Assembly (NCBI GenBank): GCA_003208875.1
Contig: QCUR01000005.1
Span: 1 to 64,000 of the forward strand
DNA: 64,000 nucleotides
Direction: 5' to 3'
Source of the DNA: Prochlorococcus sp. AG-679-M23
Lineage (GTDB): Bacteria; Cyanobacteriota; Cyanobacteriia; PCC-6307; Cyanobiaceae
Positions 1-64,000 of this stretch are shown in pieces (position 1 is the stretch's first letter; the number at the start of each line of letters is the position of its first letter). A program made the translations under genes and the position numbers. The notes under the pieces were generated by a model. The model searched no databases, was not told the DNA's origin, and worked only from the letters and a program-made list of their open reading frames with translations.

Positions 1-135
1 TATTAACTTAAGTTGATCGCTATCTAGTTGCTCTAAATAATTTCTCATTGCAAGCCATGATCTTTCGCTTTCTATCTTTCCACTTTGTTTAAATAAATTT
101 GCGGAAACTTGATCTACTAATTCTTTATGAGTCAT
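1..135 (-). CDS. Small hypothetical protein, 5' part (MTHKELVDQVSANLFKQSGKIESERSWLAMRNYLEQLDSDQLKLI...), runs off the window
   Basis: Manual translation from ATG at 135; open to position 1. Confidence 0.6.
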   Translation of the reverse strand, partial: MTHKELVDQVSANLFKQSGKIESERSWLAMRNYLEQLDSDQLKLI

Positions 136-261
136 ATAAATATGTTTCGTCAAGTTTAATTACAACACCATTAAAAAATTCTGTTAATAATTCTGAGGCA
201 TCTTGAACGGATAGTTTCCTCTCCTCTTTGGATGGTTTCTTTTTAATTATATTTATATTCT

Positions 262-561
262 TCATGCTGATTCAGGTAATTCGAGTTCTTCAAAAGTCCA
301 ACCTTCTAATTGAAGGTCGTGCCATTTATCCCAGGCATTGTCCAAATCCATTTGACTTGATGATTTAATTGTTGAGGGCTCGCCAAGGTCATTTGCGTAA
401 TATGTATGGGCAATAATTCTGATATTATTTCTGTCAGATTTTTTATTTCTTGTAAATAAAATTAGTTTGCTGCGATCAGGTTTAAGAAGCCAACCACTTG
501 GGGACTCATTATGATAACCATAAGAAAAATTAGACCAAACATTAGCTTCTCCTGAAGTCAT
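262..561 (-). CDS. DUF1651-like picocyanobacterial protein
   Basis: GWLLKPDRSKLILF...AWDKWHDLQLEGW pattern, shared with 41232 and 43115 ORFs. Confidence 0.7.
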   Translation of the reverse strand: MTSGEANVWSNFSYGYHNESPSGWLLKPDRSKLILFTRNKKSDRNNIRIIAHTYYANDLGEPSTIKSSSQMDLDNAWDKWHDLQLEGWTFEELELPESA

Positions 562-620
562 TACTTAGTAATACATATGTACTACTAATATAGGTTAATG
601 TTATTTAAATCGTCAAGCAT

Positions 621-791
621 TTAATTATTAACATTGCTTTTTTCTTTTAATTCTTGAAAGCAGTTAGCAATAAGGATTAACTCATAAGCCTCTTCACTCA
701 GATATTTTTTATCTGGAACACCACTTTCAACTTCTATTGCTTTAGCTTTCATCTTATTTGGGATAAACTCTTGTCTTTGGATTGTTGTCAT
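621..791 (-). CDS. Hypothetical 56-aa protein (MTTIQRQEFIPNKMKAK...)
   Basis: Manual translation, ATG..TAA, fills intergenic gap. Confidence 0.5.
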   Translation of the reverse strand: MTTIQRQEFIPNKMKAKAIEVESGVPDKKYLSEEAYELILIANCFQELKEKSNVNN

Positions 792-1030
792 TCATTTAAA
801 CATTTTTTTCGTGCTTATTTGTTTAAGAGAATTTAATTGAATTTTTAAACTTTAACTTCTCAGGAATTCTTTGGAAAGAATACATAGTTGAGCTTTCTTC
901 TTTGGAGTTAACCTATATTACTTTTCAATAAATTCCAAGCAGCTAAGGAATTGAGTTGGATGAATTCATTCTTAAAATTCTAATGAAAGCTTTTTACTTT
1001 CTTATAGTTCTCTAAAACTAATTGAAGATA

Positions 1031-1056
1031 AAAAAAAGCAGCCTTAAAGCTGCTTC
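1031..1056 (-). terminator. Intrinsic terminator downstream of tRNA-fMet
   Basis: AAGCAGC-cttaaa-GCTGCTT hairpin followed by a T-run on the minus strand. Confidence 0.8.
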
Positions 1057-1060
1057 TAAT

Positions 1061-1137
<77 letters not shown>

Positions 1138-1181
1138 ATACATACATAGCATACATCTGAACGGGTTCTTTTTTGTGTTTT

Positions 1182-2147
1182 TTAGGATTCTTGGAATTTT
1201 AATTGACCTTTTACTTCAATTTGAACCCCTTCAGGTAATTTTATGATCTTGTCCTCTATATCTTGTATTCTTAATTCAGAAATCCATTCTAGTTGTTTCA
1301 AAATATGCAGACCCACAGATTGTTTTGCTCTTTTTGATCCATCTTCAACCTTTAAAGCTAAACCCATTCCTTCATTCACTTTACAGAAGCATTGTATTCC
1401 TTCTGCCCCTCCCTTGCTTATTACATGCCCATGTGATGCTTGTATAACCTCCGTATCAAATCTATTTTGGTCGCTTATCATTGTTGGATTAGTGGTCATT
1501 GCTCGACTTATTTGTTCTAATTCCGCATTATCAGAACTACTTAATAATGAATATAATTTTGCCATTTCGAGTATCTTCATATAAAGAGTTGGAGCTCCAC
1601 AGTCATCTCTCTCTGCATATATCTGTTCCAATGGGATTTCAAGAAGTTCTGATATTATCCTAAAGATTTCTATTTGCAGAGGGTGGTCTCCCTTTAAATA
1701 AGTATCTAAAGGCCAATTTAATTTTTTACATGTTGCCAGAAATGCTACATGCTTGCCAGAACAATTATGTTCTAAGGGACTTGTTTTTTTTAAGGGACAT
1801 TTGAGATAATCTATGCCTATATTATATTCCCACAAAATTTTAAAAGCTTCTCTTGCATGTAATTTAGATCCACTGTGAGATCCACAGGATAAGGCAATTG
1901 ACCTTGATGAATTCTTGATTTTTGATGAAGCTCCACTACTCACAAATGGAATTGCTTGAAAGGGCTTTAAGGCAGATCTTATAAAGCTTTTATATTCTGG
2001 ATTACCAGCACACATTAACACTCTTCCTTTTTTATCACTAATTACAGCATGTACTTTGTGAATCGATTCTAGTTTTGAACCTCTCATTAATATCATCTCT
2101 AATGGAGGATTATTTGACGTGTATAAATTTTTAAAATTAGAACTCAT
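1182..2147 (-). CDS. L-asparaginase II family protein
   Basis: RSALKPFQA, SHSGS, HNCSGKH, DDCGAP, KGGAEG motifs; start trimmed to MSSNF. Confidence 0.9.
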   Translation of the reverse strand: MSSNFKNLYTSNNPPLEMILMRGSKLESIHKVHAVISDKKGRVLMCAGNPEYKSFIRSALKPFQAIPFVSSGASSKIKNSSRSIALSCGSHSGSKLHAREAFKILWEYNIGIDYLKCPLKKTSPLEHNCSGKHVAFLATCKKLNWPLDTYLKGDHPLQIEIFRIISELLEIPLEQIYAERDDCGAPTLYMKILEMAKLYSLLSSSDNAELEQISRAMTTNPTMISDQNRFDTEVIQASHGHVISKGGAEGIQCFCKVNEGMGLALKVEDGSKRAKQSVGLHILKQLEWISELRIQDIEDKIIKLPEGVQIEVKGQLKFQES

Positions 2148-2148
2148 T

Positions 2149-2646
2149 TTAGAGATTATTATTTTGGAATAGTAAAATTCCAATTAAAGCAACGATAATA
2201 ATAATAGATAAGATTTGAATTAAATTTTTTAAAATTGGTTTTACTTCTAATGATGCTATTAATGATTCTTTTTCCTTTAATTTAATTGGTTTAATCCATA
2301 TTTGTCCGTCATACCATCCTGATTCTTCATATTCCACTTTTTCAGAAGTTAATCTTTTAAATATATGATTCCAACCAAGATATAACCTTATAGAGAAAAG
2401 GAATGGCAAAGATAAACTACTAAAAAAGCTTAATAAAATGTACCTTAATGTGGAAGTTTCAAAATATATACTCCCTGAAGAAATTACAACAAATATAAAA
2501 AATGTTCCGATCCAAAACTTTAGTAAAATAATTGAAAAAGCTTTTTTTGATTTTGGCCAAGTAAATATTTTAGATTTTGATAATTCGATAAATTCATTTG
2601 TAGGCTGTTGATCTTTTGGAACTGGGCAGTTAAATTGATTCATCAA
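2149..2646 (-). CDS. CGLD27/Ycf36 (DUF1230) membrane protein
   Basis: CPVP..QQP.NE and VEYEESGWYDGQIWIKP motifs. Confidence 0.9.
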   Translation of the reverse strand: MMNQFNCPVPKDQQPTNEFIELSKSKIFTWPKSKKAFSIILLKFWIGTFFIFVVISSGSIYFETSTLRYILLSFFSSLSLPFLFSIRLYLGWNHIFKRLTSEKVEYEESGWYDGQIWIKPIKLKEKESLIASLEVKPILKNLIQILSIIIIVALIGILLFQNNNL

Positions 2647-2649
2647 TAT

Positions 2650-2997
2650 TTATAATGGAAAATTGAGGTCATCTCCATTACTCCAAAATGATTCAAGGTC
2701 GTAGAACTTTCTTATATCGGGTTGAAAAATATTTACTATTAAATCACCATAATCTAGTAGTGCCCATTTTGCTTCGTTAACTCCCTCTTTTCTAATTGGT
2801 TCGATCTTTGCTTTTTCTCTAAGTTCTACCTCGACAGAATTGGTAATTGATCTAACTTGAACATCTGATAAGCCTTCAGCAATAAGGATCCACTCACTAA
2901 TATATGAAACTTTGTCAATTTTAATCAATTTTATCTCTTGAGCCTTTTTTATATCACAGGCTTTGGCCGCCATTAAAACTAATAATTTATTGTCCAT
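2650..2997 (-). CDS. rsfS: Ribosome silencing factor (Iojap)
   Basis: WALLDYGDLIVNIF...RKFYDLESFW; start at MDNK. Confidence 0.92.
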   Translation of the reverse strand: MDNKLLVLMAAKACDIKKAQEIKLIKIDKVSYISEWILIAEGLSDVQVRSITNSVEVELREKAKIEPIRKEGVNEAKWALLDYGDLIVNIFQPDIRKFYDLESFWSNGDDLNFPL

Positions 2998-3625
2998 AAA
3001 CGTTTTCACTTGAAACTGATTTGTCTGAGCCCTCTTGTTGTGATAATTCTGACCTAGCTTTTTCGGCACTTTTTCTTAATGCTTCTAATCTATCTTCAAA
3101 TATTATTCTTTTTTTCTTTTTTCTAGTTTTTTCTATTAGCTCTTTTAAAGCCCCGCCAAGGCTTTTATAAGCATTTGGGATACTATACCCAAATCTACAG
3201 GCAAGGTCTATGGCTCTTTCATCTGCAAAAATAGCATCTTGTAATCTTTTCTCAGAATTATTTTTTATATAAAGTCTATATCCTGCAAAACCTGATAAGC
3301 CAAGAGCAAGTAATAAAAGTAATCCATCTTGTACCCATAGTTCACCTATAGCTCCACCAAGGCCTATCGCTAAAGCTGCCATTTCCCATCCGTCCCGTGG
3401 AATTGCATCATTTTGAATCTTGCCTACTTCATGCCAAAACAATAAATTTCTATGATCAATTGCATAATTATCCCATTCTTCTAAATCTATTTGAATTTCA
3501 ACTTCGTCACGACCAATTTCCTCTAATGTTATCAATGGAGGATCTATGGCGGCGGCAGCTTCAATAAAAACCCAACTTTCATTCTCTGGAGGCAACAAAC
3601 TTTTAAGTCGCTGAAGTTCGCTCAT
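2987..3625 (-). CDS. DUF3318 family protein
   Basis: ELQRLKSLLP, LLFWHEVG, ADERA motifs; conserved upstream of rsfS in cyanobacteria. Confidence 0.85.
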   Translation of the reverse strand: MSELQRLKSLLPPENESWVFIEAAAAIDPPLITLEEIGRDEVEIQIDLEEWDNYAIDHRNLLFWHEVGKIQNDAIPRDGWEMAALAIGLGGAIGELWVQDGLLLLLALGLSGFAGYRLYIKNNSEKRLQDAIFADERAIDLACRFGYSIPNAYKSLGGALKELIEKTRKKKKRIIFEDRLEALRKSAEKARSELSQQEGSDKSVSSENVYGQ

Positions 3626-3733
3626 AAATTATGTTTTATTATCAATACTATAGAAACAAATGTTGCTTTTCAAGTAACTTGATTAACAACTGATGATTTG
3701 TAAGTAGCATTAAATAAATGAATTTTTCTAATT

Positions 3734-6700
3734 ATGCCTCAAAGAGGTGATCTTAAAAGAATCTTAATCCTTGGTTCAGGTCCAATTGTTATAGGACAAG
3801 CATGTGAATTTGATTATTCAGGTACTCAAGCTTGTAAAGCTTTAAGAAAAGCTGGATATGAAATTATTTTAATTAATTCTAATCCAGCTTCAATAATGAC
3901 TGATCCTGAAATTGCAAATAAGACCTATATAGAACCTTTGACTCCAGAAATAGTCTCTCAAATTATTTTGAAGGAAAAACCTGATGCGATTCTTCCTACA
4001 ATGGGTGGTCAGACTGCCTTGAATCTGGCTGTAAAACTTTCTGAGTCTGAATTTTTGACAAATAATAATGTTGAATTGATAGGAGCTGATTTAAAAGCTA
4101 TCAACAAGGCTGAAGATAGAAAACTGTTTAAAGAATCGATGGAAAATATAAATGTAAAAGTATGTCCTTCAGGGATCGCTTCTGATTTATTCGAAGCAAG
4201 AGAAGTATCTAAGCAAATAAATTCGTACCCGTTAATCATAAGACCAGCTTTTACTTTAGGTGGAGTTGGAGGGGGAATAGCATACAATCTTGAAGAATTT
4301 AATGATCTTTGTAAATCTGGTTTAGATGAAAGTCCTAGTAATCAAATTTTAATTGAAAAATCTTTAATAGGTTGGAAAGAGTTTGAATTAGAAGTTATGA
4401 GAGATACAGCTGATAATGTTGTTATAGTCTGCAGCATTGAAAATTTAGACCCTATGGGTGTTCATACTGGGGACTCAATTACAGTAGCCCCTGCTCAAAC
4501 ATTAACTGACAGAGAATACCAAAGACTTAGAGATTTATCTTTAAAAATAATAAGAGAAGTAGGTGTTGAAACAGGAGGAAGTAATATACAATTTGCGGTA
4601 AATCCAAAAAATGGTGATGTAATAGTTATCGAAATGAACCCAAGGGTAAGTAGATCCTCTGCATTAGCTAGTAAAGCTACAGGCTTCCCTATAGCTAAGA
4701 TTGCGGCTTTGTTATCTGTTGGGTACACACTTGATGAAATTATTAACGATATTACTAAAAAAACGCCTGCATGCTTTGAACCCTCAATTGATTACGTTGT
4801 AACAAAGGTACCAAGATTTGCTTTTGAAAAGTTTAAAGGTTCTTCAAACATTTTAAATACATCAATGAAATCTGTTGGAGAATCAATGGCAATTGGCCGA
4901 TCCTTTGAAGAATCTTTTCAAAAAGCTTTGAGATCTTTAGAAATTGGTATTTTCGGTTGGGAATGTGATTCAATTGAAGATTTTAATAACGATAATGATT
5001 TAAAGAATAATTTACGAAACCCAACTGCAGAAAGGATATTAATAGTTAAAAAAGCAATGGAATCTGGTAAAACTAATTCATATATTAATGAAATAACGAA
5101 TATTGATTTGTGGTTTATTGAGAAGTTACGAAATATTTTCAATTTTCAGAATGAATTTTTAAAAGGGAATGAACTTACTCGAATTGATAGAGATTTAATG
5201 TTAAATGCAAAGCAATTGGGCTTTTCAGATCAACAGATTGCAAAATTAACTAACTCTGAATTTTTTGAAGTAAGAAATTATCGAAAAAAATTGAATGTTT
5301 TACCACTTTATAAAACTGTGGATACTTGCTCAGCTGAGTTTTCATCTGAAACACCGTACCATTATTCAAGCTATGAAGAAGCTTTTGTATACAATAATCT
5401 TAATACAAATGATAATGAAATTTCTGTTGATAATGATAAGTATTTAAAAAAAATTATGATATTGGGAGGCGGTCCTAATAGAATTGGACAAGGTATTGAA
5501 TTTGATTACTGTTGCTGTCATGCCTCGTATCAGGCTTCAAGTAATGGTTATCAAACGATAATGGTTAATAGTAATCCTGAAACTGTTTCAACTGATTATG
5601 ATACAAGCGATATTTTATATTTTGAGCCTGTTACTTTGGAGGATGTTCTCAATATAATTGAAGCTGAAAATCCATATGGATTGATAGTTCAATTTGGAGG
5701 ACAAACACCTCTTAAGTTGTCTTTGCCTTTATCTGATTGGTTGGCGTCTAAGGAAGGTATTAAATGTAAATCAAAAATTCTTGGAACATCTCCTCATTCA
5801 ATTGACATAGCTGAAGATAGAGAAGAATTCACAAAGATTCTAGAAGAATTAAATATAAGACAACCTCTCAATGGAATGGCACGTAATGAAAAAGAGGCTA
5901 TATCAGTTGCAAATAATATAGGATTCCCTTTAGTAGTAAGGCCCTCTTATGTCTTAGGTGGAAGGGCTATGGAAATAGTTAAAGATAAAAATGATTTATC
6001 CCGATATATAAAAGAGGCCGTTAAAGTTTCTCCAGATCATCCGATTCTTTTGGATCAATATTTAAGTAATGCAATAGAAATTGATGTTGATGCTTTATGT
6101 GATAAAACCGGTTCAGTTGTTATCGCAGGTCTTATGGAGCATGTAGAACCTGCTGGAATTCATTCTGGTGATTCTGCTTGTTGCCTACCTTCAATTTCTT
6201 TATCCCAACAAACAATAGATACTGTTAAAAATTGGACAAAATTAATTGCAAATAGATTAAATGTTGTTGGCTTAATTAATTTGCAATTTGCAATTAGAAA
6301 TCATAGTAATGAAGAAAATCAATTATTTATTTTAGAGGCTAATCCACGAGCATCAAGAACTATCCCTTTTGTTTCCAAAGCTATCGGTAAACCTGTTGCG
6401 AAATTAGCGACTCAATTAATGCAAGGATCCTCTTTAAAAGATATAAATTTTACTAAGGAACTAATACCTAAATATCAAGCGGTTAAGGAAGCTGTTTTAC
6501 CTTTCAAAAGGTTTCCTGGCTCTGATGCTTTACTTGGCCCTGAGATGCGTTCTACAGGGGAAGTAATGGGATTAGCCGATAATTTTGGCCTTGCATATGC
6601 AAAATCTGAATTGGCTGCTGGAAATGGCGTACCTTCTGAGGGTGTTGCTTTTTTATCTACTAATGATTTAGATAAAGAGAAATTAGAGTACATAGCAAGA

Positions 6701-7033
6701 GAACTAATAGTTTTAGGTTTTAAATTAGTCGCGACTAAGGGTACTGCTAAATATTTATTTAATTTAGGAATTGAAGTTGATGAAGTTTTAAAGGTTCATG
6801 AAGGAAGGCCTAACATTGAAGATTCAATTCGTTCTGGTCTTATCCAATTAGTTATTAATACTCCAATTGGATCTCAGGCTCTCCATGATGATGCTTATCT
6901 TAGAAGAGCATCCTTAGAATATAATATTCCTACTTTCACTACTATTCCTGGAGCAAAAGCAGCTTTGCAGGCAATTAAATCATTACGGCTAAATAAAATT
7001 GATACTTTATCACTTCAGGAGATTCATAACTAA
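3734..7033 (+). CDS. carB: Carbamoyl-phosphate synthase large subunit
   Basis: [17 protein letters not shown], duplicated ATP-grasp domains, C-terminal MGS domain. Confidence 0.99.
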
Positions 7034-7039
7034 TAGAAT

Positions 7040-7259
7040 CTATTCATAATTTTTAAGATTCTCTCTTAATTGGTTTTTGAGGGAGTTTCTACCAATGGAT
7101 AACAATTTAAATGTGTCTTCATGAATTTTTAGCTGAGTTTCAGCTATTTGTAATCCTTTAATTAGTTCTTTTGTTTAACTAGTTAAAACATTAATATTAT
7201 ATTTCCCCCTCCTGAAAAGTAAGGACTCGATTTTTATTTTCAATGTTTTTTTCAGTAAT
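7040..7259 (-). pseudogene. Degraded small coiled-coil protein gene (DUF6447-like; VLTF..KYNIN..KELIKGLQIAETQLKIHEDT)
   Basis: No ATG (ATT), frameshift in G-run near 7205-7212, in-frame TAA near 7176; 3' half still reads as a familiar picocyanobacterial protein. Confidence 0.65.
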
Positions 7260-7287
7260 GATTTTATCTTTTATTAAATAAATAAAA

Positions 7288-9030
7288 TCAAGTAACCTGT
7301 ATCAACTGTTTTTCACATAATTCTTTATAAATTCCATCTTTCTTGAACAAATCTATATGTTTCCCACTATCTACAATTTTACCTTTATCAAAAACAACTA
7401 TTTTATCTGCTCCTTGGGTAGTGGATAATCTGTGAGCGATAATTATAACTGTCCTGTTATTCATTGCTTGATTTAACCCTTTTTGAACTTCTGCTTCTGA
7501 ATCTGAATCTAATGCACTTGTAGCCTCATCTAATAAAAGTATAGATGGGTTACCTAATATCGCGCGAGCTATTGCTAATCTTTGAATCTGACCTCCTGAA
7601 AAGTTAGAGCCTCTTTCGGTTATGTTTGTTTCGTATTTACTAGGGAGTTTAAGAATAAATTCATGAGCATTTGCAATCTTGGCAGACTTAATTACATCGT
7701 CTTCACTAAAGTCCCTACCCATTTTTATTACATCAATTATTCTTCCAGAAAATAAAAAAGGTTGCTGTTGTACCAAGGCAATATTTGATCTTATATCTAT
7801 TGAGCTTATAGATCTTATGTTTTTATCATCTATATATATGTCGCCTATTTTAGGGCTTATGAATTTTAATATCAAAGAAATCATTGTGCTTTTCCCAGCT
7901 CCTGATGATCCTACAAATGCAATTACCTGTCCTTTTGAAATTTTTAAAGTGATATCTTTTAAAACTTCATTACCCTTTTTATATTCAAAACTAACATGAT
8001 TGAACTCTATCTTCCCATTTATTTTTGCTATTTTTTCTAGATTTTGCTCATCTTTTTCCATGGGTTGCATATTTATTTTTTTTAATCTTTTTAATGAAGC
8101 TTCTGCTTGCTTATATTCATTAAAGTTTGTGCTAATGTGACTAATTGGGTCTATGAGCATTAGTATTGCAGCAAAAAAACTGCTAAATTCTTCGCTATTT
8201 AAAAGACCTAGGTTAATTCTTAATGCTCCTAAACCTAATATTGCCAATATTCCAAAAGCTTCAATAAAACCTACTATTGGATGTTGGATAGCAAGTAATT
8301 TAAGTGTCTTATATTTTGCTTGTTTATTACTTCTCAATTTTGTATTGAATCTACCTTTAATCCAATTTTCTGCTGCAAATGATCTTATTGTCGAAATTCC
8401 GTTTATAGATTCTCCTATTAATCCGGCTAAATCGCTTGTTGATTCTTGACTTTTTTCAGATGCTATTAAAACTCTTTTCCCAAAATTATTTACTGATAAA
8501 ACAATTATTGGAGCTAAAATAAATGTTGATATTGTCAACGACCAGTCTAAATAAAACATATAGATAATTACTGCTAATAATTGCAACACGCATGGTAATG
8601 TATCTTGAAATGTTTTATAAATCACTTCACTGACTCTGTCCGCATCTTCGGTAAGCCTATAAGTAATATCTCCTGCAGAAATGTTGTTGATAAAATTCAT
8701 TTTTATTTTGTGAATTTTACTAAATAAACTTTGTCTCATTACTTCACTTATTTCTAATGAAGGCTTAGCAATATAAACATCTTGCCCATATTGAGCAGTT
8801 TTTTGAATTAAAAATACAAGAAGAGAATTTATTATGATATTAGTTACGGTTGATAATTCTCCGGATCCAATAGCAGGTATTAATTTTCCAGCTAAAAAAG
8901 CTAATATTGGCCAACATGCTACATAAATTATCATGCATATAAAACCTTTAATAAATCTATTAATATATGGAGTGATTGATGGAATTAATTGCAAGATATT
9001 ATTTTTAATTGCTTCTTTTACTTTATCAAT
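7288..9030 (-). CDS. ABC transporter, fused permease/ATP-binding (MsbA/MdlB-like)
   Basis: TM domain plus GSSGAGKS, FSGGQ, LLLDEATSALD; start uncertain, trimmed to avoid the divergent S4 gene. Confidence 0.9.
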   Translation of the reverse strand: MDKVKEAIKNNILQLIPSITPYINRFIKGFICMIIYVACWPILAFLAGKLIPAIGSGELSTVTNIIINSLLVFLIQKTAQYGQDVYIAKPSLEISEVMRQSLFSKIHKIKMNFINNISAGDITYRLTEDADRVSEVIYKTFQDTLPCVLQLLAVIIYMFYLDWSLTISTFILAPIIVLSVNNFGKRVLIASEKSQESTSDLAGLIGESINGISTIRSFAAENWIKGRFNTKLRSNKQAKYKTLKLLAIQHPIVGFIEAFGILAILGLGALRINLGLLNSEEFSSFFAAILMLIDPISHISTNFNEYKQAEASLKRLKKINMQPMEKDEQNLEKIAKINGKIEFNHVSFEYKKGNEVLKDITLKISKGQVIAFVGSSGAGKSTMISLILKFISPKIGDIYIDDKNIRSISSIDIRSNIALVQQQPFLFSGRIIDVIKMGRDFSEDDVIKSAKIANAHEFILKLPSKYETNITERGSNFSGGQIQRLAIARAILGNPSILLLDEATSALDSDSEAEVQKGLNQAMNNRTVIIIAHRLSTTQGADKIVVFDKGKIVDSGKHIDLFKKDGIYKELCEKQLIQVT

Positions 9031-9050
9031 AGCTGTGAATTTATAAAACA

Positions 9051-9227
9051 ATGAAATTGAATCAATTTTTAAAATGGCATAACGTTGTTTCTTCTGGTGG
9101 TGAGGCAAAAATTCTCATAAATTCTGGTCAGATAAAAGTTAATGGTGAAATAGAAAAAAAAAGAGGAAGAAAATTAGTTAAAGGAGATAAAGTTATGTTT
9201 CTAAAAAGTGAATTAATTTTTGAATAA
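9051..9227 (+). CDS. RNA-binding S4 domain protein (YaaA/YbcJ-like)
   Basis: Manual translation MKLNQFLKWHNVVSSGGEAKILINSGQIKVNGEIEKKRGRKLVKGD. Confidence 0.9.
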   Translation: MKLNQFLKWHNVVSSGGEAKILINSGQIKVNGEIEKKRGRKLVKGDKVMFLKSELIFE

Positions 9228-9278
9228 TTAGCCTAAAAACCCAGGCTATATTAGTATATTTTTCTTAGACAACATATT

Positions 9279-10004
9279 TTGAGAAAATCTGTAATCGCTG
9301 GTAATTGGAAGATGCACATGACTTGTGCTGATACAAAAAAATATTTGGAAGAATTTCTTCCTCTTATTGAAGAAATTCCTAATGACAGAAAAATAGTTAT
9401 TGCTCCTCCCTTTACAGCTATTTCTACTTTTTCTAATTATACAAACTTAGATTATTTAAATATCGCAAGTCAAAATATCCATTGGGAAGATAAAGGTGCT
9501 TTTACTGCAGAAATCTCTCCTAATATGCTTATTGAACACAATGTAAAATATGCAATTGTTGGTCATAGTGAACCTCGGAAATACTTTAGTGAAAGTGATG
9601 AACAAATTAATAAAAGAGCTGTCTTTGCTCAATCAAGTGGACTAACTCCAATAGTTTGTGTCGGTGAAACTCTTGAACAAAGAGAAAGAGGTGAAGCCGA
9701 TAGGGTCATTACCAGACAAGTTGAGCAGGGATTAGAGAATACTGATCCATCTAATCTTATAGTTGCTTATGAACCTATATGGGCTATTGGTACAGGTAAA
9801 ACTTGTGAAGCAAGTGATGCAAACAAGATCTGTGCTTTGATAAGGAGGTTGATTGGTTTTAGTGACGTAATCATTCAATATGGAGGTTCTGTTAAACCTA
9901 GTAATATTGATGAGATCATGTCAATGAGTGATATTGATGGTGTCTTGGTAGGTGGTTCTTCTTTAGATCCTATAAGTTTTTCAAGAATTGCAAATTTCGA
10001 ATAA
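9279..10004 (+). CDS. tpiA: Triosephosphate isomerase
   Basis: [26 protein letters not shown]. Confidence 0.98.
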
Positions 10005-10830
10005 TAATTACCCTTGGCCTGATGATTGGGGGCGGAAAACCTCAATAATGGGGATTATTAATTTAACTCCTGATTCATTTAGTGATGGAGGTGATTTTTG
10101 TTCGATAGAAAAAGTTTTAAATCAAGTTAATTATTTTGTTTCTAATGGGGTTAATGTAATTGATCTTGGTGCTCAAAGTACTAGACCAGGAGCGATTGAA
10201 ATCGGAGCGAAAAATGAATCAAAAAGATTGATACCATATTTAAAAAAAATTAGAAGTGAATATCCCGATATTCTTATTTCTATAGATACTTTTAATTCTG
10301 AGGTTGCTCATGAAGCTCTATCAAATGGTGCTAATTGGATTAATGATGTCACTGGAGGCAGAAGGGATGAGGAGATTCTAGATGTTGTCTCAGAATTCAA
10401 ATGTCCTTTCGTAATTACTCATAGTCGCGGTGACAGCAAAAACATGAATAATTTGACAAAATATGATGATTTTTTAGTTGATATTATTCATTCTCTTGAG
10501 ACTTTGACAAAAAAAGCTCTAAGCAAAAATGTCAGTAAGGACAGAATAATTTGGGATCCAGGTATTGGATTTTCAAAAGATACCAAACAGAACATAGAAA
10601 TTCTAAGAAATATCCCTTTATTTAAAAAATTTGATTTTCCACTCTTAATCGGGGCCTCAAGAAAAAGATTTATTGGAGAAATCTTAAATGAACCTAATCC
10701 CAAAGAAAGAGATATTGGAACACTTGCTATTAGTTGTCTTTGTTCTCAACAAAATATTCACTTAGTAAGAGTTCATAATGTAAAAATAAATCATCAAGTT
10801 TTAAAAGTTGCTGATCAGATTTTTAGATAA
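9988..10830 (+). CDS. folP: Dihydropteroate synthase
   Basis: [31 protein letters not shown]. Confidence 0.97.
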
Positions 10831-10845
10831 AGAAATTTATTTTTA

Positions 10846-13800
10846 CTATTTAACTCCCTCAATTTTATCCTCTACCTCTTGATAAAGTTCTTTAAGTTGC
10901 TCTATATTTTCATCGGATGTTTCCCAATAACCTCTCCCATTTACTTCAAGCAATGTTCCTACTATTCTTCTGAAACTATTAGGATTTAATTCCATGAGCC
11001 TTTTCCTCATTTCTTCATCATTAATGAATGTTTCATTAGTTTCTTCATAAACAAAGTTATCTACTTGGCCACTTGTTGCACTCCATCCAAGTGTGTAGTT
11101 AAGTCTATTAGATAGTTCTCTAACTCCTTCATATCCTGACTTAAGCATTCCTTCGTACCATTTTGGATTCAAAAGCTTGGTTCTAGAATCTAGTCTAATT
11201 GTTTCACCTAATGTCCTTACTTGAGCATTAGATGTAGTTGTGTCTGCAATGTAACTACTTGGTTCTTTCCCATCATCCCTTAACGTTTTTATTAATTTAG
11301 TAGGATCAGAATCAAAATAATGACTTACATCTGTTAGAGAGATTTCAGAAGAGTCAAGGTTTTGGAATGTTACATCAGCCGTTTTCATGACAGACTCGAA
11401 TACATCCCTTTTTTGATTCATTTCTCCTGGATTGTCAGCATTAAAAGCATAAGTTTTTCTTGATAAGTACATTTCTTGCAATTCATTTTCTTCCTCCCAG
11501 GTTGAATTTTCAACAGCTAAATTGACATTTGAACTATAGCTTCCACTAGCATTTGAAAAAACTCTTGCTGAAGCTTCCCTTATTGAGGTTCCCTCTTTTT
11601 CGGCTTGTTCTAAGGAATGTTTTCTTACAAAGTTGAAATCTAGTGGTTCTTCTGCTTCTGCAGCTAATTTTACTGCTTGGTCAATTAGTGCCATTTGGTT
11701 TATAAATAAATCCCTAAAAACTCCAGAACAATTTACAACCACATCAATTCTTGGTCTACCAAGTTCCTCTAACGGGATAAGTTCTAATTTATTTATGCGA
11801 CCAACAGAATCAGGTTTTGGTTTGACTCCTACAAACCATAAAATTTGAGCAAGAGATTCACCATAAGTTTTGATATTATCTGTACCCCATAAAACACAAG
11901 CTATTGTTTCAGGCCATGTTCCTTGCTCTTCTTTTTGTCTTTCAATTAATTTGTCAACTACAGATTTAGCTGCAGCTACTGCTGCAGTAGTAGGAATTGA
12001 TTGTGGATCAAGTGCATGAATATTTTTACCACTTGGTAAAACGCTTGGGTTCCTAATAGGATCTCCTCCAGGCCCTGGTAATACATAATTTCCATCCAAG
12101 GCTTTTATGAGGCTATCCATTTCTTTATCTGCACAAACCTGTTCTAGGCAGAATAATAAATAGTCAAATAATTTATTTAATTCTTTTTGATTTACTTCAT
12201 TAAATCCATTTAATCTACATACTCTCAGCCAAGGGGTAGGTAAATTTAAACCAAATATCTTCAAGAATTCTAATAGTTTTGAAAATAGTGATTTCTCCAA
12301 ATAGACTCTTCCATTAACAATTTTTAGAGAGTTAACCATTGCAAATATAGATTCTCTGGCAGTTTTAATAATTTTTTCATTAAGTTCAACAAACTTAAGT
12401 TCTCCCTTATTATTACCGTCGTAAACCTCATCAATTTTTAAATTTATCGATTCTGCTAATAAACCTGGTAAGGATCTAAGACCTTCTTGTTCTCTTTCTA
12501 ACGAAGCTATATTTACTAATGTAGCAACAGCTTCCTCAGCAGTAGGAGCCTCTCCAATTGTATGGAGTCCACATGGTAATAATCTACTTTCTATCTCCAT
12601 TAATTGCTTATATATATTCCCTACAAATAAATCTCTATCTTCAATAGTTAGTTCATCTGCTTCACCAATAGGGAGATCTACATCTTTGTCGAGATTACAT
12701 TGCTTTGAAGTCTCTACAATTGCATTAACAATTTGAATACCTCTACTACTTTCTCTGAGTTGTTGATAAGAACCTACTAGCTCGCTCAATTCTTTGAGTC
12801 CCTTATAAAGACCTGCATTTTCAGCTGGGGGAGTTAGGTAACTTATTGTTGATGCGTAACCTCTTCTTTTTGCAATTGTTGCTTCTGAGGGATTATTTGC
12901 TGCGTAATAATATAAATTCGGCAGAGATCCTATTAAAGAATCTGGGTAGCAAGTTTCACTCATGCCCATTTGTTTTCCAGGCATAAATTCAAGTGAACCG
13001 TGTGTTCCAAAATGTAGAACCGCATCAGCTCCCCATATTTTTTCTACGTAAGTGTAATAAGCAGCAAATCCGTGGTGAGGACTTGCACTTCTTGAGTAAA
13101 GTAATCTCATTGGATCTCCCTCATATCCAAAAGTTGGTTGTACTCCTATAAATACATTTCCAAAATGTTTTCCATAAATAAGTAAATTTTGTCCATCGCT
13201 GTTCAAGTTTCCAGGAGGTTTACCCCAGTTTTCTTCTAATCTCTTTGAATAAGGTGTAAATTCCTCATATTCTTTCACAGTCATCTTATGAGCAATATTT
13301 AATTCAGGAGAACCATCCATAGCCTCAGGATTATTAATGACTTTCTCCATTAATTCTTTGGAGTTTTTAGGGAGATCATCAATTTGATAACCTTTGGCTT
13401 TCATTTCTAAAAGAACTCTATAAATAGAACCAAATACATTTAAATAAGCTGCTGTTCCAACATTTCCTTTGTCAGGTGGAAAACTAAATACAGTTATCGC
13501 TAACTTCTTCTCCTTCCTTTTTTTAACCCTAAGAGTGGACCACTTTATTGCTCTTTCAGCAATAACATCTACTCTGTCTTGGAGAGTATGAGCTTTACCA
13601 GTAGCATCATCACGACCTGAAAGAATAATTGGTTCAATAGCTCCGTCTAATTCTGGTATCGCAATTTGGAGTGCAACTTGAACAGGGTGCAACCCTAAAT
13701 CACTTTCCTCCCATTCTTGAGTTGTTTGAAATACCAATGGGAGTGCAACCATATATGGTCTATTTAGTTTTTTGAGTGCATCGATAGCTTTTGGATGATC

Positions 13801-14853
13801 CTGTCTTGCAGGACCACCTACCAATGCAAACCCTGTTAAAGATACAACTCCATCAACTACTGCTCTTTCCTTATCAATTGAATCATAATAAAATTCATCT
13901 ACTGGTTTAGAAAAATCTAATCCACCACAGAAAATAGGCAAAACACGAGCGCCTCGATATTCTAATTCTTGTATTACGGCTACATAATGAGCATCATCAC
14001 CTGTAACTATATGACTTCTTTGTAGAACTAATCCAATTGTTGGAGTTTTATCATCTTTTGGTTTTATATCTTTTCTATTATTTTCCCAATCTTGATATTC
14101 ATTTAAACTTTCAAACATATTTGGCGCTAAAGGATGCCAAATGCCTAAATCTGGGAATGTTTGAGGATCTTGTATTTTAAATTCTTCTAACTGATCTTTT
14201 ATATTTTCTGAAACTACATATTTTTCTGAGATCATTAATAAGAAGTTCTTCAGATTCTCTGTAGTACCGCCAAGCCAATATTGAAAACTTAATATAAATG
14301 TTCTTGCATCTTGTGCTTTTTCTACAGGTAAATATTTGAGTATTGAAGGCAAAGTATTTAATAACTTCAACATTGAATCTTGGAAACTAGCACCATCAGA
14401 TTCTTTTTTCTTTTTAATAAGATCTCCAATAATACTTTTAGATTGTCCAAGTTGAGCCATGCTAAATGAACCCAATTTGTTTAATCTCATCACCTCAGGC
14501 ATTGAGGGAAAAATTATAGAGGCTTTAAGATTCTCTTTATGTGGTGTAACTGCATCTACAATTTTTTGTGCTAGATCCTCAATAAATATTAGGGAGGCAA
14601 CAAAAATATCTGCACTAGCTATATCAACTTTAAAATCTTCGAAATTCTTATCGTTTCTAAGTTCTTCTATAAGATACCCGCTAAGATCTATCCCTATAGG
14701 GCTATTTAGTTCATTTATTGATTTTGCAGCTTCTGTTAAGGAGTTTTGATATTGTGGCTCAAGGACAACATAAACTGCTTTTATAACAACTTTATGTTTG
14801 TTATCCTCAACAGGAGAAACTCTGCGATTTGCTGAGCGGACCTGCGTAAACAT
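10846..14853 (-). CDS. chlH: Magnesium chelatase subunit H
   Basis: CobN/Mg-chelatase family, [14 protein letters not shown], cyanobacterial ChlH N-terminus. Confidence 0.98.
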
Positions 14854-14955
14854 TGATTCTCTTTAAGTATTTTTACCAGCCTACGGGTGAATTGCCGTTA
14901 TTGTGTGCAATATAAATAGCGTGTAACAACCTTTAAAAAAATTTTTTAATTAAAA

Positions 14956-15804
14956 ATGATCAAAAATTCAAAAAAAACTATACCTGTACTTGTTTCTGGT
15001 GCATTAGGCAGAATGGGAAGTGAGGTTGTTAATTCCGTCCTTAATTCTTCAGATTGTGAACTTGTTGCAGCAATTGATACAAATAAAAAAAATAATGGTG
15101 AAAACATTTCAGAATTGTTAAATCTTAAAAAAAGTGAAGTTATTGTCTCAAATGATCTTGAGGGGTCTTTATGTTCAATTAGTCAAGACTATCGAAATGA
15201 GAAAATTAAACCAGTATTAGTTGACTTTACTCATCCTGATTCTGTTTATGAAAATACTAGATCTGCAATTGCTTATGGGATATCCCCAGTTGTAGGGACT
15301 ACAGGTCTTACTCCCTCTCAAATAAATGATTTGGCTATTTTTGCTCAAAAAGCAAACATAGGTTGTGCAATAATTCCAAATTTTTCTGTTGGAATGGTTC
15401 TTCTTCAACAAGCTGCTTCTGTAGCAGCAAAGTTTTACGATAATATTGAATTAATAGAAATGCATCACAATCAAAAAGTAGATTCTCCTAGTGGAACTTG
15501 TATTAAAACTGCTGAAATGATTGAAGAATATCCCAAAAAATATAATCAAAACTTAGTTAATGAAACTGAATCATTAAAAGGAGTAAGAGGAGGTGTTAGA
15601 GATTCAGGCCTAAATATTCATTCAATAAGATTGCCTGGGCTTTTGGCTCATCAAGTAGTAATTATGGGTTCTCCTGGAGAAACTTACACAATTAAACATG
15701 ACACTATTGACAGAAAAGCTTATATGCCTGGCGTTTTGCAGGCAATAAGAAAAATAGGTAAATTTGATTCGTTAATTTATGGACTTGAAAAATTAATATT
15801 TTAG
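14956..15804 (+). CDS. dapB: 4-hydroxy-tetrahydrodipicolinate reductase
   Basis: [25 protein letters not shown]. Confidence 0.97.
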
Positions 15805-16449
15805 ATGCTTATACCAATAAAACAAAATCAAATATCTAAACTTATCCCTTCTGTAGGGACAGGTGGTCAGTTTAAATATACACTTGGAGATCCTAGAAAA
15901 ATTTTGCAGAGACTTATTATTTCCTCTATAGGAGGAGTTTTAAATCTCTTACTTTTTATTAGTCAATCATCAACTCAAACTGAAAATCTTTGGTTATTAT
16001 TATGTGTGATTTTTTTTCTTTACATAATATGGGGACCAATTCTTGAATCAAGCAGAAAAAATATTAACTATAAAAAATCTAAGTTCTTTTCTCTTTTCGA
16101 TGGTTATGTTTCAGATATCTATAAAACTGAAAGAATTGAAAGTTCACGTGAGCAATCAAATAGGCAAGGACGTTTAGAGCTGATTGAAAAAAAAAGAACT
16201 TGGTTAGTTATTGAATTGGAGGATGAGGATGGTTATTTAGATAAAATAAGTTTTCCCATGGAAAACAAACATAGTCTAATTAGAGTTGGTTCCAATATTA
16301 GATGCATCATTTCATCTAATTATAGAAACTTTGAAAGAGAGATTTCTTTGACTGATGCATGGTTACCTGACTCAAATATTTGGATAGGAGAATACCCATA
16401 TTTGCTTCGACCAGCATTTGAAGAAATTTGCTATATTTATCTGAAGTAA
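15805..16449 (+). CDS. Conserved cyanobacterial membrane protein
   Basis: 214-aa ORF abutting dapB, two TM segments, GEYPYL motif. Confidence 0.8.
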   Translation: MLIPIKQNQISKLIPSVGTGGQFKYTLGDPRKILQRLIISSIGGVLNLLLFISQSSTQTENLWLLLCVIFFLYIIWGPILESSRKNINYKKSKFFSLFDGYVSDIYKTERIESSREQSNRQGRLELIEKKRTWLVIELEDEDGYLDKISFPMENKHSLIRVGSNIRCIISSNYRNFEREISLTDAWLPDSNIWIGEYPYLLRPAFEEICYIYLK

Positions 16450-16470
16450 ATTGTAGATATATCTTAATTA

Positions 16471-17625
16471 ATGAATAATTATTTAAATTTTAAAATTGTT
16501 GGTTCTGGTCCCTCTGGATTACTTTTAGCAATATCTTTAGCGAAATTAAATTTCAATATTTACACAACAGATTTACTAACAAGAGAGAAACTCATAAATA
16601 AAGATAAAACATATGCTATTACTCATTCAACAAGAAAGATACTTTCAAAATTTAATCTTTGGAGTAAATTAAAATCTTATCTTTATAAATTTGATTCTCT
16701 TTCAATTTCAGACAGTGTAACTTCAGATTTTACAATTTTAACTACTTCGGACTTAGATAAAGATATTTGTTCTTTAGATACTATTGGTTGGGTAGTTAAA
16801 CATTCTGATCTTATGAATGTATTTTTCGATGAGGTCGATAATATGGATAATATATTTTTTAAATCTTCTTTAGATCTTTCTTTTGATGATATTAAATTTG
16901 ATTATGAATTTGTATCAACCGGAGCAAATTCAAACCACAAAAAAAATCGAAATTTTATAGATATTAGAAAATCATATAATCAGTCTTGTTTAACATTTGA
17001 AGTTTTAGTTAGGGGTAATGTTCCTAGGCGTGCATATGAAATATTTAGGAAGGAAGGTCCATTAGCTTTATTACCACTAGATAAAAATAAATATCAAATA
17101 ATTTGGACTGCTACTACATCTAAATCAATGGATAGATTAAATTCAAGTAAAAGCTTTTTGTTAGATAACTTGTCAACAATACTACCTGATAATTTCAAGT
17201 TAGATCAGATCAATAGCGATATTAATATTTTTCCTGTTTCTTTATCTTTTCGTCTGCCAATCTTTAATTTCAAAAAGGTTGTATTTGTTGGAGATTCATT
17301 TCATACCTTCCATCCTGTTGGAGGACAAGGGTTAAACACTTGTTGGAGAGATGTTAATGTCATATATGATATTTTTAATAAAAATGTTCCTGTAAGTAAT
17401 AGAGCTTTAAAAATATTTAAATATAAATACTATTTTATAAGATGTTTAGATATTATTTCAACTATCGTTGTTACAGATTCTTTAATTCAATTTTTTGCAA
17501 ATAATAAATTTTTCTTATTACCTTTTAGAAAATTCTCTTTTTTACTTTTAAATAAGTTTATTTTTATTAGGAAAATCATATTAAATCATATGACTAAGTC
17601 TTTAATCTATTCATCAATTAAATAA
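16471..17625 (+). CDS. FAD-dependent monooxygenase, UbiH/Coq6 family
   Basis: GSGPSG, GPLALLP, GDSFHTFHPVGGQGLN. Confidence 0.9.
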   Translation: MNNYLNFKIVGSGPSGLLLAISLAKLNFNIYTTDLLTREKLINKDKTYAITHSTRKILSKFNLWSKLKSYLYKFDSLSISDSVTSDFTILTTSDLDKDICSLDTIGWVVKHSDLMNVFFDEVDNMDNIFFKSSLDLSFDDIKFDYEFVSTGANSNHKKNRNFIDIRKSYNQSCLTFEVLVRGNVPRRAYEIFRKEGPLALLPLDKNKYQIIWTATTSKSMDRLNSSKSFLLDNLSTILPDNFKLDQINSDINIFPVSLSFRLPIFNFKKVVFVGDSFHTFHPVGGQGLNTCWRDVNVIYDIFNKNVPVSNRALKIFKYKYYFIRCLDIISTIVVTDSLIQFFANNKFFLLPFRKFSFLLLNKFIFIRKIILNHMTKSLIYSSIK

Positions 17626-17630
17626 TTTCT

Positions 17631-17825
17631 ATGGATAATTATTCAAATAGAAAAATAATATTTTTTCTTATGGACGAAATTGGATTAAACGAGTCTTCGA
17701 TCGAGCTAGGATTAAAGTTGTCAATTAAAAATAATACGCCACTTCCTATTCTTCTTTGGAATTATGGAATATTAACAATTGAAGAACTTGATGAGTTTTA
17801 CACATTTTTATTTCAAAATAAATAA
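17631..17825 (+). CDS. DUF2949 family protein
   Basis: PLPILLWNYG.LT.EEL motif. Confidence 0.8.
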   Translation: MDNYSNRKIIFFLMDEIGLNESSIELGLKLSIKNNTPLPILLWNYGILTIEELDEFYTFLFQNK

Positions 17826-17862
17826 TAAATATTCTGTTATGATCTGTAAATAGCGTTCTAAG

Positions 17863-18393
17863 TTGACCATTACTAACTTATCCAAAAGAAAACAGATATC
17901 TAGAGAATCTATACAAAGACTTGATTTACTTTTATTAGCTCTAGAAACTATTGATTTAAATGGTGCTGAATCTCTACATTCCTTATCAGTCAAACTTAAT
18001 TTAAAGGAAGTCATACCTAATAAAGTTACTATTTGGAAACTAAGGAATAATAACCCAATGAGGAATTCTTTTAATAATATCAATATTAAATTAGAGGAAT
18101 TTGAAGCACTAATTAAACTTGCTGCTGAAATGGCAAAATTTTTATATCCTTACATAAGACAAATACTTCAATCCAGAGATGATCTTATTAGAAATCCTAA
18201 TGCTTGGAATGAATTTAAGAAAAGATATATTGAATTAATTAATGAAAGGTTTAATACTAATAGTATGAAGGTCAAAAAGCTTCTTGATCCTAATTGTAAT
18301 GATGAGGTTTTTAATAAAATTATACTTACTTTAGCTTTGTGCGTCTCAGACGATGGTTTTCTAAAATTAAGAACAAATTTACTTAATTATTGA
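17863..18393 (+). CDS. DUF3038 family protein
   Basis: [19 protein letters not shown]. Confidence 0.8.
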   Translation: MTITNLSKRKQISRESIQRLDLLLLALETIDLNGAESLHSLSVKLNLKEVIPNKVTIWKLRNNNPMRNSFNNINIKLEEFEALIKLAAEMAKFLYPYIRQILQSRDDLIRNPNAWNEFKKRYIELINERFNTNSMKVKKLLDPNCNDEVFNKIILTLALCVSDDGFLKLRTNLLNY

Positions 18394-18394
18394 G

Positions 18395-19015
18395 ATGTTG
18401 CAAAATAAATTTTTATTTAATCAATCTTCAGTAAGCCTTGAAATTATTGGATTGCCTGATTATTCTAATAACGAAAATAAAGACTATATATCAATTATTT
18501 CGCAATGGAAACTTATGATTATTGATAAGCCTGTTGTAGAAGGAAATTTGGAACATTTAAAGTCAATTATGAAGGCTTTTTATTCTTACTCTAATTCCCT
18601 TTTAAATGATGAAAATCCAAGATATGAATCTAATTTAATTGATATTACCTCTGAGAATTTTTATACACATATACTTCTTTTGAAGAGTTCCAAACCTGAG
18701 GTTAAGCCTTTAAATATAAGAATTGGAAATTCAGTTTTAGCAGATACTATTAATTGTTTTGACCAATTATGTTCTTCAAATAAAGTTAAAAATATTTATC
18801 AAAAAGAATTTACAAACTTTAAAAATAAAAATTATTTAAGTTTATTGGATAAAAAAAATATCTTTAATTTTCTATTACCTCCATTATTTTCATTATGCTC
18901 TATTTTTCTGGTTTCTACGGCTTTAATTTATGTTTATGATGGAAATGATAATAGCTCTTCAATAAATACTAAAAACAAACTTATTAGCATTAAATCCTCA
19001 AACAAGTTACTATAA
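18395..19015 (+). CDS. DUF4335-like protein
   Basis: Follows DUF3038; SLEIIGLPD, VEG..EHL motifs. Confidence 0.7.
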   Translation: MLQNKFLFNQSSVSLEIIGLPDYSNNENKDYISIISQWKLMIIDKPVVEGNLEHLKSIMKAFYSYSNSLLNDENPRYESNLIDITSENFYTHILLLKSSKPEVKPLNIRIGNSVLADTINCFDQLCSSNKVKNIYQKEFTNFKNKNYLSLLDKKNIFNFLLPPLFSLCSIFLVSTALIYVYDGNDNSSSINTKNKLISIKSSNKLL

Positions 19016-19068
19016 AAAAAATTCTTATTTGAGAATTATTTTTGATTTATTAGTTTGATTTTTTATAA

Positions 19069-19437
19069 ATGGCTGATTTAAAAATACCAAATTTGAATAA
19101 GAATTCTGATAAATATTTTTTTAAAAAAAAGTTATCTTTGAGAAGAAAATCTAAAAGTAAATTGATAAATGAATCTTTTATTATGATTTTTTTTAGTGCC
19201 TTAATATTTTATCTAATTTATTTAATCCCTAATAAAATCTCAATTTTTAAAAACTTATTAATTAATTTTAGTAAATTATTTGCTAACGTTTTTGACTCAA
19301 TCTCATATATTTATGAAATTTGTTTATTTATATTTATTGTATTTTCATTAATATTTGCCTTGATTTTATTTATAGGCTCATTTTCAAGAATATTAAAAGT
19401 AGTAAAAAGAAAAACTAGCCGTTTAACATTTAAATAG
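19069..19437 (+). CDS. Hypothetical membrane protein
   Basis: 122-aa ORF with basic N-terminus and two TM segments. Confidence 0.7.
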   Translation: MADLKIPNLNKNSDKYFFKKKLSLRRKSKSKLINESFIMIFFSALIFYLIYLIPNKISIFKNLLINFSKLFANVFDSISYIYEICLFIFIVFSLIFALILFIGSFSRILKVVKRKTSRLTFK

Positions 19438-19591
19438 GGTTCATTAAACCACCACTTCCGGAATCTGAATCATCGTCGTCATTTTCAGTTTCAAAACCTA
19501 GTAAAGCATATATACCAACTGCTACAGATGAAATTAGTAAAGTAAAAGGTAAAATCGAAGTTTGTAGTCCGACGTCAATGTACTCACCCAT
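19430..19591 (-). CDS. 53-aa single-TM microprotein with acidic tail (…ENDDDDSDSGSGGLMNPI)
   Basis: Manual translation MGEYIDVGLQTSILPFTLLISSVAVGIYALLGF... Confidence 0.7.
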   Translation of the reverse strand: MGEYIDVGLQTSILPFTLLISSVAVGIYALLGFETENDDDDSDSGSGGLMNPI

Positions 19592-19663
19592 TTAAAAAAA
19601 AAATTTTTACTAACCTAACCGAAATTTAACTTATCCGCGGTTATTAAATATTAATTTAATGTT

Positions 19664-22600
19664 TTAGATCTTTGTAACGGAAGTTTCTTTATTAAAGTTA
19701 TTTATTTCTTTTACAAAAAGTCCTAACCAATAAATTAACTGATCAATTTGATTTTGAATATCTGTGACACCTAATCCTCTAATAATTATTTTTGAGAACT
19801 GATCATCTTCTTCATAATTAAATTTTGATTGAATACTTGATGGTAAACCTTTTTTAATAAGTTTAAATGTAGAGTTTTTTAACCTAGTTTCTATTATTAC
19901 ATTCGGTTTTTTAAGTTTAATTTTATTAAAGCCACACTTTTTTGCTAATAATTTTAACTTCATTAACAGTATTAAGGATTCAACAGGTTTGGGTAAAACT
20001 CCATACCTATTTGACCAGTCAGTTGCTAACTCTGTAAGCTCTTTATGATTAGTACATTCGGTAGCATATTTATAAGCATCTAATTTCTCATCTCGGTTTA
20101 ATATCCATGTTGCAGGTATAAAAGCATTAATAGGTAAATCAATTTGAGTATCATTTACTTCAGGTATTTCTTGACCATTTATCTCTGAGATTGCTTCATG
20201 AAGCATTTCAATATATAAGTCATATCCTATGGCATTAACTTTTCCACTTTGCTCTTCACCTAATAAGCTCCCAACACCTCTTATTTCCATATCTTTCATG
20301 GCTAGTTGATATCCACTTCCTAATTCAGAGAAATCTTTGATAGCCTTTAGCCTTTGCTTAGAGGCTTCATTGATTTTGTTTATATTTGGATAAAATAACC
20401 ATGCGTGAGCTTGTATTCCACTTCTTCCGACTCTTCCACGTAATTGATAAAGTTGTGATAAACCAAATTTATGTGAATCTTCGATTACGATTGTATTTAC
20501 TCTAGGTATATCTAATCCGCTTTCAATAATTGTAGTGCAAATCATTAGATCAACCTCGCCATTATTAAATGCAATCATTGCATTCTCAAGATCTATTTCA
20601 TTCATCTGTCCATGAGCGACAATGTACTTTAAATCTTTAAACATATTTTTTAATTTATTAACCGCTTGATCAATGTCAGATATTCTTGGGAGAACATAGA
20701 AAATTTGACCACCTCTATCAAGTTCTTGACTTATCGCAGTTCTGATTACATCCATATCAATTTCAGATAAATACGTTTTAATTGATCTTCTTGAAGGAGG
20801 AGGAGTATTTAATAAACTCATTTGTCTAAGGCCAGATAAACTCATATAAAGAGTTCTTGGTATTGGAGTAGCTGAGAGAGTTAAAACGTCAATATTTGTT
20901 TTTATATTTTTAATTTTTTCTTTTTGCCTTACTCCAAATCTTTGTTCTTCGTCAATAACAAGTAATCCTAAGTTTTTAATTTCGATCTCTTTTCCTAAAA
21001 TTTGATGAGTAGCCACAACTAAATCAATTTTATTATTTTTTAAACCATTATAAATATCTTTTTTCTCAGCACTTGTTTTAAATCTGTTTAGTAATGAAAC
21101 CTTTATTGGGTAAGGAGAAAATCTATTATAAAAAGTTCTCCAGTGTTGTTGAGCTAAAATTGTTGTTGGAGCAAGTAAGATTACCTGTTTACCAGATGTA
21201 ATTGCTTTAAAAATTGCTCTTACTGCTACTTCTGTTTTCCCGAACCCGACGTCTCCACAAACTAATCTATCCATTGGCTTATCACTCTCCATATCAATTT
21301 TTACTTCTTTAACAGCTGTTAGTTGATCTGGTGTAGGTTGATAAGGAAATGACTCTTCTAACTCTTGTTGCCATGGCCCATCTTCTGGAAATATATGTCC
21401 TTTAAGTTTTTCCCTTTTTGCATAAAGTTTTAAAATGTCTAAGGCAACTTTTTTTATTATTTTTCTATTTTTATCTTTTATTTTTAACCATTCTGTACCT
21501 CCTAATTTATTTATTCTGGGCTTTATTTTTCCACTAGATCTATATCTGTTTATACTCCCAAGTTGATCAGCTGCAACACTTATTTTTCCATCAAGATAAC
21601 GAATAACTAAGTAGTCTCTTGATTCACCAGTAATGTTTATTTTTTCTATTTTTAAAAATTGTCCAATACCATGATTTTTATGAACTATATAATCTCCTGG
21701 ATTTATTTTATTTACATTTATATTTGAATTTACACTCCTTTTTCTTCTTCTTATAAATACATTATTAAATAAAGCTTGCTGAGAAAATAATTCCTTATCT
21801 GTTATTAGAATTACCTTCCATATCGGTAAATAAAATCCTTCTATTTCATAATTATTTTTATTTTTAATTATTACTGGTGTCGAATTGTCAATTAACTTAT
21901 ACGCGCTTTCAAGATCGTTGGGCTTTTCTAAGTACGTTGTATTACATTCATGCTCAAAAAATAAACTTCTTGTTCGTAATGGCTGAGCTGATAATATCCA
22001 GACTTTATCTTTATTTAATATAAATTTATTTATTTCTTTTGAGAGTTTGCCAATATTCTTAGACGAGGTATTTATGCGTTTATCTGACAAAAGAAATCTA
22101 TTATCTATATTTCTTTTTGACTCAAATTCATATAAATTTATTACATCTTTATTACTAATAGTTTTTATAATTGATTCAAATTTTTCATGAAGATTAGGTC
22201 TGACTTTTATATTTATATTATTAGATTTTAAGTTATTGGCGATTTCATCTTTATATAGTTCAAAATTATTACCTGATTCAAGACACCAATTGTTAGAGAA
22301 TTTATTACATTCTTCTTTTTCATCGATGACAATTAGTGTTTCTTTATTTATGTAATCTAAAAGGTTTGATGGATTTTCTTCTATTATCCCCAAGTATCTA
22401 TCAAGATTATTCTTGGTTGTGATTTCTTCTGAATTAAATATACCTAGTTCTGATAAATTTTCTAACCTTTTTCTTATAAATAAATTAAATCCGACTTGTA
22501 CAATTTCAACCTTATTAATACTATCTAATGTTCTTTGTGTTACAGGATCATATTCTCTTATTTTTTCAATAATATTATCAAAGTATTCTATTCTTATAGG

Positions 22601-23179
22601 CAGTTCATTATTAACTGGATAAATATCAATAATTTCTCCTCTTCTACTCCATGACCCTTCCTGAGAAGTCAAATTTTCTTTATTATAGCCTAGGTATACA
22701 AACTTTTTTGTTAACTCTTTTATATCTAGTTCTTTGCCCTTAAATAATGTAAATAAATTTTCCTTAAATTGATTATTTTTAATTAAATGAGGTTGAAGGG
22801 ATCTCTCAGTTGTTATTATTATGTTTAAATCTTTTCTCTCTTTTTTAATAATTTTAGAGATTACTGATAACTGTGAATATTCAGTCTCCCTTGACCTGTT
22901 AATCGATGCGTATGGTAAATTTTCACTTGGAGGATAATATAATACATTTCTATTATCTATACTATCGAAATATCCATACCATTTGTAGGCAATTTCTTCG
23001 TTAGGACTTATAAGTAAGATATCTTTATTTTCTTTCTTAGCAATACTATTTATTATAATTGACTTTGCATATCTACTAGAGCCAATGATATTTAATTCTT
23101 TATTATGTTTAATTCTTTTTACTAACTCTATTATTATTTGTGAATTTGAAATATAACTAATTAATGAACTTAAACTCAT
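19664..23179 (-). CDS. mfd: Transcription-repair coupling factor
   Basis: CarD/RID domain, GDVGFGKT, DEEQRFG, QLRGRVGR, TRCF C-terminus. Confidence 0.98.
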   Translation of the reverse strand: MSLSSLISYISNSQIIIELVKRIKHNKELNIIGSSRYAKSIIINSIAKKENKDILLISPNEEIAYKWYGYFDSIDNRNVLYYPPSENLPYASINRSRETEYSQLSVISKIIKKERKDLNIIITTERSLQPHLIKNNQFKENLFTLFKGKELDIKELTKKFVYLGYNKENLTSQEGSWSRRGEIIDIYPVNNELPIRIEYFDNIIEKIREYDPVTQRTLDSINKVEIVQVGFNLFIRKRLENLSELGIFNSEEITTKNNLDRYLGIIEENPSNLLDYINKETLIVIDEKEECNKFSNNWCLESGNNFELYKDEIANNLKSNNINIKVRPNLHEKFESIIKTISNKDVINLYEFESKRNIDNRFLLSDKRINTSSKNIGKLSKEINKFILNKDKVWILSAQPLRTRSLFFEHECNTTYLEKPNDLESAYKLIDNSTPVIIKNKNNYEIEGFYLPIWKVILITDKELFSQQALFNNVFIRRRKRSVNSNINVNKINPGDYIVHKNHGIGQFLKIEKINITGESRDYLVIRYLDGKISVAADQLGSINRYRSSGKIKPRINKLGGTEWLKIKDKNRKIIKKVALDILKLYAKREKLKGHIFPEDGPWQQELEESFPYQPTPDQLTAVKEVKIDMESDKPMDRLVCGDVGFGKTEVAVRAIFKAITSGKQVILLAPTTILAQQHWRTFYNRFSPYPIKVSLLNRFKTSAEKKDIYNGLKNNKIDLVVATHQILGKEIEIKNLGLLVIDEEQRFGVRQKEKIKNIKTNIDVLTLSATPIPRTLYMSLSGLRQMSLLNTPPPSRRSIKTYLSEIDMDVIRTAISQELDRGGQIFYVLPRISDIDQAVNKLKNMFKDLKYIVAHGQMNEIDLENAMIAFNNGEVDLMICTTIIESGLDIPRVNTIVIEDSHKFGLSQLYQLRGRVGRSGIQAHAWLFYPNINKINEASKQRLKAIKDFSELGSGYQLAMKDMEIRGVGSLLGEEQSGKVNAIGYDLYIEMLHEAISEINGQEIPEVNDTQIDLPINAFIPATWILNRDEKLDAYKYATECTNHKELTELATDWSNRYGVLPKPVESLILLMKLKLLAKKCGFNKIKLKKPNVIIETRLKNSTFKLIKKGLPSSIQSKFNYEEDDQFSKIIIRGLGVTDIQNQIDQLIYWLGLFVKEINNFNKETSVTKI

Positions 23180-23253
23180 TTATGTTTAATTAACTTGATT
23201 ACAACTTAAGCTTATATTATATTATATTTTACAAGGATTGTGAATAATAATTA

Positions 23254-23964
23254 ATGGATTCTGCTGCAATAAACTCCTTTATACCTACTCTTGATCAGGT
23301 TGATAGTTGGTCAGAAATTCTTACACTTTTACCGATATTGATTATTTTAGAATTGTTGCTATCAGCAGATAACGCCATTGCTTTAGCTTCACTAACTAAA
23401 TCTCTTGATAGTCCTTTATTACGATCTAAAGCTTTAAATATAGGCATAACTATTTCTTTATTATTCAGAATATTTCTTATTCTCCTATCAAATATTCTTC
23501 TGAAATTTATAATAATTCGTATCTTCGCAGGTTTATATCTTATTTATTTATTTATTTCAAATGTGTTTTTTAGTAGCGAAGCAGACACTCAAGAATCAGA
23601 AGATGATAAAAAGAATAACAATTTTAAATTTCTAAAGATTGTTGCTTTGCTTTCATTGACTGATTTCGCATTTTCTATTGACAGCATTACAACAGCTGTT
23701 GCCATAAGTGATCAATATATTCTTATTATTTTTGGAGCAATTATAGGTGTATTAGCATTGCGATTTACTTCAGGCATATTCCTAAGTCTTTTAGAGAAAT
23801 TTTTAAGATTAGAAACTGCTGGTTACATTGCCATACTAATTGTAGGGATAAAGCTTCTTCTAAATACATTAATTACGGAGGCAATTCTTCCAGATTATTA
23901 TTTTTATATCTTGATATTTATTTCTTTCATATGGGGTTTGTCCAAAAGGGATAAAATAACTTAG
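23254..23964 (+). CDS. TerC family membrane protein
   Basis: LELLLSADNA, DFAFSIDSI motifs. Confidence 0.92.
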   Translation: MDSAAINSFIPTLDQVDSWSEILTLLPILIILELLLSADNAIALASLTKSLDSPLLRSKALNIGITISLLFRIFLILLSNILLKFIIIRIFAGLYLIYLFISNVFFSSEADTQESEDDKKNNNFKFLKIVALLSLTDFAFSIDSITTAVAISDQYILIIFGAIIGVLALRFTSGIFLSLLEKFLRLETAGYIAILIVGIKLLLNTLITEAILPDYYFYILIFISFIWGLSKRDKIT

Positions 23965-24947
23965 TCAGAAAATTTTTCTCCAATTACAGGATTTAATTGT
24001 TGTATCAATTGATTTTTACTAGAAACGTTTTTCCCTTCTAGTTTTGCTTCTAATAAAAGAATTGGATCAGTTTTTGTTGTTATAATAATTCCTACGTTTT
24101 CTATAAGGCCAATAATTAATCCTGGATTTAATACATTACTTATAATTTTATAATTTTTATTTTCTATTTCATCAGTTTTTAGGATTCTAATTTTTGTTAT
24201 TTTGAGGTTTTTCCGTTTATAAGTTGTATTGGCTCTTGGGTATAAAGCATTTATTTTTCTATAAATATCAGTTGATGAATTTTCCCAATTTATTATGTAA
24301 TCTAATTTGTTAATCATTCTTGCATATTTTAATTCTCTTTTAAAATCTGTTTGTTTTTTAAGTAAAAGATTAATATCTTTATTTTTGCTTTTTTCTATGT
24401 CTGATATCGCTATCAAAAATAATTCTGATGATAAATCACTTAATTTTTTAGTTAATGTTTTAAGATTATCCTTATCATTAATTTGTATTTGTTTTTCCAC
24501 TAATACGTCTCCAGTATCTAATCCTTCTTCCATTTTCATTATTCCTACACCAGTGAATTTATCTCCTTCTAATATTGACCATTGAATTGGCGCAGCACCC
24601 CTCCATCTTGGAAGTAGTGAAGCATGTGCATTCCATGATTTGTATTTAGGAATATCTAATATTGCTTTGGGTAATATCTTTCCATAGGCAATTACAATAA
24701 AAAGATCACAAGATAAATCTTTAATTCTACTTATAAATTGAATATTGTCCTTTATTTTTTCCGGTGTAAAAACTTGTATATTTTCCTTAGTAGCATATTC
24801 CTTTACTGGTGTTGATATTAATTTATTTCCTCGAGATCTTTTTTTATCTGGTTGTGTAATTACAGCAACAATATCATGATCTGATTTATTTAATACTTCA
24901 AGAGTTTTAACTGAATATTCAGGAGTACCCCAAAATATAATTCTCAC
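23961..24947 (-). CDS. fmt: Methionyl-tRNA formyltransferase
   Basis: IIFWGTPEY, HASLLPRWRGAAPIQ, GLDTGD. Confidence 0.98.
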   Translation of the reverse strand: MRIIFWGTPEYSVKTLEVLNKSDHDIVAVITQPDKKRSRGNKLISTPVKEYATKENIQVFTPEKIKDNIQFISRIKDLSCDLFIVIAYGKILPKAILDIPKYKSWNAHASLLPRWRGAAPIQWSILEGDKFTGVGIMKMEEGLDTGDVLVEKQIQINDKDNLKTLTKKLSDLSSELFLIAISDIEKSKNKDINLLLKKQTDFKRELKYARMINKLDYIINWENSSTDIYRKINALYPRANTTYKRKNLKITKIRILKTDEIENKNYKIISNVLNPGLIIGLIENVGIIITTKTDPILLLEAKLEGKNVSSKNQLIQQLNPVIGEKFSD

Positions 24948-26296
24948 TCGTCACCAGTTATAGATAATTCATTAATCCATACATGTGGAGAGATTCCACT
25001 TGTAGTTAGTTCTTTTTCATTTTCAATATTTACTATATTTTTTAGAAGATACTTTATATCTCCTGCAACAGTTGCTGATTCAATGGAACGTTTTTCCCCA
25101 TTTCTATAAAGCCATCCCTCAAAAGGAAGAGAAAAAGACCCTTGACTAGCTCTAACTCCTGCATGAATCGCATTTAATTCTTCAATATATACAAAAACTC
25201 CTTGATAATTTGTATGAACCAAAGACTTGTTTAAATCCGAACATTCATTTGATTTTTCAATTACTAACCAATCTGGAGATACTGATACTTTTGAACCAAG
25301 TCCAGCATGCCCTGTAGGTATGGTATTAAAAATTTTTGCAGTTGATTCCGAATGTATAAAGTTTTCTAATTTCCCTTTCTTAATTAAGCTTAGTTTTTTT
25401 GTTGGAGTCCCTTCACCATCGAATGGTGCAGAAGATATATTTTTATCATTAAGTCCATCATCGTAGATATTCAAAGCTGGAATTGAAATCAACTCACCAA
25501 TCGAGTTTTTATCTGAAAGACTTACACCGTCAATAATACTTCTAGCATTGAAGATTGAACTAAAGGCATTCATTATTGTTAGAAATGCTTCAGGTGATAG
25601 ACAAACTAAATACTTAGCTGTTTTGATTGATGAGTAGTCTAAATGTGCAATTGTTTTCTTTGCTGCCTCTTTAATACAGGATTCAATATCAATGTCCTCA
25701 ACACCGTATCCTAGTTTTACTGAACCTGAACTACGAGGTTTTTTATCTTTTTCTTCTGCTCTGGCATATAAATATATAGCAGCTTGACTTTTACTATAAT
25801 TTCTAAATGCCCCATCACTGTTAGCATAAATTCTTTCATAAAAACTTTCTGACAATCCGTTGTAAGGAATAGATTTAATAGCCTCATGACTATCGATTAG
25901 CTTAGATTCAGCCTCTCTAAGAATTTTAAGTAGCTTTTTAATTCCTAACGGATTTTTTTTATCAACTTCTTTTACTTGTATAGGATCTTTGGCTAAGGGA
26001 GAAAAATCAGTAAATTCATTTTTATTCCCAAATTCTGAAGCTATATTAGCTTGTCTTAAAGCTTTTTTAATACCTGTTTCACTTAGATCACTTGTAGTCG
26101 TGATACCAACTAAGTTATCTTTATTCCAAACTCTTAATGTTATAACTTGTTTTTGAGATGCTTTTAACTGTTTCGCTGCTCCTCTATCAACTTGAACAGA
26201 ATAATCATTAGAAAAACTAGCACCGTAATCCCATTTATCAATATTTAGCATATCTGCAGCCGTTGATATTTGAGTTGTTATTTCTGTAGGATTCAT
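24944..26296 (-). CDS. pmbA: TldE/PmbA family protein
   Basis: PFDGEG motif, no HExxH, downstream of tldD. Confidence 0.9.
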   Translation of the reverse strand: MNPTEITTQISTAADMLNIDKWDYGASFSNDYSVQVDRGAAKQLKASQKQVITLRVWNKDNLVGITTTSDLSETGIKKALRQANIASEFGNKNEFTDFSPLAKDPIQVKEVDKKNPLGIKKLLKILREAESKLIDSHEAIKSIPYNGLSESFYERIYANSDGAFRNYSKSQAAIYLYARAEEKDKKPRSSGSVKLGYGVEDIDIESCIKEAAKKTIAHLDYSSIKTAKYLVCLSPEAFLTIMNAFSSIFNARSIIDGVSLSDKNSIGELISIPALNIYDDGLNDKNISSAPFDGEGTPTKKLSLIKKGKLENFIHSESTAKIFNTIPTGHAGLGSKVSVSPDWLVIEKSNECSDLNKSLVHTNYQGVFVYIEELNAIHAGVRASQGSFSLPFEGWLYRNGEKRSIESATVAGDIKYLLKNIVNIENEKELTTSGISPHVWINELSITGDE

Positions 26297-26298
26297 TG

Positions 26299-27723
26299 TT
26301 ATCTCCCCCCTACTGTTATTGAATCAACTTTAATATGTGGCTGACCAACTGTTACATTAACGCTTCCGCTAACTGAACCACAAAAACCAGGAGCTAACTC
26401 TAAATCATTTCCACACATAGATATTTTAGGCATTACTTCTTTCGCGTCACCTATCAATGTTGCTCCTTTTACTGGTTTAGTTAATTTACCGTTCTTTATT
26501 AAATAACCTTCCTCAACAGCGAAATTAAATTGACCTGTCGCTCCTACACTTCCACCACCCATTGACTTACAGTAAAGCCCATCGCTAATACTATTTATTA
26601 ATTCTTCTTTAGTGTATTCACCTTTAGCTATATAAGTGTTTCGCATTCTTGATGCAGCAGCGAATGAGTAATTTTGCCTTCTACCACTACCGGTTCTTTT
26701 GTGACCAGTCCTTAATTCACCAGCTCTGTCGGAAAGAAATTTCTTTAATATACCATCTTTAATAAGGATTGATTTTTCTGGTTCCATTCCTTCATCATCA
26801 ATAGATAATGATCCAAAAGATCCTTCAGAAAGGCCCTCATCTATTGCCGTCACAGAATCGTGAGCTATTTTTTCATTCAGCTTATTACTAAATGGAGTTG
26901 TTCCACGTTCAATCTGAGTTGTTTCAAGTAAGTGCCCACAAGCTTCATGAAATATAACGCCACCGAATTTATTAGCTAATACAACTGGCATTTGTCCAGC
27001 TTGAACATAGTCTGCGTACAACATATTCATTGAACTTTCATAAACTTCATTTGCAGCTTTTTCATGATCCCATAATTTGAATTCATTAGGAATTCCTTGC
27101 GATCCAAATCTTCTACTCCCGTTCGATCTATATTGAGCGTCGGTAGCAATAATGTTAAGTCCAACCGTTTGATGCAGTCTTATGTCAGTAGCGTAAGTTC
27201 CATCACTTGAAGCTATTATTACTTCTTGCCAATTTCTTGCGTAACTTCCTTTTCTAACTACTACTTTCTTATCTTTTTTTAATGATTTAGTGCTAAGTAA
27301 TAATTTTTCGCTTACTTCATTTATTGTGGGTGTTTCATTAAGCCAATCAATTTTTGACTTACTATAGTCTTTTAGTTTTTCAAGTCCATTAAAAATTAAT
27401 TTATTAGTTTTTTTAGAGATATCTAACATTTCAATTGCTTGTGAAATAGATCTCATTAATCCATGTTTTGACAAGTCATTAGTGCTCACAAAACCATCTC
27501 TCTTGTCTTTAAATATTCTTATTCCAGCTCCTTTGCTGAATGATGGACTTACATTTGTAATAAAATCTTCTTCTGCGAGAACACTAGAATTATCAGAGTT
27601 TTCAATAAATAATTCTACAAAATCAGCACCTAGGGATATGCCATAGAAGATGACTTCTTCTAGAAGTTTTTTATTACATTCACCAAATCTAATTTCGGAA
27701 GGTTTAATACTCGCAGATACCAT
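26299..27723 (-). CDS. tldD: TldD metalloprotease
   Basis: HEACGHLLE, DDEG, RMRNT, C-terminal FCGS. Confidence 0.93.
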   Translation of the reverse strand: MVSASIKPSEIRFGECNKKLLEEVIFYGISLGADFVELFIENSDNSSVLAEEDFITNVSPSFSKGAGIRIFKDKRDGFVSTNDLSKHGLMRSISQAIEMLDISKKTNKLIFNGLEKLKDYSKSKIDWLNETPTINEVSEKLLLSTKSLKKDKKVVVRKGSYARNWQEVIIASSDGTYATDIRLHQTVGLNIIATDAQYRSNGSRRFGSQGIPNEFKLWDHEKAANEVYESSMNMLYADYVQAGQMPVVLANKFGGVIFHEACGHLLETTQIERGTTPFSNKLNEKIAHDSVTAIDEGLSEGSFGSLSIDDEGMEPEKSILIKDGILKKFLSDRAGELRTGHKRTGSGRRQNYSFAAASRMRNTYIAKGEYTKEELINSISDGLYCKSMGGGSVGATGQFNFAVEEGYLIKNGKLTKPVKGATLIGDAKEVMPKISMCGNDLELAPGFCGSVSGSVNVTVGQPHIKVDSITVGGR

Positions 27724-27760
27724 TTGAATCTTATAACTTTAGCTCTTTGTTAAGGTCAGA

Positions 27761-28933
27761 TTATCTAATTGATGGTTGAAAATCATTACTTTCAAGAGGT
27801 TTTAATAAGTATAGTCTTATCAGTTGATAACCGTTTGAAATAAAGATGGGTAATTTAGATAAAACTTTAATTACATTTGGCTTATCTTTCTTATCTATTT
27901 TTGATAAGCGAGTACCATTCTCAACTATTCTGTCTAATCTTTTGTAAAAAGATTTATGATATACATTCAGAACAACAGGAAATACTTTGGCTGAGGTCTC
28001 ATTTGTTTTGTTTATGACAAATTGGTCATATTCTCTAGCGTTTAAACCTAGTGCTCCATAAAAATCTCTTTTGGTGCCAAGATCTCTTATGTACATAGTT
28101 GCAAAAACAGCTAGTAGAAAAAATCTAGACCATAATTTAGAAACTATAGGATGATTATTTAAAAAATATCTAAATCTATGGTAATAATCAAAAATTGGAT
28201 GTTTAACGGTATAACCAAAGATCTCAAATTTCTGGCTTAAACTTTTAACCGTTCGAGGTTGTGCTCTCATTAATGCATCAAAAAAATCACCATGCCTATT
28301 TTCATCTTGACACCAATTTTCAAAGAAATTAAATAATGGAAAAATCTTACCACTAGGATTTTTTTCAAGGTGCCTATAAATTGCTATATATCTCCAATAT
28401 CCAATTTTTTCAGATATGTAGGTAGCATAAAAAATTGCTCTTGGAGCAAAATAAGTGTAATCCTTGTTGGCTGTTAGAAATCCTAAATCTAACTGTAATC
28501 CGAAGTCATTCATTGATTTGTTCAAAAATCCTGCATGCCTTGCCTCATCCCTAGCCATATGAGCAAAACATTCAGCAAGAAGTGGATTCTTGTCTTTTAT
28601 CCTTTTACTTAATTCTTTGTATAATAGAAATCCTGAAAATTCAGATGTACAACTTCCTTCCAGAAAATCTACAAAAAGCTCCCTAGTTTCAGTATCTAAT
28701 TTATCTGCCGCCCCCTCAAATTCTTTATTTCGTACAAAGTGATGTCTATTATAATCTTTTCTAAATTCTTCACATATTGCCTCCAATTCTTCTTCATTAA
28801 TGGATAAATCCATTTTTTCCATTGCTTCAAAATCTGTCGTGTAAAAATTTGGAGTTAATATCGTATCCTTTGCAATATCCTTCCCTCTATTAACAGATTT
28901 TTTATTATTTGATTCAATAGTTTGTTGTGCCAT
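27761..28933 (-). CDS. acsF: Mg-protoporphyrin IX monomethyl ester oxidative cyclase
   Basis: [23 protein letters not shown] di-iron motifs. Confidence 0.97.
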
Positions 28934-29016
28934 TTTCTCTAATTCGTTAATACTATTATTTACTATTTATTGTATTTTTGAGTAAAAAGTTAACTAGGTG
29001 TTATTCTTTCCTTTTT

Positions 29017-29568
29017 TTAATTAATGCCAATTAATTTTTGTCCATTTAATCTTTGCAGAATTCTAGAAATAATTAATTTGAGGGTTATTCTTTTTTCATC
29101 TATTAAAAATGATTCAATTACACTTGGTTTTTGATCAGATTTGCATAATGAAATACTTTTTAACGAGCTTATGTCGTCTTTTTCAAATGATAGCCAAAAG
29201 TTGCAAATGTCTTTTATTTCGCAAAAAATAACCCAACATTTATCACCAGCAATTGGTCTTGATGTGTTTTTTAAATTTATATCTGCAACTTCTAATCCTC
29301 TTACTTTAAATTCCTGAATAATGGAAGGTAATAAATGATCGTTAATAAATTCATTAAAAGGTTTTTTTTCAATAGGAAGTTCCTTTTTGGGTTTTATTTT
29401 TATCGGTATTGAATTTTCGTCCCCAATATTTTGTTTATTAGAATCTTGTGAATTTGTATTAATTGAAGTTGATTTTTCTTTTGGGGTGTCAATATCTATA
29501 AAGTCTTTTTTTAATGAATCATCTCCCTCTTTACTATTTTCTTTTATCGAATCTACATTTTCTTCCAT
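29017..29568 (-). CDS. ndhV: DUF2996 / NdhV-like NDH-1 subunit
   Basis: KPF.EFI..HLLP, ESFLIDEKRIT..L..SR..QRLNGQK. Confidence 0.8.
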   Translation of the reverse strand: MEENVDSIKENSKEGDDSLKKDFIDIDTPKEKSTSINTNSQDSNKQNIGDENSIPIKIKPKKELPIEKKPFNEFINDHLLPSIIQEFKVRGLEVADINLKNTSRPIAGDKCWVIFCEIKDICNFWLSFEKDDISSLKSISLCKSDQKPSVIESFLIDEKRITLKLIISRILQRLNGQKLIGIN

Positions 29569-29646
29569 ATCAACAATTTAAATATCAAAAACTATTATAA
29601 ATATATTTTAACCTGTTTTAATCAATATTTTAAATTAACTATATTT

Positions 29647-30093
29647 TTACCATTCAGATACATTCTTGTTCCAATCATCATCGTATTGTGAAATATTAAT
29701 TGTCTGATTACTATCTTTTAATTCATTCTCACTATTATTTCTAATAACACGATAATTAACAGAAATCGTGGGTTGAGGTTCTCGTAAATCTCTCTCAGGA
29801 GCGATGTCGAATAGTTCATCATTATCATCTGGATAATCATTATCATCGGTTCTTTTATCATCACTTTCAAATATAGTTTTAGTTTTAACGTTATTGCTGA
29901 GTGATTTCTGTAATAGAGAACTCATAAATACACCTGAAACAAAGGAAATACATATTAATCTACCTATTTCTACATTTTGAATATTCCAAATGAAATATCT
30001 AAAAGAAGTTTTTTGTCTGTTATTTAATAATAATAATATTTGAATATTTATAATTAAAAAAATAATCAATATTAAATTCTTTTTTTTAATCAT
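29647..30093 (-). CDS. Hypothetical membrane protein (LapA/DUF1049-like N-terminus)
   Basis: Two TM segments, then acidic tail with PERDLREPQPTISVNYRVI. Confidence 0.7.
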   Translation of the reverse strand: MIKKKNLILIIFLIINIQILLLLNNRQKTSFRYFIWNIQNVEIGRLICISFVSGVFMSSLLQKSLSNNVKTKTIFESDDKRTDDNDYPDDNDELFDIAPERDLREPQPTISVNYRVIRNNSENELKDSNQTINISQYDDDWNKNVSEW

Positions 30094-30155
30094 TTTAAAA
30101 GTAAATTATCTTGGATATTTGAATAAAGATTTGGTAACTAATAGATTCTTGATCA

Positions 30156-32375
30156 CTAAACTAATTCAAGATCTATTTGATATTTTAGAATATCTACTTT
30201 TATAATCTTGATATCTATTACATCACCTATCTTGTATGATTTTTTTGATTTTCTTCCAATTAATAGATTTTGCCTAGATCTATATTCGTACCAATCATTA
30301 TTAAGCGTACTTACATGTACTAAACCTTCAACATATAATTCTGGAATCTCTACAAAAAATCCATAACTTTGCACTGTCATTATTAACCCACTATATATAT
30401 TTCCTATATATTTTTCGGCTTTCCTTACTTGTTTTATACTTATCATATTAGATTTAAACTGTCTAACTTTATTCTTATACTCATTAATTTTATCGATCAT
30501 TACATTATTAAATATTAGATCAAGAGATTTTAATGTTGATGAATTATATAGACGCCAATTAACACTTTTCCAAGATTCTTTTTCCATAATATTTATCAAA
30601 TTCCCATTACTATTTTTATTTTTTTTTCCATTAATTATCATATTATAAATATTATATTGATTAATTAAATTAGTAAAATCAAATGAGGGTAATGTCCAAG
30701 GTGAAATAATATTTTTAGAATCATTTATAGAATTATCTTTAGAAATTAATGTTACTTCATTATCCCTAACAACATTAAATAATATTTTATGCAAGATTCT
30801 TTTTTTATTATCATCAGTGCATAACTCAACTAATTTTTTAAATGATAGAGTCCCATTTTCATTAAGTTCGATATTACTATCAATTAATTCTGAATTTTTT
30901 ATAATTTCAGTGACATTTATATAATCTAATTTTTGAGAAATATATGATGCATTATTTAAGCCATAATTATTTGAATGATTGAACCATATTGAATTCGCCT
31001 CGTACAACAAAGGAGAAAGATATGTTTGGATGTCATTATTATTTAACGGTTCAAAATATTCCTTTGAGAACTCAGCTGGGTTGTGAACTAATAATTCTTT
31101 TAATGATTCAATATTATTATTCGACTTCGATAATTCAATTTTCCCATTCAATAATTGTTTCTTTCTAAATTCATTTGAGATTTCTATTATTTTTTCTAAA
31201 TCTTCTATGTAGTCTTTAATTGGTTTAAGTATTCTTGAAGTGATTCGAGTATTACTTTTTCTAGTTAGAAGAGCATCTATGTGCTGATTTTCGACTAAGA
31301 GTGAACATTTCACCTTTGTTAAGTGGAACGACCAATTAATTATTTCATTTTCACTATTCATTTCAATACACAAACTAATAGCATCATTTATTTCGTTTGT
31401 ATTAAATTTTGCAGCATTACATATTTCATCACTAAGATAGTTTTGCCATTTTTCTATTAAGGGAAATGACTCAAATCTATCAAAGAACATTTGTAAGGAT
31501 TTCTTATTACTTAGATCTAATCTTTCTGCAATTGTATTGGTGTGTATCCAAAGTCTATGGGTTTTGTCTCTATTTTTGTCTATTTGAAAAATTGGCAGTA
31601 TTGGTGAATTTTCAGTTTTCCAACTTTTGAACATATATGAATTTTTACTTGATAGATCTAGTCTTTTTTGTTGATTGTCAACAGTAAGCTTTGGATTTTG
31701 AAATTTAGCAATTCTATGAATATTGCTTTTAGATAATACGAAATCTATATCTAGCTTTTCGTTATTATTTAATTTTAACTCCTTTATGACATGACCAATA
31801 CCTTCTTGTTGGGCAATAGGGAATAAGTCAATTTCAATTTTAACTATATTTTTATTATCAGAAATATATTTATATTTTTCATCTTTTTTGGGAAGCTTAA
31901 TTTTAGCTAGAATTCTGTCATCAATAGGTATTCCATATACTTCGTCCTTAATTATTTCGACTTTTGCTAACAGTATTTGATTAGTTCTTTCAACTATGCA
32001 ATCAACAACTCCTTCAGGTGATCTTCTTCTTACACCCTCTTTGATTATTCTTACTAAAACTTTATCTCCATTCCATGCATTGTTAAGTAAATTTTCTTTT
32101 ATGTAAATATCTTCATTATTATTTTCTCTAACTGCAAAGCAATAGCCTTTGCTACTACATCTAATTTTAGCAACTAAGTGATTACTCTCTTTGACGTTGA
32201 AATATTCATTATCTTTATTTTTATTTATTATTTCAAGTTCTTCTAATGCTCGCAATGCTATATCTAATTTGGCCTTGTCTGTTTTTTTTGATAATTTTAA
32301 TAATCTGCATAATTTCTTATATTCCAAACCTTCTTCTCGGTTTAAATTTTCAATTATTGAAGAGGTTGAAAACAT
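30156..32375 (-). CDS. RNase R/II-like protein (CSD-RNB-S1) with degenerate active site
   Basis: Cold-shock domain (SSKGYCF, AWNGDKVLV), C-terminal S1 (VQSYGFFVE..EGLVHVSTL). Confidence 0.88.
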   Translation of the reverse strand: MFSTSSIIENLNREEGLEYKKLCRLLKLSKKTDKAKLDIALRALEELEIINKNKDNEYFNVKESNHLVAKIRCSSKGYCFAVRENNNEDIYIKENLLNNAWNGDKVLVRIIKEGVRRRSPEGVVDCIVERTNQILLAKVEIIKDEVYGIPIDDRILAKIKLPKKDEKYKYISDNKNIVKIEIDLFPIAQQEGIGHVIKELKLNNNEKLDIDFVLSKSNIHRIAKFQNPKLTVDNQQKRLDLSSKNSYMFKSWKTENSPILPIFQIDKNRDKTHRLWIHTNTIAERLDLSNKKSLQMFFDRFESFPLIEKWQNYLSDEICNAAKFNTNEINDAISLCIEMNSENEIINWSFHLTKVKCSLLVENQHIDALLTRKSNTRITSRILKPIKDYIEDLEKIIEISNEFRKKQLLNGKIELSKSNNNIESLKELLVHNPAEFSKEYFEPLNNNDIQTYLSPLLYEANSIWFNHSNNYGLNNASYISQKLDYINVTEIIKNSELIDSNIELNENGTLSFKKLVELCTDDNKKRILHKILFNVVRDNEVTLISKDNSINDSKNIISPWTLPSFDFTNLINQYNIYNMIINGKKNKNSNGNLINIMEKESWKSVNWRLYNSSTLKSLDLIFNNVMIDKINEYKNKVRQFKSNMISIKQVRKAEKYIGNIYSGLIMTVQSYGFFVEIPELYVEGLVHVSTLNNDWYEYRSRQNLLIGRKSKKSYKIGDVIDIKIIKVDILKYQIDLELV

Positions 32376-32455
32376 AATATTTTTTAATTTTTAATTAACA
32401 CATAACATTTATTCATATTATATCTTTCTTTCTAATCAAAAAACGATTAAATATT

Positions 32456-32755
32456 TCATTTATCATTATCATATTCGTTTGAAGTAAATGAATTTATGAA
32501 AAGTCTAATACCAATAATAAAAAAGGTTATTGATGCTATTGATTTTAAGATGATTTCAGGTAAAAAATTCGATATTGATCCACCTGCTAGGGCTCCTACT
32601 AAACTGGCTAATACTAGAGCTGATGAGGAACCTAAAAATACCGCTAGAGGTTTATTGGATGTCCCACTCATTGTTAAAGTAGCTAATTGCGTTTTGTCAC
32701 CTAGTTCGGCAATAAATATTGTTAAGAATGTTGATAATAGTAAACTTAAAATCAT
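32456..32755 (-). CDS. UPF0016/TMEM165/GDT1 half-size protein
   Basis: Single AELGDKTQ motif, three TM segments. Confidence 0.92.
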   Translation of the reverse strand: MILSLLLSTFLTIFIAELGDKTQLATLTMSGTSNKPLAVFLGSSSALVLASLVGALAGGSISNFLPEIILKSIASITFFIIGIRLFINSFTSNEYDNDK

Positions 32756-33082
32756 TTATAAAATGGGCATTAAAATGTCATAAGCTAAAAATATACTTAT
32801 GATCATCATCAATAAACCTGTAAAAAACGCAAATTTGTTTGGAGATATTTTATTTGACAACCATTTTCCAATTAATACACCTACTAGGCTTGAACTTATT
32901 AAAGCTATTGAACTTCCGATAAAAACAATAATTGGTTTTCCAGATTCTGCAGATAACATTAAAGTCGCTATTTGAGTTTTATCTCCCAATTCAGCGATAA
33001 AAATAGTAGTAAAAGTTGTTATAAAAATAGATGAAAAATTCTTTTCAATATTTTTGTCTTCTTTTTTTATATTAATATTCAT
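32756..33082 (-). CDS. UPF0016/TMEM165/GDT1 half-size protein
   Basis: Single AELGDKTQ motif, three TM segments. Confidence 0.92.
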   Translation of the reverse strand: MNINIKKEDKNIEKNFSSIFITTFTTIFIAELGDKTQIATLMLSAESGKPIIVFIGSSIALISSSLVGVLIGKWLSNKISPNKFAFFTGLLMMIISIFLAYDILMPIL

Positions 33083-33426
33083 TTTTTTGAAACAGCTGAT
33101 TTAAAGTCTTTCATTTGTTCACTTTTTCTTCCATAAATAGAAGATATATGTTGCGTACAACAATCAATTAAGAATTTATCACCATTTTTTAAATAATTTT
33201 TGAATGATGAAGAAAATTCATTTACACGGCAGAAATGTGGTCTTGATTCATAAATCATGCATTTTCTACTTGATCTATCTAAATATTTACACCATCCATC
33301 TTTGCTTTTCATGGAATTTATTAATGCTATATCATTATTACTAAGTACTCCTGATAAGTTATCTCTATCAGTTAAATCTAAATGGCAACAAGCCCCGCAA
33401 TTATCTATACAACTCCATGACTTCAT
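33079..33426 (-). CDS. YkgJ family cysteine-cluster protein
   Basis: CxxxCGACC, GWCKYLD, CMIYESRPHFCR. Confidence 0.9.
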   Translation of the reverse strand: MKSWSCIDNCGACCHLDLTDRDNLSGVLSNNDIALINSMKSKDGWCKYLDRSSRKCMIYESRPHFCRVNEFSSSFKNYLKNGDKFLIDCCTQHISSIYGRKSEQMKDFKSAVSKK

Positions 33427-33507
33427 AATTTAATTCAATCTTGTAACGTATTGGTACAGTTGAAAGGTTTATTTGTAAAAATAGTATCACATCATTTAAT
33501 TATTCAC

Positions 33508-33585
33508 ATGGCAACCCTTATTCCTTTAGCCGTCGTTGCGTTAGCTGGACCTGCAATAATTGCGCTTGTTTTTTTTCGCAAATAA
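33508..33585 (+). CDS. psb30: Photosystem II reaction centre protein Psb30/Ycf12
   Basis: Manual translation MATLIPLAVVALAGPAIIALVFFRK (AGP motif). Confidence 0.85.
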   Translation: MATLIPLAVVALAGPAIIALVFFRK

Positions 33586-33606
33586 AAATATATTCTTTAA
33601 CTCTTA

Positions 33607-34356
33607 GTGACTTACCTTGAGGGTGTTTATTGGGATTTAGATGGAACAATTGCTAATACTGAATTAGAAGCTCATTTGCCAGCTTTCAATTTTGCTTTTA
33701 ATGATTTCAATCTTAATTGGAATTGGGATATAACTACATATTTAGACCTTTTAAAAATAAATGGAGGTAAAAATAGAATTTCTTATTATTCAAAATTAAT
33801 AAATAAATCTTTGAATAATACAGAAGTAAAAGAAATTCATGAAAGAAAACAATATCACTATATTAATTATGTAAAAAAAAATAATGTGGTATCACTTAAA
33901 ACGGGTGTTTATAGATTAATTAAGGAATTAAAGAAAAAAAAAGTAAGACAATTTATTGTAACTTCAAGCTCTAAGAAGCAAGCCAAACTAATAATTAATC
34001 AATTATTTATAGAATTTAATCCATTTGAATTTATTATTTCAAGTGATGATGTTCACTTTCATAAACCAAACCCCTTACCTTACTTAAAAGCAATGAAATT
34101 AAGCGGTATAAAATTTAATAAATCTATAGTTTTTGAAGATTCTATTCCTGGTCTTAAATCATCTTTAGCAGCTAAATTACCAACTATTTATGTTCCTTCA
34201 AATATACCTGCGGTTATTGAGAAGGATATGAATTTAGACTGTTTTGTAGATAGTCTGGGAAATGAAAGTTGTAAGGCTAATGTTATTAAAGGACCTAAAC
34301 TTGATAGTAATTATGTTGATTGCGCTTATTTGGAAAAATATTTGATGATATTTTAA
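33607..34356 (+). CDS. HAD hydrolase, CbbY-like
   Basis: WDLDGTIANTE..AH..AFN, GGKNRI, KPNP, FEDS. Confidence 0.9.
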   Translation: MTYLEGVYWDLDGTIANTELEAHLPAFNFAFNDFNLNWNWDITTYLDLLKINGGKNRISYYSKLINKSLNNTEVKEIHERKQYHYINYVKKNNVVSLKTGVYRLIKELKKKKVRQFIVTSSSKKQAKLIINQLFIEFNPFEFIISSDDVHFHKPNPLPYLKAMKLSGIKFNKSIVFEDSIPGLKSSLAAKLPTIYVPSNIPAVIEKDMNLDCFVDSLGNESCKANVIKGPKLDSNYVDCAYLEKYLMIF

Positions 34357-34358
34357 AA

Positions 34359-34685
34359 ATGCAAAAAACAAAATTTTCAAAAATTAATGATCAATTTAAT
34401 AATTTATTGTTTGGTTTTTTAAGGTCTTCTTGGAAATCAAAATCTATTAATGTTATTTCTGTATTGACAGGTTATTTTTTATTTGCAAATTTTGCTACAA
34501 AATTTATATCTGAAGGTAAAAATGAATTAATAATGGTTCCCATAATAATATTAATTATTGAAGTAATAATTAGAATTAAGCCACCTACTGGTTCTAGTTT
34601 TTTTAATTTGTGGTCAATAATTGATAAGGCTAGAATTGGAGCAACTTATGCCGTGATACTTGAGGCCTTTAAACTAGGTTCTTAA
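34359..34685 (+). CDS. DUF565 / Ycf20 family protein
   Basis: MQKTKF start, C-terminal EAFKLGS. Confidence 0.9.
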   Translation: MQKTKFSKINDQFNNLLFGFLRSSWKSKSINVISVLTGYFLFANFATKFISEGKNELIMVPIIILIIEVIIRIKPPTGSSFFNLWSIIDKARIGATYAVILEAFKLGS

Positions 34686-34690
34686 CTAAA

Positions 34691-34867
34691 TTATTCTTCA
34701 CTTGACTCTTCTTCGTCAATAGGATAAACAAATCCTTGTGCCTTGCCTGTTAGAACAGATTTACCTAGTGACATTGCTTTTTGAGCAGCTAATGCTGCTT
34801 TACCTTTCCAAACAGCATGTCGATGATTTCTTTTGCTCTTTGATTTTTTCTTCTTTGGAACAGCCAT
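34691..34867 (-). CDS. rpmF: 50S ribosomal protein L32
   Basis: Manual translation [24 protein letters not shown]... Confidence 0.96.
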
Positions 34868-35002
34868 ACTAATTTCTTATATCCATTTATTAATATAACC
34901 TTTCAGTGGTTATCTCTCAAATATTTGAGTATATTTGTTTTAAATAATGCAATTATTAATCTGAGCTTATAAGCTTTAATTATTATATTTTATTGAAGAT
35001 TA

Positions 35003-36757
35003 GTGTTCTTTAAATCAAATTTCTCATATTCAGATTCTAATAAAAGTTATTCTGATCTCTTATTAGAATTAGATTTGGGGAATGTACAATCTATATATTT
35101 CTATCCTAGAAAGAGGGAAATAGATGTTTTGTATAAGAATGGGAATAAAGAAAAAGTACCTATACTTTATAACGACCAATTAATTCTTGAAAAAGCATCA
35201 GAAAATAATGTTGACCTAACCATTAATAACAGTCGTAAAGAATCTTCAGCAGCAAATTCGCTTGCATCAGTTGGCCTTTTTTTGATTTTTATAATAGCCA
35301 TTGTTTTAATATTGAAAAGTACCTCAAAACTTGCTTCAAAAGCTTTAGGTTTTGGTAAAAATAAATCTAAATTTGTCACCATTGATGATGTAGATACACG
35401 ATTTGATGATGTTGCTGGTGTTACTGAAGCTGCGGAGGAATTAAAAGAGGTTATTAAATTCCTTAATGAGCCAAAAAAATTTACTGATCTTGGAGCAAAA
35501 GTTCCTAAAGGCGTTCTTTTAATTGGTCCTCCTGGAACTGGTAAAACATTATTAGCTAAAGCTGTTGCTGGTGAGTCTGGTGTTCCTTTTCTCTCAATTG
35601 CCGCATCAGAATTTGTTGAACTATTTGTGGGTGTTGGTGCAAGTAGAGTTAGAGACTTATTTGAAAAAGCAAAAGAAAAGTCTCCTTGCATAATATTTAT
35701 TGATGAAATTGACTCTATCGGAAGACAAAGAGGTTCTGGGATCGGAGGAGGTAACGATGAAAGAGAACAAACTCTTAATCAGCTTTTAACAGAATTAGAT
35801 GGTTTTGCAGATAATTCCGGAATAATTGTTATTGCCGCCACAAATAGACCAGATATCCTAGATTCGGCTCTTTTAAGACCGGGGCGATTCGACAGAAAGA
35901 TTGAAGTCATGTTACCTGATCAAGATGGAAGAAAAAAAATACTCTCAGTTCATTCTTTATCCAAACCTCTTGCAAAAGATGTAGATTTGTCATATTGGGC
36001 TACAAGAACAGTAGGTTTTTCTGGCGCTGACTTAGCAAATTTAATGAATGAAAGTGCTATTCATTGTGCTAGAGAAGATTCTAAATTAATTAATTATTCT
36101 CATATAGAAAATGCTTTAGATAAAGTTACTCTTGGTCTTCGCACTTCTAATATTTCTTCTCAAAATATGAAAAAGATTATTGCATATAACGAAGTTGGAC
36201 GTGCAATTGTTTCAGCGGTTAAAAATGGAATTAATTCAGTAGATAAAATAACAATTCTTCCAAGATCTGGATATGTGGGAGGATATACGAAAATTAATCC
36301 AGACGAAGATATCGTTTCAAGCGGATTAATTTCTAAGAAACTATTGTTATCTAAAATTGAAATAGCATTGGCGGGAAGAGCTGCAGAAACAGTTGTATAC
36401 GGTAAAAATGAAATTACTCAATGTTCATTTAATGATATATCTTATTCAACAAGCATTGTTAGAGAGATGGTAACTAAATATGGATTTTCTATAATAGGTC
36501 CTCTATCTCTTGAAGATGGTGGAGAAATATCAATTGGAGAAGGCTTTGTTAGGAATAAATCAATAATAGCTGATAATACTTACTCCAGAATTGATAATGA
36601 AATTATCAATATTTCTAAAATTTCTCTAAATAATGCCATAAATATTATCAGTAATAATCGCGTTTTATTAGAAAAACTAGTTGAACTTTTATTGATCAAA
36701 GAAACTATTGAGAATAATACTTTTAAAAAAATAACTTTTGATTTATTAAAAGTGTGA
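35003..36757 (+). CDS. ftsH: FtsH family AAA+ protein with degenerate Zn-protease motif
   Basis: GPPGTGKT, FVG pore loop, DEID, SRH (ATNRPDILDSALLRPGRFDR); NEVGR in place of HExGH. Confidence 0.93.
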   Translation: MFFKSNFSYSDSNKSYSDLLLELDLGNVQSIYFYPRKREIDVLYKNGNKEKVPILYNDQLILEKASENNVDLTINNSRKESSAANSLASVGLFLIFIIAIVLILKSTSKLASKALGFGKNKSKFVTIDDVDTRFDDVAGVTEAAEELKEVIKFLNEPKKFTDLGAKVPKGVLLIGPPGTGKTLLAKAVAGESGVPFLSIAASEFVELFVGVGASRVRDLFEKAKEKSPCIIFIDEIDSIGRQRGSGIGGGNDEREQTLNQLLTELDGFADNSGIIVIAATNRPDILDSALLRPGRFDRKIEVMLPDQDGRKKILSVHSLSKPLAKDVDLSYWATRTVGFSGADLANLMNESAIHCAREDSKLINYSHIENALDKVTLGLRTSNISSQNMKKIIAYNEVGRAIVSAVKNGINSVDKITILPRSGYVGGYTKINPDEDIVSSGLISKKLLLSKIEIALAGRAAETVVYGKNEITQCSFNDISYSTSIVREMVTKYGFSIIGPLSLEDGGEISIGEGFVRNKSIIADNTYSRIDNEIINISKISLNNAINIISNNRVLLEKLVELLLIKETIENNTFKKITFDLLKV

Positions 36758-36790
36758 TTAAATACATTTAATTTATATAATAACTTTTCC

Positions 36791-37555
36791 TTGATAATAA
36801 AATTTAGTCTATTAAGACTATCCATAATAATTTTATTAGTAATACTTTTTCCATTGGTTCAAAAACAATGGTTAAATTTATACTTGTTTGATATTAATAA
36901 TTTATCTATTTATAAACTTTTATATTATTTAAGCGGTTTAATTGTCCCTTTTCTAGTAATAATAAATTCTTTAAATAAGTTTACTTATTATAAATTTAAT
37001 TTTCATAAAAAGAATAATAATAATAATGATCTTGATATTAGTGGTAAATCTTTATTCTTAATAACTCTAGTTATATCATGTATACTATCAATTCTCATAT
37101 CTCATTATATTTTTATAAATCTAAAAATTATTTTAAATTTCTTAATGAGTAATAATGAATATTTAGTTAAATTTGATTTTGATAAACAAATCTTATTTGT
37201 TGTGATTATTTCTATTTTCTTAATATTTAAAAAAACTAAATTTCTTCTAAAAAAAATAATTTTAACAAATTTTTTTATATTTTCTATTTTTAGTTGGTAT
37301 TCACAAATTAATAATTCTTCTTTAAATAATGTGATTCCATTTTATATTTTTAAATTTGGAAATATAAACTTTGTAAATTTAGTCTTCCTTTTAGCTATTG
37401 AAACAATGTTTTACTTATGGTCATATATCTCATATAACTCTTATTTAAGCGATTGGAACCTCCCAAAACCATATAAGAAAGAGGTTATACCAATTCTTAA
37501 TATTATTATGTTTTATTTATTAATAATATTATATTATTCAATACTTTTTAAATAG
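36791..37555 (+). CDS. Hypothetical multi-pass membrane protein
   Basis: 254-aa hydrophobic ORF, SDW..P motif. Confidence 0.75.
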   Translation: MIIKFSLLRLSIIILLVILFPLVQKQWLNLYLFDINNLSIYKLLYYLSGLIVPFLVIINSLNKFTYYKFNFHKKNNNNNDLDISGKSLFLITLVISCILSILISHYIFINLKIILNFLMSNNEYLVKFDFDKQILFVVIISIFLIFKKTKFLLKKIILTNFFIFSIFSWYSQINNSSLNNVIPFYIFKFGNINFVNLVFLLAIETMFYLWSYISYNSYLSDWNLPKPYKKEVIPILNIIMFYLLIILYYSILFK

Positions 37556-37585
37556 AAAAAGTATTGAATTAAATATCTTTTAGAC

Positions 37586-38170
37586 TTAAAGGGCAGAGAA
37601 ATACTCTTTACTTCCTTTTGGATCTTCTAGCATCGTTTTCTCTCCTGGGGTCCAATTCGCAGGGCAGACTTCATCTGGATTGGCTGCTACATATTGATAA
37701 CCTTGAAGTATTCTCAGTGTTTCATCTACATTTCTTCCTACAGGAGCTTTATTCACTGTTGTGTGCATTACAATTCCTTCTGGATTAATAAGAAATAAAC
37801 CTCTATCTGCTTCACCATCATCATTAAGTACGTTGTAAGCTTGGCAAATTTCTCTTTTCAAATCAGATACCAAAGGATAGTTAATATCACCGATCCCTCC
37901 TTCATTTCTAGGTGTTTGTATCCAAGCTAAGTGACAGTGTTTGCTATCAACAGATACCCCAAGAACTTCAGTGTTTAAGTCTGAGAATTTATTAAATTCA
38001 TCACTGAATGCGGTAATTTCTGTTGGACAAACAAAAGTAAAGTCTAATGGATAGAAAAACAAAACAACCCATTTTCCTTTGTAACTTGAAAGGGTAATGT
38101 CTTTAAATTCTTGATCATAAACTGCCGTTGCAGTGAAATCTGGTGCTTCTTGACCAACTCTTAAACTCAT
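37586..38170 (-). CDS. 2-Cys peroxiredoxin (AhpC/Tsa)
   Basis: [20 protein letters not shown]. Confidence 0.97.
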
Positions 38171-38275
38171 GAAATTCTATTCCTTTTTTTGAAAAAAATT
38201 AAGGCCTTAGTACACCTTAAATTAATTATAATTTTAACGTTTATAATATAGCAAGTAAATCTCTAATATGAATTC

Positions 38276-38404
38276 ATGAAATGGCATCATTCCTTAACAA
38301 GGAAGTTTACAATAATGAACTATTCTAAATTAATTAAAAATCTAAAAAGAGAATTGATCAAATATCCCATTAATAGAAATGTTGATAAGAAGAGTAATCA
38401 ATAA
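38276..38404 (+). CDS. 42-aa hypothetical microprotein (MKWHHSLTRKF...)
   Basis: Manual translation. Confidence 0.45.
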   Translation: MKWHHSLTRKFTIMNYSKLIKNLKRELIKYPINRNVDKKSNQ

Positions 38405-38492
38405 TTAAATTTTTTCTCTATAAAAACATTAACAGATACAAATAACATAATTAAAGCTATTTTAATTAAACTTCTTAGATATTTTTAAAAGT

Positions 38493-38651
38493 ATGACAAA
38501 TTACATAGATAGGCTTAAAGCAAAACTCAAAATTAAAAAATTTGATTCTGACCAACCATTAAATGCCTGGTTATTTGTCTTGATATTAAATATTGTAGGT
38601 TTTGCCGGTTACTTTTATTTAAAAATAAATGATATTCACTTAGGAGACTGA
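38493..38651 (+). CDS. 52-aa single-TM microprotein (MTNYIDRLKAK...)
   Basis: Manual translation; hydrophobic WLFVLILNIVGFAGYFYL. Confidence 0.55.
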   Translation: MTNYIDRLKAKLKIKKFDSDQPLNAWLFVLILNIVGFAGYFYLKINDIHLGD

Positions 38652-38656
38652 CTTCT

Positions 38657-38875
38657 TTATCTAATCTCTTTTTTTATTGATCTACAAAAATTTTTATATC
38701 TATCGATTCTTGTTAAGTCAGGTAAAGTCCAAATTAATTCTTTATCGAATAATGGATCATTCCATTCCTTAAATTCCTCTCTAATTGAATCACTATTTAA
38801 TTTGGAAAGTTTTTTTGTCCTTTTCTTTAAATCTTTCTTAATTACGCTAATGTTTGCATTTATATATTCTCTCAT
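38657..38875 (-). CDS. 72-aa hypothetical protein
   Basis: ORF track; EEFKEW motif. Confidence 0.55.
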   Translation of the reverse strand: MREYINANISVIKKDLKKRTKKLSKLNSDSIREEFKEWNDPLFDKELIWTLPDLTRIDRYKNFCRSIKKEIR

Positions 38876-38937
38876 AATAAATATATGGCTTTTTTAAATT
38901 TAACATTAAATAGGTCACTTAATGTTATCAGTAACTA

Positions 38938-39108
38938 TTAAACGTTCTGAACTGCTTGAAATAATCCGAATGAATATCCCCCTATTAGAATCCAACCTAA
39001 AACGCTTGATATTATAGTTGACCTTCTATTATGTCTTCGTAATGCATTTTCAATCATTTCGTTAACTTCATCTCTGCTTATGGAATCAGAATTTAAATTT
39101 TTATTCAT
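38938..39108 (-). CDS. 56-aa TM microprotein (EMIENALRRHNRRSTIISSVLGW...)
   Basis: Manual translation; resembles the MID.A.R.HNR family seen in picocyanobacteria and cyanophages (from memory). Confidence 0.65.
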   Translation of the reverse strand: MNKNLNSDSISRDEVNEMIENALRRHNRRSTIISSVLGWILIGGYSFGLFQAVQNV

Positions 39109-39343
39109 TAAATTTTTTTATTTTTATTATAAGAGAAATAAATATGCAGTGAGTTTAACCCTTTGATTTATGTTTTAAATATTAGCTAATGAACTTTGTT
39201 TTCGATATCTCTAAAACTAGTAATGGATGTATTTGTATTCATTTAATTCATTATTTCATTGACGATTTAATTGCAAATTTTCATACCCGTAAAAAATAAC
39301 TAAAATAAAGTTTTAATGGTTTTATTAAATTAGGTACCAAAAT

Positions 39344-39511
39344 ATGAATGTTAATGATGCATCTGTTCTTGAAATGATAAACAGACTTATTGCTACCGAT
39401 AGATTAAATAAAAACCAAATTCTCCAATTAGTGAACCTTGCATCAATTTCTAATAATATTAATGAATTAGAAGAAAATATTAAATGGGAAACTTTAAAAT
39501 CTAAATATTAA
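39344..39511 (+). CDS. 55-aa hypothetical microprotein (MNVNDASVLEMINRLIA...)
   Basis: Manual translation. Confidence 0.55.
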   Translation: MNVNDASVLEMINRLIATDRLNKNQILQLVNLASISNNINELEENIKWETLKSKY

Positions 39512-39579
39512 AAAATTATAAATAATTATATAGTTAGTTCTCATAATAAATACCATTTAACTATTAGCAAAATTTGAAG

Positions 39580-39735
39580 ATGAATTCTAAAAATATACAA
39601 AATAAAATATCTCTGAATGAATCTCTGGACGTATTGAAGGATTTAAATTCTTGTGAAGTAAGCAAAGCTAGCACTGAAATAATGCTTGAACGATTTTGTA
39701 ATGGTAAAGAAATTGATTTTCCTTTTTCTAATTAA
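39580..39735 (+). CDS. 51-aa hypothetical microprotein (MNSKNIQNK...)
   Basis: Manual translation. Confidence 0.45.
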   Translation: MNSKNIQNKISLNESLDVLKDLNSCEVSKASTEIMLERFCNGKEIDFPFSN

Positions 39736-39894
39736 TTAGGATTTTTTAGTAGTCAAGATTTCATTCGGAGCTATTTGAAAATAAGTTTGCTTGTCACTGT
39801 CTTTAACTTTATTAATAATAAAAACTGTTGAAATCACAAAAATTAGAATTATCATTAGGTCTCCTACAGTTAATCCTCTCTCCTTTAAATTCAT
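39736..39894 (-). CDS. 52-aa microprotein with prepilin-like N-terminus (MNLKERG|LTVGDLMIILIFV...)
   Basis: Manual translation. Confidence 0.6.
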   Translation of the reverse strand: MNLKERGLTVGDLMIILIFVISTVFIINKVKDSDKQTYFQIAPNEILTTKKS

Positions 39895-40129
39895 AACATT
39901 TGTTTTAATTATTTTTATTATAACTGAGTTGTTTATCTAATTTACTTGAATTATCGATAGTTTACTTAATATAAATAATCTATATAAGATGTACAAAAAA
40001 TATAACTTTTTACTGATTAATATTTAACCTAGCACGAACTTTAAATAACATAGCGATGATAGTTAATTTCTAAATAAGACTCCAGGAACAATTCGTGATT
40101 TAAAAATTTGAATTTTGTTTAAATACCTT

Positions 40130-40282
40130 TTAAAAGCTTTCTTTAAGAATATTTAATAACTTTGTCCTTTTAACATAGTTGTCTTTTTCCCATAAATTTG
40201 TTACCTCATCATTATTAATTGGTTTTGATTCATAAGCAAAATACCATAGTATTAATCCAATTGGAATTATTAATATTTGCAT
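40130..40282 (-). CDS. 50-aa microprotein with N-terminal TM (MQILIIPIGLILWYFAYESKP...)
   Basis: Manual translation; divergent from 40355 gene. Confidence 0.55.
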   Translation of the reverse strand: MQILIIPIGLILWYFAYESKPINNDEVTNLWEKDNYVKRTKLLNILKESF

Positions 40283-40308
40283 TTAATTTATGTTGACTTA
40301 GGTTTAAT

Positions 40309-40343
40309 ATAGTGCAACACTTATAATATGCAAGTGTTACAAT
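40309..40343. promoter_or_regulatory. Two AGTGYNACAMT boxes flanking a TATAAT; putative operator
   Basis: AGTGCAACACT (40311) and AGTGTTACAAT (40333), 22 bp apart; a third copy at 40722. Confidence 0.5.
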
Positions 40344-40354
40344 AAAACTTTTAT

Positions 40355-40720
40355 ATGCCCACGCAAAGAAGAAGAATTGGGTTTTTACCAAGATCGGAAG
40401 TTCAGAATATAATAGACAAAATTTGTAATATTAATAAATTAAGTCAATCAAAAGTAACTGGGATATTGGTTGAAGAAGCACTTAGGTCTAGAGGAGTATT
40501 AAATACCTCTATTAAAGAGTTATCATACGAATTTTGTAGTAATAAAGGTGAAGCATTATTAATTCCTAATAAAACACTTAATAGTGAAATACGAAATGTT
40601 GAAAATAAAATTAATTTAGATGATGATTCTATAAATGATGAAGTTCAAATGATTAACGACTATATTGAATTTAAGGTTTTTAAAAATATAATGAACAGAA
40701 ATAAAAGAAAGCTTAATTAA
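40355..40720 (+). CDS. Putative ribbon-helix-helix DNA-binding protein
   Basis: RRRIGFLP beta-strand, helix, LSQSKVTGILVEEAL second helix. Confidence 0.65.
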   Translation: MPTQRRRIGFLPRSEVQNIIDKICNINKLSQSKVTGILVEEALRSRGVLNTSIKELSYEFCSNKGEALLIPNKTLNSEIRNVENKINLDDDSINDEVQMINDYIEFKVFKNIMNRNKRKLN

Positions 40721-40978
40721 TAGTGTCACACTTTATCAGGAATACGTGAGCATTGGTTGAACATGGGACTTGAGGCCTGTGATCCCTCAACCACTGGGAA
40801 ATATATAGCTATAGCCCATAAAGAAGCAACGTTAAAAATAAATCCGTTGATTTCGAGGTATTTTATTCATTGGATGATTGACAGTCGATCTAAAATAATA
40901 AGTAATTATTATCTTTTTAATGGATAAAAGATTTATAGCGGAAAAATTAATGACTCTTCTCATTTCATTAATTTGCTA

Positions 40979-41095
40979 ATGAATATTTCTCCCCACTTAT
41001 TAATAGATGTTGGAATACTAAGTACTGCATTGACTATAACTCTGGTATTGAGAGCTAAAGGTAATGCAGCAAGAAAAGAGCGAGAAACCAAATGA
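40979..41095 (+). CDS. 38-aa TM microprotein (MNISPHLLIDVGILSTALTITLVLR...)
   Basis: Manual translation; ATGA overlap with next ORF. Confidence 0.55.
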   Translation: MNISPHLLIDVGILSTALTITLVLRAKGNAARKERETK

Positions 41096-41232
41096 TTACT
41101 AAAAAAGAGGAAGCAGAATACGAAAAACCTAAATTATTTAGTTTTTGGAATTTTCTAATCTATGGAAGTTTTTGTGCTATTGGTGTTTACTTAGTTTATT
41201 TATATTTGGCTTATATCTTTATAAATAAATAA
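41092..41232 (+). CDS. 46-aa TM microprotein (MITKKEEAEYEKPKLFSFWNFLIYG...)
   Basis: Manual translation; TAATG overlap with DUF1651 gene. Confidence 0.55.
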   Translation: MITKKEEAEYEKPKLFSFWNFLIYGSFCAIGVYLVYLYLAYIFINK

Positions 41233-41468
41233 TGGAACATTGGTTGATAAATTCCAATAGATCAGAAGTTAAGAGATTTATAAAGAACGATAAGAGTATT
41301 GATGAAGTATTCGAGTATATGTTCATTGATTCTGGAAAAATAGTTGGAGTATTAGGGAATGAACCTCCAGTAATTACTACAACAGTTTCTGTAGATATAG
41401 ATTTAGCTAGAGAAATTTATGAAAGATTACTTTCTCAAGGTTGGCGTAAAACAAAAGTAGTTTGGTAA
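41232..41468 (+). CDS. DUF1651 family protein
   Basis: WLIN..RSEVKRF...MFIDSG...PP...AREIYERLLSQGWRKT..VW. Confidence 0.85.
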   Translation: MEHWLINSNRSEVKRFIKNDKSIDEVFEYMFIDSGKIVGVLGNEPPVITTTVSVDIDLAREIYERLLSQGWRKTKVVW

Positions 41469-41573
41469 TAAATAATAATTTACCTCATTTAATAATTGTT
41501 TCTTAAAGTAGGAGTTTTTAGACTTGTGAATTGAATTTTGTACGGGTTTAGGAACGACAATGTTCGGGAGTTG

Positions 41574-41615
41574 GTACGTATAAATACTTAGTGAATAATT
41601 AAGACTTTCTAGAAT
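41574..41615 (+). promoter_or_regulatory. NtcA-activated promoter
   Basis: GTA-CGTATAAA-TAC then exactly 22 nt then TAGAAT, matching GTA-N8-TAC-N22-TAN3T. Confidence 0.65.
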
Positions 41616-41686
41616 AATTGCATGGTTGTCATGAGAATGCCGCGGAAGCTGCAGAAATCAACCATACTTTTTACATAAATAATAAT

Positions 41687-41836
41687 ATGACAGACCCAAT
41701 TCTCTATCTTTCAATGATTTTAGGACTTACTGGAGTGTACGTTCTAATATCATCTTTTGGCGATGATGACGATGATAGTAATGATGATGGTGAAAGATAT
41801 ATCTACAACCTTGAATACGTAAAAGTAGGTAGGTAG
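41687..41836 (+). CDS. 49-aa single-TM microprotein with acidic tail (MTDPILYLSMILGL...GDDDDDSNDDG)
   Basis: ATG at 41687 preferred over upstream TTG, which lies at the predicted promoter/TSS. Confidence 0.65.
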   Translation: MTDPILYLSMILGLTGVYVLISSFGDDDDDSNDDGERYIYNLEYVKVGR

Positions 41837-41976
41837 ATTGTATTGATTTATGATTGATACATTAATGAAGGTAAAACTTCTCGATCATTAAGCTTACATA
41901 AAAAGCAATAAAAAGTTAGTGGTATCTAGAATTTCTGCTCTCACGGCTAGAAAGACCTAGTGTTAGTATTAAGAAA

Positions 41977-42033
41977 CGTTCATCCTAGCTATATCTGGAC
42001 GCATGACATGGAAATAGGGAACGGGATTTCCAT
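41977..42033 (+). ncRNA. Glutamine-II (Downstream-peptide) riboswitch
   Basis: CGTTCATCC-loop-GGACGCA...ATGGAAAT-AGGGAACGGG-ATTTCCAT; CGTTC/GAACG and ATGGAAAT/ATTTCCAT pseudoknot pairings; extended -10 TGtTAGTAT upstream. Confidence 0.85.
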
Positions 42034-42047
42034 TAACTGCAAAGGTC

Positions 42048-42212
42048 ATGAATAACCTCATACATATTAGAGAAAAAATCAAAAGAGCTGATAGGCTTAA
42101 TAAAGCCCAGCTTCTTGCTACAAAAAACGGAGAGATTAATCATTATAATCCTTCTATTTTTGAGCAAAGACAAAAGCAAGTTCTTAAAGATATGGAAGCA
42201 TTAAATTCTTAA
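42048..42212 (+). CDS. 54-aa peptide downstream of glutamine riboswitch (MNNLIHIREKIKRADRLNKAQLLATK...)
   Basis: Manual translation; directly after riboswitch and before terminator. Confidence 0.8.
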   Translation: MNNLIHIREKIKRADRLNKAQLLATKNGEINHYNPSIFEQRQKQVLKDMEALNS

Positions 42213-42239
42213 CTTGAATTTATTACTTATATTCGAATG

Positions 42240-42265
42240 AAAGGGGTTTTATAACCCCTTTTTTA
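42240..42265 (+). terminator. Intrinsic terminator
   Basis: AAAGGGGTT-TTAT-AACCCCTTT followed by T-run. Confidence 0.85.
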
Positions 42266-42399
42266 TTAGGAAAGTTACTTGATATGAAAGCAAATACTTG
42301 CAAGGCTTTTCTTATTAAATTAATTTTAGAAAATTTAAAATACACTAGAGAATAACCTCAAGATTGCTATCCTTATTTGAAGATGGCAATTAAGTACTA

Positions 42400-42549
42400 A
42401 TGAAGGAATTACAAGAAAACACTATTGATCAAATAAGAACTCTTCTGAGGTATTTGATTGAAACAGATCTATTAAAAAATAAAGATATTCTTATGTGTTT
42501 AGATGTAATAGCGAGAGAGTATGGCGGAGAAGTCGTAGATAAAAATTAA
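42400..42549 (+). CDS. 49-aa hypothetical microprotein (MKELQENTIDQIRTLL...)
   Basis: Manual translation. Confidence 0.5.
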   Translation: MKELQENTIDQIRTLLRYLIETDLLKNKDILMCLDVIAREYGGEVVDKN

Positions 42550-42800
42550 ATATTAATATCCAATTTTATTTTTTGGATCAGTTATGAAAATTATAAGATT
42601 AAGAACTAGATTGGCAGGAAAATTAAGTGGCTTTAGAAGAAGTAAAACCATTCCCTGAGTTACATTAAAATCCATACCTTTTTTGGTCAAATTTGTATAA
42701 TCCCCAAGACCTTAGATTATATCTAGCTGTTCTTTTCAAAACTATAGATTTAGATTATGTTTGTATTACATAGTGCAATAAAGTATTAATTATGTTCGAT

Positions 42801-42872
42801 GCCGATATAGCTCACCGGTAGAGCAACTGTCTCGTAAACAGTAGGTCATCGGTTCAATTCCGATTATCGGCA
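42801..42872 (+). tRNA. tRNA-Thr (CGT)
   Basis: GCCGATA acceptor stem, ACTGT-CTCGTAA-ACAGT anticodon arm, GGTTCAATTCC T-arm. Confidence 0.96.
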
Positions 42873-43114
42873 TTTAAATTTCAGGTATTAGTAGTAGTTG
42901 AATTTCAATATAAAATAATATTCAATTAGCTCTTTTTTTATGTATGGTTAATTTTTAAAAGCTGAATCTTTTACCAGCATTACGAAAAATAAAATGATCC
43001 CTAAACGTGAGCGCTCTAATTACACTTGGTGATAATTAAACTCATTTCATTATAGGAACTTATGTTGTTAAAATTGACATCTTTTGGAGTAATGTAAGTG
43101 GGATTAAAAATGTT

Positions 43115-43363
43115 TTAAAAATAGCTTTTAAATATACTGGTCTTCATCCATCCGTCCTCCAATAACTGCTTATATTCCTTTCTTGCATCTTCAATGGATT
43201 CTACTCTTGAACCTTTGATAACTGGTTTACTTGATCTTTTATATACACAAGCATATTTAATCTCCATTGCATTAATAGTTGGAGAAGGTTTACTAACATC
43301 CTCAAATGGCTTAAATATTTTTATTCGATCTCTTCTCTTGTTTATTAAAGTAAATTCTTCCAT
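43115..43363 (-). CDS. DUF1651-like protein
   Basis: TLINKRRDRIKIF...KPVI...ARKEYKQLLEDGWMKT. Confidence 0.75.
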   Translation of the reverse strand: MEEFTLINKRRDRIKIFKPFEDVSKPSPTINAMEIKYACVYKRSSKPVIKGSRVESIEDARKEYKQLLEDGWMKTSIFKSYF

Positions 43364-43605
43364 ATATAGTTTACGGCAACTAGCCCTCTTTATTTTTATA
43401 GCGATAGATTTTTAATGTGGCAACTCAGGTCTAGGATAACAATCCTAAGATCATCTTAAAAATGTTTCTATCTCGTTCTATTGCAATCAGTGAGTTCTTT
43501 TTAATCCTCAATCCGTACAATTTAGTTCCTCTTACCGCACACATAAAACTCAAGTTAAACTAACCAAATTGTTTAGAACTTAAATATTAATACAAAGTAA
43601 GTACA

Positions 43606-43791
43606 ATGAAATTAAAATCAACATTAAGTATTCAAGACAAGAATTTTAGAGATCTTGATAATTCGGTTGAATATTTAACTCTCGCTGACCTAATGAAAGA
43701 GCAAGGAGTATCAACAGATTTAGCTGATTATTGGGATAAGGAATGTGAATTGAATCCATCCGATCCTCATTGCTTAGAATATGACGATTAG
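43606..43791 (+). CDS. CP12 C-terminal-domain protein
   Basis: C-terminus YWDKECELNPSDPHCLEYDD (C-x8-C-xxYDD). Confidence 0.75.
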   Translation: MKLKSTLSIQDKNFRDLDNSVEYLTLADLMKEQGVSTDLADYWDKECELNPSDPHCLEYDD

Positions 43792-43908
43792 CTCAACAAG
43801 GATCTATCACTAAACTCATTTCATATCAATCTATTTAGTATTTTCTACTTATTGAAACTAATAAATTTTCTAACTAGACTTTTAAAAACTATAAATTTGG
43901 GGAAATTT

Positions 43909-44052
43909 ATGAGTGGAGATTATGAGACATTAGAAATCAATCAACCTAAGATTTCTTATTTAAAAAAAAGATCAGAAGACAATACTTTATGGCTAGATGA
44001 AATGATTGATAAGATTGAAGATATGAAGAACAACATATTTGATGCTGCTTAG
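43909..44052 (+). CDS. 47-aa hypothetical microprotein (MSGDYETLEINQPKISY...)
   Basis: ATG at 43909 with GGGGA upstream, within the ORF-track frame. Confidence 0.55.
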   Translation: MSGDYETLEINQPKISYLKKRSEDNTLWLDEMIDKIEDMKNNIFDAA

Positions 44053-44166
44053 TATATGAAAATAAAGGTTAATCCCTTTTCATATTTTTTATTTTTCTTC
44101 AAATGAATGTAAGAAAAAATCTAAGATAAAAACTTTTAATATCAAAAAATTCAAAAAAAAAAAAAA

Positions 44167-44240
44167 TGTCAATGGGCGGATTTGAACCGCCGACCGCGAC
44201 GATATGAATGTCGTGCTCTAACCAACTGAGCTACATTGAC
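44167..44240 (-). tRNA. tRNA-Met (CAT), probably elongator
   Basis: GTCAATGTAGCTCAGTTGGTTAGAGCACGACATTCATATCGTCG...GGTTCAAATCCGCCCATTGACA; paired 1:72. Confidence 0.92.
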
Positions 44241-44755
44241 GTGTTTTATATCTTACTATTTTATTGCATTATTGAGCAATTATTTAATTAATTTCGAATG
44301 AATCAAAATGTATATTTTTCAATTATTTTTTTATCCATCTTTATTATTTCTTTAAATATACATCCATATTATTTCTAATATTATTCGTTGCTTTTACATT
44401 TTTAGATGTTTAGATTCTTTGTCTGAGGCTTATCCTATAGCCCATTTATAACATAAATAAAATACTGTTATCTGGGTAGCATCTTCGTATTCCCTCAGTT
44501 TATCTCAGGTTCAGAAGCAATCTAATCTTGAATATGTCTCTATTCCTTTGATTTAATAATCCACCAATTGTTGTCTTATTTCCGCAAATTCCTAAATAAG
44601 TATTTCTGTCATAAATATTCCATTGAATTGTATTATTTAATTTGCACATTATTGTTGGCTTAGATTTCTCAGGTAATAATTTATGATAATGTTGAAATTT
44701 TATTAATAAATGATATTTGTCTATCCAACCTGAAAAGTTCAATCATGAGTTTACC

Positions 44756-45238
44756 TTAATTAGCAATTTTAGAATTTATCTGTTTATAAGCTTCATATAT
44801 AGCTATTCCACATGCTACTGATAAATTTAAACTCCTTACACCTTTGGGATCATTGTTCGATAACTCTACCTTGGGCATAAATATTGATATTAATGAATTA
44901 CTAGCACTAATAATATTATTAGGTAATCCAGTATCTTCCCTACCAAATAATAATATATCGTCTTCTTGAAATCTAAAGTCTTTCAAGTAAACCCCATTTT
45001 TTTTGCTAAAGGCAATAATTCTGTTATTTTTTTTTGAATTTTTAAAGTTGTTAAAGTTAGGATAATTTTTTAATTTCACTAACGGCCAATAATCTAGACC
45101 AGCTCTTTTTAAATATTTATCTTCTAATTTAAAACCTAAAGGCTCGATTAAATTTAATGTAATATCAAAAGCAGCACAAGTTCTGGCTATACTCCCTGTA
45201 TTTTGAGGAATCCTTGGTTCAAAAAGTGAAATTTCCAC
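44756..45238 (-). CDS. trmL: tRNA (cytidine/uridine-2'-O)-methyltransferase, SPOUT family
   Basis: PRIPQNTG, LKRAGLDYW, FGREDTGL, RSLNLS. Confidence 0.93.
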   Translation of the reverse strand: MEISLFEPRIPQNTGSIARTCAAFDITLNLIEPLGFKLEDKYLKRAGLDYWPLVKLKNYPNFNNFKNSKKNNRIIAFSKKNGVYLKDFRFQEDDILLFGREDTGLPNNIISASNSLISIFMPKVELSNNDPKGVRSLNLSVACGIAIYEAYKQINSKIAN

Positions 45239-45240
45239 TT

Positions 45241-45789
45241 CTAAATAGGTATTTCAATACTTATGTTATCAAGTTTTATAGCTCTACCATTCAAAGTAAG
45301 CCAATTCTCTAGAGAAATCTTAGTAATTCTTTTTTGAAGATCTCCAAGTCTCTCTATATATTTATTACCAATTTCATATTCTGAGACTAGACTCCAACCT
45401 ACCTGCTCTCCAACAATTAATGTTGTTTTAACCCTCATTACTAAAAGATCTAAAAGTGAATTAATCATTTTTTCCCAATCCTCATCATTTTTATTGATGC
45501 TCTCCATAATAAAACCGCCAATAGAATCAATCAGTATTGGACCGTTCTCATTTTTTAATGTATGAATTAGGTTATTGGTCTCAACTAATCCCCACTCCTT
45601 TGGCCTTCGTTTACGATGCTGAATAATTTTTTTTTGCCAATTAATATCATCCGGATTTGAATCAGATAATGCTATGTATGTTATTTTTCTAATTTTTTTA
45701 CCTAAATATTCTGCAAATTCACTCTTCCCACTCTTTGTACCACCTGTTATAAATATGATATTAGATGAACTATTATCCTTGACTTCCAT
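45241..45789 (-). CDS. cobU: Adenosylcobinamide kinase / guanylyltransferase
   Basis: TGGTKSGKSEFAE, HRKRRP..W, EQVGW. Confidence 0.92.
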   Translation of the reverse strand: MEVKDNSSSNIIFITGGTKSGKSEFAEYLGKKIRKITYIALSDSNPDDINWQKKIIQHRKRRPKEWGLVETNNLIHTLKNENGPILIDSIGGFIMESINKNDEDWEKMINSLLDLLVMRVKTTLIVGEQVGWSLVSEYEIGNKYIERLGDLQKRITKISLENWLTLNGRAIKLDNISIEIPI

Positions 45790-45798
45790 ATATTAATG

Positions 45799-46113
45799 TT
45801 ATTTAGAGAAATACCACCATGTTGCAAGTGGTATTAATGTAGCCGCTACTAATAAGCCAACAACGATATAGATTGATGTTGATGAACTCTCGGCGTCCAC
45901 ATCCCTCATAGCATTAAAATTTGGATCTACCACTGGGTTATCAATAGAAGATGGTTGACTTTTTTCGTAATTAATAATTGTTTTTTGCTGATTAACCATA
46001 AACAGATCACCAATGTTATTAAAACTTTCTGCATAAGCACTTATTGGTAGTGCAATGAAAAGAAAACCTAACATCACAATTGAAAAAAAAGGTTTATAAA
46101 TAATGTTTTTCAT
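45799..46113 (-). CDS. Hypothetical protein with signal peptide and C-terminal TM anchor
   Basis: AYA|ES cleavage-like site; IYIVVGLLVAATLIPLATWWYFSK tail. Confidence 0.75.
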   Translation of the reverse strand: MKNIIYKPFFSIVMLGFLFIALPISAYAESFNNIGDLFMVNQQKTIINYEKSQPSSIDNPVVDPNFNAMRDVDAESSSTSIYIVVGLLVAATLIPLATWWYFSK

Positions 46114-46224
46114 TTTAGTTTTAAATCAACTATATAATAATAAACTATAAGCCTAAATTTCTTTGATGTAAAAATCAAATATAATTATTGGAAGTAATTT
46201 TTAAATTTACTATATTATATTTTT

Positions 46225-46851
46225 ATGTATTTTAATGGTAAAACGTTAATTATTATTGGTTCTATTCTTTTTTTCTTTCAATTAGGGAATTTTTTTTCAA
46301 TAGAGTCAATTTCCCCGGCATTAGAAAGAGCACAAGTATTATCAGCTATATCATCTGTAATTATTGTATTAATAGGTTTTTTATTTAAGCAATTTAATCC
46401 AAACTTAGGAGATAAAGTTGAATTAAAAGGTGAAAATAAATTTATATTCGAGCCTGATATACCTGGAGATATTTTAGATGAATTAGCATGGGGCACAGAA
46501 GCAATATTAACTTCAACCGCTGCGGCTACTGTATTAATTCATAATGATGGTAAAAACATCTTAAAAAGAGGTATCACAACAAATAGTGTTTTTAAACCTG
46601 GGGAAACTTGTAAAAGATCTTTAAAAGATATGAAATTAATTTCATTAGCAAACACTAAATTTTATCCAGGAAGAGATGAATTTTTCAGTTTTTGCCCAAA
46701 CGTACCTTCCATATTAATTATTCCAATAGATAGTAAATCTTTCATTTTAATAGGGGGATGGAGTTATAGATGTTTTACAAAGTCAGATGAAAAATGGATT
46801 AATAATTGGTCTAAAAAAGTAAATAATATATTTATAAAAAATAGTTTTTAA
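46225..46851 (+). CDS. Cofactor assembly of complex C subunit B (CCB2/CCB4 family)
   Basis: ELAW, L..T...T, YPGR.EF, R.FT..DE.WI motifs. Confidence 0.8.
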   Translation: MYFNGKTLIIIGSILFFFQLGNFFSIESISPALERAQVLSAISSVIIVLIGFLFKQFNPNLGDKVELKGENKFIFEPDIPGDILDELAWGTEAILTSTAAATVLIHNDGKNILKRGITTNSVFKPGETCKRSLKDMKLISLANTKFYPGRDEFFSFCPNVPSILIIPIDSKSFILIGGWSYRCFTKSDEKWINNWSKKVNNIFIKNSF

Positions 46852-47474
46852 AAATATATTTTAGAACGAACTCTTGCTTCTTTTGATTTGAAATTTACAG
46901 ATTTATTATCAATATTATAGTAAGCATTTTCAGAGTTGATTTCATATCCACTATCTTTCATATTGTCCTTAAATTTATATTTTACAGGATTAAAAAATTC
47001 AATAATATTTGTACTTTTTTTTAAAATTGCTTTATTTGAGCTTAATGTTACAAGACTATTTTCAAATTTAACATTTCCTAATATTAAATACTCAGAATTT
47101 TGAATATTCCAGATGAAACTATTAGCTGTTAATTTATCACCTTGTTGAATAATAGTTTTGACTGATACATTACCATCTAATTCTAATAATTTATTATTAT
47201 TAGATAATTTTGAATTGTCTGAATTTATTATATATTCAAGATTATTATCTTTGAATAAATTTATTGTTGTTTCTTTAAGATCAAATGTATTTTTCTCTTT
47301 ATCGTAGTTTGAATAGGGACTTTTAATTGAAATCAATTTTTCTCCCTCTTTAGAAAATATATTCATATTCAAACTATTAATACTTTGACTTATATATTTC
47401 TCATCTATTTCCTTGTTCTTACATCCAATAATTATTAGTGGTAATAGCAGTAAAAGTTTATACAATCTATTCAT
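46848..47474 (-). CDS. LptC-like lipoprotein
   Basis: Lipobox IIGC, beta-jellyroll-like repeats (LELDGNV, ILGNVKF). Confidence 0.7.
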   Translation of the reverse strand: MNRLYKLLLLLPLIIIGCKNKEIDEKYISQSINSLNMNIFSKEGEKLISIKSPYSNYDKEKNTFDLKETTINLFKDNNLEYIINSDNSKLSNNNKLLELDGNVSVKTIIQQGDKLTANSFIWNIQNSEYLILGNVKFENSLVTLSSNKAILKKSTNIIEFFNPVKYKFKDNMKDSGYEINSENAYYNIDNKSVNFKSKEARVRSKIYF

Positions 47475-49002
47475 ATTCGAGCTTTTCTATTACTGGATTT
47501 GGTGCTGGTAAAATTGATTCGTGTATTAATTTACCCCAATCTAATTGCTTTTTCCAAGATTCTTTTTCGTTATATAATAAACCTAGTTGTTGATCAATTT
47601 TTGAAGATAAATTAGGTAATATAGGTAATAATAACAACCCAACTATTCTAGTACTTTCTAAAACATTATAAATAATATTACTTACAAAAGGTATATTTTT
47701 TTCATCTTTAATTAATGTCCAAGGTTGTTTTTCATTAAGATATAAATTTGTATTAATTGCAAGACTAAGAATTACATTAGCTGCTAAATCTAATTCATAG
47801 GAATTAAAATGTCTAAAATAATTCTCAACTGTCTTTTTTGCATATAATTCCAGAGTATTATCTTTACTTAACATCTCATTACTTGGAACTCTATTATCAA
47901 ACCATTTTCTAGACATAGAAGAGGTTCTATTTAATAAATTTCCAATTGTATTTGCCAAATCGTTGTTAATGATATCTACAAATCTTTTATTTTGAAAATC
48001 ACCATCTTGCCCCAATGTAATATCTTTTAGTAGATACCACCTAACAGCTTCTTTACCGTATTTTGATAATAAAATATCTGGATCTAATACATTTCCTAAG
48101 CTTTTACCCATTTTTTGTCCTTCTCTAGTAAGAAAACCATGTCCATAAACTTTTTTAGGCACTTTCATTCCGGCGGAAATTAGCATTGCAGGCCAATAGA
48201 CTGCATGAAACCTGAGAATATCTTTACCTATTAAATGAATATCAGCAGGCCAACCATTATCAATTGATTCATCTAATGAGGGTTTATTCATATCAAGGCT
48301 TATCGCACTAACATAACCAAGCAAAGCATCAAACCACACGTAAAAAGTATGGTTATCAATATCTGGGACTGATATACCCCAAGATACATTTGTTCTTGAT
48401 ATTGAGAAATCTTTTAAACCTTTAGATACAAAATTGATAATTTCATTTCTTCTTTCTTTTGGATGGATAAATGTAGGCTCATTAATAAGATCCTCTATTT
48501 GTGATTGGTATTTTGACAACTTAAAAAAAAGATTTTCCTCATTTTTCCATTCCAAAGTTTTTTGATGAATAGGACATTTATGTGTTGGTGAATTATCTGG
48601 ATTATCTTTAAATTCTTCACAACCAACGCAATACCAACCCTTTTGGACTCCCATGTAAATATCATCTGATTTTTTTACTCTGTTATAAAATTCTTTAACT
48701 ATATATTCATGTTTTTGGGAACTTGTTCTTACAAATTTATTATGTGTTATTTCCCAATCCTTCCAGTTTTGCTTAAAGATATCTGAAATTTCATCGCAAT
48801 GAAATTGAGGTTCAACTCCCTTATTTTTTGCTGTTCTTTGAATCTTTAGACCGTGTTCATCTACTCCAGTAATAAATATCACATCTTCTCCTGTGAGCCT
48901 CTTATACCTTGCTATTGAATCACAAATCAACGTAGTATAAATACTACCCAAATGAGGTTTATCGTTTACATAATATAACGGTGTAGTAATTACAAAACTC
49001 AT
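47467..49002 (-). CDS. metG: Methionyl-tRNA synthetase
   Basis: TTPLYYVN..PHLG, YVWFDAL, GKDILRFH, KMGKS. Confidence 0.98.
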   Translation of the reverse strand: MSFVITTPLYYVNDKPHLGSIYTTLICDSIARYKRLTGEDVIFITGVDEHGLKIQRTAKNKGVEPQFHCDEISDIFKQNWKDWEITHNKFVRTSSQKHEYIVKEFYNRVKKSDDIYMGVQKGWYCVGCEEFKDNPDNSPTHKCPIHQKTLEWKNEENLFFKLSKYQSQIEDLINEPTFIHPKERRNEIINFVSKGLKDFSISRTNVSWGISVPDIDNHTFYVWFDALLGYVSAISLDMNKPSLDESIDNGWPADIHLIGKDILRFHAVYWPAMLISAGMKVPKKVYGHGFLTREGQKMGKSLGNVLDPDILLSKYGKEAVRWYLLKDITLGQDGDFQNKRFVDIINNDLANTIGNLLNRTSSMSRKWFDNRVPSNEMLSKDNTLELYAKKTVENYFRHFNSYELDLAANVILSLAINTNLYLNEKQPWTLIKDEKNIPFVSNIIYNVLESTRIVGLLLLPILPNLSSKIDQQLGLLYNEKESWKKQLDWGKLIHESILPAPNPVIEKLEYE

Positions 49003-49063
49003 AATATTTTTTTACTTATAATAACAATTATAAATTGTACAATAGGTCAGCAAGATTTTTTAA

Positions 49064-50248
49064 TTAGTGAATAAACTCTAATAAATTATTATTACTTATA
49101 TTATATTTAACTTTATAAATTTTATTAGTATATGTTTCTACAGAAATAAAGAGTACAATTAATAGTTCCAATGAATATTCTGGAAAGTATACTAAAGCAA
49201 TACCTTTTTTATTATTTATCCATTTTATAAATATTATTTTATGAGATGTTTTTATTTCATTCTTAAAGAATATATTTAAATATTTTAATTTATCATTTTT
49301 ATAAATATTATTATTTTCTAATTGTTTAATCTTTGTGATATCTATTAATTCATTAATCTTATTCTGACTTAATCTCTCAATATTATTTATACTATTAAAA
49401 ACTTGTCTTTGAACAATTAAATCCAAATATCTTCTTAGTGGTGAAGTACATTGAGTATACTTAAGGAGACCTAACGATTCATGTTTATTTGCCTTAGTAG
49501 TAATATAACTTTTACCCATATATTGCTTTAATATTGAATATTTTATATCACTATCTTTGTATCTTTCTAATATCTCGTTTGCATCACAATTAATTTTATG
49601 TGTTCTGTAGGGAGTAGCTATATTATTTTCAAATAAATATAAACTAGTGACATAACCCATTAGTATCATTGATTCAGAAACTATTGAATGCGAAATATAT
49701 TTTTGTATATTATTAATTTCAACATTACCATTTTTAATATTAATTTTATAACCTGGAGTATCAAAAATAATTGCTCCTTGTTTTTTTCGATAATTAATAC
49801 TTTTAAGTAATAAATTCTTAATTTCAACTATCTCAAATTCTTCTTTAGGTTCTAATTCAATAATTTCTTCTGCATCTTCATATAATAATTGATATTTTGG
49901 TTTTATTTTTGCCTCTACTATTTCATATTTATTTATTGAACCATCATCATTAAAGATAATTGAGGCACTTATTGTATCTGAAACTTTATTTTGATTTAAA
50001 TTTGCTTTTTCTATAATCTCAGCTGGCAGCATAGGAATATATTGATTAATTAAGTAGAGGCTGCTACTTTTACTTCTTGCATCAATATCAATTTTTGAAT
50101 CTTGTAAAAATAATTTGCATGGATTGCTTATATGTATCCATAATTTTTTTTTGTTTCCTTCAATTAATTCCAAGGAAAAAGCATCATCAACTTCTTTTGG
50201 ATCTTTAGAATCGATTATAAAAGTTTTTAAATTAGTTAAATCTCTCAA
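49064..50248 (-). CDS. Short RNB-domain exoribonuclease (RNase II family)
   Basis: IDSKDPKEVDDAFS catalytic motif, YTQCTSPLRRYLDL. Confidence 0.88.
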   Translation of the reverse strand: MRDLTNLKTFIIDSKDPKEVDDAFSLELIEGNKKKLWIHISNPCKLFLQDSKIDIDARSKSSSLYLINQYIPMLPAEIIEKANLNQNKVSDTISASIIFNDDGSINKYEIVEAKIKPKYQLLYEDAEEIIELEPKEEFEIVEIKNLLLKSINYRKKQGAIIFDTPGYKINIKNGNVEINNIQKYISHSIVSESMILMGYVTSLYLFENNIATPYRTHKINCDANEILERYKDSDIKYSILKQYMGKSYITTKANKHESLGLLKYTQCTSPLRRYLDLIVQRQVFNSINNIERLSQNKINELIDITKIKQLENNNIYKNDKLKYLNIFFKNEIKTSHKIIFIKWINNKKGIALVYFPEYSLELLIVLFISVETYTNKIYKVKYNISNNNLLEFIH

Positions 50249-50287
50249 ATATTTAAAATATTATTCAAATAACTATTATTTATAAAA

Positions 50288-50509
50288 TTATCCTTCAGGG
50301 TTAACAAATGGCAATAAAGCAACGATTCTTGCTCTTTTTACTGCCAATGTTAAATCTCTTTGTTGTTTGGAGGTCAATCCAGTCATTCTTCTTGGTAATA
50401 TTTTTCCTCTTTCAGTTATGAATTTTTTAAGAAGCTCAACGTCTTTATAATCGATTGGGTCACCAGGTTTAATTGGGGATAGTTGTTTTTTAAAAATAGA
50501 ATTTGGCAT
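50288..50509 (-). CDS. rpsR: 30S ribosomal protein S18
   Basis: [23 protein letters not shown]. Confidence 0.98.
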
Positions 50510-50517
50510 TTTTTTTC

Positions 50518-50712
50518 TTATTTAATTTCTTTGTGAATTGTCATTTTGTTTAGATGTGGATTGAATTTTTTAAGTTCTAATCTTTCAGTAGTATTCCTTT
50601 TGTTTTTTTCAGTTGTATATCTGGAAACACCATTAGATCTTCTTGGTTCTGAACTTGTTCTAGCTTCAGTACATTCTAAGGTTACGACAACTCTTGTACC
50701 TTTTTTGGCCAT
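50518..50712 (-). CDS. rpmG: 50S ribosomal protein L33
   Basis: [16 protein letters not shown]...[20 protein letters not shown]. Confidence 0.97.
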
Positions 50713-50813
50713 TTTGATTAATACGTTGTTGTATAATTTTCTATTGTACAACTTCAAGAAACTATTTTGCATATATTTGCTTTTCTTTTAGTATCATTAG
50801 ACAAAAATAATTA

Positions 50814-53279
50814 ATGAAGGTCTCTCAGAATTGGTTGAAATCCCTTGTAGAAATAAATACTACAGCAGACGATTTATCTGAAAAACTATCAATAGGTGGT
50901 TTCGAAGTTGAGTCACTTGTTGATTGTTCAGAAAATGTAAAAGGTATAGTTCTTGGAAAGGTTTTGTCGGTAGTCAAGCATGAGAATTCAGATAAGTTAT
51001 CTATATGCATTGTTGACATTGGAAGGTCTAATACTTTACAGATAGTTTGTGGAGCAAAAAATGTAAAGCAAAATATATATGTTTATGTAGCTACTGTTGG
51101 TACGCATTTAAGTGCTATAAATTTAACTATTAAAAAAAGTGAAATAAGAGGTGTTTCTAGTGAAGGAATGATTTGTTCGCTTGAAGAATTAGGAATAGAA
51201 GATACAAGTGAAGGAATCGCCATTATTGATGAGGATTTAGCCTTAAATCATAAATTAGGGACATCAGGAGCTGAAATACTTAATCTAAACGACTATATCT
51301 ACGATTTAGCAATTACTGCAAATAGACCTGATGGTATGTCTGTTGTTGGCATCGCAAGAGAAATATCTGCTCTTTTGGAAACTAAGTTAAACTTTCCAGA
51401 TTTAAAAACTAAGTATAAAACAAATGTTTATAGAGATTTTAATCTTTGCCCTGAGGCAATCACAAAAAATTGTCTTTATTCCATTAGCAATATTGAGTCC
51501 GTCAATGGGAAGCAATTATCTCCGGGATGGCTCAAAGATCGTTTATATAAATCAGGAATTAAATCTATCAATCTTTTGGTAGACATAACTAACTACATTC
51601 TTTTAGAACAAGGACAACCATTACATGCTTTTGATAAAGACAAATTATCTAAATTAATCGGCCGAAAGGTTTCATATAACGATTTCTCGGTTAGAAAGGC
51701 ATATAATAATGAAAATCTTTTGTGTCTGAATGGTGAGAATTATAAATTAAATGAAAATATAACTATCATCGCTTGTGACAACAAACCAGTCGCTATAGCG
51801 GGTGTAATTGGTGGTTTGGAAACAGCTGTAAATGAGGACACTTCTTCAATATATCTTGAAGGAGCAGTTTTTAATCCTGTCACGATAAGAAAGTCATCAA
51901 AAGAAATTGGAATTAGAACGGAATCTAGTAGTAGATATGAAAAAGGAATTTCTTATAAAAATACATTAGATTCAGTATCCCGTGCTATTAACATTTTAGA
52001 AGAATACTTTAATATTTTAAATCCAATAATCAATACTTCTAAAGAATTGGATTCCACAAAAATACTAATACCGTTGAGAAGAGAGAGAATTAATAAAATA
52101 CTTGGTCCAATTGTAATTAGAAATGAGAATTTCGATACTAATAGTAAATTAGAAAAAAGGTATTTATCAGATAATGAAATTTCGGAAAAATTAAAGCTAA
52201 TAGGTTGTACCTTAAACATAAAAGAATATGGATGGGATGTAGAAATTATTCCCAACAGGTCTCAAGATTTATTACGAGAAATTGATTTAATAGAGGAAAT
52301 TGCAAGATTAATTGGTTATGACATGTTTGATTTGAATTTACCAAATCCGATAAAACCAGGAAAGCTTTCTTCATCTCAAATAGCATTAAGGAAGTTAAAA
52401 ACGGGATTAATAGTAAGTGGATTTAACGAAGTATTGTCTTATTCTCTTGTTCCAGAAAGTAAGAATAATTTAATCAAGATTTCAAATCCTTTACTCTTGG
52501 AAACAAGTTGTTTAAGAGATAATATTTGGCAAGAACATATTAAAATATGTAATCAAAATATTAAGTCAGGACATGATTATTGTTGGATATTTGAAGTTGG
52601 AAATATTTTCAGTAAAAAACCTGATTTTTCACAAGAAGAAATCCTAAATGGAGCTCTCTATGGAAAAAATAAATTTGAACAATGGTTAGATTCAAATAAA
52701 GATAGTAATTTGACCTATTACGAGGCAAGAGGAAAGTTAAAGGAAGCATTATCAATATTAAATTTAAAAATAGAAGATAGATCAACAGATACGATAGATT
52801 TTCTTCATCCAGGCAGATCCTCTAAATTATTTACCGAAGGTAACGAAGTCGGATATTTTGGTGAGATTCATCCAAATTTAATATCTAACAAAATAGCATT
52901 AAAAAAACTGTATTTATTTAGTTTAAACATAAATAATATCTTAAAAGCCAGCACTAGACAAAATAAATGGATAACAGTTTATAAACAATTCCCAACAGTT
53001 CCCAAAATGGAACGTGATATTAATTTTATATTCAATAAAAAATACTTAGTAAGTGAGATAATTTCACAAATAAAAAAATCTGGTAAAAAATTATTAGAAG
53101 ATGTTAATTTAATAGATGTTTATGATGATGATAGTTTTGGTAAAGAATTAATAAGCTACACATTTAGATTATCTTATAGAGATTCTGAAAAAACATTATT
53201 AGATTCTGACATTGCATTTCTTCACGATAGTATTGTTGAAAATATTGAAAAAAAATTCTCCACTAAATTAAGAGATTAA
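50814..53279 (+). CDS. pheT: Phenylalanyl-tRNA synthetase beta subunit
   Basis: tRNA-binding OB fold, TANRPD, REIDLIEEIAR, FDX-ACB C-terminus. Confidence 0.98.
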   Translation: MKVSQNWLKSLVEINTTADDLSEKLSIGGFEVESLVDCSENVKGIVLGKVLSVVKHENSDKLSICIVDIGRSNTLQIVCGAKNVKQNIYVYVATVGTHLSAINLTIKKSEIRGVSSEGMICSLEELGIEDTSEGIAIIDEDLALNHKLGTSGAEILNLNDYIYDLAITANRPDGMSVVGIAREISALLETKLNFPDLKTKYKTNVYRDFNLCPEAITKNCLYSISNIESVNGKQLSPGWLKDRLYKSGIKSINLLVDITNYILLEQGQPLHAFDKDKLSKLIGRKVSYNDFSVRKAYNNENLLCLNGENYKLNENITIIACDNKPVAIAGVIGGLETAVNEDTSSIYLEGAVFNPVTIRKSSKEIGIRTESSSRYEKGISYKNTLDSVSRAINILEEYFNILNPIINTSKELDSTKILIPLRRERINKILGPIVIRNENFDTNSKLEKRYLSDNEISEKLKLIGCTLNIKEYGWDVEIIPNRSQDLLREIDLIEEIARLIGYDMFDLNLPNPIKPGKLSSSQIALRKLKTGLIVSGFNEVLSYSLVPESKNNLIKISNPLLLETSCLRDNIWQEHIKICNQNIKSGHDYCWIFEVGNIFSKKPDFSQEEILNGALYGKNKFEQWLDSNKDSNLTYYEARGKLKEALSILNLKIEDRSTDTIDFLHPGRSSKLFTEGNEVGYFGEIHPNLISNKIALKKLYLFSLNINNILKASTRQNKWITVYKQFPTVPKMERDINFIFNKKYLVSEIISQIKKSGKKLLEDVNLIDVYDDDSFGKELISYTFRLSYRDSEKTLLDSDIAFLHDSIVENIEKKFSTKLRD

Positions 53280-53290
53280 TTGTATCACTA

Positions 53291-53339
53291 TTCTCATCCT
53301 AGACTTATTAATTGTCTGTAATTAAGTCTTATATGAGAC
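53291..53339 (-). repeat. 49-bp tripartite repeat unit A (inverted relative to B and D)
   Basis: Reverse complement GTCTCATATAAGAC-TTAATTACAGACAATTAATAA-GTCTAGGATGAGAA. Confidence 0.85.
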
Positions 53340-53384
53340 GGTTAGTATTCGTGTAAATCTAAATCATCATATATAATATTAACT

Positions 53385-53633
53385 ATGATTAATATCCTCT
53401 CATTATTAATATCTTCCGTCCTTTGGGTGCAAGTTCCTCAATGGTCTGATGATTGGTCTAAATGCGCTGTAGATGTACCAGATTCATCATGCCATTGGTA
53501 CATTACAGCACCTGATAATACTTTTGGAGATGGATTTGATTGGGCAAGCGCACCGTGGTTTGATGCAAATGGCTTGAGTGATGTTCCAAGCATTGAGAGA
53601 GAAACAGCCCTCCAAAAGCTTCAGACTCAGTAG
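53385..53633 (+). CDS. Small, probably exported Trp/Asp/Cys-rich protein
   Basis: Hydrophobic N-terminus, VPQWSDDWSKCAVDVPDSSCHWY. Confidence 0.8.
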   Translation: MINILSLLISSVLWVQVPQWSDDWSKCAVDVPDSSCHWYITAPDNTFGDGFDWASAPWFDANGLSDVPSIERETALQKLQTQ

Positions 53634-53756
53634 TACTGTCTTAAAGGCAGCTCTACATCATTAAAACTCTTGTTATATTAGTGTTTTTAGCTCAATAATT
53701 GAAGATTGGACAAACAAAGGACAATAATTTATAAAATTAAACTTTATATATTGATT

Positions 53757-53805
53757 TTCTTATTTAAGATTCATTAATAGACTATTTATAAGTCTTGTAT
53801 GAGAC
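53757..53805 (+). repeat. 49-bp tripartite repeat unit B
   Basis: TTCTTATTTAAGAT-TCATTAATAGACTATTTATAA-GTCTTGTATGAGAC. Confidence 0.85.
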
Positions 53806-53876
53806 TAGTAATACTTTCTTTAAATTTTTTTCTACTCTCATACGTAGGGAGGGGGTGCAAAACTGTATTTTATTAA

Positions 53877-53890
53877 TTCTTATACAAGAA
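53877..53890. repeat. Solo copy of the 14-bp palindrome
   Basis: TTCTTATACAAGAA. Confidence 0.6.
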
Positions 53891-54005
53891 AGTTAAAACT
53901 TCAATATTTTTATTTAATATTTGATATGCATTATTCACTTTTAAATACTCTGAAAAGCAAGAATCAATTTTTAAAGAATTATAAAATTAAGTTTTTATCT
54001 TTTAA

Positions 54006-54054
54006 ATCTTATATAAGACTTTTTATTAGACCTAGTTTAAGTCTCATATAAGAA
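54006..54054 (+). repeat. 49-bp tripartite repeat unit D
   Basis: ATCTTATATAAGAC-TTTTTATTAGACCTAGTTTAA-GTCTCATATAAGAA. Confidence 0.85.
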
Positions 54055-54062
54055 TAATAATA

Positions 54063-55076
54063 CTATCTTCTATACATGTTTTTAAGCAGTTGATATGCAT
54101 CATTTAATTTCCTCATCTCATCAGTAGATCCACCAGAATCTGGATGGGTTTCTAAAGCTTTAATTTTATATGCTTCTCGTATTTTATTTAATGTATGTGC
54201 TGACCCTGCGGCGGTAGATAACTTTAATAATTTTAGAGCTCCATGAACAGTCATTGTTGAATCAAGTGCTTCAAATGAATTTCCTTTATTTTTTCTTTTA
54301 AACCTACTTATAAATCTTCTTACTAATGTTGGGACCCTATTTATTAAATCAGATGTTGCAAATGGATCTTCTAATACACCTATCATTAAAATAACTAACT
54401 CTAAGGAGGGAGTTTGTTTTATCCAAAAAGGGCATAAATCCGACATTAATTTATTTGCGGCACTCCAAGTGAATGGCAACTGCTCAGTTCCATCAATATT
54501 TGGCCAAATATCTATACAAAACCAATCAATAGATGCTTCTATTACTTGTTCATTTGGAATTGATCCATATAGGTTTTTCCAATGGCTTATAATTTCAATT
54601 CGACATTTAATTAAATCATTTTCCTTAATAGTATTAATTTGAATATCATTAATTTTTTGTTTTGTCTTTTCAATGTTTATACTTCTTCTCAGATTTTTAA
54701 CTTTATTTCCAACAAAATTAGGTAGGTTGATGTTTAAGTTTGGTTTTTCAATAACCTCTTTATTATTTAAAAGAAGTTTTTCTTCGGATTCTGTACTAGT
54801 ACTCTCATCCTTATCAGATTTAATAAGGACTAAAGCACTCTTCTCATCAAAGTTAGAGTATTCATTAATATTACTCTTTTCGCTGTAATCAATTGTCTGT
54901 TGTTGACTTTTAGGTAATAATTCTTCTTCTTGAAGAATTTCGGTAAGCAACTTTTCTATTACAGGTCCTCTTGCTCTAAAACCCCATTCTTTTCGTAATT
55001 GATCAAACCTAGAAACTAACTCTTCTGGCAAATCAATTGAAATTCTTTTTGTATTTGAATTCTCAGAATTACTCAA
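54063..55076 (-). CDS. Ribbon-helix-helix plus C-terminal J-domain fusion protein
   Basis: N-terminal KRISIDLPEELVSRFDQLRKEWG.RARGPVIEKLL; C-terminal IREAYK..ALETHPDSGG..EMRKLNDAY. Confidence 0.85.
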   Translation of the reverse strand: MSNSENSNTKRISIDLPEELVSRFDQLRKEWGFRARGPVIEKLLTEILQEEELLPKSQQQTIDYSEKSNINEYSNFDEKSALVLIKSDKDESTSTESEEKLLLNNKEVIEKPNLNINLPNFVGNKVKNLRRSINIEKTKQKINDIQINTIKENDLIKCRIEIISHWKNLYGSIPNEQVIEASIDWFCIDIWPNIDGTEQLPFTWSAANKLMSDLCPFWIKQTPSLELVILMIGVLEDPFATSDLINRVPTLVRRFISRFKRKNKGNSFEALDSTMTVHGALKLLKLSTAAGSAHTLNKIREAYKIKALETHPDSGGSTDEMRKLNDAYQLLKNMYRR

Positions 55077-55221
55077 TTAATCATTTTTTTTTATAATAGA
55101 ACAAAAATATTAATTGTATTCATATTATGAAAGTCTAAATAAATATATTGTCTTTAAATCAAAATCTTGCTTTTTATAAGTCACGTCTCAACAAAATAAA
55201 TTTTTATAATAATGATAAAAA

Positions 55222-55398
55222 ATGTTTTACTGTAACTTTAAATCCTCAGAAGAAAAAAAGTCTTTTTATCAAAAAAAGAAATTAGAAATGCTTAATTACA
55301 TAAAGGATTCTCTTGAAAGAAAAATTGCATCAGTAAATGCTTCAATAGAGGTTCTAGAAAATCAAATATCCAGAGACAAAGTTGAAGTTAGTAGTTAA
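55222..55398 (+). CDS. 58-aa coiled-coil microprotein (MFYCNFKS...DSLERKIASVNASIEVLENQI)
   Basis: Manual translation; heptad pattern. Confidence 0.65.
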   Translation: MFYCNFKSSEEKKSFYQKKKLEMLNYIKDSLERKIASVNASIEVLENQISRDKVEVSS

Positions 55399-55400
55399 TT

Positions 55401-56231
55401 TTAAACAAAATTTTCAAGAAGTTTCTCTGGTCCATATTTCTTTAAATAATTAATATTAGATTTTTCTGTGACTAATAAATATCCTGCAAAACCCAGCCCA
55501 TTAACACTAAAGCCATGCACGTGATCATACTTTCTTTTAATTATGGCTATCCAATTATTTGTAATTAAAATGTTGTAAGGAAATCTTGGTTTTTCATCAT
55601 CAATTGGATTTCCTAAACCAATCTTTTTTGAAAGTTCTAAGTATAAATTATAAATATTTATTGAATTATCTAAAAAGTTAAATTTTGAGACAACAGTATT
55701 TTTCTTAAGCTTGCTATCTTGATCATTATTATTTTCTAAATCTAAAAACCACTTCTCTCTTGGACAAATTATTTCACCATGATCTCTTCTTAAAAGTTGA
55801 AAATGCCTATGCGGTTGACTTGCTCCTGCTATAGGAGAACTATTAAAAAACCATAGGCCATTTGTATCTTTATTTACCATTTGTATAGCTAACCAATCAT
55901 CAATATCTAACCATCCATCTTGAGGTCTCCAAGTATTTGTTATTAATAAAATATGACCTTTTTGTACAGGATATTTATTTAGTATTAATTGATGATTAGT
56001 TCCAATTTTATCAACTTCAAGTATCTTATCCCACGGGTTAAATGGATTCTGATTTGGACCATAACTATTTTTTTTCTTAAATCTTGAAGTATCAAGTTCT
56101 CTAATTATAAAATCATTTTTATTGTAATATTCCCTAGTTACAACAGTCGTTTTTAAAGGAAATAAGCCATTATTGGTAATAGATAAATGAGTTTGATCTA
56201 ATGCTTTAACCCAATATTTTTCGCTTCTCAT
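55401..56231 (-). CDS. ATP adenylyltransferase / Ap4A phosphorylase II family
   Basis: NPF.P, LNKYPV, FFNS.P.AGASQPHRHFQ, SVNGLGFAG. Confidence 0.92.
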   Translation of the reverse strand: MRSEKYWVKALDQTHLSITNNGLFPLKTTVVTREYYNKNDFIIRELDTSRFKKKNSYGPNQNPFNPWDKILEVDKIGTNHQLILNKYPVQKGHILLITNTWRPQDGWLDIDDWLAIQMVNKDTNGLWFFNSSPIAGASQPHRHFQLLRRDHGEIICPREKWFLDLENNNDQDSKLKKNTVVSKFNFLDNSINIYNLYLELSKKIGLGNPIDDEKPRFPYNILITNNWIAIIKRKYDHVHGFSVNGLGFAGYLLVTEKSNINYLKKYGPEKLLENFV

Positions 56232-56288
56232 TTATAAAAGTAGAAATAAATTCTCATAATCATTTTAAAAAAGATAATTAATTTGGAA

Positions 56289-56681
56289 TTACTTTTTATT
56301 AAATTGATATTCTTTTAATTTTTCTAACGATACAGATTCTAAAACTTTAATGTTTGTTGCTTCTAAAATCACCATAGGTGCTAAGCCATCAAGCAATGCC
56401 TGTCTCCACCTATCTAAACAAATACACCAATGATCTCCATCCTTCAAGCCTGGGAATGAATACATTGGCATAGGTGTTATTAAATCATTACCTTGAGACT
56501 TACTATATTTAAGGAAATTATCATCCATTATGCAGCAAATTGAATGATTTCCTCCATCATTTGAATCGTATTTGCAATATCCATCTCGAAACCATCCTGT
56601 AAGAGGTTTGCAGCTGCATACCTCGAGCTTTTTTCCTAAAACATTTAAATGTTCATTATTTTTTTGACTTTCTTTATTCAT
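56289..56681 (-). CDS. DUF2237 family protein
   Basis: NVLG..L..CS..PLTGWFRDG.C, FPGLKDGDHWCIC. Confidence 0.92.
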   Translation of the reverse strand: MNKESQKNNEHLNVLGKKLEVCSCKPLTGWFRDGYCKYDSNDGGNHSICCIMDDNFLKYSKSQGNDLITPMPMYSFPGLKDGDHWCICLDRWRQALLDGLAPMVILEATNIKVLESVSLEKLKEYQFNKK

Positions 56682-56789
56682 TTTTAGATAATTTATTTTA
56701 ATAATAATAAATACTCATACATTTCTTAAAAAAGGGTTGACGAATATGGGGGGTAAAGAGGTAATAATTTTAATAAGGTTTTTTTCAAT

Positions 56790-57011
56790 ATGGATTGGGA
56801 CTTCACTGAAAACATAGCATTTAAATCTCTAATTGAAGCTTTTAAAGAATGTGATGAAACATCAGCTACTGAATTCTTGGCGAGTGATGGAGCATCATAT
56901 TATTTAGAGTTAATTCAAGACGCTGCAGGTGATGGCATCGATATAAGTGATTCTGAAATTATGGAAGAACTTCAAGAAGATATTATAGATTATCTTGAAA
57001 ATAATCTATAA
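56790..57011 (+). CDS. Highly acidic hypothetical protein
   Basis: 73-aa ORF, D/E rich. Confidence 0.7.
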   Translation: MDWDFTENIAFKSLIEAFKECDETSATEFLASDGASYYLELIQDAAGDGIDISDSEIMEELQEDIIDYLENNL

Positions 57012-57023
57012 TCTAAAATTTAT

Positions 57024-60000
57024 TTAGGCACTAAAATATTTTGCTTTTGAATGAAGTGAAATTATAGCAGTAGTACTTTGTTCAGGATGTAATTGCTCTG
57101 ATTCATCCATTGTTAAATTAATCCTTTTTGTATCCAATAATGATAACTGTATATTTGAATCAGAAACTTTAGGACAAGCTGGATAACCAAATGAGTATCT
57201 AGCTCCTCTATATTTTTGAGCTAATATTTCACGGTTATTGTTTGGCTCATATGATTTAAATCCGCATTCAATTCTTACTATTGAATGAACATATTCTGCA
57301 AGAGCCTCTGCTAATTGAACGGTTAAACCATGAAATATTAAATAATCACTATATTTATCAGCTTTAAATAATTCTTGGGAATATTCGCTAGCTATTTCCC
57401 CCATTGTTACTGCTTGCATTGGAAATATATCTACTGGTTCATTATTTTTAAGATCACAGTAAAAATCAGCAATACAAAGATTATTTCCTGATTTTTGTCT
57501 AGGAAAATTAAATTCAGAAATTCTTTTATTTGATACATTATCAAAGAGATAAATACTATTATCATTCCTCCCGCAACGGAAGTAGCCATAGACTGCTTTT
57601 GGTGAAATTAGGCCTTTATCTAAAATAATATTGATCCATTTTTCAAGCAATGGATTTGCATATGAATCTAAATGATTATTGTATTCTTCTACTGATTGAC
57701 CTTTGTTTTTTTTAATTTGCCATTGACCACTAAATAATGCTTTTTTATCCAGATGAAAAATTAGTTTATCAAAGTCTATTTCAATATCTTGAAGAACTCT
57801 AGTTCCCAAAAATGGAGCCTTTATAGGTTCCTCTTCCTCTACAAAATTAGATCTATTAAAATTCTCAATTAATTGAATATTTTTGGTTTTTTCAAAATTA
57901 TTATTTAAATTTTTATCTTTAGCGGATGACCTTGGGGAAGCTAATTTAATTTGAATATCATCAGTATTAGTAAAACCATTTTCATTAGACCATTTACCCT
58001 TCTTTTTACTATCCATATATTCATTCATAAATTGTAAATCTGTAAAAGCATCTTTCCCATACAAAATTTTACCTTTATATATCTGACTACAATCTTCGTT
58101 CACAAATTTTGGAGTTAATGCTGCACCTCCAAGAATAACTGGAACATTAATTTCAGCATTGTTAAATGCTTCTAAATTATCCTTCATAAATGCTGTAGAT
58201 TTAACAAGTAAACCACTCATAGCAATACAGTCTGCTTTATGTTTTTTTTGTGCATCAATAATCGCTGAAACGTCTTGCTTAATTCCAAGGTTGATTACAT
58301 CAAAACCATTATTTGAGAGAATTATATCAACTAAATTTTTACCTATATCATGAACATCTCCTTTAACAGTTGCTATCAGTAATTTTCCGTTAGATATTTT
58401 TTCATCTACTGTTTCCATATGTGGTTCAAGCACTGAAACAGCAAATTTCATTGTTTCCGCTGATTGCAATACAAAAGGTAATTGCATTTGGCCGGATCCA
58501 AATAGTTCCCCAACTACTTTCATTCCATCTAATAAATAAGTATTAATTATTTCAAGTGGTTTATATTTTTTAAGCGCTTTATTTAATTGTTCTTCTAAAC
58601 CTATTTTTTCCCCATCTACAATATGGTTTTTAAGTTTTTCTTCTAAGGTGAGGTTTTTGTTTGAAGTAGATGCTTTTTTAAAGTCACTGATTGTTATATC
58701 TTGAAATGCTTTTGTTAGTTCAACTAATGGATCATATATACATATTTCATTTTCGAAATTCCTTCTGTCATAAATTAAATCTAAACATAATTTTTTTGTT
58801 TCCGCAGATATTTTTGAAAGAGGCAATATTTTATTTGGTGCAATAATCGCTGAATCTAATCCTGCCTTTATACATTCATCGAGAAATATTGAATTTAGAT
58901 TGATTCTTGATAATGGTGAAAGCCCGAAACTAATATTAGATATCCCTAAAATAATATGAATATCTGGAAAGCTTTTTCTTATTTTTGATATAGCTTCAAT
59001 AGTTGCTTTAGCATTTAATCTATCTTCTTCAATTCCAGTAGATATTGGCAATGCCAGAGGATCAAAAAATATCTCATAATCAGCGAGGTTACTTGATCTA
59101 GTTTTAATTAATGCTCTTTTTGCAATATCATATTTTTTCTGTGATGTTCTTGCCATTCCATCTTCATCAATAGTTCCAATTACTATTCCAGCACCATAAT
59201 CTAATGCAAGTTTTAAGACCTGATTAAATCTGTTATCTCCATCTTCGTAGTTGGTTGAATTTATAATGCATTTTCCTCCTACAGTCTTTAATCCACTTTC
59301 CATTTTATCTGCTTCTGTTGAATCTATCATTAATGGAAGGTTTATATTTGTAACTAATCTTGAGGTAATTTCTTTCATATCTTTAACTCCATCCCTGCCT
59401 ACATAATCAACATTGACATCTAGTATGTGAGCATTTTCTTTTTGCTGTTGCTTAGCAATTGATACCAAGCCGTCCCAATCATCTTCATTTAGTAATTCCC
59501 TTACTTTTTTTGATCCACTAGCATTTAAACGCTCTCCAACTATTAATATTGAGTTATCTTGTTTATATGGAACTGCGTTATATATAGAAGCTGCTGAAGG
59601 AACAAAATTTGTTTTTACAGTAGGAAGTTTTTTATTTATTTTTTTATCAACTATTTCCTCAATGATTGAGGATAAATGCTTGATATGTTCAGGAGTGGTA
59701 CCACAACATCCTCCAATAAGTTGTACGTTAAAATCATAAATAAAGTTCATTAACTGCATTTTCAACTCCAATGGAGTTAATTTATAGTGAGCAACACCTC
59801 CTATATTTTCAGGTAATCCTGCATTAGGTATACAACTAATTGCAAACGGTGAATTTTCAGCTAAATACTTAATATGTTCTTTCATTTGAACTGGGCCAGT
59901 TGCACAATTCAGTCCCAGAATATCAATATTGTATGGCTCTAATATTGTTAATGCAGAGGCTATATCTGACCCGACAAGCATCGTTCCTGTGGTTTCCATA

Positions 60001-60584
60001 GTTATGGATATCATTATTGGTAATTCAATATTCCTGTTTTTAATAACTTCTTGAGAAGCAGATAATGCTGATTTTATTTGTAAAACATCTTGGCATGTTT
60101 CAATCAATAGAAGGTCAATACCTCCGTCAATTAGACCATTTATTTGTTCTTCATATGAATCTTTAAGCTTATCAAAATCAATATGACCTAATGTTGGTAA
60201 TTTTGTAGTTGGCCCAATTGATCCAGCGACAAATCTAGGAATATTAATAGATGAAAATAAATTTGCACATTTTTTAGCTATCTGAGCTGCTTTTTTATTG
60301 ATTTCATAAGCTTTATTAGAAATGCTATATTCGTCTAAAACAATAGATGAAGCACCAAATGTATTGGTTTCAATTACATGACAACCTGCTTCAAGAAATG
60401 AATTATGTACTTGTTCAACAGTATTAGGAGAGGATAAGACTAAGTTTTCATTACAACCCTCTAATTCATCTCCACCAAAATCATGTGATGATAAATTTAA
60501 ATTTTGAAAAGAAGTACCTGTCCCACCATCGAAAATAATAATTGGTTTATCATCTCTATTTAAATAATTTCTAAATGAAACCAT
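57024..60584 (-). CDS. metH: B12-dependent methionine synthase
   Basis: [34 protein letters not shown]. Confidence 0.98.
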
Positions 60585-60606
60585 AATTTAAAAGGAAAAA
60601 TTAAAA

Positions 60607-61521
60607 TTAACTAATATTGATGCGGGTTATCCAATCATCATAGTCTTGTGAACGGCCTTCCGTTATTTCGATAAGCTTATTTTTCAATTTATTCATTATG
60701 GGACGATCATTATTAATATTTGTTGATTCGATTTGCTTTACAGGTGTAATTTTAGCTGCTGTACCAGTTAGAAATACTTCATCAGCAATAAGTAATTCAG
60801 TTTTATCAACAGGTCTCTCAATAACATTTATACCAAACGATTTCGCTAATTCAATAACACTAGCTCTAGTAATTCCTTCTAGGATGTCTTGATCAACTCC
60901 TGGGGTAATCAGTTCACCATTTCTTACTATAAATAAGTTCATTCCACTAGCTTCACTTACCTTACCACTAGAATTTAACAGTAATGCTTCGTCAAATCCT
61001 GATAAACTAGCCTCTGTTTTGGCTAAAGAACTTGTAATGTAAGCCCCGCTTACCTTACCTCTTAAAGGTAGAGATCTATCCTCTTGTCTTGTCCAACTAC
61101 TCATCCTACAAGACACACCATCGGGAGATAAATAGTCTCCAAGTTCAATACAATAAATGAAGAAATCAGTTTCTATATTATGTAATCTTGGAGCAATCCC
61201 TAAATCACTTGTATAAACAAAAGGCCTTATATAGATCGGTTTTGTAGGTTTATTTTTTTTTAATATTGTTTTTAGTGCATTAAATATATAATCTTCAGAT
61301 ATTTCTGTTAAAAGCAACCTTGCACTTTGAGATAACCTTTTTATGTGTTTGTCTGTTCTAAATAACAGAAATTCATCCTTATTAGATGGATTTGGAATAG
61401 CTCTCATTCCTCCAAAGGCTGCTGTTCCATAATGAAGTGCATGAGTTGCTATTGACACTTTTGCATCTTTAAAGGGTATACACTTACCTTCAAACCAGGC
61501 ATATGGAAGAAATTCTTGCAT
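60607..61521 (-). CDS. ilvE: Branched-chain amino acid aminotransferase
   Basis: HALHYG, EASGMNLF, LEGITR, GTAA. Confidence 0.96.
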   Translation of the reverse strand: MQEFLPYAWFEGKCIPFKDAKVSIATHALHYGTAAFGGMRAIPNPSNKDEFLLFRTDKHIKRLSQSARLLLTEISEDYIFNALKTILKKNKPTKPIYIRPFVYTSDLGIAPRLHNIETDFFIYCIELGDYLSPDGVSCRMSSWTRQEDRSLPLRGKVSGAYITSSLAKTEASLSGFDEALLLNSSGKVSEASGMNLFIVRNGELITPGVDQDILEGITRASVIELAKSFGINVIERPVDKTELLIADEVFLTGTAAKITPVKQIESTNINNDRPIMNKLKNKLIEITEGRSQDYDDWITRINIS

Positions 61522-61592
61522 ATTTTATTTAAGAAATGAGTTAAAATTGTTCTAACTTACTTAAGTATTCTAAACCTAATTGTTATATTTAA

Positions 61593-64000
61593 ATGCATAG
61601 GATATTAAATATTGCTGGAAATGAAAATAATAACGTTGATTTAATAGAACATCCTAAAGCTGATTTTATATTTATCACAAGTGTAAAATCTGATATTAAT
61701 ATAATTTCTGATTTAATTGAAGATAAAGAATTTCTTTTATTACAAGATAATTTTAGAGCATTAGAAATTTCAAACCTAAATACATTTGCACAAATAGATA
61801 ATTATTTTTTAAAAACAATAAATTATGCCAAAATAGTTGTTTTAAGATTGTTTGGAGATAAAGGAACATGGAGTTATGGGCTTGAACAATTAATAAAATG
61901 GCAAGAAGCAAATATTAATAAAACTCTTTTAATTCTCTCTGGTACGGATGAAGAAGATTTATCACTAAATGAATTAAGTAGTGTTGATTTAGATACTTCA
62001 TTAAAAATTAGTAAACTTCTTAAATCAGGTGGTAAGGAAAATTATCGGAGATTTCTTCATTGTTTAACTTATCTATCATCTAATGAAACTAATATTCCAC
62101 AAAAGTATATCTCTAACGTCAGCTATCCAGATCCTTATCAATATGATTGGAAAAATGAAAAAGGATTAAAGGTTGGAATAATTTCTTATAAATCATTGTT
62201 TTTAGCAAACGAAATTGAATTATCAAATGAATTAATATCTCAATTAAGGTGTAATGGTTTGTCACCTAAAACAGTATTTATTTCAACTTTAAAAAATTAC
62301 GATGTTCAGAGGGAATTGATTAATCTTTTTAAAAAAGAAGATATAAAATTAATAATCACCACTACCTCTTTTTCTTCCTCAATTAATAGTTGTAATGAAA
62401 ATATAGATAATAATTTAAATATCTTTAAGTCTTTAAATCTTCCAATTCTTCAAATACTCTCTTCTAATAAATCCAGAAAGAATTGGTTGCTGTCATCAAC
62501 TGGAATGAATTCAACAGATTTATTAATGCAAATAATTATTCCAGAATTTGATGGTCGAATTACAACAAAACCTTGTGCTTTTAAAGAGGTTATTTCTGAA
62601 AATAAAACCTTAGGTAGCAAAATTACAAGTTACAAAGTTGATTTTGGAAATATTAAATGGATAACAAAACTTATAAGTAATTATGTAAGACTAAATAATT
62701 TAAATAATTTTGATAAAAAGATATCATTAGTAATTGCAAATTATCCTGTAAAAAATGGAAGAATTGGAAATGGAGTCGGTTTAAATACTCCGCAGTCTGT
62801 CCTTAATATTCTTTATTGGTTAAAAGATGAAGGTTATGATCTTGGTTCTGGAGAATTACCTAAAAATTCATCAGAACTAATTTCGTTACTTATAAAAACT
62901 AGAACAAATGATATTGAATCTCAAAATAATAAACCTCTTGATTTTTTATCATTAAATGAATACTTAGAATTTTGGAACCAACTATCCCTTAAACCTAAAA
63001 ATCTTATCGTTGATAGATGGGGTATTCCATCTAAGTCTCAAGATTTAGAAAACCAAGGTTTTTCGATTAATGGACTTTTATTTGGAAAAATATGTTTACT
63101 AATTCAACCTCAAAGAGGCTACGACATTGAATCTAATAAAGATATACATTCTCCAGATCTACCACCACCCCATAGATATCTAGCCCAATATTATTGGATT
63201 GAAAGTAAATTTGATTCGAATGCTATTTGTCATATAGGAAAACATGGCACTATTGAATGGTTACCAGGAAAATCTATAGGACTTAGTGATGAATGTTTCC
63301 CGAGTATTATTTGTCCAGCAATTCCAAATATATATCCATTTATTGTTAATGACCCAGGAGAAGGATCTCAAGCAAAAAGGCGAACTCATGCAACAATAAT
63401 TGATCATTTAACACCTCCTTTAGATAGATCTGATTTGTATGGAAAACTCTCGATTTTAGAACAATGTTTAGACGAATACTATGAGGCTAAGTTATTAAAT
63501 TCTAAGCGAATAAACATTATTGAAAAATCTATATTAGAAATTATTAAAAACGATTTTAAAGACATTATATTATTTGACGAATCAAAAAAAATTGAAAAAA
63601 TTGACTCATATCTTTGTGAACTAAAAGAATCACAAATAAGAACTGGTCTTCACATTTTTGGAAGTAGACAAAAATTTATAAATGAAATTAATTTAATCAT
63701 AAGTATTGCAAGAGTTCCAACATCAAAACGTAGTGGGATAATCCAATACATTGCTTCAAATCTTAATCTAGATTTAGATCCATGGACTAATAACTATGAT
63801 CAAGTTCTTAGTGATAACGATAAAGAAATTATTAGTAATTATTCAACAGATAATATCAATAACTTTAGAAGAGCATTAGAATTTATAGAAAATCAAGCAA
63901 AATATTTAATTTATCATTATTTTTACAAAGACCAAATAACTCTAAATGAATTAAAAATATTAGAAAATAAAAATATATTATCATTATTTAATGTAGATAA
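61593..64000 (+). CDS. cobN: Cobaltochelatase subunit CobN, 5' part (runs off the window)
   Basis: Manual translation MHRILNIAG..., PEFDGRI, RIGNGVGL, HIGKHGTIEWLPGK, NDPGEGSQAKRR. Confidence 0.95.
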   Translation, partial: MHRILNIAGNENNNVDLIEHPKADFIFITSVKSDINIISDLIEDKEFLLLQDNFRALEISNLNTFAQIDNYFLKTINYAKIVVLRLFGDKGTWSYGLEQLIKWQEANINKTLLILSGTDEEDLSLNELSSVDLDTSLKISKLLKSGGKENYRRFLHCLTYLSSNETNIPQKYISNVSYPDPYQYDWKNEKGLKVGIISYKSLFLANEIELSNELISQLRCNGLSPKTVFISTLKNYDVQRELINLFKKEDIKLIITTTSFSSSINSCNENIDNNLNIFKSLNLPILQILSSNKSRKNWLLSSTGMNSTDLLMQIIIPEFDGRITTKPCAFKEVISENKTLGSKITSYKVDFGNIKWITKLISNYVRLNNLNNFDKKISLVIANYPVKNGRIGNGVGLNTPQSVLNILYWLKDEGYDLGSGELPKNSSELISLLIKTRTNDIESQNNKPLDFLSLNEYLEFWNQLSLKPKNLIVDRWGIPSKSQDLENQGFSINGLLFGKICLLIQPQRGYDIESNKDIHSPDLPPPHRYLAQYYWIESKFDSNAICHIGKHGTIEWLPGKSIGLSDECFPSIICPAIPNIYPFIVNDPGEGSQAKRRTHATIIDHLTPPLDRSDLYGKLSILEQCLDEYYEAKLLNSKRINIIEKSILEIIKNDFKDIILFDESKKIEKIDSYLCELKESQIRTGLHIFGSRQKFINEINLIISIARVPTSKRSGIIQYIASNLNLDLDPWTNNYDQVLSDNDKEIISNYSTDNINNFRRALEFIENQAKYLIYHYFYKDQITLNELKILENKNILSLFNVD

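What the first reader, a model, noticed from the sequence alone, without database searches (positions are those of the whole stretch)
53291..55076. Candidate undescribed system: array of 49-bp tripartite sites next to an RHH-J-domain fusion gene
Seen in sequence: between pheT and the 3' end of the 54063-55076 gene are three pairs of a 14-bp imperfect palindrome (GTCTYRTATRAGAC). Each pair is exactly 35 bp start-to-start (53291/53326, 53757/53792, 54006/54041). Each 21-nt spacer carries an extra AGAC at spacer positions 9-12, and unit A has GTCT at the mirror positions 10-13, so A is the inverted copy. A solo palindrome lies at 53877. The adjacent gene encodes an N-terminal RHH-like domain and a C-terminal HPD J-domain. 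Established: RHH proteins bind phased arrays of short boxes (Arc TAGA boxes, MetJ AGAC|GTCT, ParG/omega centromeres), and DnaK/DnaJ remodel plasmid P1 RepA. Inference: the protein binds these sites cooperatively and recruits DnaK in cis. Because the sites lie downstream of the gene, simple autoregulation is unlikely; a centromere-like, chromosome-organising or replication-control locus is more plausible. From remembered MED4 gene order, pheT is roughly opposite oriC, so a terminus role is possible (unverified).
Basis: partly seen in the sequence, partly recalled or inferred. Interest (0 to 1): 0.9.

Follow-up and report, generated by a model that had tools for sequence, protein, structure and literature searches.

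The report
Terminus DNA array with J-domain binder
Marine picocyanobacteria carry, close to where chromosome replication ends, a one-of-a-kind array of phased short DNA boxes directly behind a gene for a DNA-binding protein fused to a chaperone-recruiting domain, a combination not described before that may show how these cells finish or separate their chromosomes.

Summary
All 5 exact copies of the 12-bp core in the 1.65-Mb genome lie in window 53327-54053. The 49-bp tripartite unit occurs nowhere else. Units extend to about 67 bp, with seven GTCT/AGAC half-sites spaced 9-13 bp apart. They start at the stop codon of the RHH-J gene in 38 of 41 loci and form two opposed groups.

The gene was found in 141 of 151 genomes of the family. 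One genome lacks gene and array together at the syntenic gap.

The locus lies 0-20 kb from the strand-composition switch (replication terminus) in 5 of 5 informative genomes. In two of these the switch is 300-400 kb from the dnaN antipode. A published re-analysis puts the top vesicle-DNA peak of strain MED4 at its mid-chromosome 'ter' window.

Best reading (about 0.5): the RHH-J protein coats the arrays as a terminus-handling complex and recruits DnaK. Main rival (about 0.27): a local repressor of small convergent transcripts. Binding and function are untested.

The parts
50814..53279 (+). pheT (phenylalanyl-tRNA synthetase beta chain). It is the convergent left neighbour and ends 2 bp before the outermost half-site of unit A.
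   Evidence: ORF; five Pfam domains; conserved neighbour.
53282..53348 (-). Unit A in inverted orientation. The 49-bp core is 53291-53339. The outer half-site is GTAT (reverse complement of ATAC) at 53282-53285, and the inner flank is TAGTA at 53344-53348.
   Evidence: 19/20 to the template on the - strand. Conserved in 21 of 21 same-genus loci, always '-'.
53385..53633 (+). Conserved small ORF (82 aa) with a hydrophobic N-terminus and no family match. It lies between unit A and the palindrome remnant. It was found only in the window's genus with this query.
   Evidence: 83-95% identical in 20 loci, more conserved than the RHH-J protein. No Pfam or NCBIfam hit. Its 90% cluster has 13,291 members, named 'hypothetical protein'. 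RNA contigs of two studies cover it at far higher contig depth than its neighbours (contig depths, so a hint only).
53633..53653 (.). Degenerate local form of the family-wide single-copy palindrome: GTACTG-N9-CAGCTC (CAGTAC in the sister clade). It overlaps the small ORF's stop codon.
   Evidence: Read. Conserved block. GTACTG-N9-CAGTAC is exact in 14 of 21 same-genus loci. The full form GCGTANCTG-N9-CAGNTACGC is present in all 20 loci from other genera (up to 2 mismatches) and in 111 of 151 genomes (up to 1 mismatch).
53707..53722 (+). TGGAC-N6-AGGAC, two direct RGAC half-sites 11 bp apart. It is conserved across the family about 50-65 nt gene-ward of the palindrome.
   Evidence: Invariant TGGAC...GGAC columns; the same pair appears in the loci from other genera.
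53757..53814 (+). Unit B: core 53757-53805 plus the sixth half-site ATAC at 53811-53814.
   Evidence: 18/20 on the + strand; conserved in the window's subclade.
53877..53890 (.). Solo 14-bp box. In the sister clade the same position holds a complete unit.
   Evidence: units at 148-204 bp from the stop codon in L007-L021.
54006..54063 (+). Unit C: core 54006-54054 plus the sixth half-site ATAC at 54060-54063. Its last base is the first base of the gene's stop codon on the other strand.
   Evidence: 18/20. The proximal unit lies within -6 to +45 bp of the stop codon in 38 of 41 loci.
54063..55076 (-). RHH-J gene (337 aa). Its parts are RHH (residues 9-52, nt 54921-55052), a disordered acidic linker (53-114), a GIDLPGFV motif (116-122), a helical family-specific middle domain (150-265, nt 54282-54629) and a J domain (277-335, nt 54072-54248). 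HPD is at residues 311-313 (nt 54138-54146).
   Evidence: Pfam hits to DnaJ and RHH_1. Alignment A1 with 47 invariant columns including HPD. AF2 model. PDB profile and fold matches. Middle-domain profile finds only 65 representatives among 1.84 billion proteins.

Best explanation
The locus is a family-specific, single-copy nucleoprotein site that works on the chromosome terminus. It has three parts: the RHH-J gene, two opposed groups of multi-box units starting at its stop codon, and a central palindrome.

Proposed mechanism (all steps inferred):
1. Dimers of the N-terminal ribbon-helix-helix domain read the GTCT/AGAC (RGAC) half-sites.
2. The 9-13 bp phasing puts up to seven dimers per unit on one face of the DNA.
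3. The linker and the family-specific middle domain join them into a higher-order complex.
4. Placing the sites directly behind the gene favours loading in cis.
5. The C-terminal J domain (HPD) triggers ATP hydrolysis by DnaK on the spot. DnaK then remodels or removes either this complex or a client that arrives there, such as a replisome or a recombinase synapse.

The complex sits just before the point where the two replication forks meet, on the replichore that is co-directional with the gene.

Which terminus reaction it serves is open. My order of likelihood is:
(i) control of site-specific recombination or processing at the central palindrome, standing in for the FtsK control that this genome lacks;
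(ii) a fork barrier;
(iii) terminus tethering or segregation.

Shown: the anatomy, uniqueness, conservation, gene-array linkage, domain folds, and proximity to the composition switch.
Inferred: binding, cooperativity, DnaK recruitment, and the reaction served.
For: Uniqueness. All 5 exact cores and all 3 tripartite units of the genome are here.

Linkage of gene and array.
- The gene was found in 141 of 151 family genomes.
- There are 124 box-pair units in the 2.6-kb 3' flanks of 41 loci, against 5 elsewhere in those loci.
- The proximal unit abuts the stop codon in 38 of 41 loci.
- Of 76 genome-wide hits to AGAC-N8-AGAC-N9-GTCT in 151 genomes, 58 lie within 2 kb of the gene, and 56 of those in its 3' flank (my count).
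- G054 lacks gene and array together between conserved flanking genes.
- G072 has instead 5-6 direct AGAC/GGAC repeats 11-12 bp apart right after the stop codon.

RHH-typical site grammar. The units are phased tetramer boxes in mixed orientation.

Protein folds.
- RHH: Z 5-6.5 to NikR, AmrZ, PutA, Arc, ParD and CdbA; rmsd 0.9-1.2 A to NikR.
- J domain: Z 9.8 to Tim14, and profile E 1.7e-5.
- HPD is invariant in 24 of 24 sequences.

Terminus.
- The gene lies 0.43-0.50 of the circle from dnaN in 23 of 26 complete genomes.
- In G015 the dnaN antipode (829,169) falls between units at 828,872 and 829,574.
- The third-position G+T skew switches 0-20 kb beyond the array, always on the array side, in 5 of 5 informative genomes from five genera: G000, G086, G150, G135 and G047.
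- In G086 the locus is at 0.33 of the circle and there is no switch across 200 kb around the dnaN antipode. In G150 the locus is at 0.39.

Central palindrome. It is one site per genome in 111 of 151 genomes. Of 75 listed sites, 68 lie within about 2.1 kb of the gene's 3' end. It was found in 0 of the 10 genomes without the gene (my count). It is flanked by units on both sides in the 20 loci from other genera.

No FtsK_SpoIIIE match in G000.

Literature.
- dif prediction failed in all cyanobacteria tested (PMC3025954, passages).
- MED4 vesicle DNA has 92,377 of 1,368,548 reads in 'ter' 826,000-832,000 against a median of 0 in 200 random windows, and the highest peak is there (PMC10913375, sections 4 and 7).
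Against: - No binding data of any kind. The adjacency would equally suit a local operator.
- Terminus proximity may be inherited. Neighbouring housekeeping genes (pheT, an Ap4A phosphorylase homologue) travel with the locus. Symmetric inversions keep any terminus-proximal gene there. The displaced switches in G086 and G150 could reflect recent rearrangements whose skew has not re-equilibrated.
- The switch is not inside the array. A break at the array is worse by 6-16 lnL units in a simple binomial model in all five genomes. So forks co-directional with the gene seem to pass the array. That speaks against a two-way trap centred on it.
- G072 gave no usable skew.
- The palindrome is degenerate in the window's own clade, although the arrays there are intact.
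- Ten of 151 genomes do without the gene. Eight of them keep the conserved tyrosine recombinase.
- Unit A lies 46 bp upstream of a conserved small gene, as an operator would.
- The published 'ter' window was set a priori around a literature 'dif' or midpoint. I could not check the peak at base resolution, nor whether G015's numbering equals that of the published replicon.
Confidence: 0.5

Rival explanations
1. Local transcription control. The RHH-J protein is a repressor or activator whose operators control small convergent transcripts in the downstream spacer. In the window's genus the target would be the 82-aa ORF; elsewhere, lineage-specific small ORFs or RNAs. The J domain couples DNA binding to the availability of DnaK, as a proteotoxic-stress sensor in the manner of HspR/DnaK (recalled). 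The palindrome is a shared 3' hairpin. The terminus position is inherited and irrelevant.
For: - Most characterised RHH proteins are repressors (established knowledge).
- Unit A ends 46 bp before the start codon of a conserved ORF.
- In L037 a unit ends about 30 bp before an 86-aa ORF.
- RNA contigs of two studies cover 53409-53669 at contig depths of 530-8,560, against 0-36 for the flanks, and stop just after the palindrome remnant (contig depth, weak).
- Left of the palindrome several loci are A-rich, as a terminator for the gene's strand would be.
Against: - The small ORFs inside the arrays are not conserved between lineages, while units, palindrome and the TGGAC pair are.
- The best-kept unit abuts the gene's own stop codon, where no downstream gene exists.
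- What looked like a -10 box (ATAC) is GAGAC in GC-rich genomes, so it is a half-site.
- No units lie upstream of the RHH-J gene.
- The palindrome arms are sequence-conserved from 30% to 69% GC without a T-run on either side in most loci.
- 2-5 units of seven half-sites each exceed an ordinary operator.
Confidence: 0.27
2. A one-sided or two-sided polar replication fork trap. This is a special case of the terminus reading. The protein-coated units arrest the helicase in one orientation, like Tus-Ter or RTP-Ter, and the two opposed groups face the two forks.
For: - The terminator-protein gene lies next to its sites at the terminus, as for tus/TerB and rtp/TerI-II (recalled).
- The groups are opposed: the proximal unit is '+' in 33 of 41 loci and the most distal is '-' in 28 of 38.
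- The switch stays beside the locus in G086 and G150 despite replichores of about 0.33/0.67 and 0.39/0.61.
Against: - The skew switch lies 0-20 kb beyond the array, not within it, in all five genomes.
- There is no second array elsewhere in the genome to close a wider trap.
- There is no similarity to Tus or RTP.
- The role of the J domain would be unexplained, unless it is release.
Confidence: 0.12
3. No dedicated function. On this view the repeats are relics of a mobile element's ends or simply structured 3' UTR or terminator sequence of the gene.
For: - Unit A and unit C are inverted copies at the two ends of about 780 bp.
- Palindrome-like sites occur beside an integrase gene and a phage-type RNA polymerase gene in two genomes.
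Against: - The position is fixed and half-site columns are under purifying selection across a family spanning 30-69% GC.
- There are no relatives in phage or plasmid collections apart from J domains.
- The array interior carries no transposase.
Confidence: 0.03

Closest known systems
Tus-Ter (E. coli) and RTP-Ter (B. subtilis) replication fork traps (recalled)
   Same: A sequence-specific DNA-binding protein is encoded immediately beside its own sites in the terminus region. The sites are composite and oriented, and occur in opposed orientations.
   Different: - No homology to Tus or RTP; the fold is RHH.
- A J domain is attached.
- All sites sit within about 1.1 kb at one locus, not spread over hundreds of kb.
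- The composition switch lies just outside the array.
- Arrest activity is untested.
MatP-matS terminus macrodomain organiser (recalled)
   Same: An RHH-containing protein recognises 13-14-bp palindromes in the terminus region.
   Different: - matS sites are dispersed over the whole Ter domain; here there is one compact array.
- No MatP Pfam match.
- No J domain in MatP.
RHH centromere-binding or regulator arrays: ParG tetramer boxes, omega heptads, MetJ metboxes, ParR/parC (recalled)
   Same: Short 4-8-bp boxes occur in direct and inverted orientation, phased about one helical turn apart, and are bound by strings of RHH dimers. The partner ATPase is stimulated by the DNA-bound protein. Here the partner would be DnaK via the J domain.
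   Different: - No ParA or ParM gene nearby; the neighbours are housekeeping genes.
- The sites lie downstream, not upstream, of the gene.
- It is a chromosomal terminus locus.
- The box spacing of 9-13 bp is wider than in those systems.
dif/Xer with FtsK control, and plasmid cer/psi sites with accessory arms (recalled; PMC3025954 and PMC5357621 seen as passages or listing)
   Same: A single-copy site of about 27-28 bp with conserved inverted arms and a variable centre lies at the terminus. It is flanked by accessory protein-binding DNA. A conserved single tyrosine recombinase is present in 149 of 151 genomes.
   Different: - The arms are unlike any canonical dif.
- The centre is 5-9 bp, depending on how the arms are drawn.
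- The palindrome is family-specific, while the recombinase is class-wide.
- The palindrome is degenerate in the window's clade.
- No recombination evidence exists.
- FtsK was not found in G000.
DNA-bound J-domain proteins: E. coli CbpA, and polyomavirus large T antigen (recalled; T-antigen J domains are among the best profile hits)
   Same: A J domain is carried by a DNA-binding protein, so that Hsp70 is recruited to DNA-bound complexes.
   Different: - CbpA binds curved DNA without sequence specificity and has no RHH.
- T antigen is a viral initiator-helicase.
- Neither has a dedicated cis array behind its gene.

Membership tests
Ribbon-helix-helix (Arc/MetJ/CopG) superfamily | N-terminal beta-alpha-alpha fold of about 45 residues | tested here: met
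   AF2 model has helices 18-31 and 37-52 after an extended 9-17 segment. Foldseek: NikR 1q5v, probability 1.00, rmsd 0.9 A over 43 residues. VIA-align: Z 5.0-6.5 to NikR, AmrZ, PutA, MazE, TacA, Arc, ParD and CdbA over residues 7-56. Z under 8 is moderate.
Ribbon-helix-helix (Arc/MetJ/CopG) superfamily | Sequence match to a curated RHH model above its cut-off | tested here: inconclusive
   RHH_1 scores 13.5 bits against a cut-off of 20.5 for the window protein, and 17 bits in the genome scan. PF01402 is precomputed on 20 of the 120 listed relatives. NikR models give E 0.002-0.006, and the profile against NikR chains gives E 0.043.
Ribbon-helix-helix (Arc/MetJ/CopG) superfamily | Obligate dimer forming the two-stranded ribbon that reads DNA | not testable with these tools
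   No usable result; see Tried and rejected.
J-domain proteins (class C / type III) | About 70-residue helical domain with an HPD loop between helices II and III | tested here: met
   H311, P312 and D313 are invariant in 24 of 24 sequences. Pfam DnaJ gives E 7.9e-6, 26.3 bits against a cut-off of 27.8. PF00226 is precomputed on 114 of 120 listed relatives. Profile against Tim14 2guz gives E 1.7e-5. VIA-align gives Z 9.8.
J-domain proteins (class C / type III) | Stimulates the ATPase of an Hsp70 partner | not testable with these tools
   Biochemical; not addressed.
Tus-Ter / RTP-Ter fork traps | Terminator protein homologous to Tus or RTP | tested here: not met
   The Pfam scan of the protein at E up to 0.1 lists only DnaJ, CtpB_N-like and RHH_1.
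Tus-Ter / RTP-Ter fork traps | Oriented sites in opposed groups around the fork-meeting point | tested here: inconclusive
   Opposed groups are present. However, the skew switch lies 0-20 kb outside the array in 5 of 5 genomes, and no second array exists.
Tus-Ter / RTP-Ter fork traps | Orientation-dependent arrest of the replicative helicase | not testable with these tools
   Needs 2D gels or in vitro helicase assays.
MatP-matS | Many palindromic sites dispersed through the Ter macrodomain | tested here: not met
   All sites of the genome lie within 53282-54063.
Type Ib/II partition systems (ParG/omega/ParR with ParA/ParM) | Adjacent gene for the partner NTPase | tested here: not met
   Going outward, the Pfam domains of the neighbours are: left side, pheT, ribosomal proteins L33 and S18, an RNB domain and a class-I Met-tRNA ligase; right side, Ap4A phosphorylase, DUF2237, B12-dependent methionine synthase and aminotransferase class IV.
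Xer/dif chromosome dimer resolution | Single-copy site of about 28 bp with inverted arms at the terminus | tested here: inconclusive
   The 27-bp palindrome occurs once per genome in 111 of 151 genomes, inside this locus. It is family-specific (4 of 112 other cyanobacteria, which is background). It is degenerate in the window's clade.
Xer/dif chromosome dimer resolution | Cognate Xer recombinase acting on the site, with FtsK activation | tested here: inconclusive
   A conserved tyrosine recombinase was found in 149 of 151 family genomes and was not found in G054 and G065, both of which lack the locus. Its best model is XerA at E 1.4e-9, far below the cut-off. No FtsK_SpoIIIE match in G000. No evidence links the recombinase to the site.
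RHH repressor with operator | Binding sites overlapping the promoter of its own or an adjacent gene | tested here: inconclusive
   No units lie upstream of the RHH-J gene. Unit A lies 46 bp upstream of the small ORF. No transcription starts could be mapped, because held contigs only.

The most novel reading that the evidence does not exclude
Picocyanobacteria, in which no dif or Ter element has been identified and in which this genome shows no FtsK, end their chromosome cycle with a chaperone-coupled system of their own. The single-copy 27-bp palindrome would be the long-sought terminus core site: the target of the conserved cyanobacterial 'simple' tyrosine recombinase, or the point of fork fusion processing. 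The two opposed RHH-J arrays would form the accessory scaffold that licenses the reaction. DnaK, called in by the J domain, would be the ATP-driven remodeller, taking the place of FtsK or Tus. The strong over-representation of this spot in Prochlorococcus vesicle DNA would be a by-product of that reaction.
Probability: 0.25. Interest if true: 0.95.

Novelty: new variant of a known kind. Interest (0 to 1): 0.8.

Why it matters
Two open questions would become directly testable. First, how cyanobacteria terminate replication and resolve or separate sister chromosomes is unknown: dif prediction failed for the whole phylum (PMC3025954), and no Tus or RTP counterpart is known to me. Second, the reason why Prochlorococcus vesicles are loaded with terminus DNA is unexplained.

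This locus gives both questions a defined address: one protein, one array and one palindrome, conserved across the picocyanobacterial family sampled here, which includes Prochlorococcus. It would also be the first case known to me of a sequence-specific bacterial DNA-binding protein with a built-in J domain and its own cis array, meaning Hsp70 recruited to a fixed chromosomal site.

If instead it is a DnaK-gated repressor, it is still a new regulatory design, in organisms with very few transcription factors.

Tried and rejected
- Raw GC skew on contig C5 showed no inflection. I replaced it with third-codon-position skew, which works in this genome.
- Rfam found nothing in 53200-55400 at E up to 1. 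It found nothing at gathering thresholds in 14 loci from other genera. In 36000-64000 it found only two tRNAs and a glutamine-II riboswitch.
- I considered reading ATAC after box 2 as a -10 box, with promoters firing outward. I rejected this because the same position is GAGAC in GC-rich genomes.
- Complex prediction on residues 1-58 in two copies gave no answer: score 0.31 against a mark of 0.42. This is no evidence either way.
- Middle domain: no convincing fold match, with Foldseek E above 0.1 and VIA-align Z up to 5.3. It was not folded alone, so a known fold is not excluded.
- ESM Atlas look-alikes (about 240-aa DnaJ-annotated clusters, score 0.77) were not borne out. The HMMER profile search found only 65 representatives, all of this family's layout or fragments of it.
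- Phage collection: 3 J-domain-only hits. Plasmid collection: none.
- Earlier findings of this scan: nothing by place or by sequence.
- G072: skew too weak to place a switch, and no units at 14/20 or better near the gene. Its array is built differently.
- G054: no switch within +/-100 kb of the syntenic gap, but skew is weak in all six 100-kb samples (0.488-0.510), so this is uninformative.
- The integrase beside the extra palindrome-like site in G186 shows no significant similarity to the core recombinase (E 0.18).
- RNA contigs left 53670-53930 uncovered in three of the four runs. A hole in contig cover proves nothing.
- Literature searches for a described RHH-J fusion: 'ribbon-helix-helix' + 'J domain' + 'cyanobacteria' gave 0 papers. 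'ribbon-helix-helix' + 'DnaJ' gave 17 papers, of which 12 were listed and none by title or abstract concerns such a fusion. 'Prochlorococcus' + 'pheT' + 'intergenic' gave 0 papers.
- The 2014 vesicle paper itself is not held.
Full report
**1. The observation**

- The 14-bp boxes lie at 53291/53326, 53757/53792 and 54006/54041, each pair 35 bp start to start.
- AGAC sits at spacer positions 9-12 in units B and C. GTCT sits at positions 10-13 in unit A.
- A solo box lies at 53877.
- The box at 53291 is weak.

The cluster is not chance.
- The 12-bp core with up to 1 mismatch gives 17 strand-matches in the window against 6.1 +/- 3.6 in shuffles.
- The whole genome was laid: 1,645,990 bp, 16 contigs, about 30% GC. 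It has 57 sites with up to 1 mismatch, and 6 of them lie here.
- All 5 exact sites are here.
- A five-tetramer 49-bp template at 15/20 or better finds only the three units plus one 15/20 site. That scan also shows unit A is the reverse-complement copy, scoring 19/20 on the minus strand.

**2. Surroundings**
- pheT (50814-53279, +) converges on the gene 54063-55076 (-).
- Between them lies an 82-aa ORF (53385-53633, +). It is better conserved than either neighbour: 83-95% identity in 20 same-genus loci, against about 75% for the J protein in most of those loci.
- Further neighbours are housekeeping genes. There is no ParA, helicase or recombinase.
- Source names for cluster members place the organism in Prochlorococcus. 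They call the protein 'molecular chaperone DnaJ' or 'CopG/Arc/MetJ family transcriptional regulator'.

**3. Conservation in the genus**
- 20 of 24 same-genus genomes hold the gene. The four without are 50-81% complete.
- All 21 loci, L001 being the window's own, show the same synteny and the same boxes at 35-bp spacing.
- In alignments made without reference to the motif, tetramer columns are 0.95 (unit C) and 0.92 (unit A) identical. The other columns of the units are 0.75 identical, and the spacer between units is barely alignable between subclades.
- Orientation is invariant: proximal '+', middle '+', distal '-'.

**4. The family and the true anatomy**
- The gene was found in 141 of 151 genomes (at least 90% complete) of the family. 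It was not found in genus g21 (0 of 7), g26, g30 and g41.
- In 16 other cyanobacterial families only two weak J-domain hits appeared.
- In 20 loci from 18 other genera, spanning 28-69% GC, tripartite units again cluster in the 3' flank.
- Pooling units gives an extended consensus: CTCA-N3-GTCTCA..TGAGAC-N8-AGAC-N9-GTCTCA..TGAGAC-N3-TGAGAC.
- That is seven half-sites starting at -9, 0, 10, 22, 35, 45 and 54, about one helical turn apart.
- The AT-rich clade's 'ATAC' is the degenerate seventh box, not a -10 element. GGAC/GTCC are accepted variants.
- Over 41 loci there are 124 box-pair units in the 2.6-kb 3' flanks and 5 elsewhere in those loci.
- The proximal unit lies -6 to +45 bp from the stop codon in 38 of 41 loci.
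- The proximal unit is '+' in 33 of 41 loci, and the most distal unit is '-' in 28 of 38.
- A strict 12-base pattern hits 76 places in 151 genomes. By my comparison, 58 lie within 2 kb of the gene.
- G072 has instead 5-6 direct AGAC/GGAC repeats 11-12 bp apart right after the stop codon.

**5. Co-absence**
- A profile of the middle domain finds nothing in five genomes without the gene.
- In G054 the flanking genes (a phycobilisome-protein gene and an Ap4A phosphorylase homologue) are adjacent. The gene and the array are both missing between them.
- In G065 one unit remains next to an inserted AAA_15/AbiEii-like ATPase gene.

**6. The protein**
- Alignment A1 (24 sequences, identity to the window protein down to 35%) has 47 invariant columns, including H311-P312-D313.
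- The AF2 model (mean pLDDT 71) has four parts: an RHH-like 9-52, a disordered acidic linker 53-114, a confident helical middle domain 150-265, and a J domain 277-335.
- Sequence evidence is modest for the window protein alone. DnaJ scores 26.3 bits against a cut-off of 27.8, and RHH_1 scores 13.5 against 20.5.
- The sequence evidence is backed by precomputed Pfam hits on relatives: PF00226 on 114 of 120 listed, and PF01402 on 20 of 120. It is also backed by the profile against solved chains: Tim14 at 1.7e-5, and NikR at 0.043.
- Fold comparison gives Tim14 at Z 9.8, and a run of RHH domains at Z 5-6.5 with rmsd 0.9-1.2 A to NikR.
- The middle domain has no relatives outside this family's layout among 1.84 billion representatives: 65 hits in all.
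- There are no phage or plasmid relatives beyond J domains.

**7. Position on the chromosome**
- With dnaN as origin marker and exact contig lengths, the gene lies 0.43-0.50 of the circle away in 23 of 26 complete genomes. The exceptions are G086 at 0.33, G072 at 0.36 and G150 at 0.39.
- In G015 (1,657,990 bp, dnaN match from base 174) the antipode, 829,169, falls between the units at 828,872 and 829,574.
- Raw GC skew is useless here. The G+T excess at third codon positions is consistent along contigs and flips near dnaN.

| Genome | Skew switch (support interval or ML break) | Array position |
|---|---|---|
| G000 (contig C5) | 37-46 kb, inverted V | 53.3-54.1 kb |
| G086 | cumulative maximum at the first gene beyond the array; interval 803.8-824.7 kb | 801.8-803 kb |
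| G150 | 530.5-532.2 kb | about 520 kb |
| G135 | ML break at 1,059-1,061 kb (1.92-lnL points extend to 1,095 kb) | 1,077 kb |
| G047 | cumulative maximum 886.3 kb; ML break at 902.9-906.4 kb | 885.0-885.6 kb |

- In G086 the 200 kb around the dnaN antipode is uniformly one polarity.
- In all five genomes the switch is on the array side of the gene, and the gene is co-oriented with its fork.
- A break exactly at the array is worse by 6-16 lnL units. The binomial model ignores over-dispersion, but the offset is consistent.
- G072 was uninformative. G054, which lacks the locus, has very weak skew everywhere sampled.
- Caveat: the housekeeping neighbours travel with the locus. So inheritance of an ancestral terminus position, plus recent rearrangement, is not excluded.

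**8. Literature**
- dif prediction failed in all cyanobacteria examined (PMC3025954, passages).
- A re-analysis of Prochlorococcus MED4 vesicle DNA sets 'ter' at 826,000-832,000 of NC_005072.1. It counts 92,377 of 1,368,548 reads there in one run and 186,179 of 2,729,515 in the other, against a median of 0 in 200 random windows. It states that the highest peak lies at the 'dif site', which was taken from the literature (PMC10913375, sections 4, 6 and 7).
- In G015's numbering that window would contain the array and the gene. I did not establish that the numbering is the same.
- A preprint names a cyanobacterial 'Cyan' subgroup of simple tyrosine recombinases that may complement Xer (10.1101/542381, one passage).
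- I found no description of an RHH-J fusion or of this array.

**9. A second element**

Word counting in the 3' flanks shows GTCTCA in 20 of 20 flanks against 4 of 20 control flanks. It also revealed a second conserved word. That word resolves into a 27-bp palindrome, GCGTA[ACT]CTG-N9-CAG[GTA]TACGC.
- It is present once in each of the 20 loci from other genera (up to 2 mismatches), 238-889 bp from the stop codon. It has units on both sides.
- Family-wide it occurs in 111 of 151 genomes (up to 1 mismatch), almost always once. By my count 68 of 75 listed sites lie within about 2.1 kb of the gene.
- It is found in none of the 10 genomes lacking the gene, and in none of the 10 genomes of the window's genus at this stringency.
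- Outside the family it is at background: 4 of 112 genomes.
- The arms are conserved and the centre is free. Several lineages changed both arms symmetrically.
- About 60 nt gene-ward lies a conserved TGGAC-N6-TGGAC pair.
- The window holds reduced versions of both: 53633-53653 (GTACTG-N9-CAGCTC, overlapping the small ORF's stop codon) and 53707-53722.
- A tyrosine recombinase (G000 C4:163917-165074) is present in 149 of 151 family genomes. It was not found in G054 and G065, both of which lack the locus.
- That recombinase is conserved class-wide at 43-48% identity. Its best model is archaeal XerA, far below the cut-off.
- G000 has no FtsK_SpoIIIE match.
- These facts fit a dif-like core with accessory arms. 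But nothing links the recombinase to the palindrome, and the palindrome is decaying in the window's clade while the arrays are not.

**10. Transcripts**

Only contigs of metatranscriptomes were available.
- In two studies the small ORF is covered by many contigs at depths 100-700 times those of its neighbours. Cover stops just past the palindrome remnant.
- This is a weak hint that the ORF is highly expressed and that the remnant serves as its 3' hairpin.
- It keeps the regulatory reading alive: unit A, 46 bp upstream, could be its operator.
- Against that reading, ORFs inside the arrays are not conserved between lineages, while units, palindrome and TGGAC pair are. The best-kept unit faces no gene.

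**11. Verdict**

The finding is a real, family-wide, single-copy module of a gene, phased arrays and a central palindrome.
- That the RHH-J protein binds the arrays is likely. I put it at about 0.75, from linkage, co-absence and RHH-type site grammar. It is untested.
- That the module serves the replication terminus rather than local gene control is my best reading, at about 0.5 overall.
- The reaction it serves is open.

Noticed in passing
window 53385-53669: The 82-aa ORF between unit A and the palindrome remnant is covered in two metatranscriptome studies by many contigs at depths of about 530-8,560, against 0-36 for the flanking genes. Its 90% cluster has 13,291 members. It has no family match.
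   Followed up: partly
window 38000-45000: This stretch holds only small ORFs, two tRNA genes (42801-42872 +, 44167-44240 -) and a glutamine-II riboswitch (41974-42033 +). The third-position skew switch of this genome maps here (37-46 kb), about 10 kb from the array.
   Followed up: partly
G000:C4:163917-165074 (locus L143:1418-2575): A 386-aa tyrosine recombinase is conserved in 149 of 151 family genomes and class-wide (43-48% identity). Its best model match is archaeal XerA, far below the cut-off. It was not found in the two genomes G054 and G065, which also lack the RHH-J locus.
   Followed up: partly
L144 (G186:C1:1033001-1050000) 3572 and 13026: Two palindrome-like sites 9.45 kb apart flank a 529-aa integrase-domain ORF, a photolyase gene and unknown ORFs. 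An Hsp70/ParM-like ORF lies 2 kb beyond. The two centres differ, so these are not simple attL/attR copies.
   Followed up: partly
L145 (G073:C1:752001-768000) 7808: A palindrome-like site (1 mismatch) lies 425 kb from this genome's RHH-J gene, between a glycyl-tRNA synthetase alpha-subunit gene and unknown ORFs, near a phage-type single-subunit RNA polymerase gene.
   Followed up: no
G106:C1:379316-379489, G082:C1:913174-913332, G041:C1:1526333-1526503, G058:C1:561774-561914: Short stand-alone ORFs (64-80 aa) match residues 2-59 (the RHH part) of the protein at 40-48% identity. Three of the matches contain a TAA.
   Followed up: no
L085 (G065:C1:31900-37000) 2011-2059 and 2834-4195: A single remaining unit (18/20) lies beside a 453-aa AAA_15/AAA_21 (AbiEii-like) ATPase gene, at the place where other genomes have the array and the RHH-J gene.
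   Followed up: partly
G072:C1:1065890-1065975: Immediately after the stop codon there are 5-6 direct AGAC/GGAC repeats at 11-12 bp spacing instead of palindromic units. This is a differently built array.
   Followed up: partly
G054:C1, six 100-kb samples: The one genome shown to lack gene and array at the syntenic gap has very weak third-position skew everywhere sampled (0.488-0.510). Five other genomes show about 0.52 against 0.45-0.475.
   Followed up: partly
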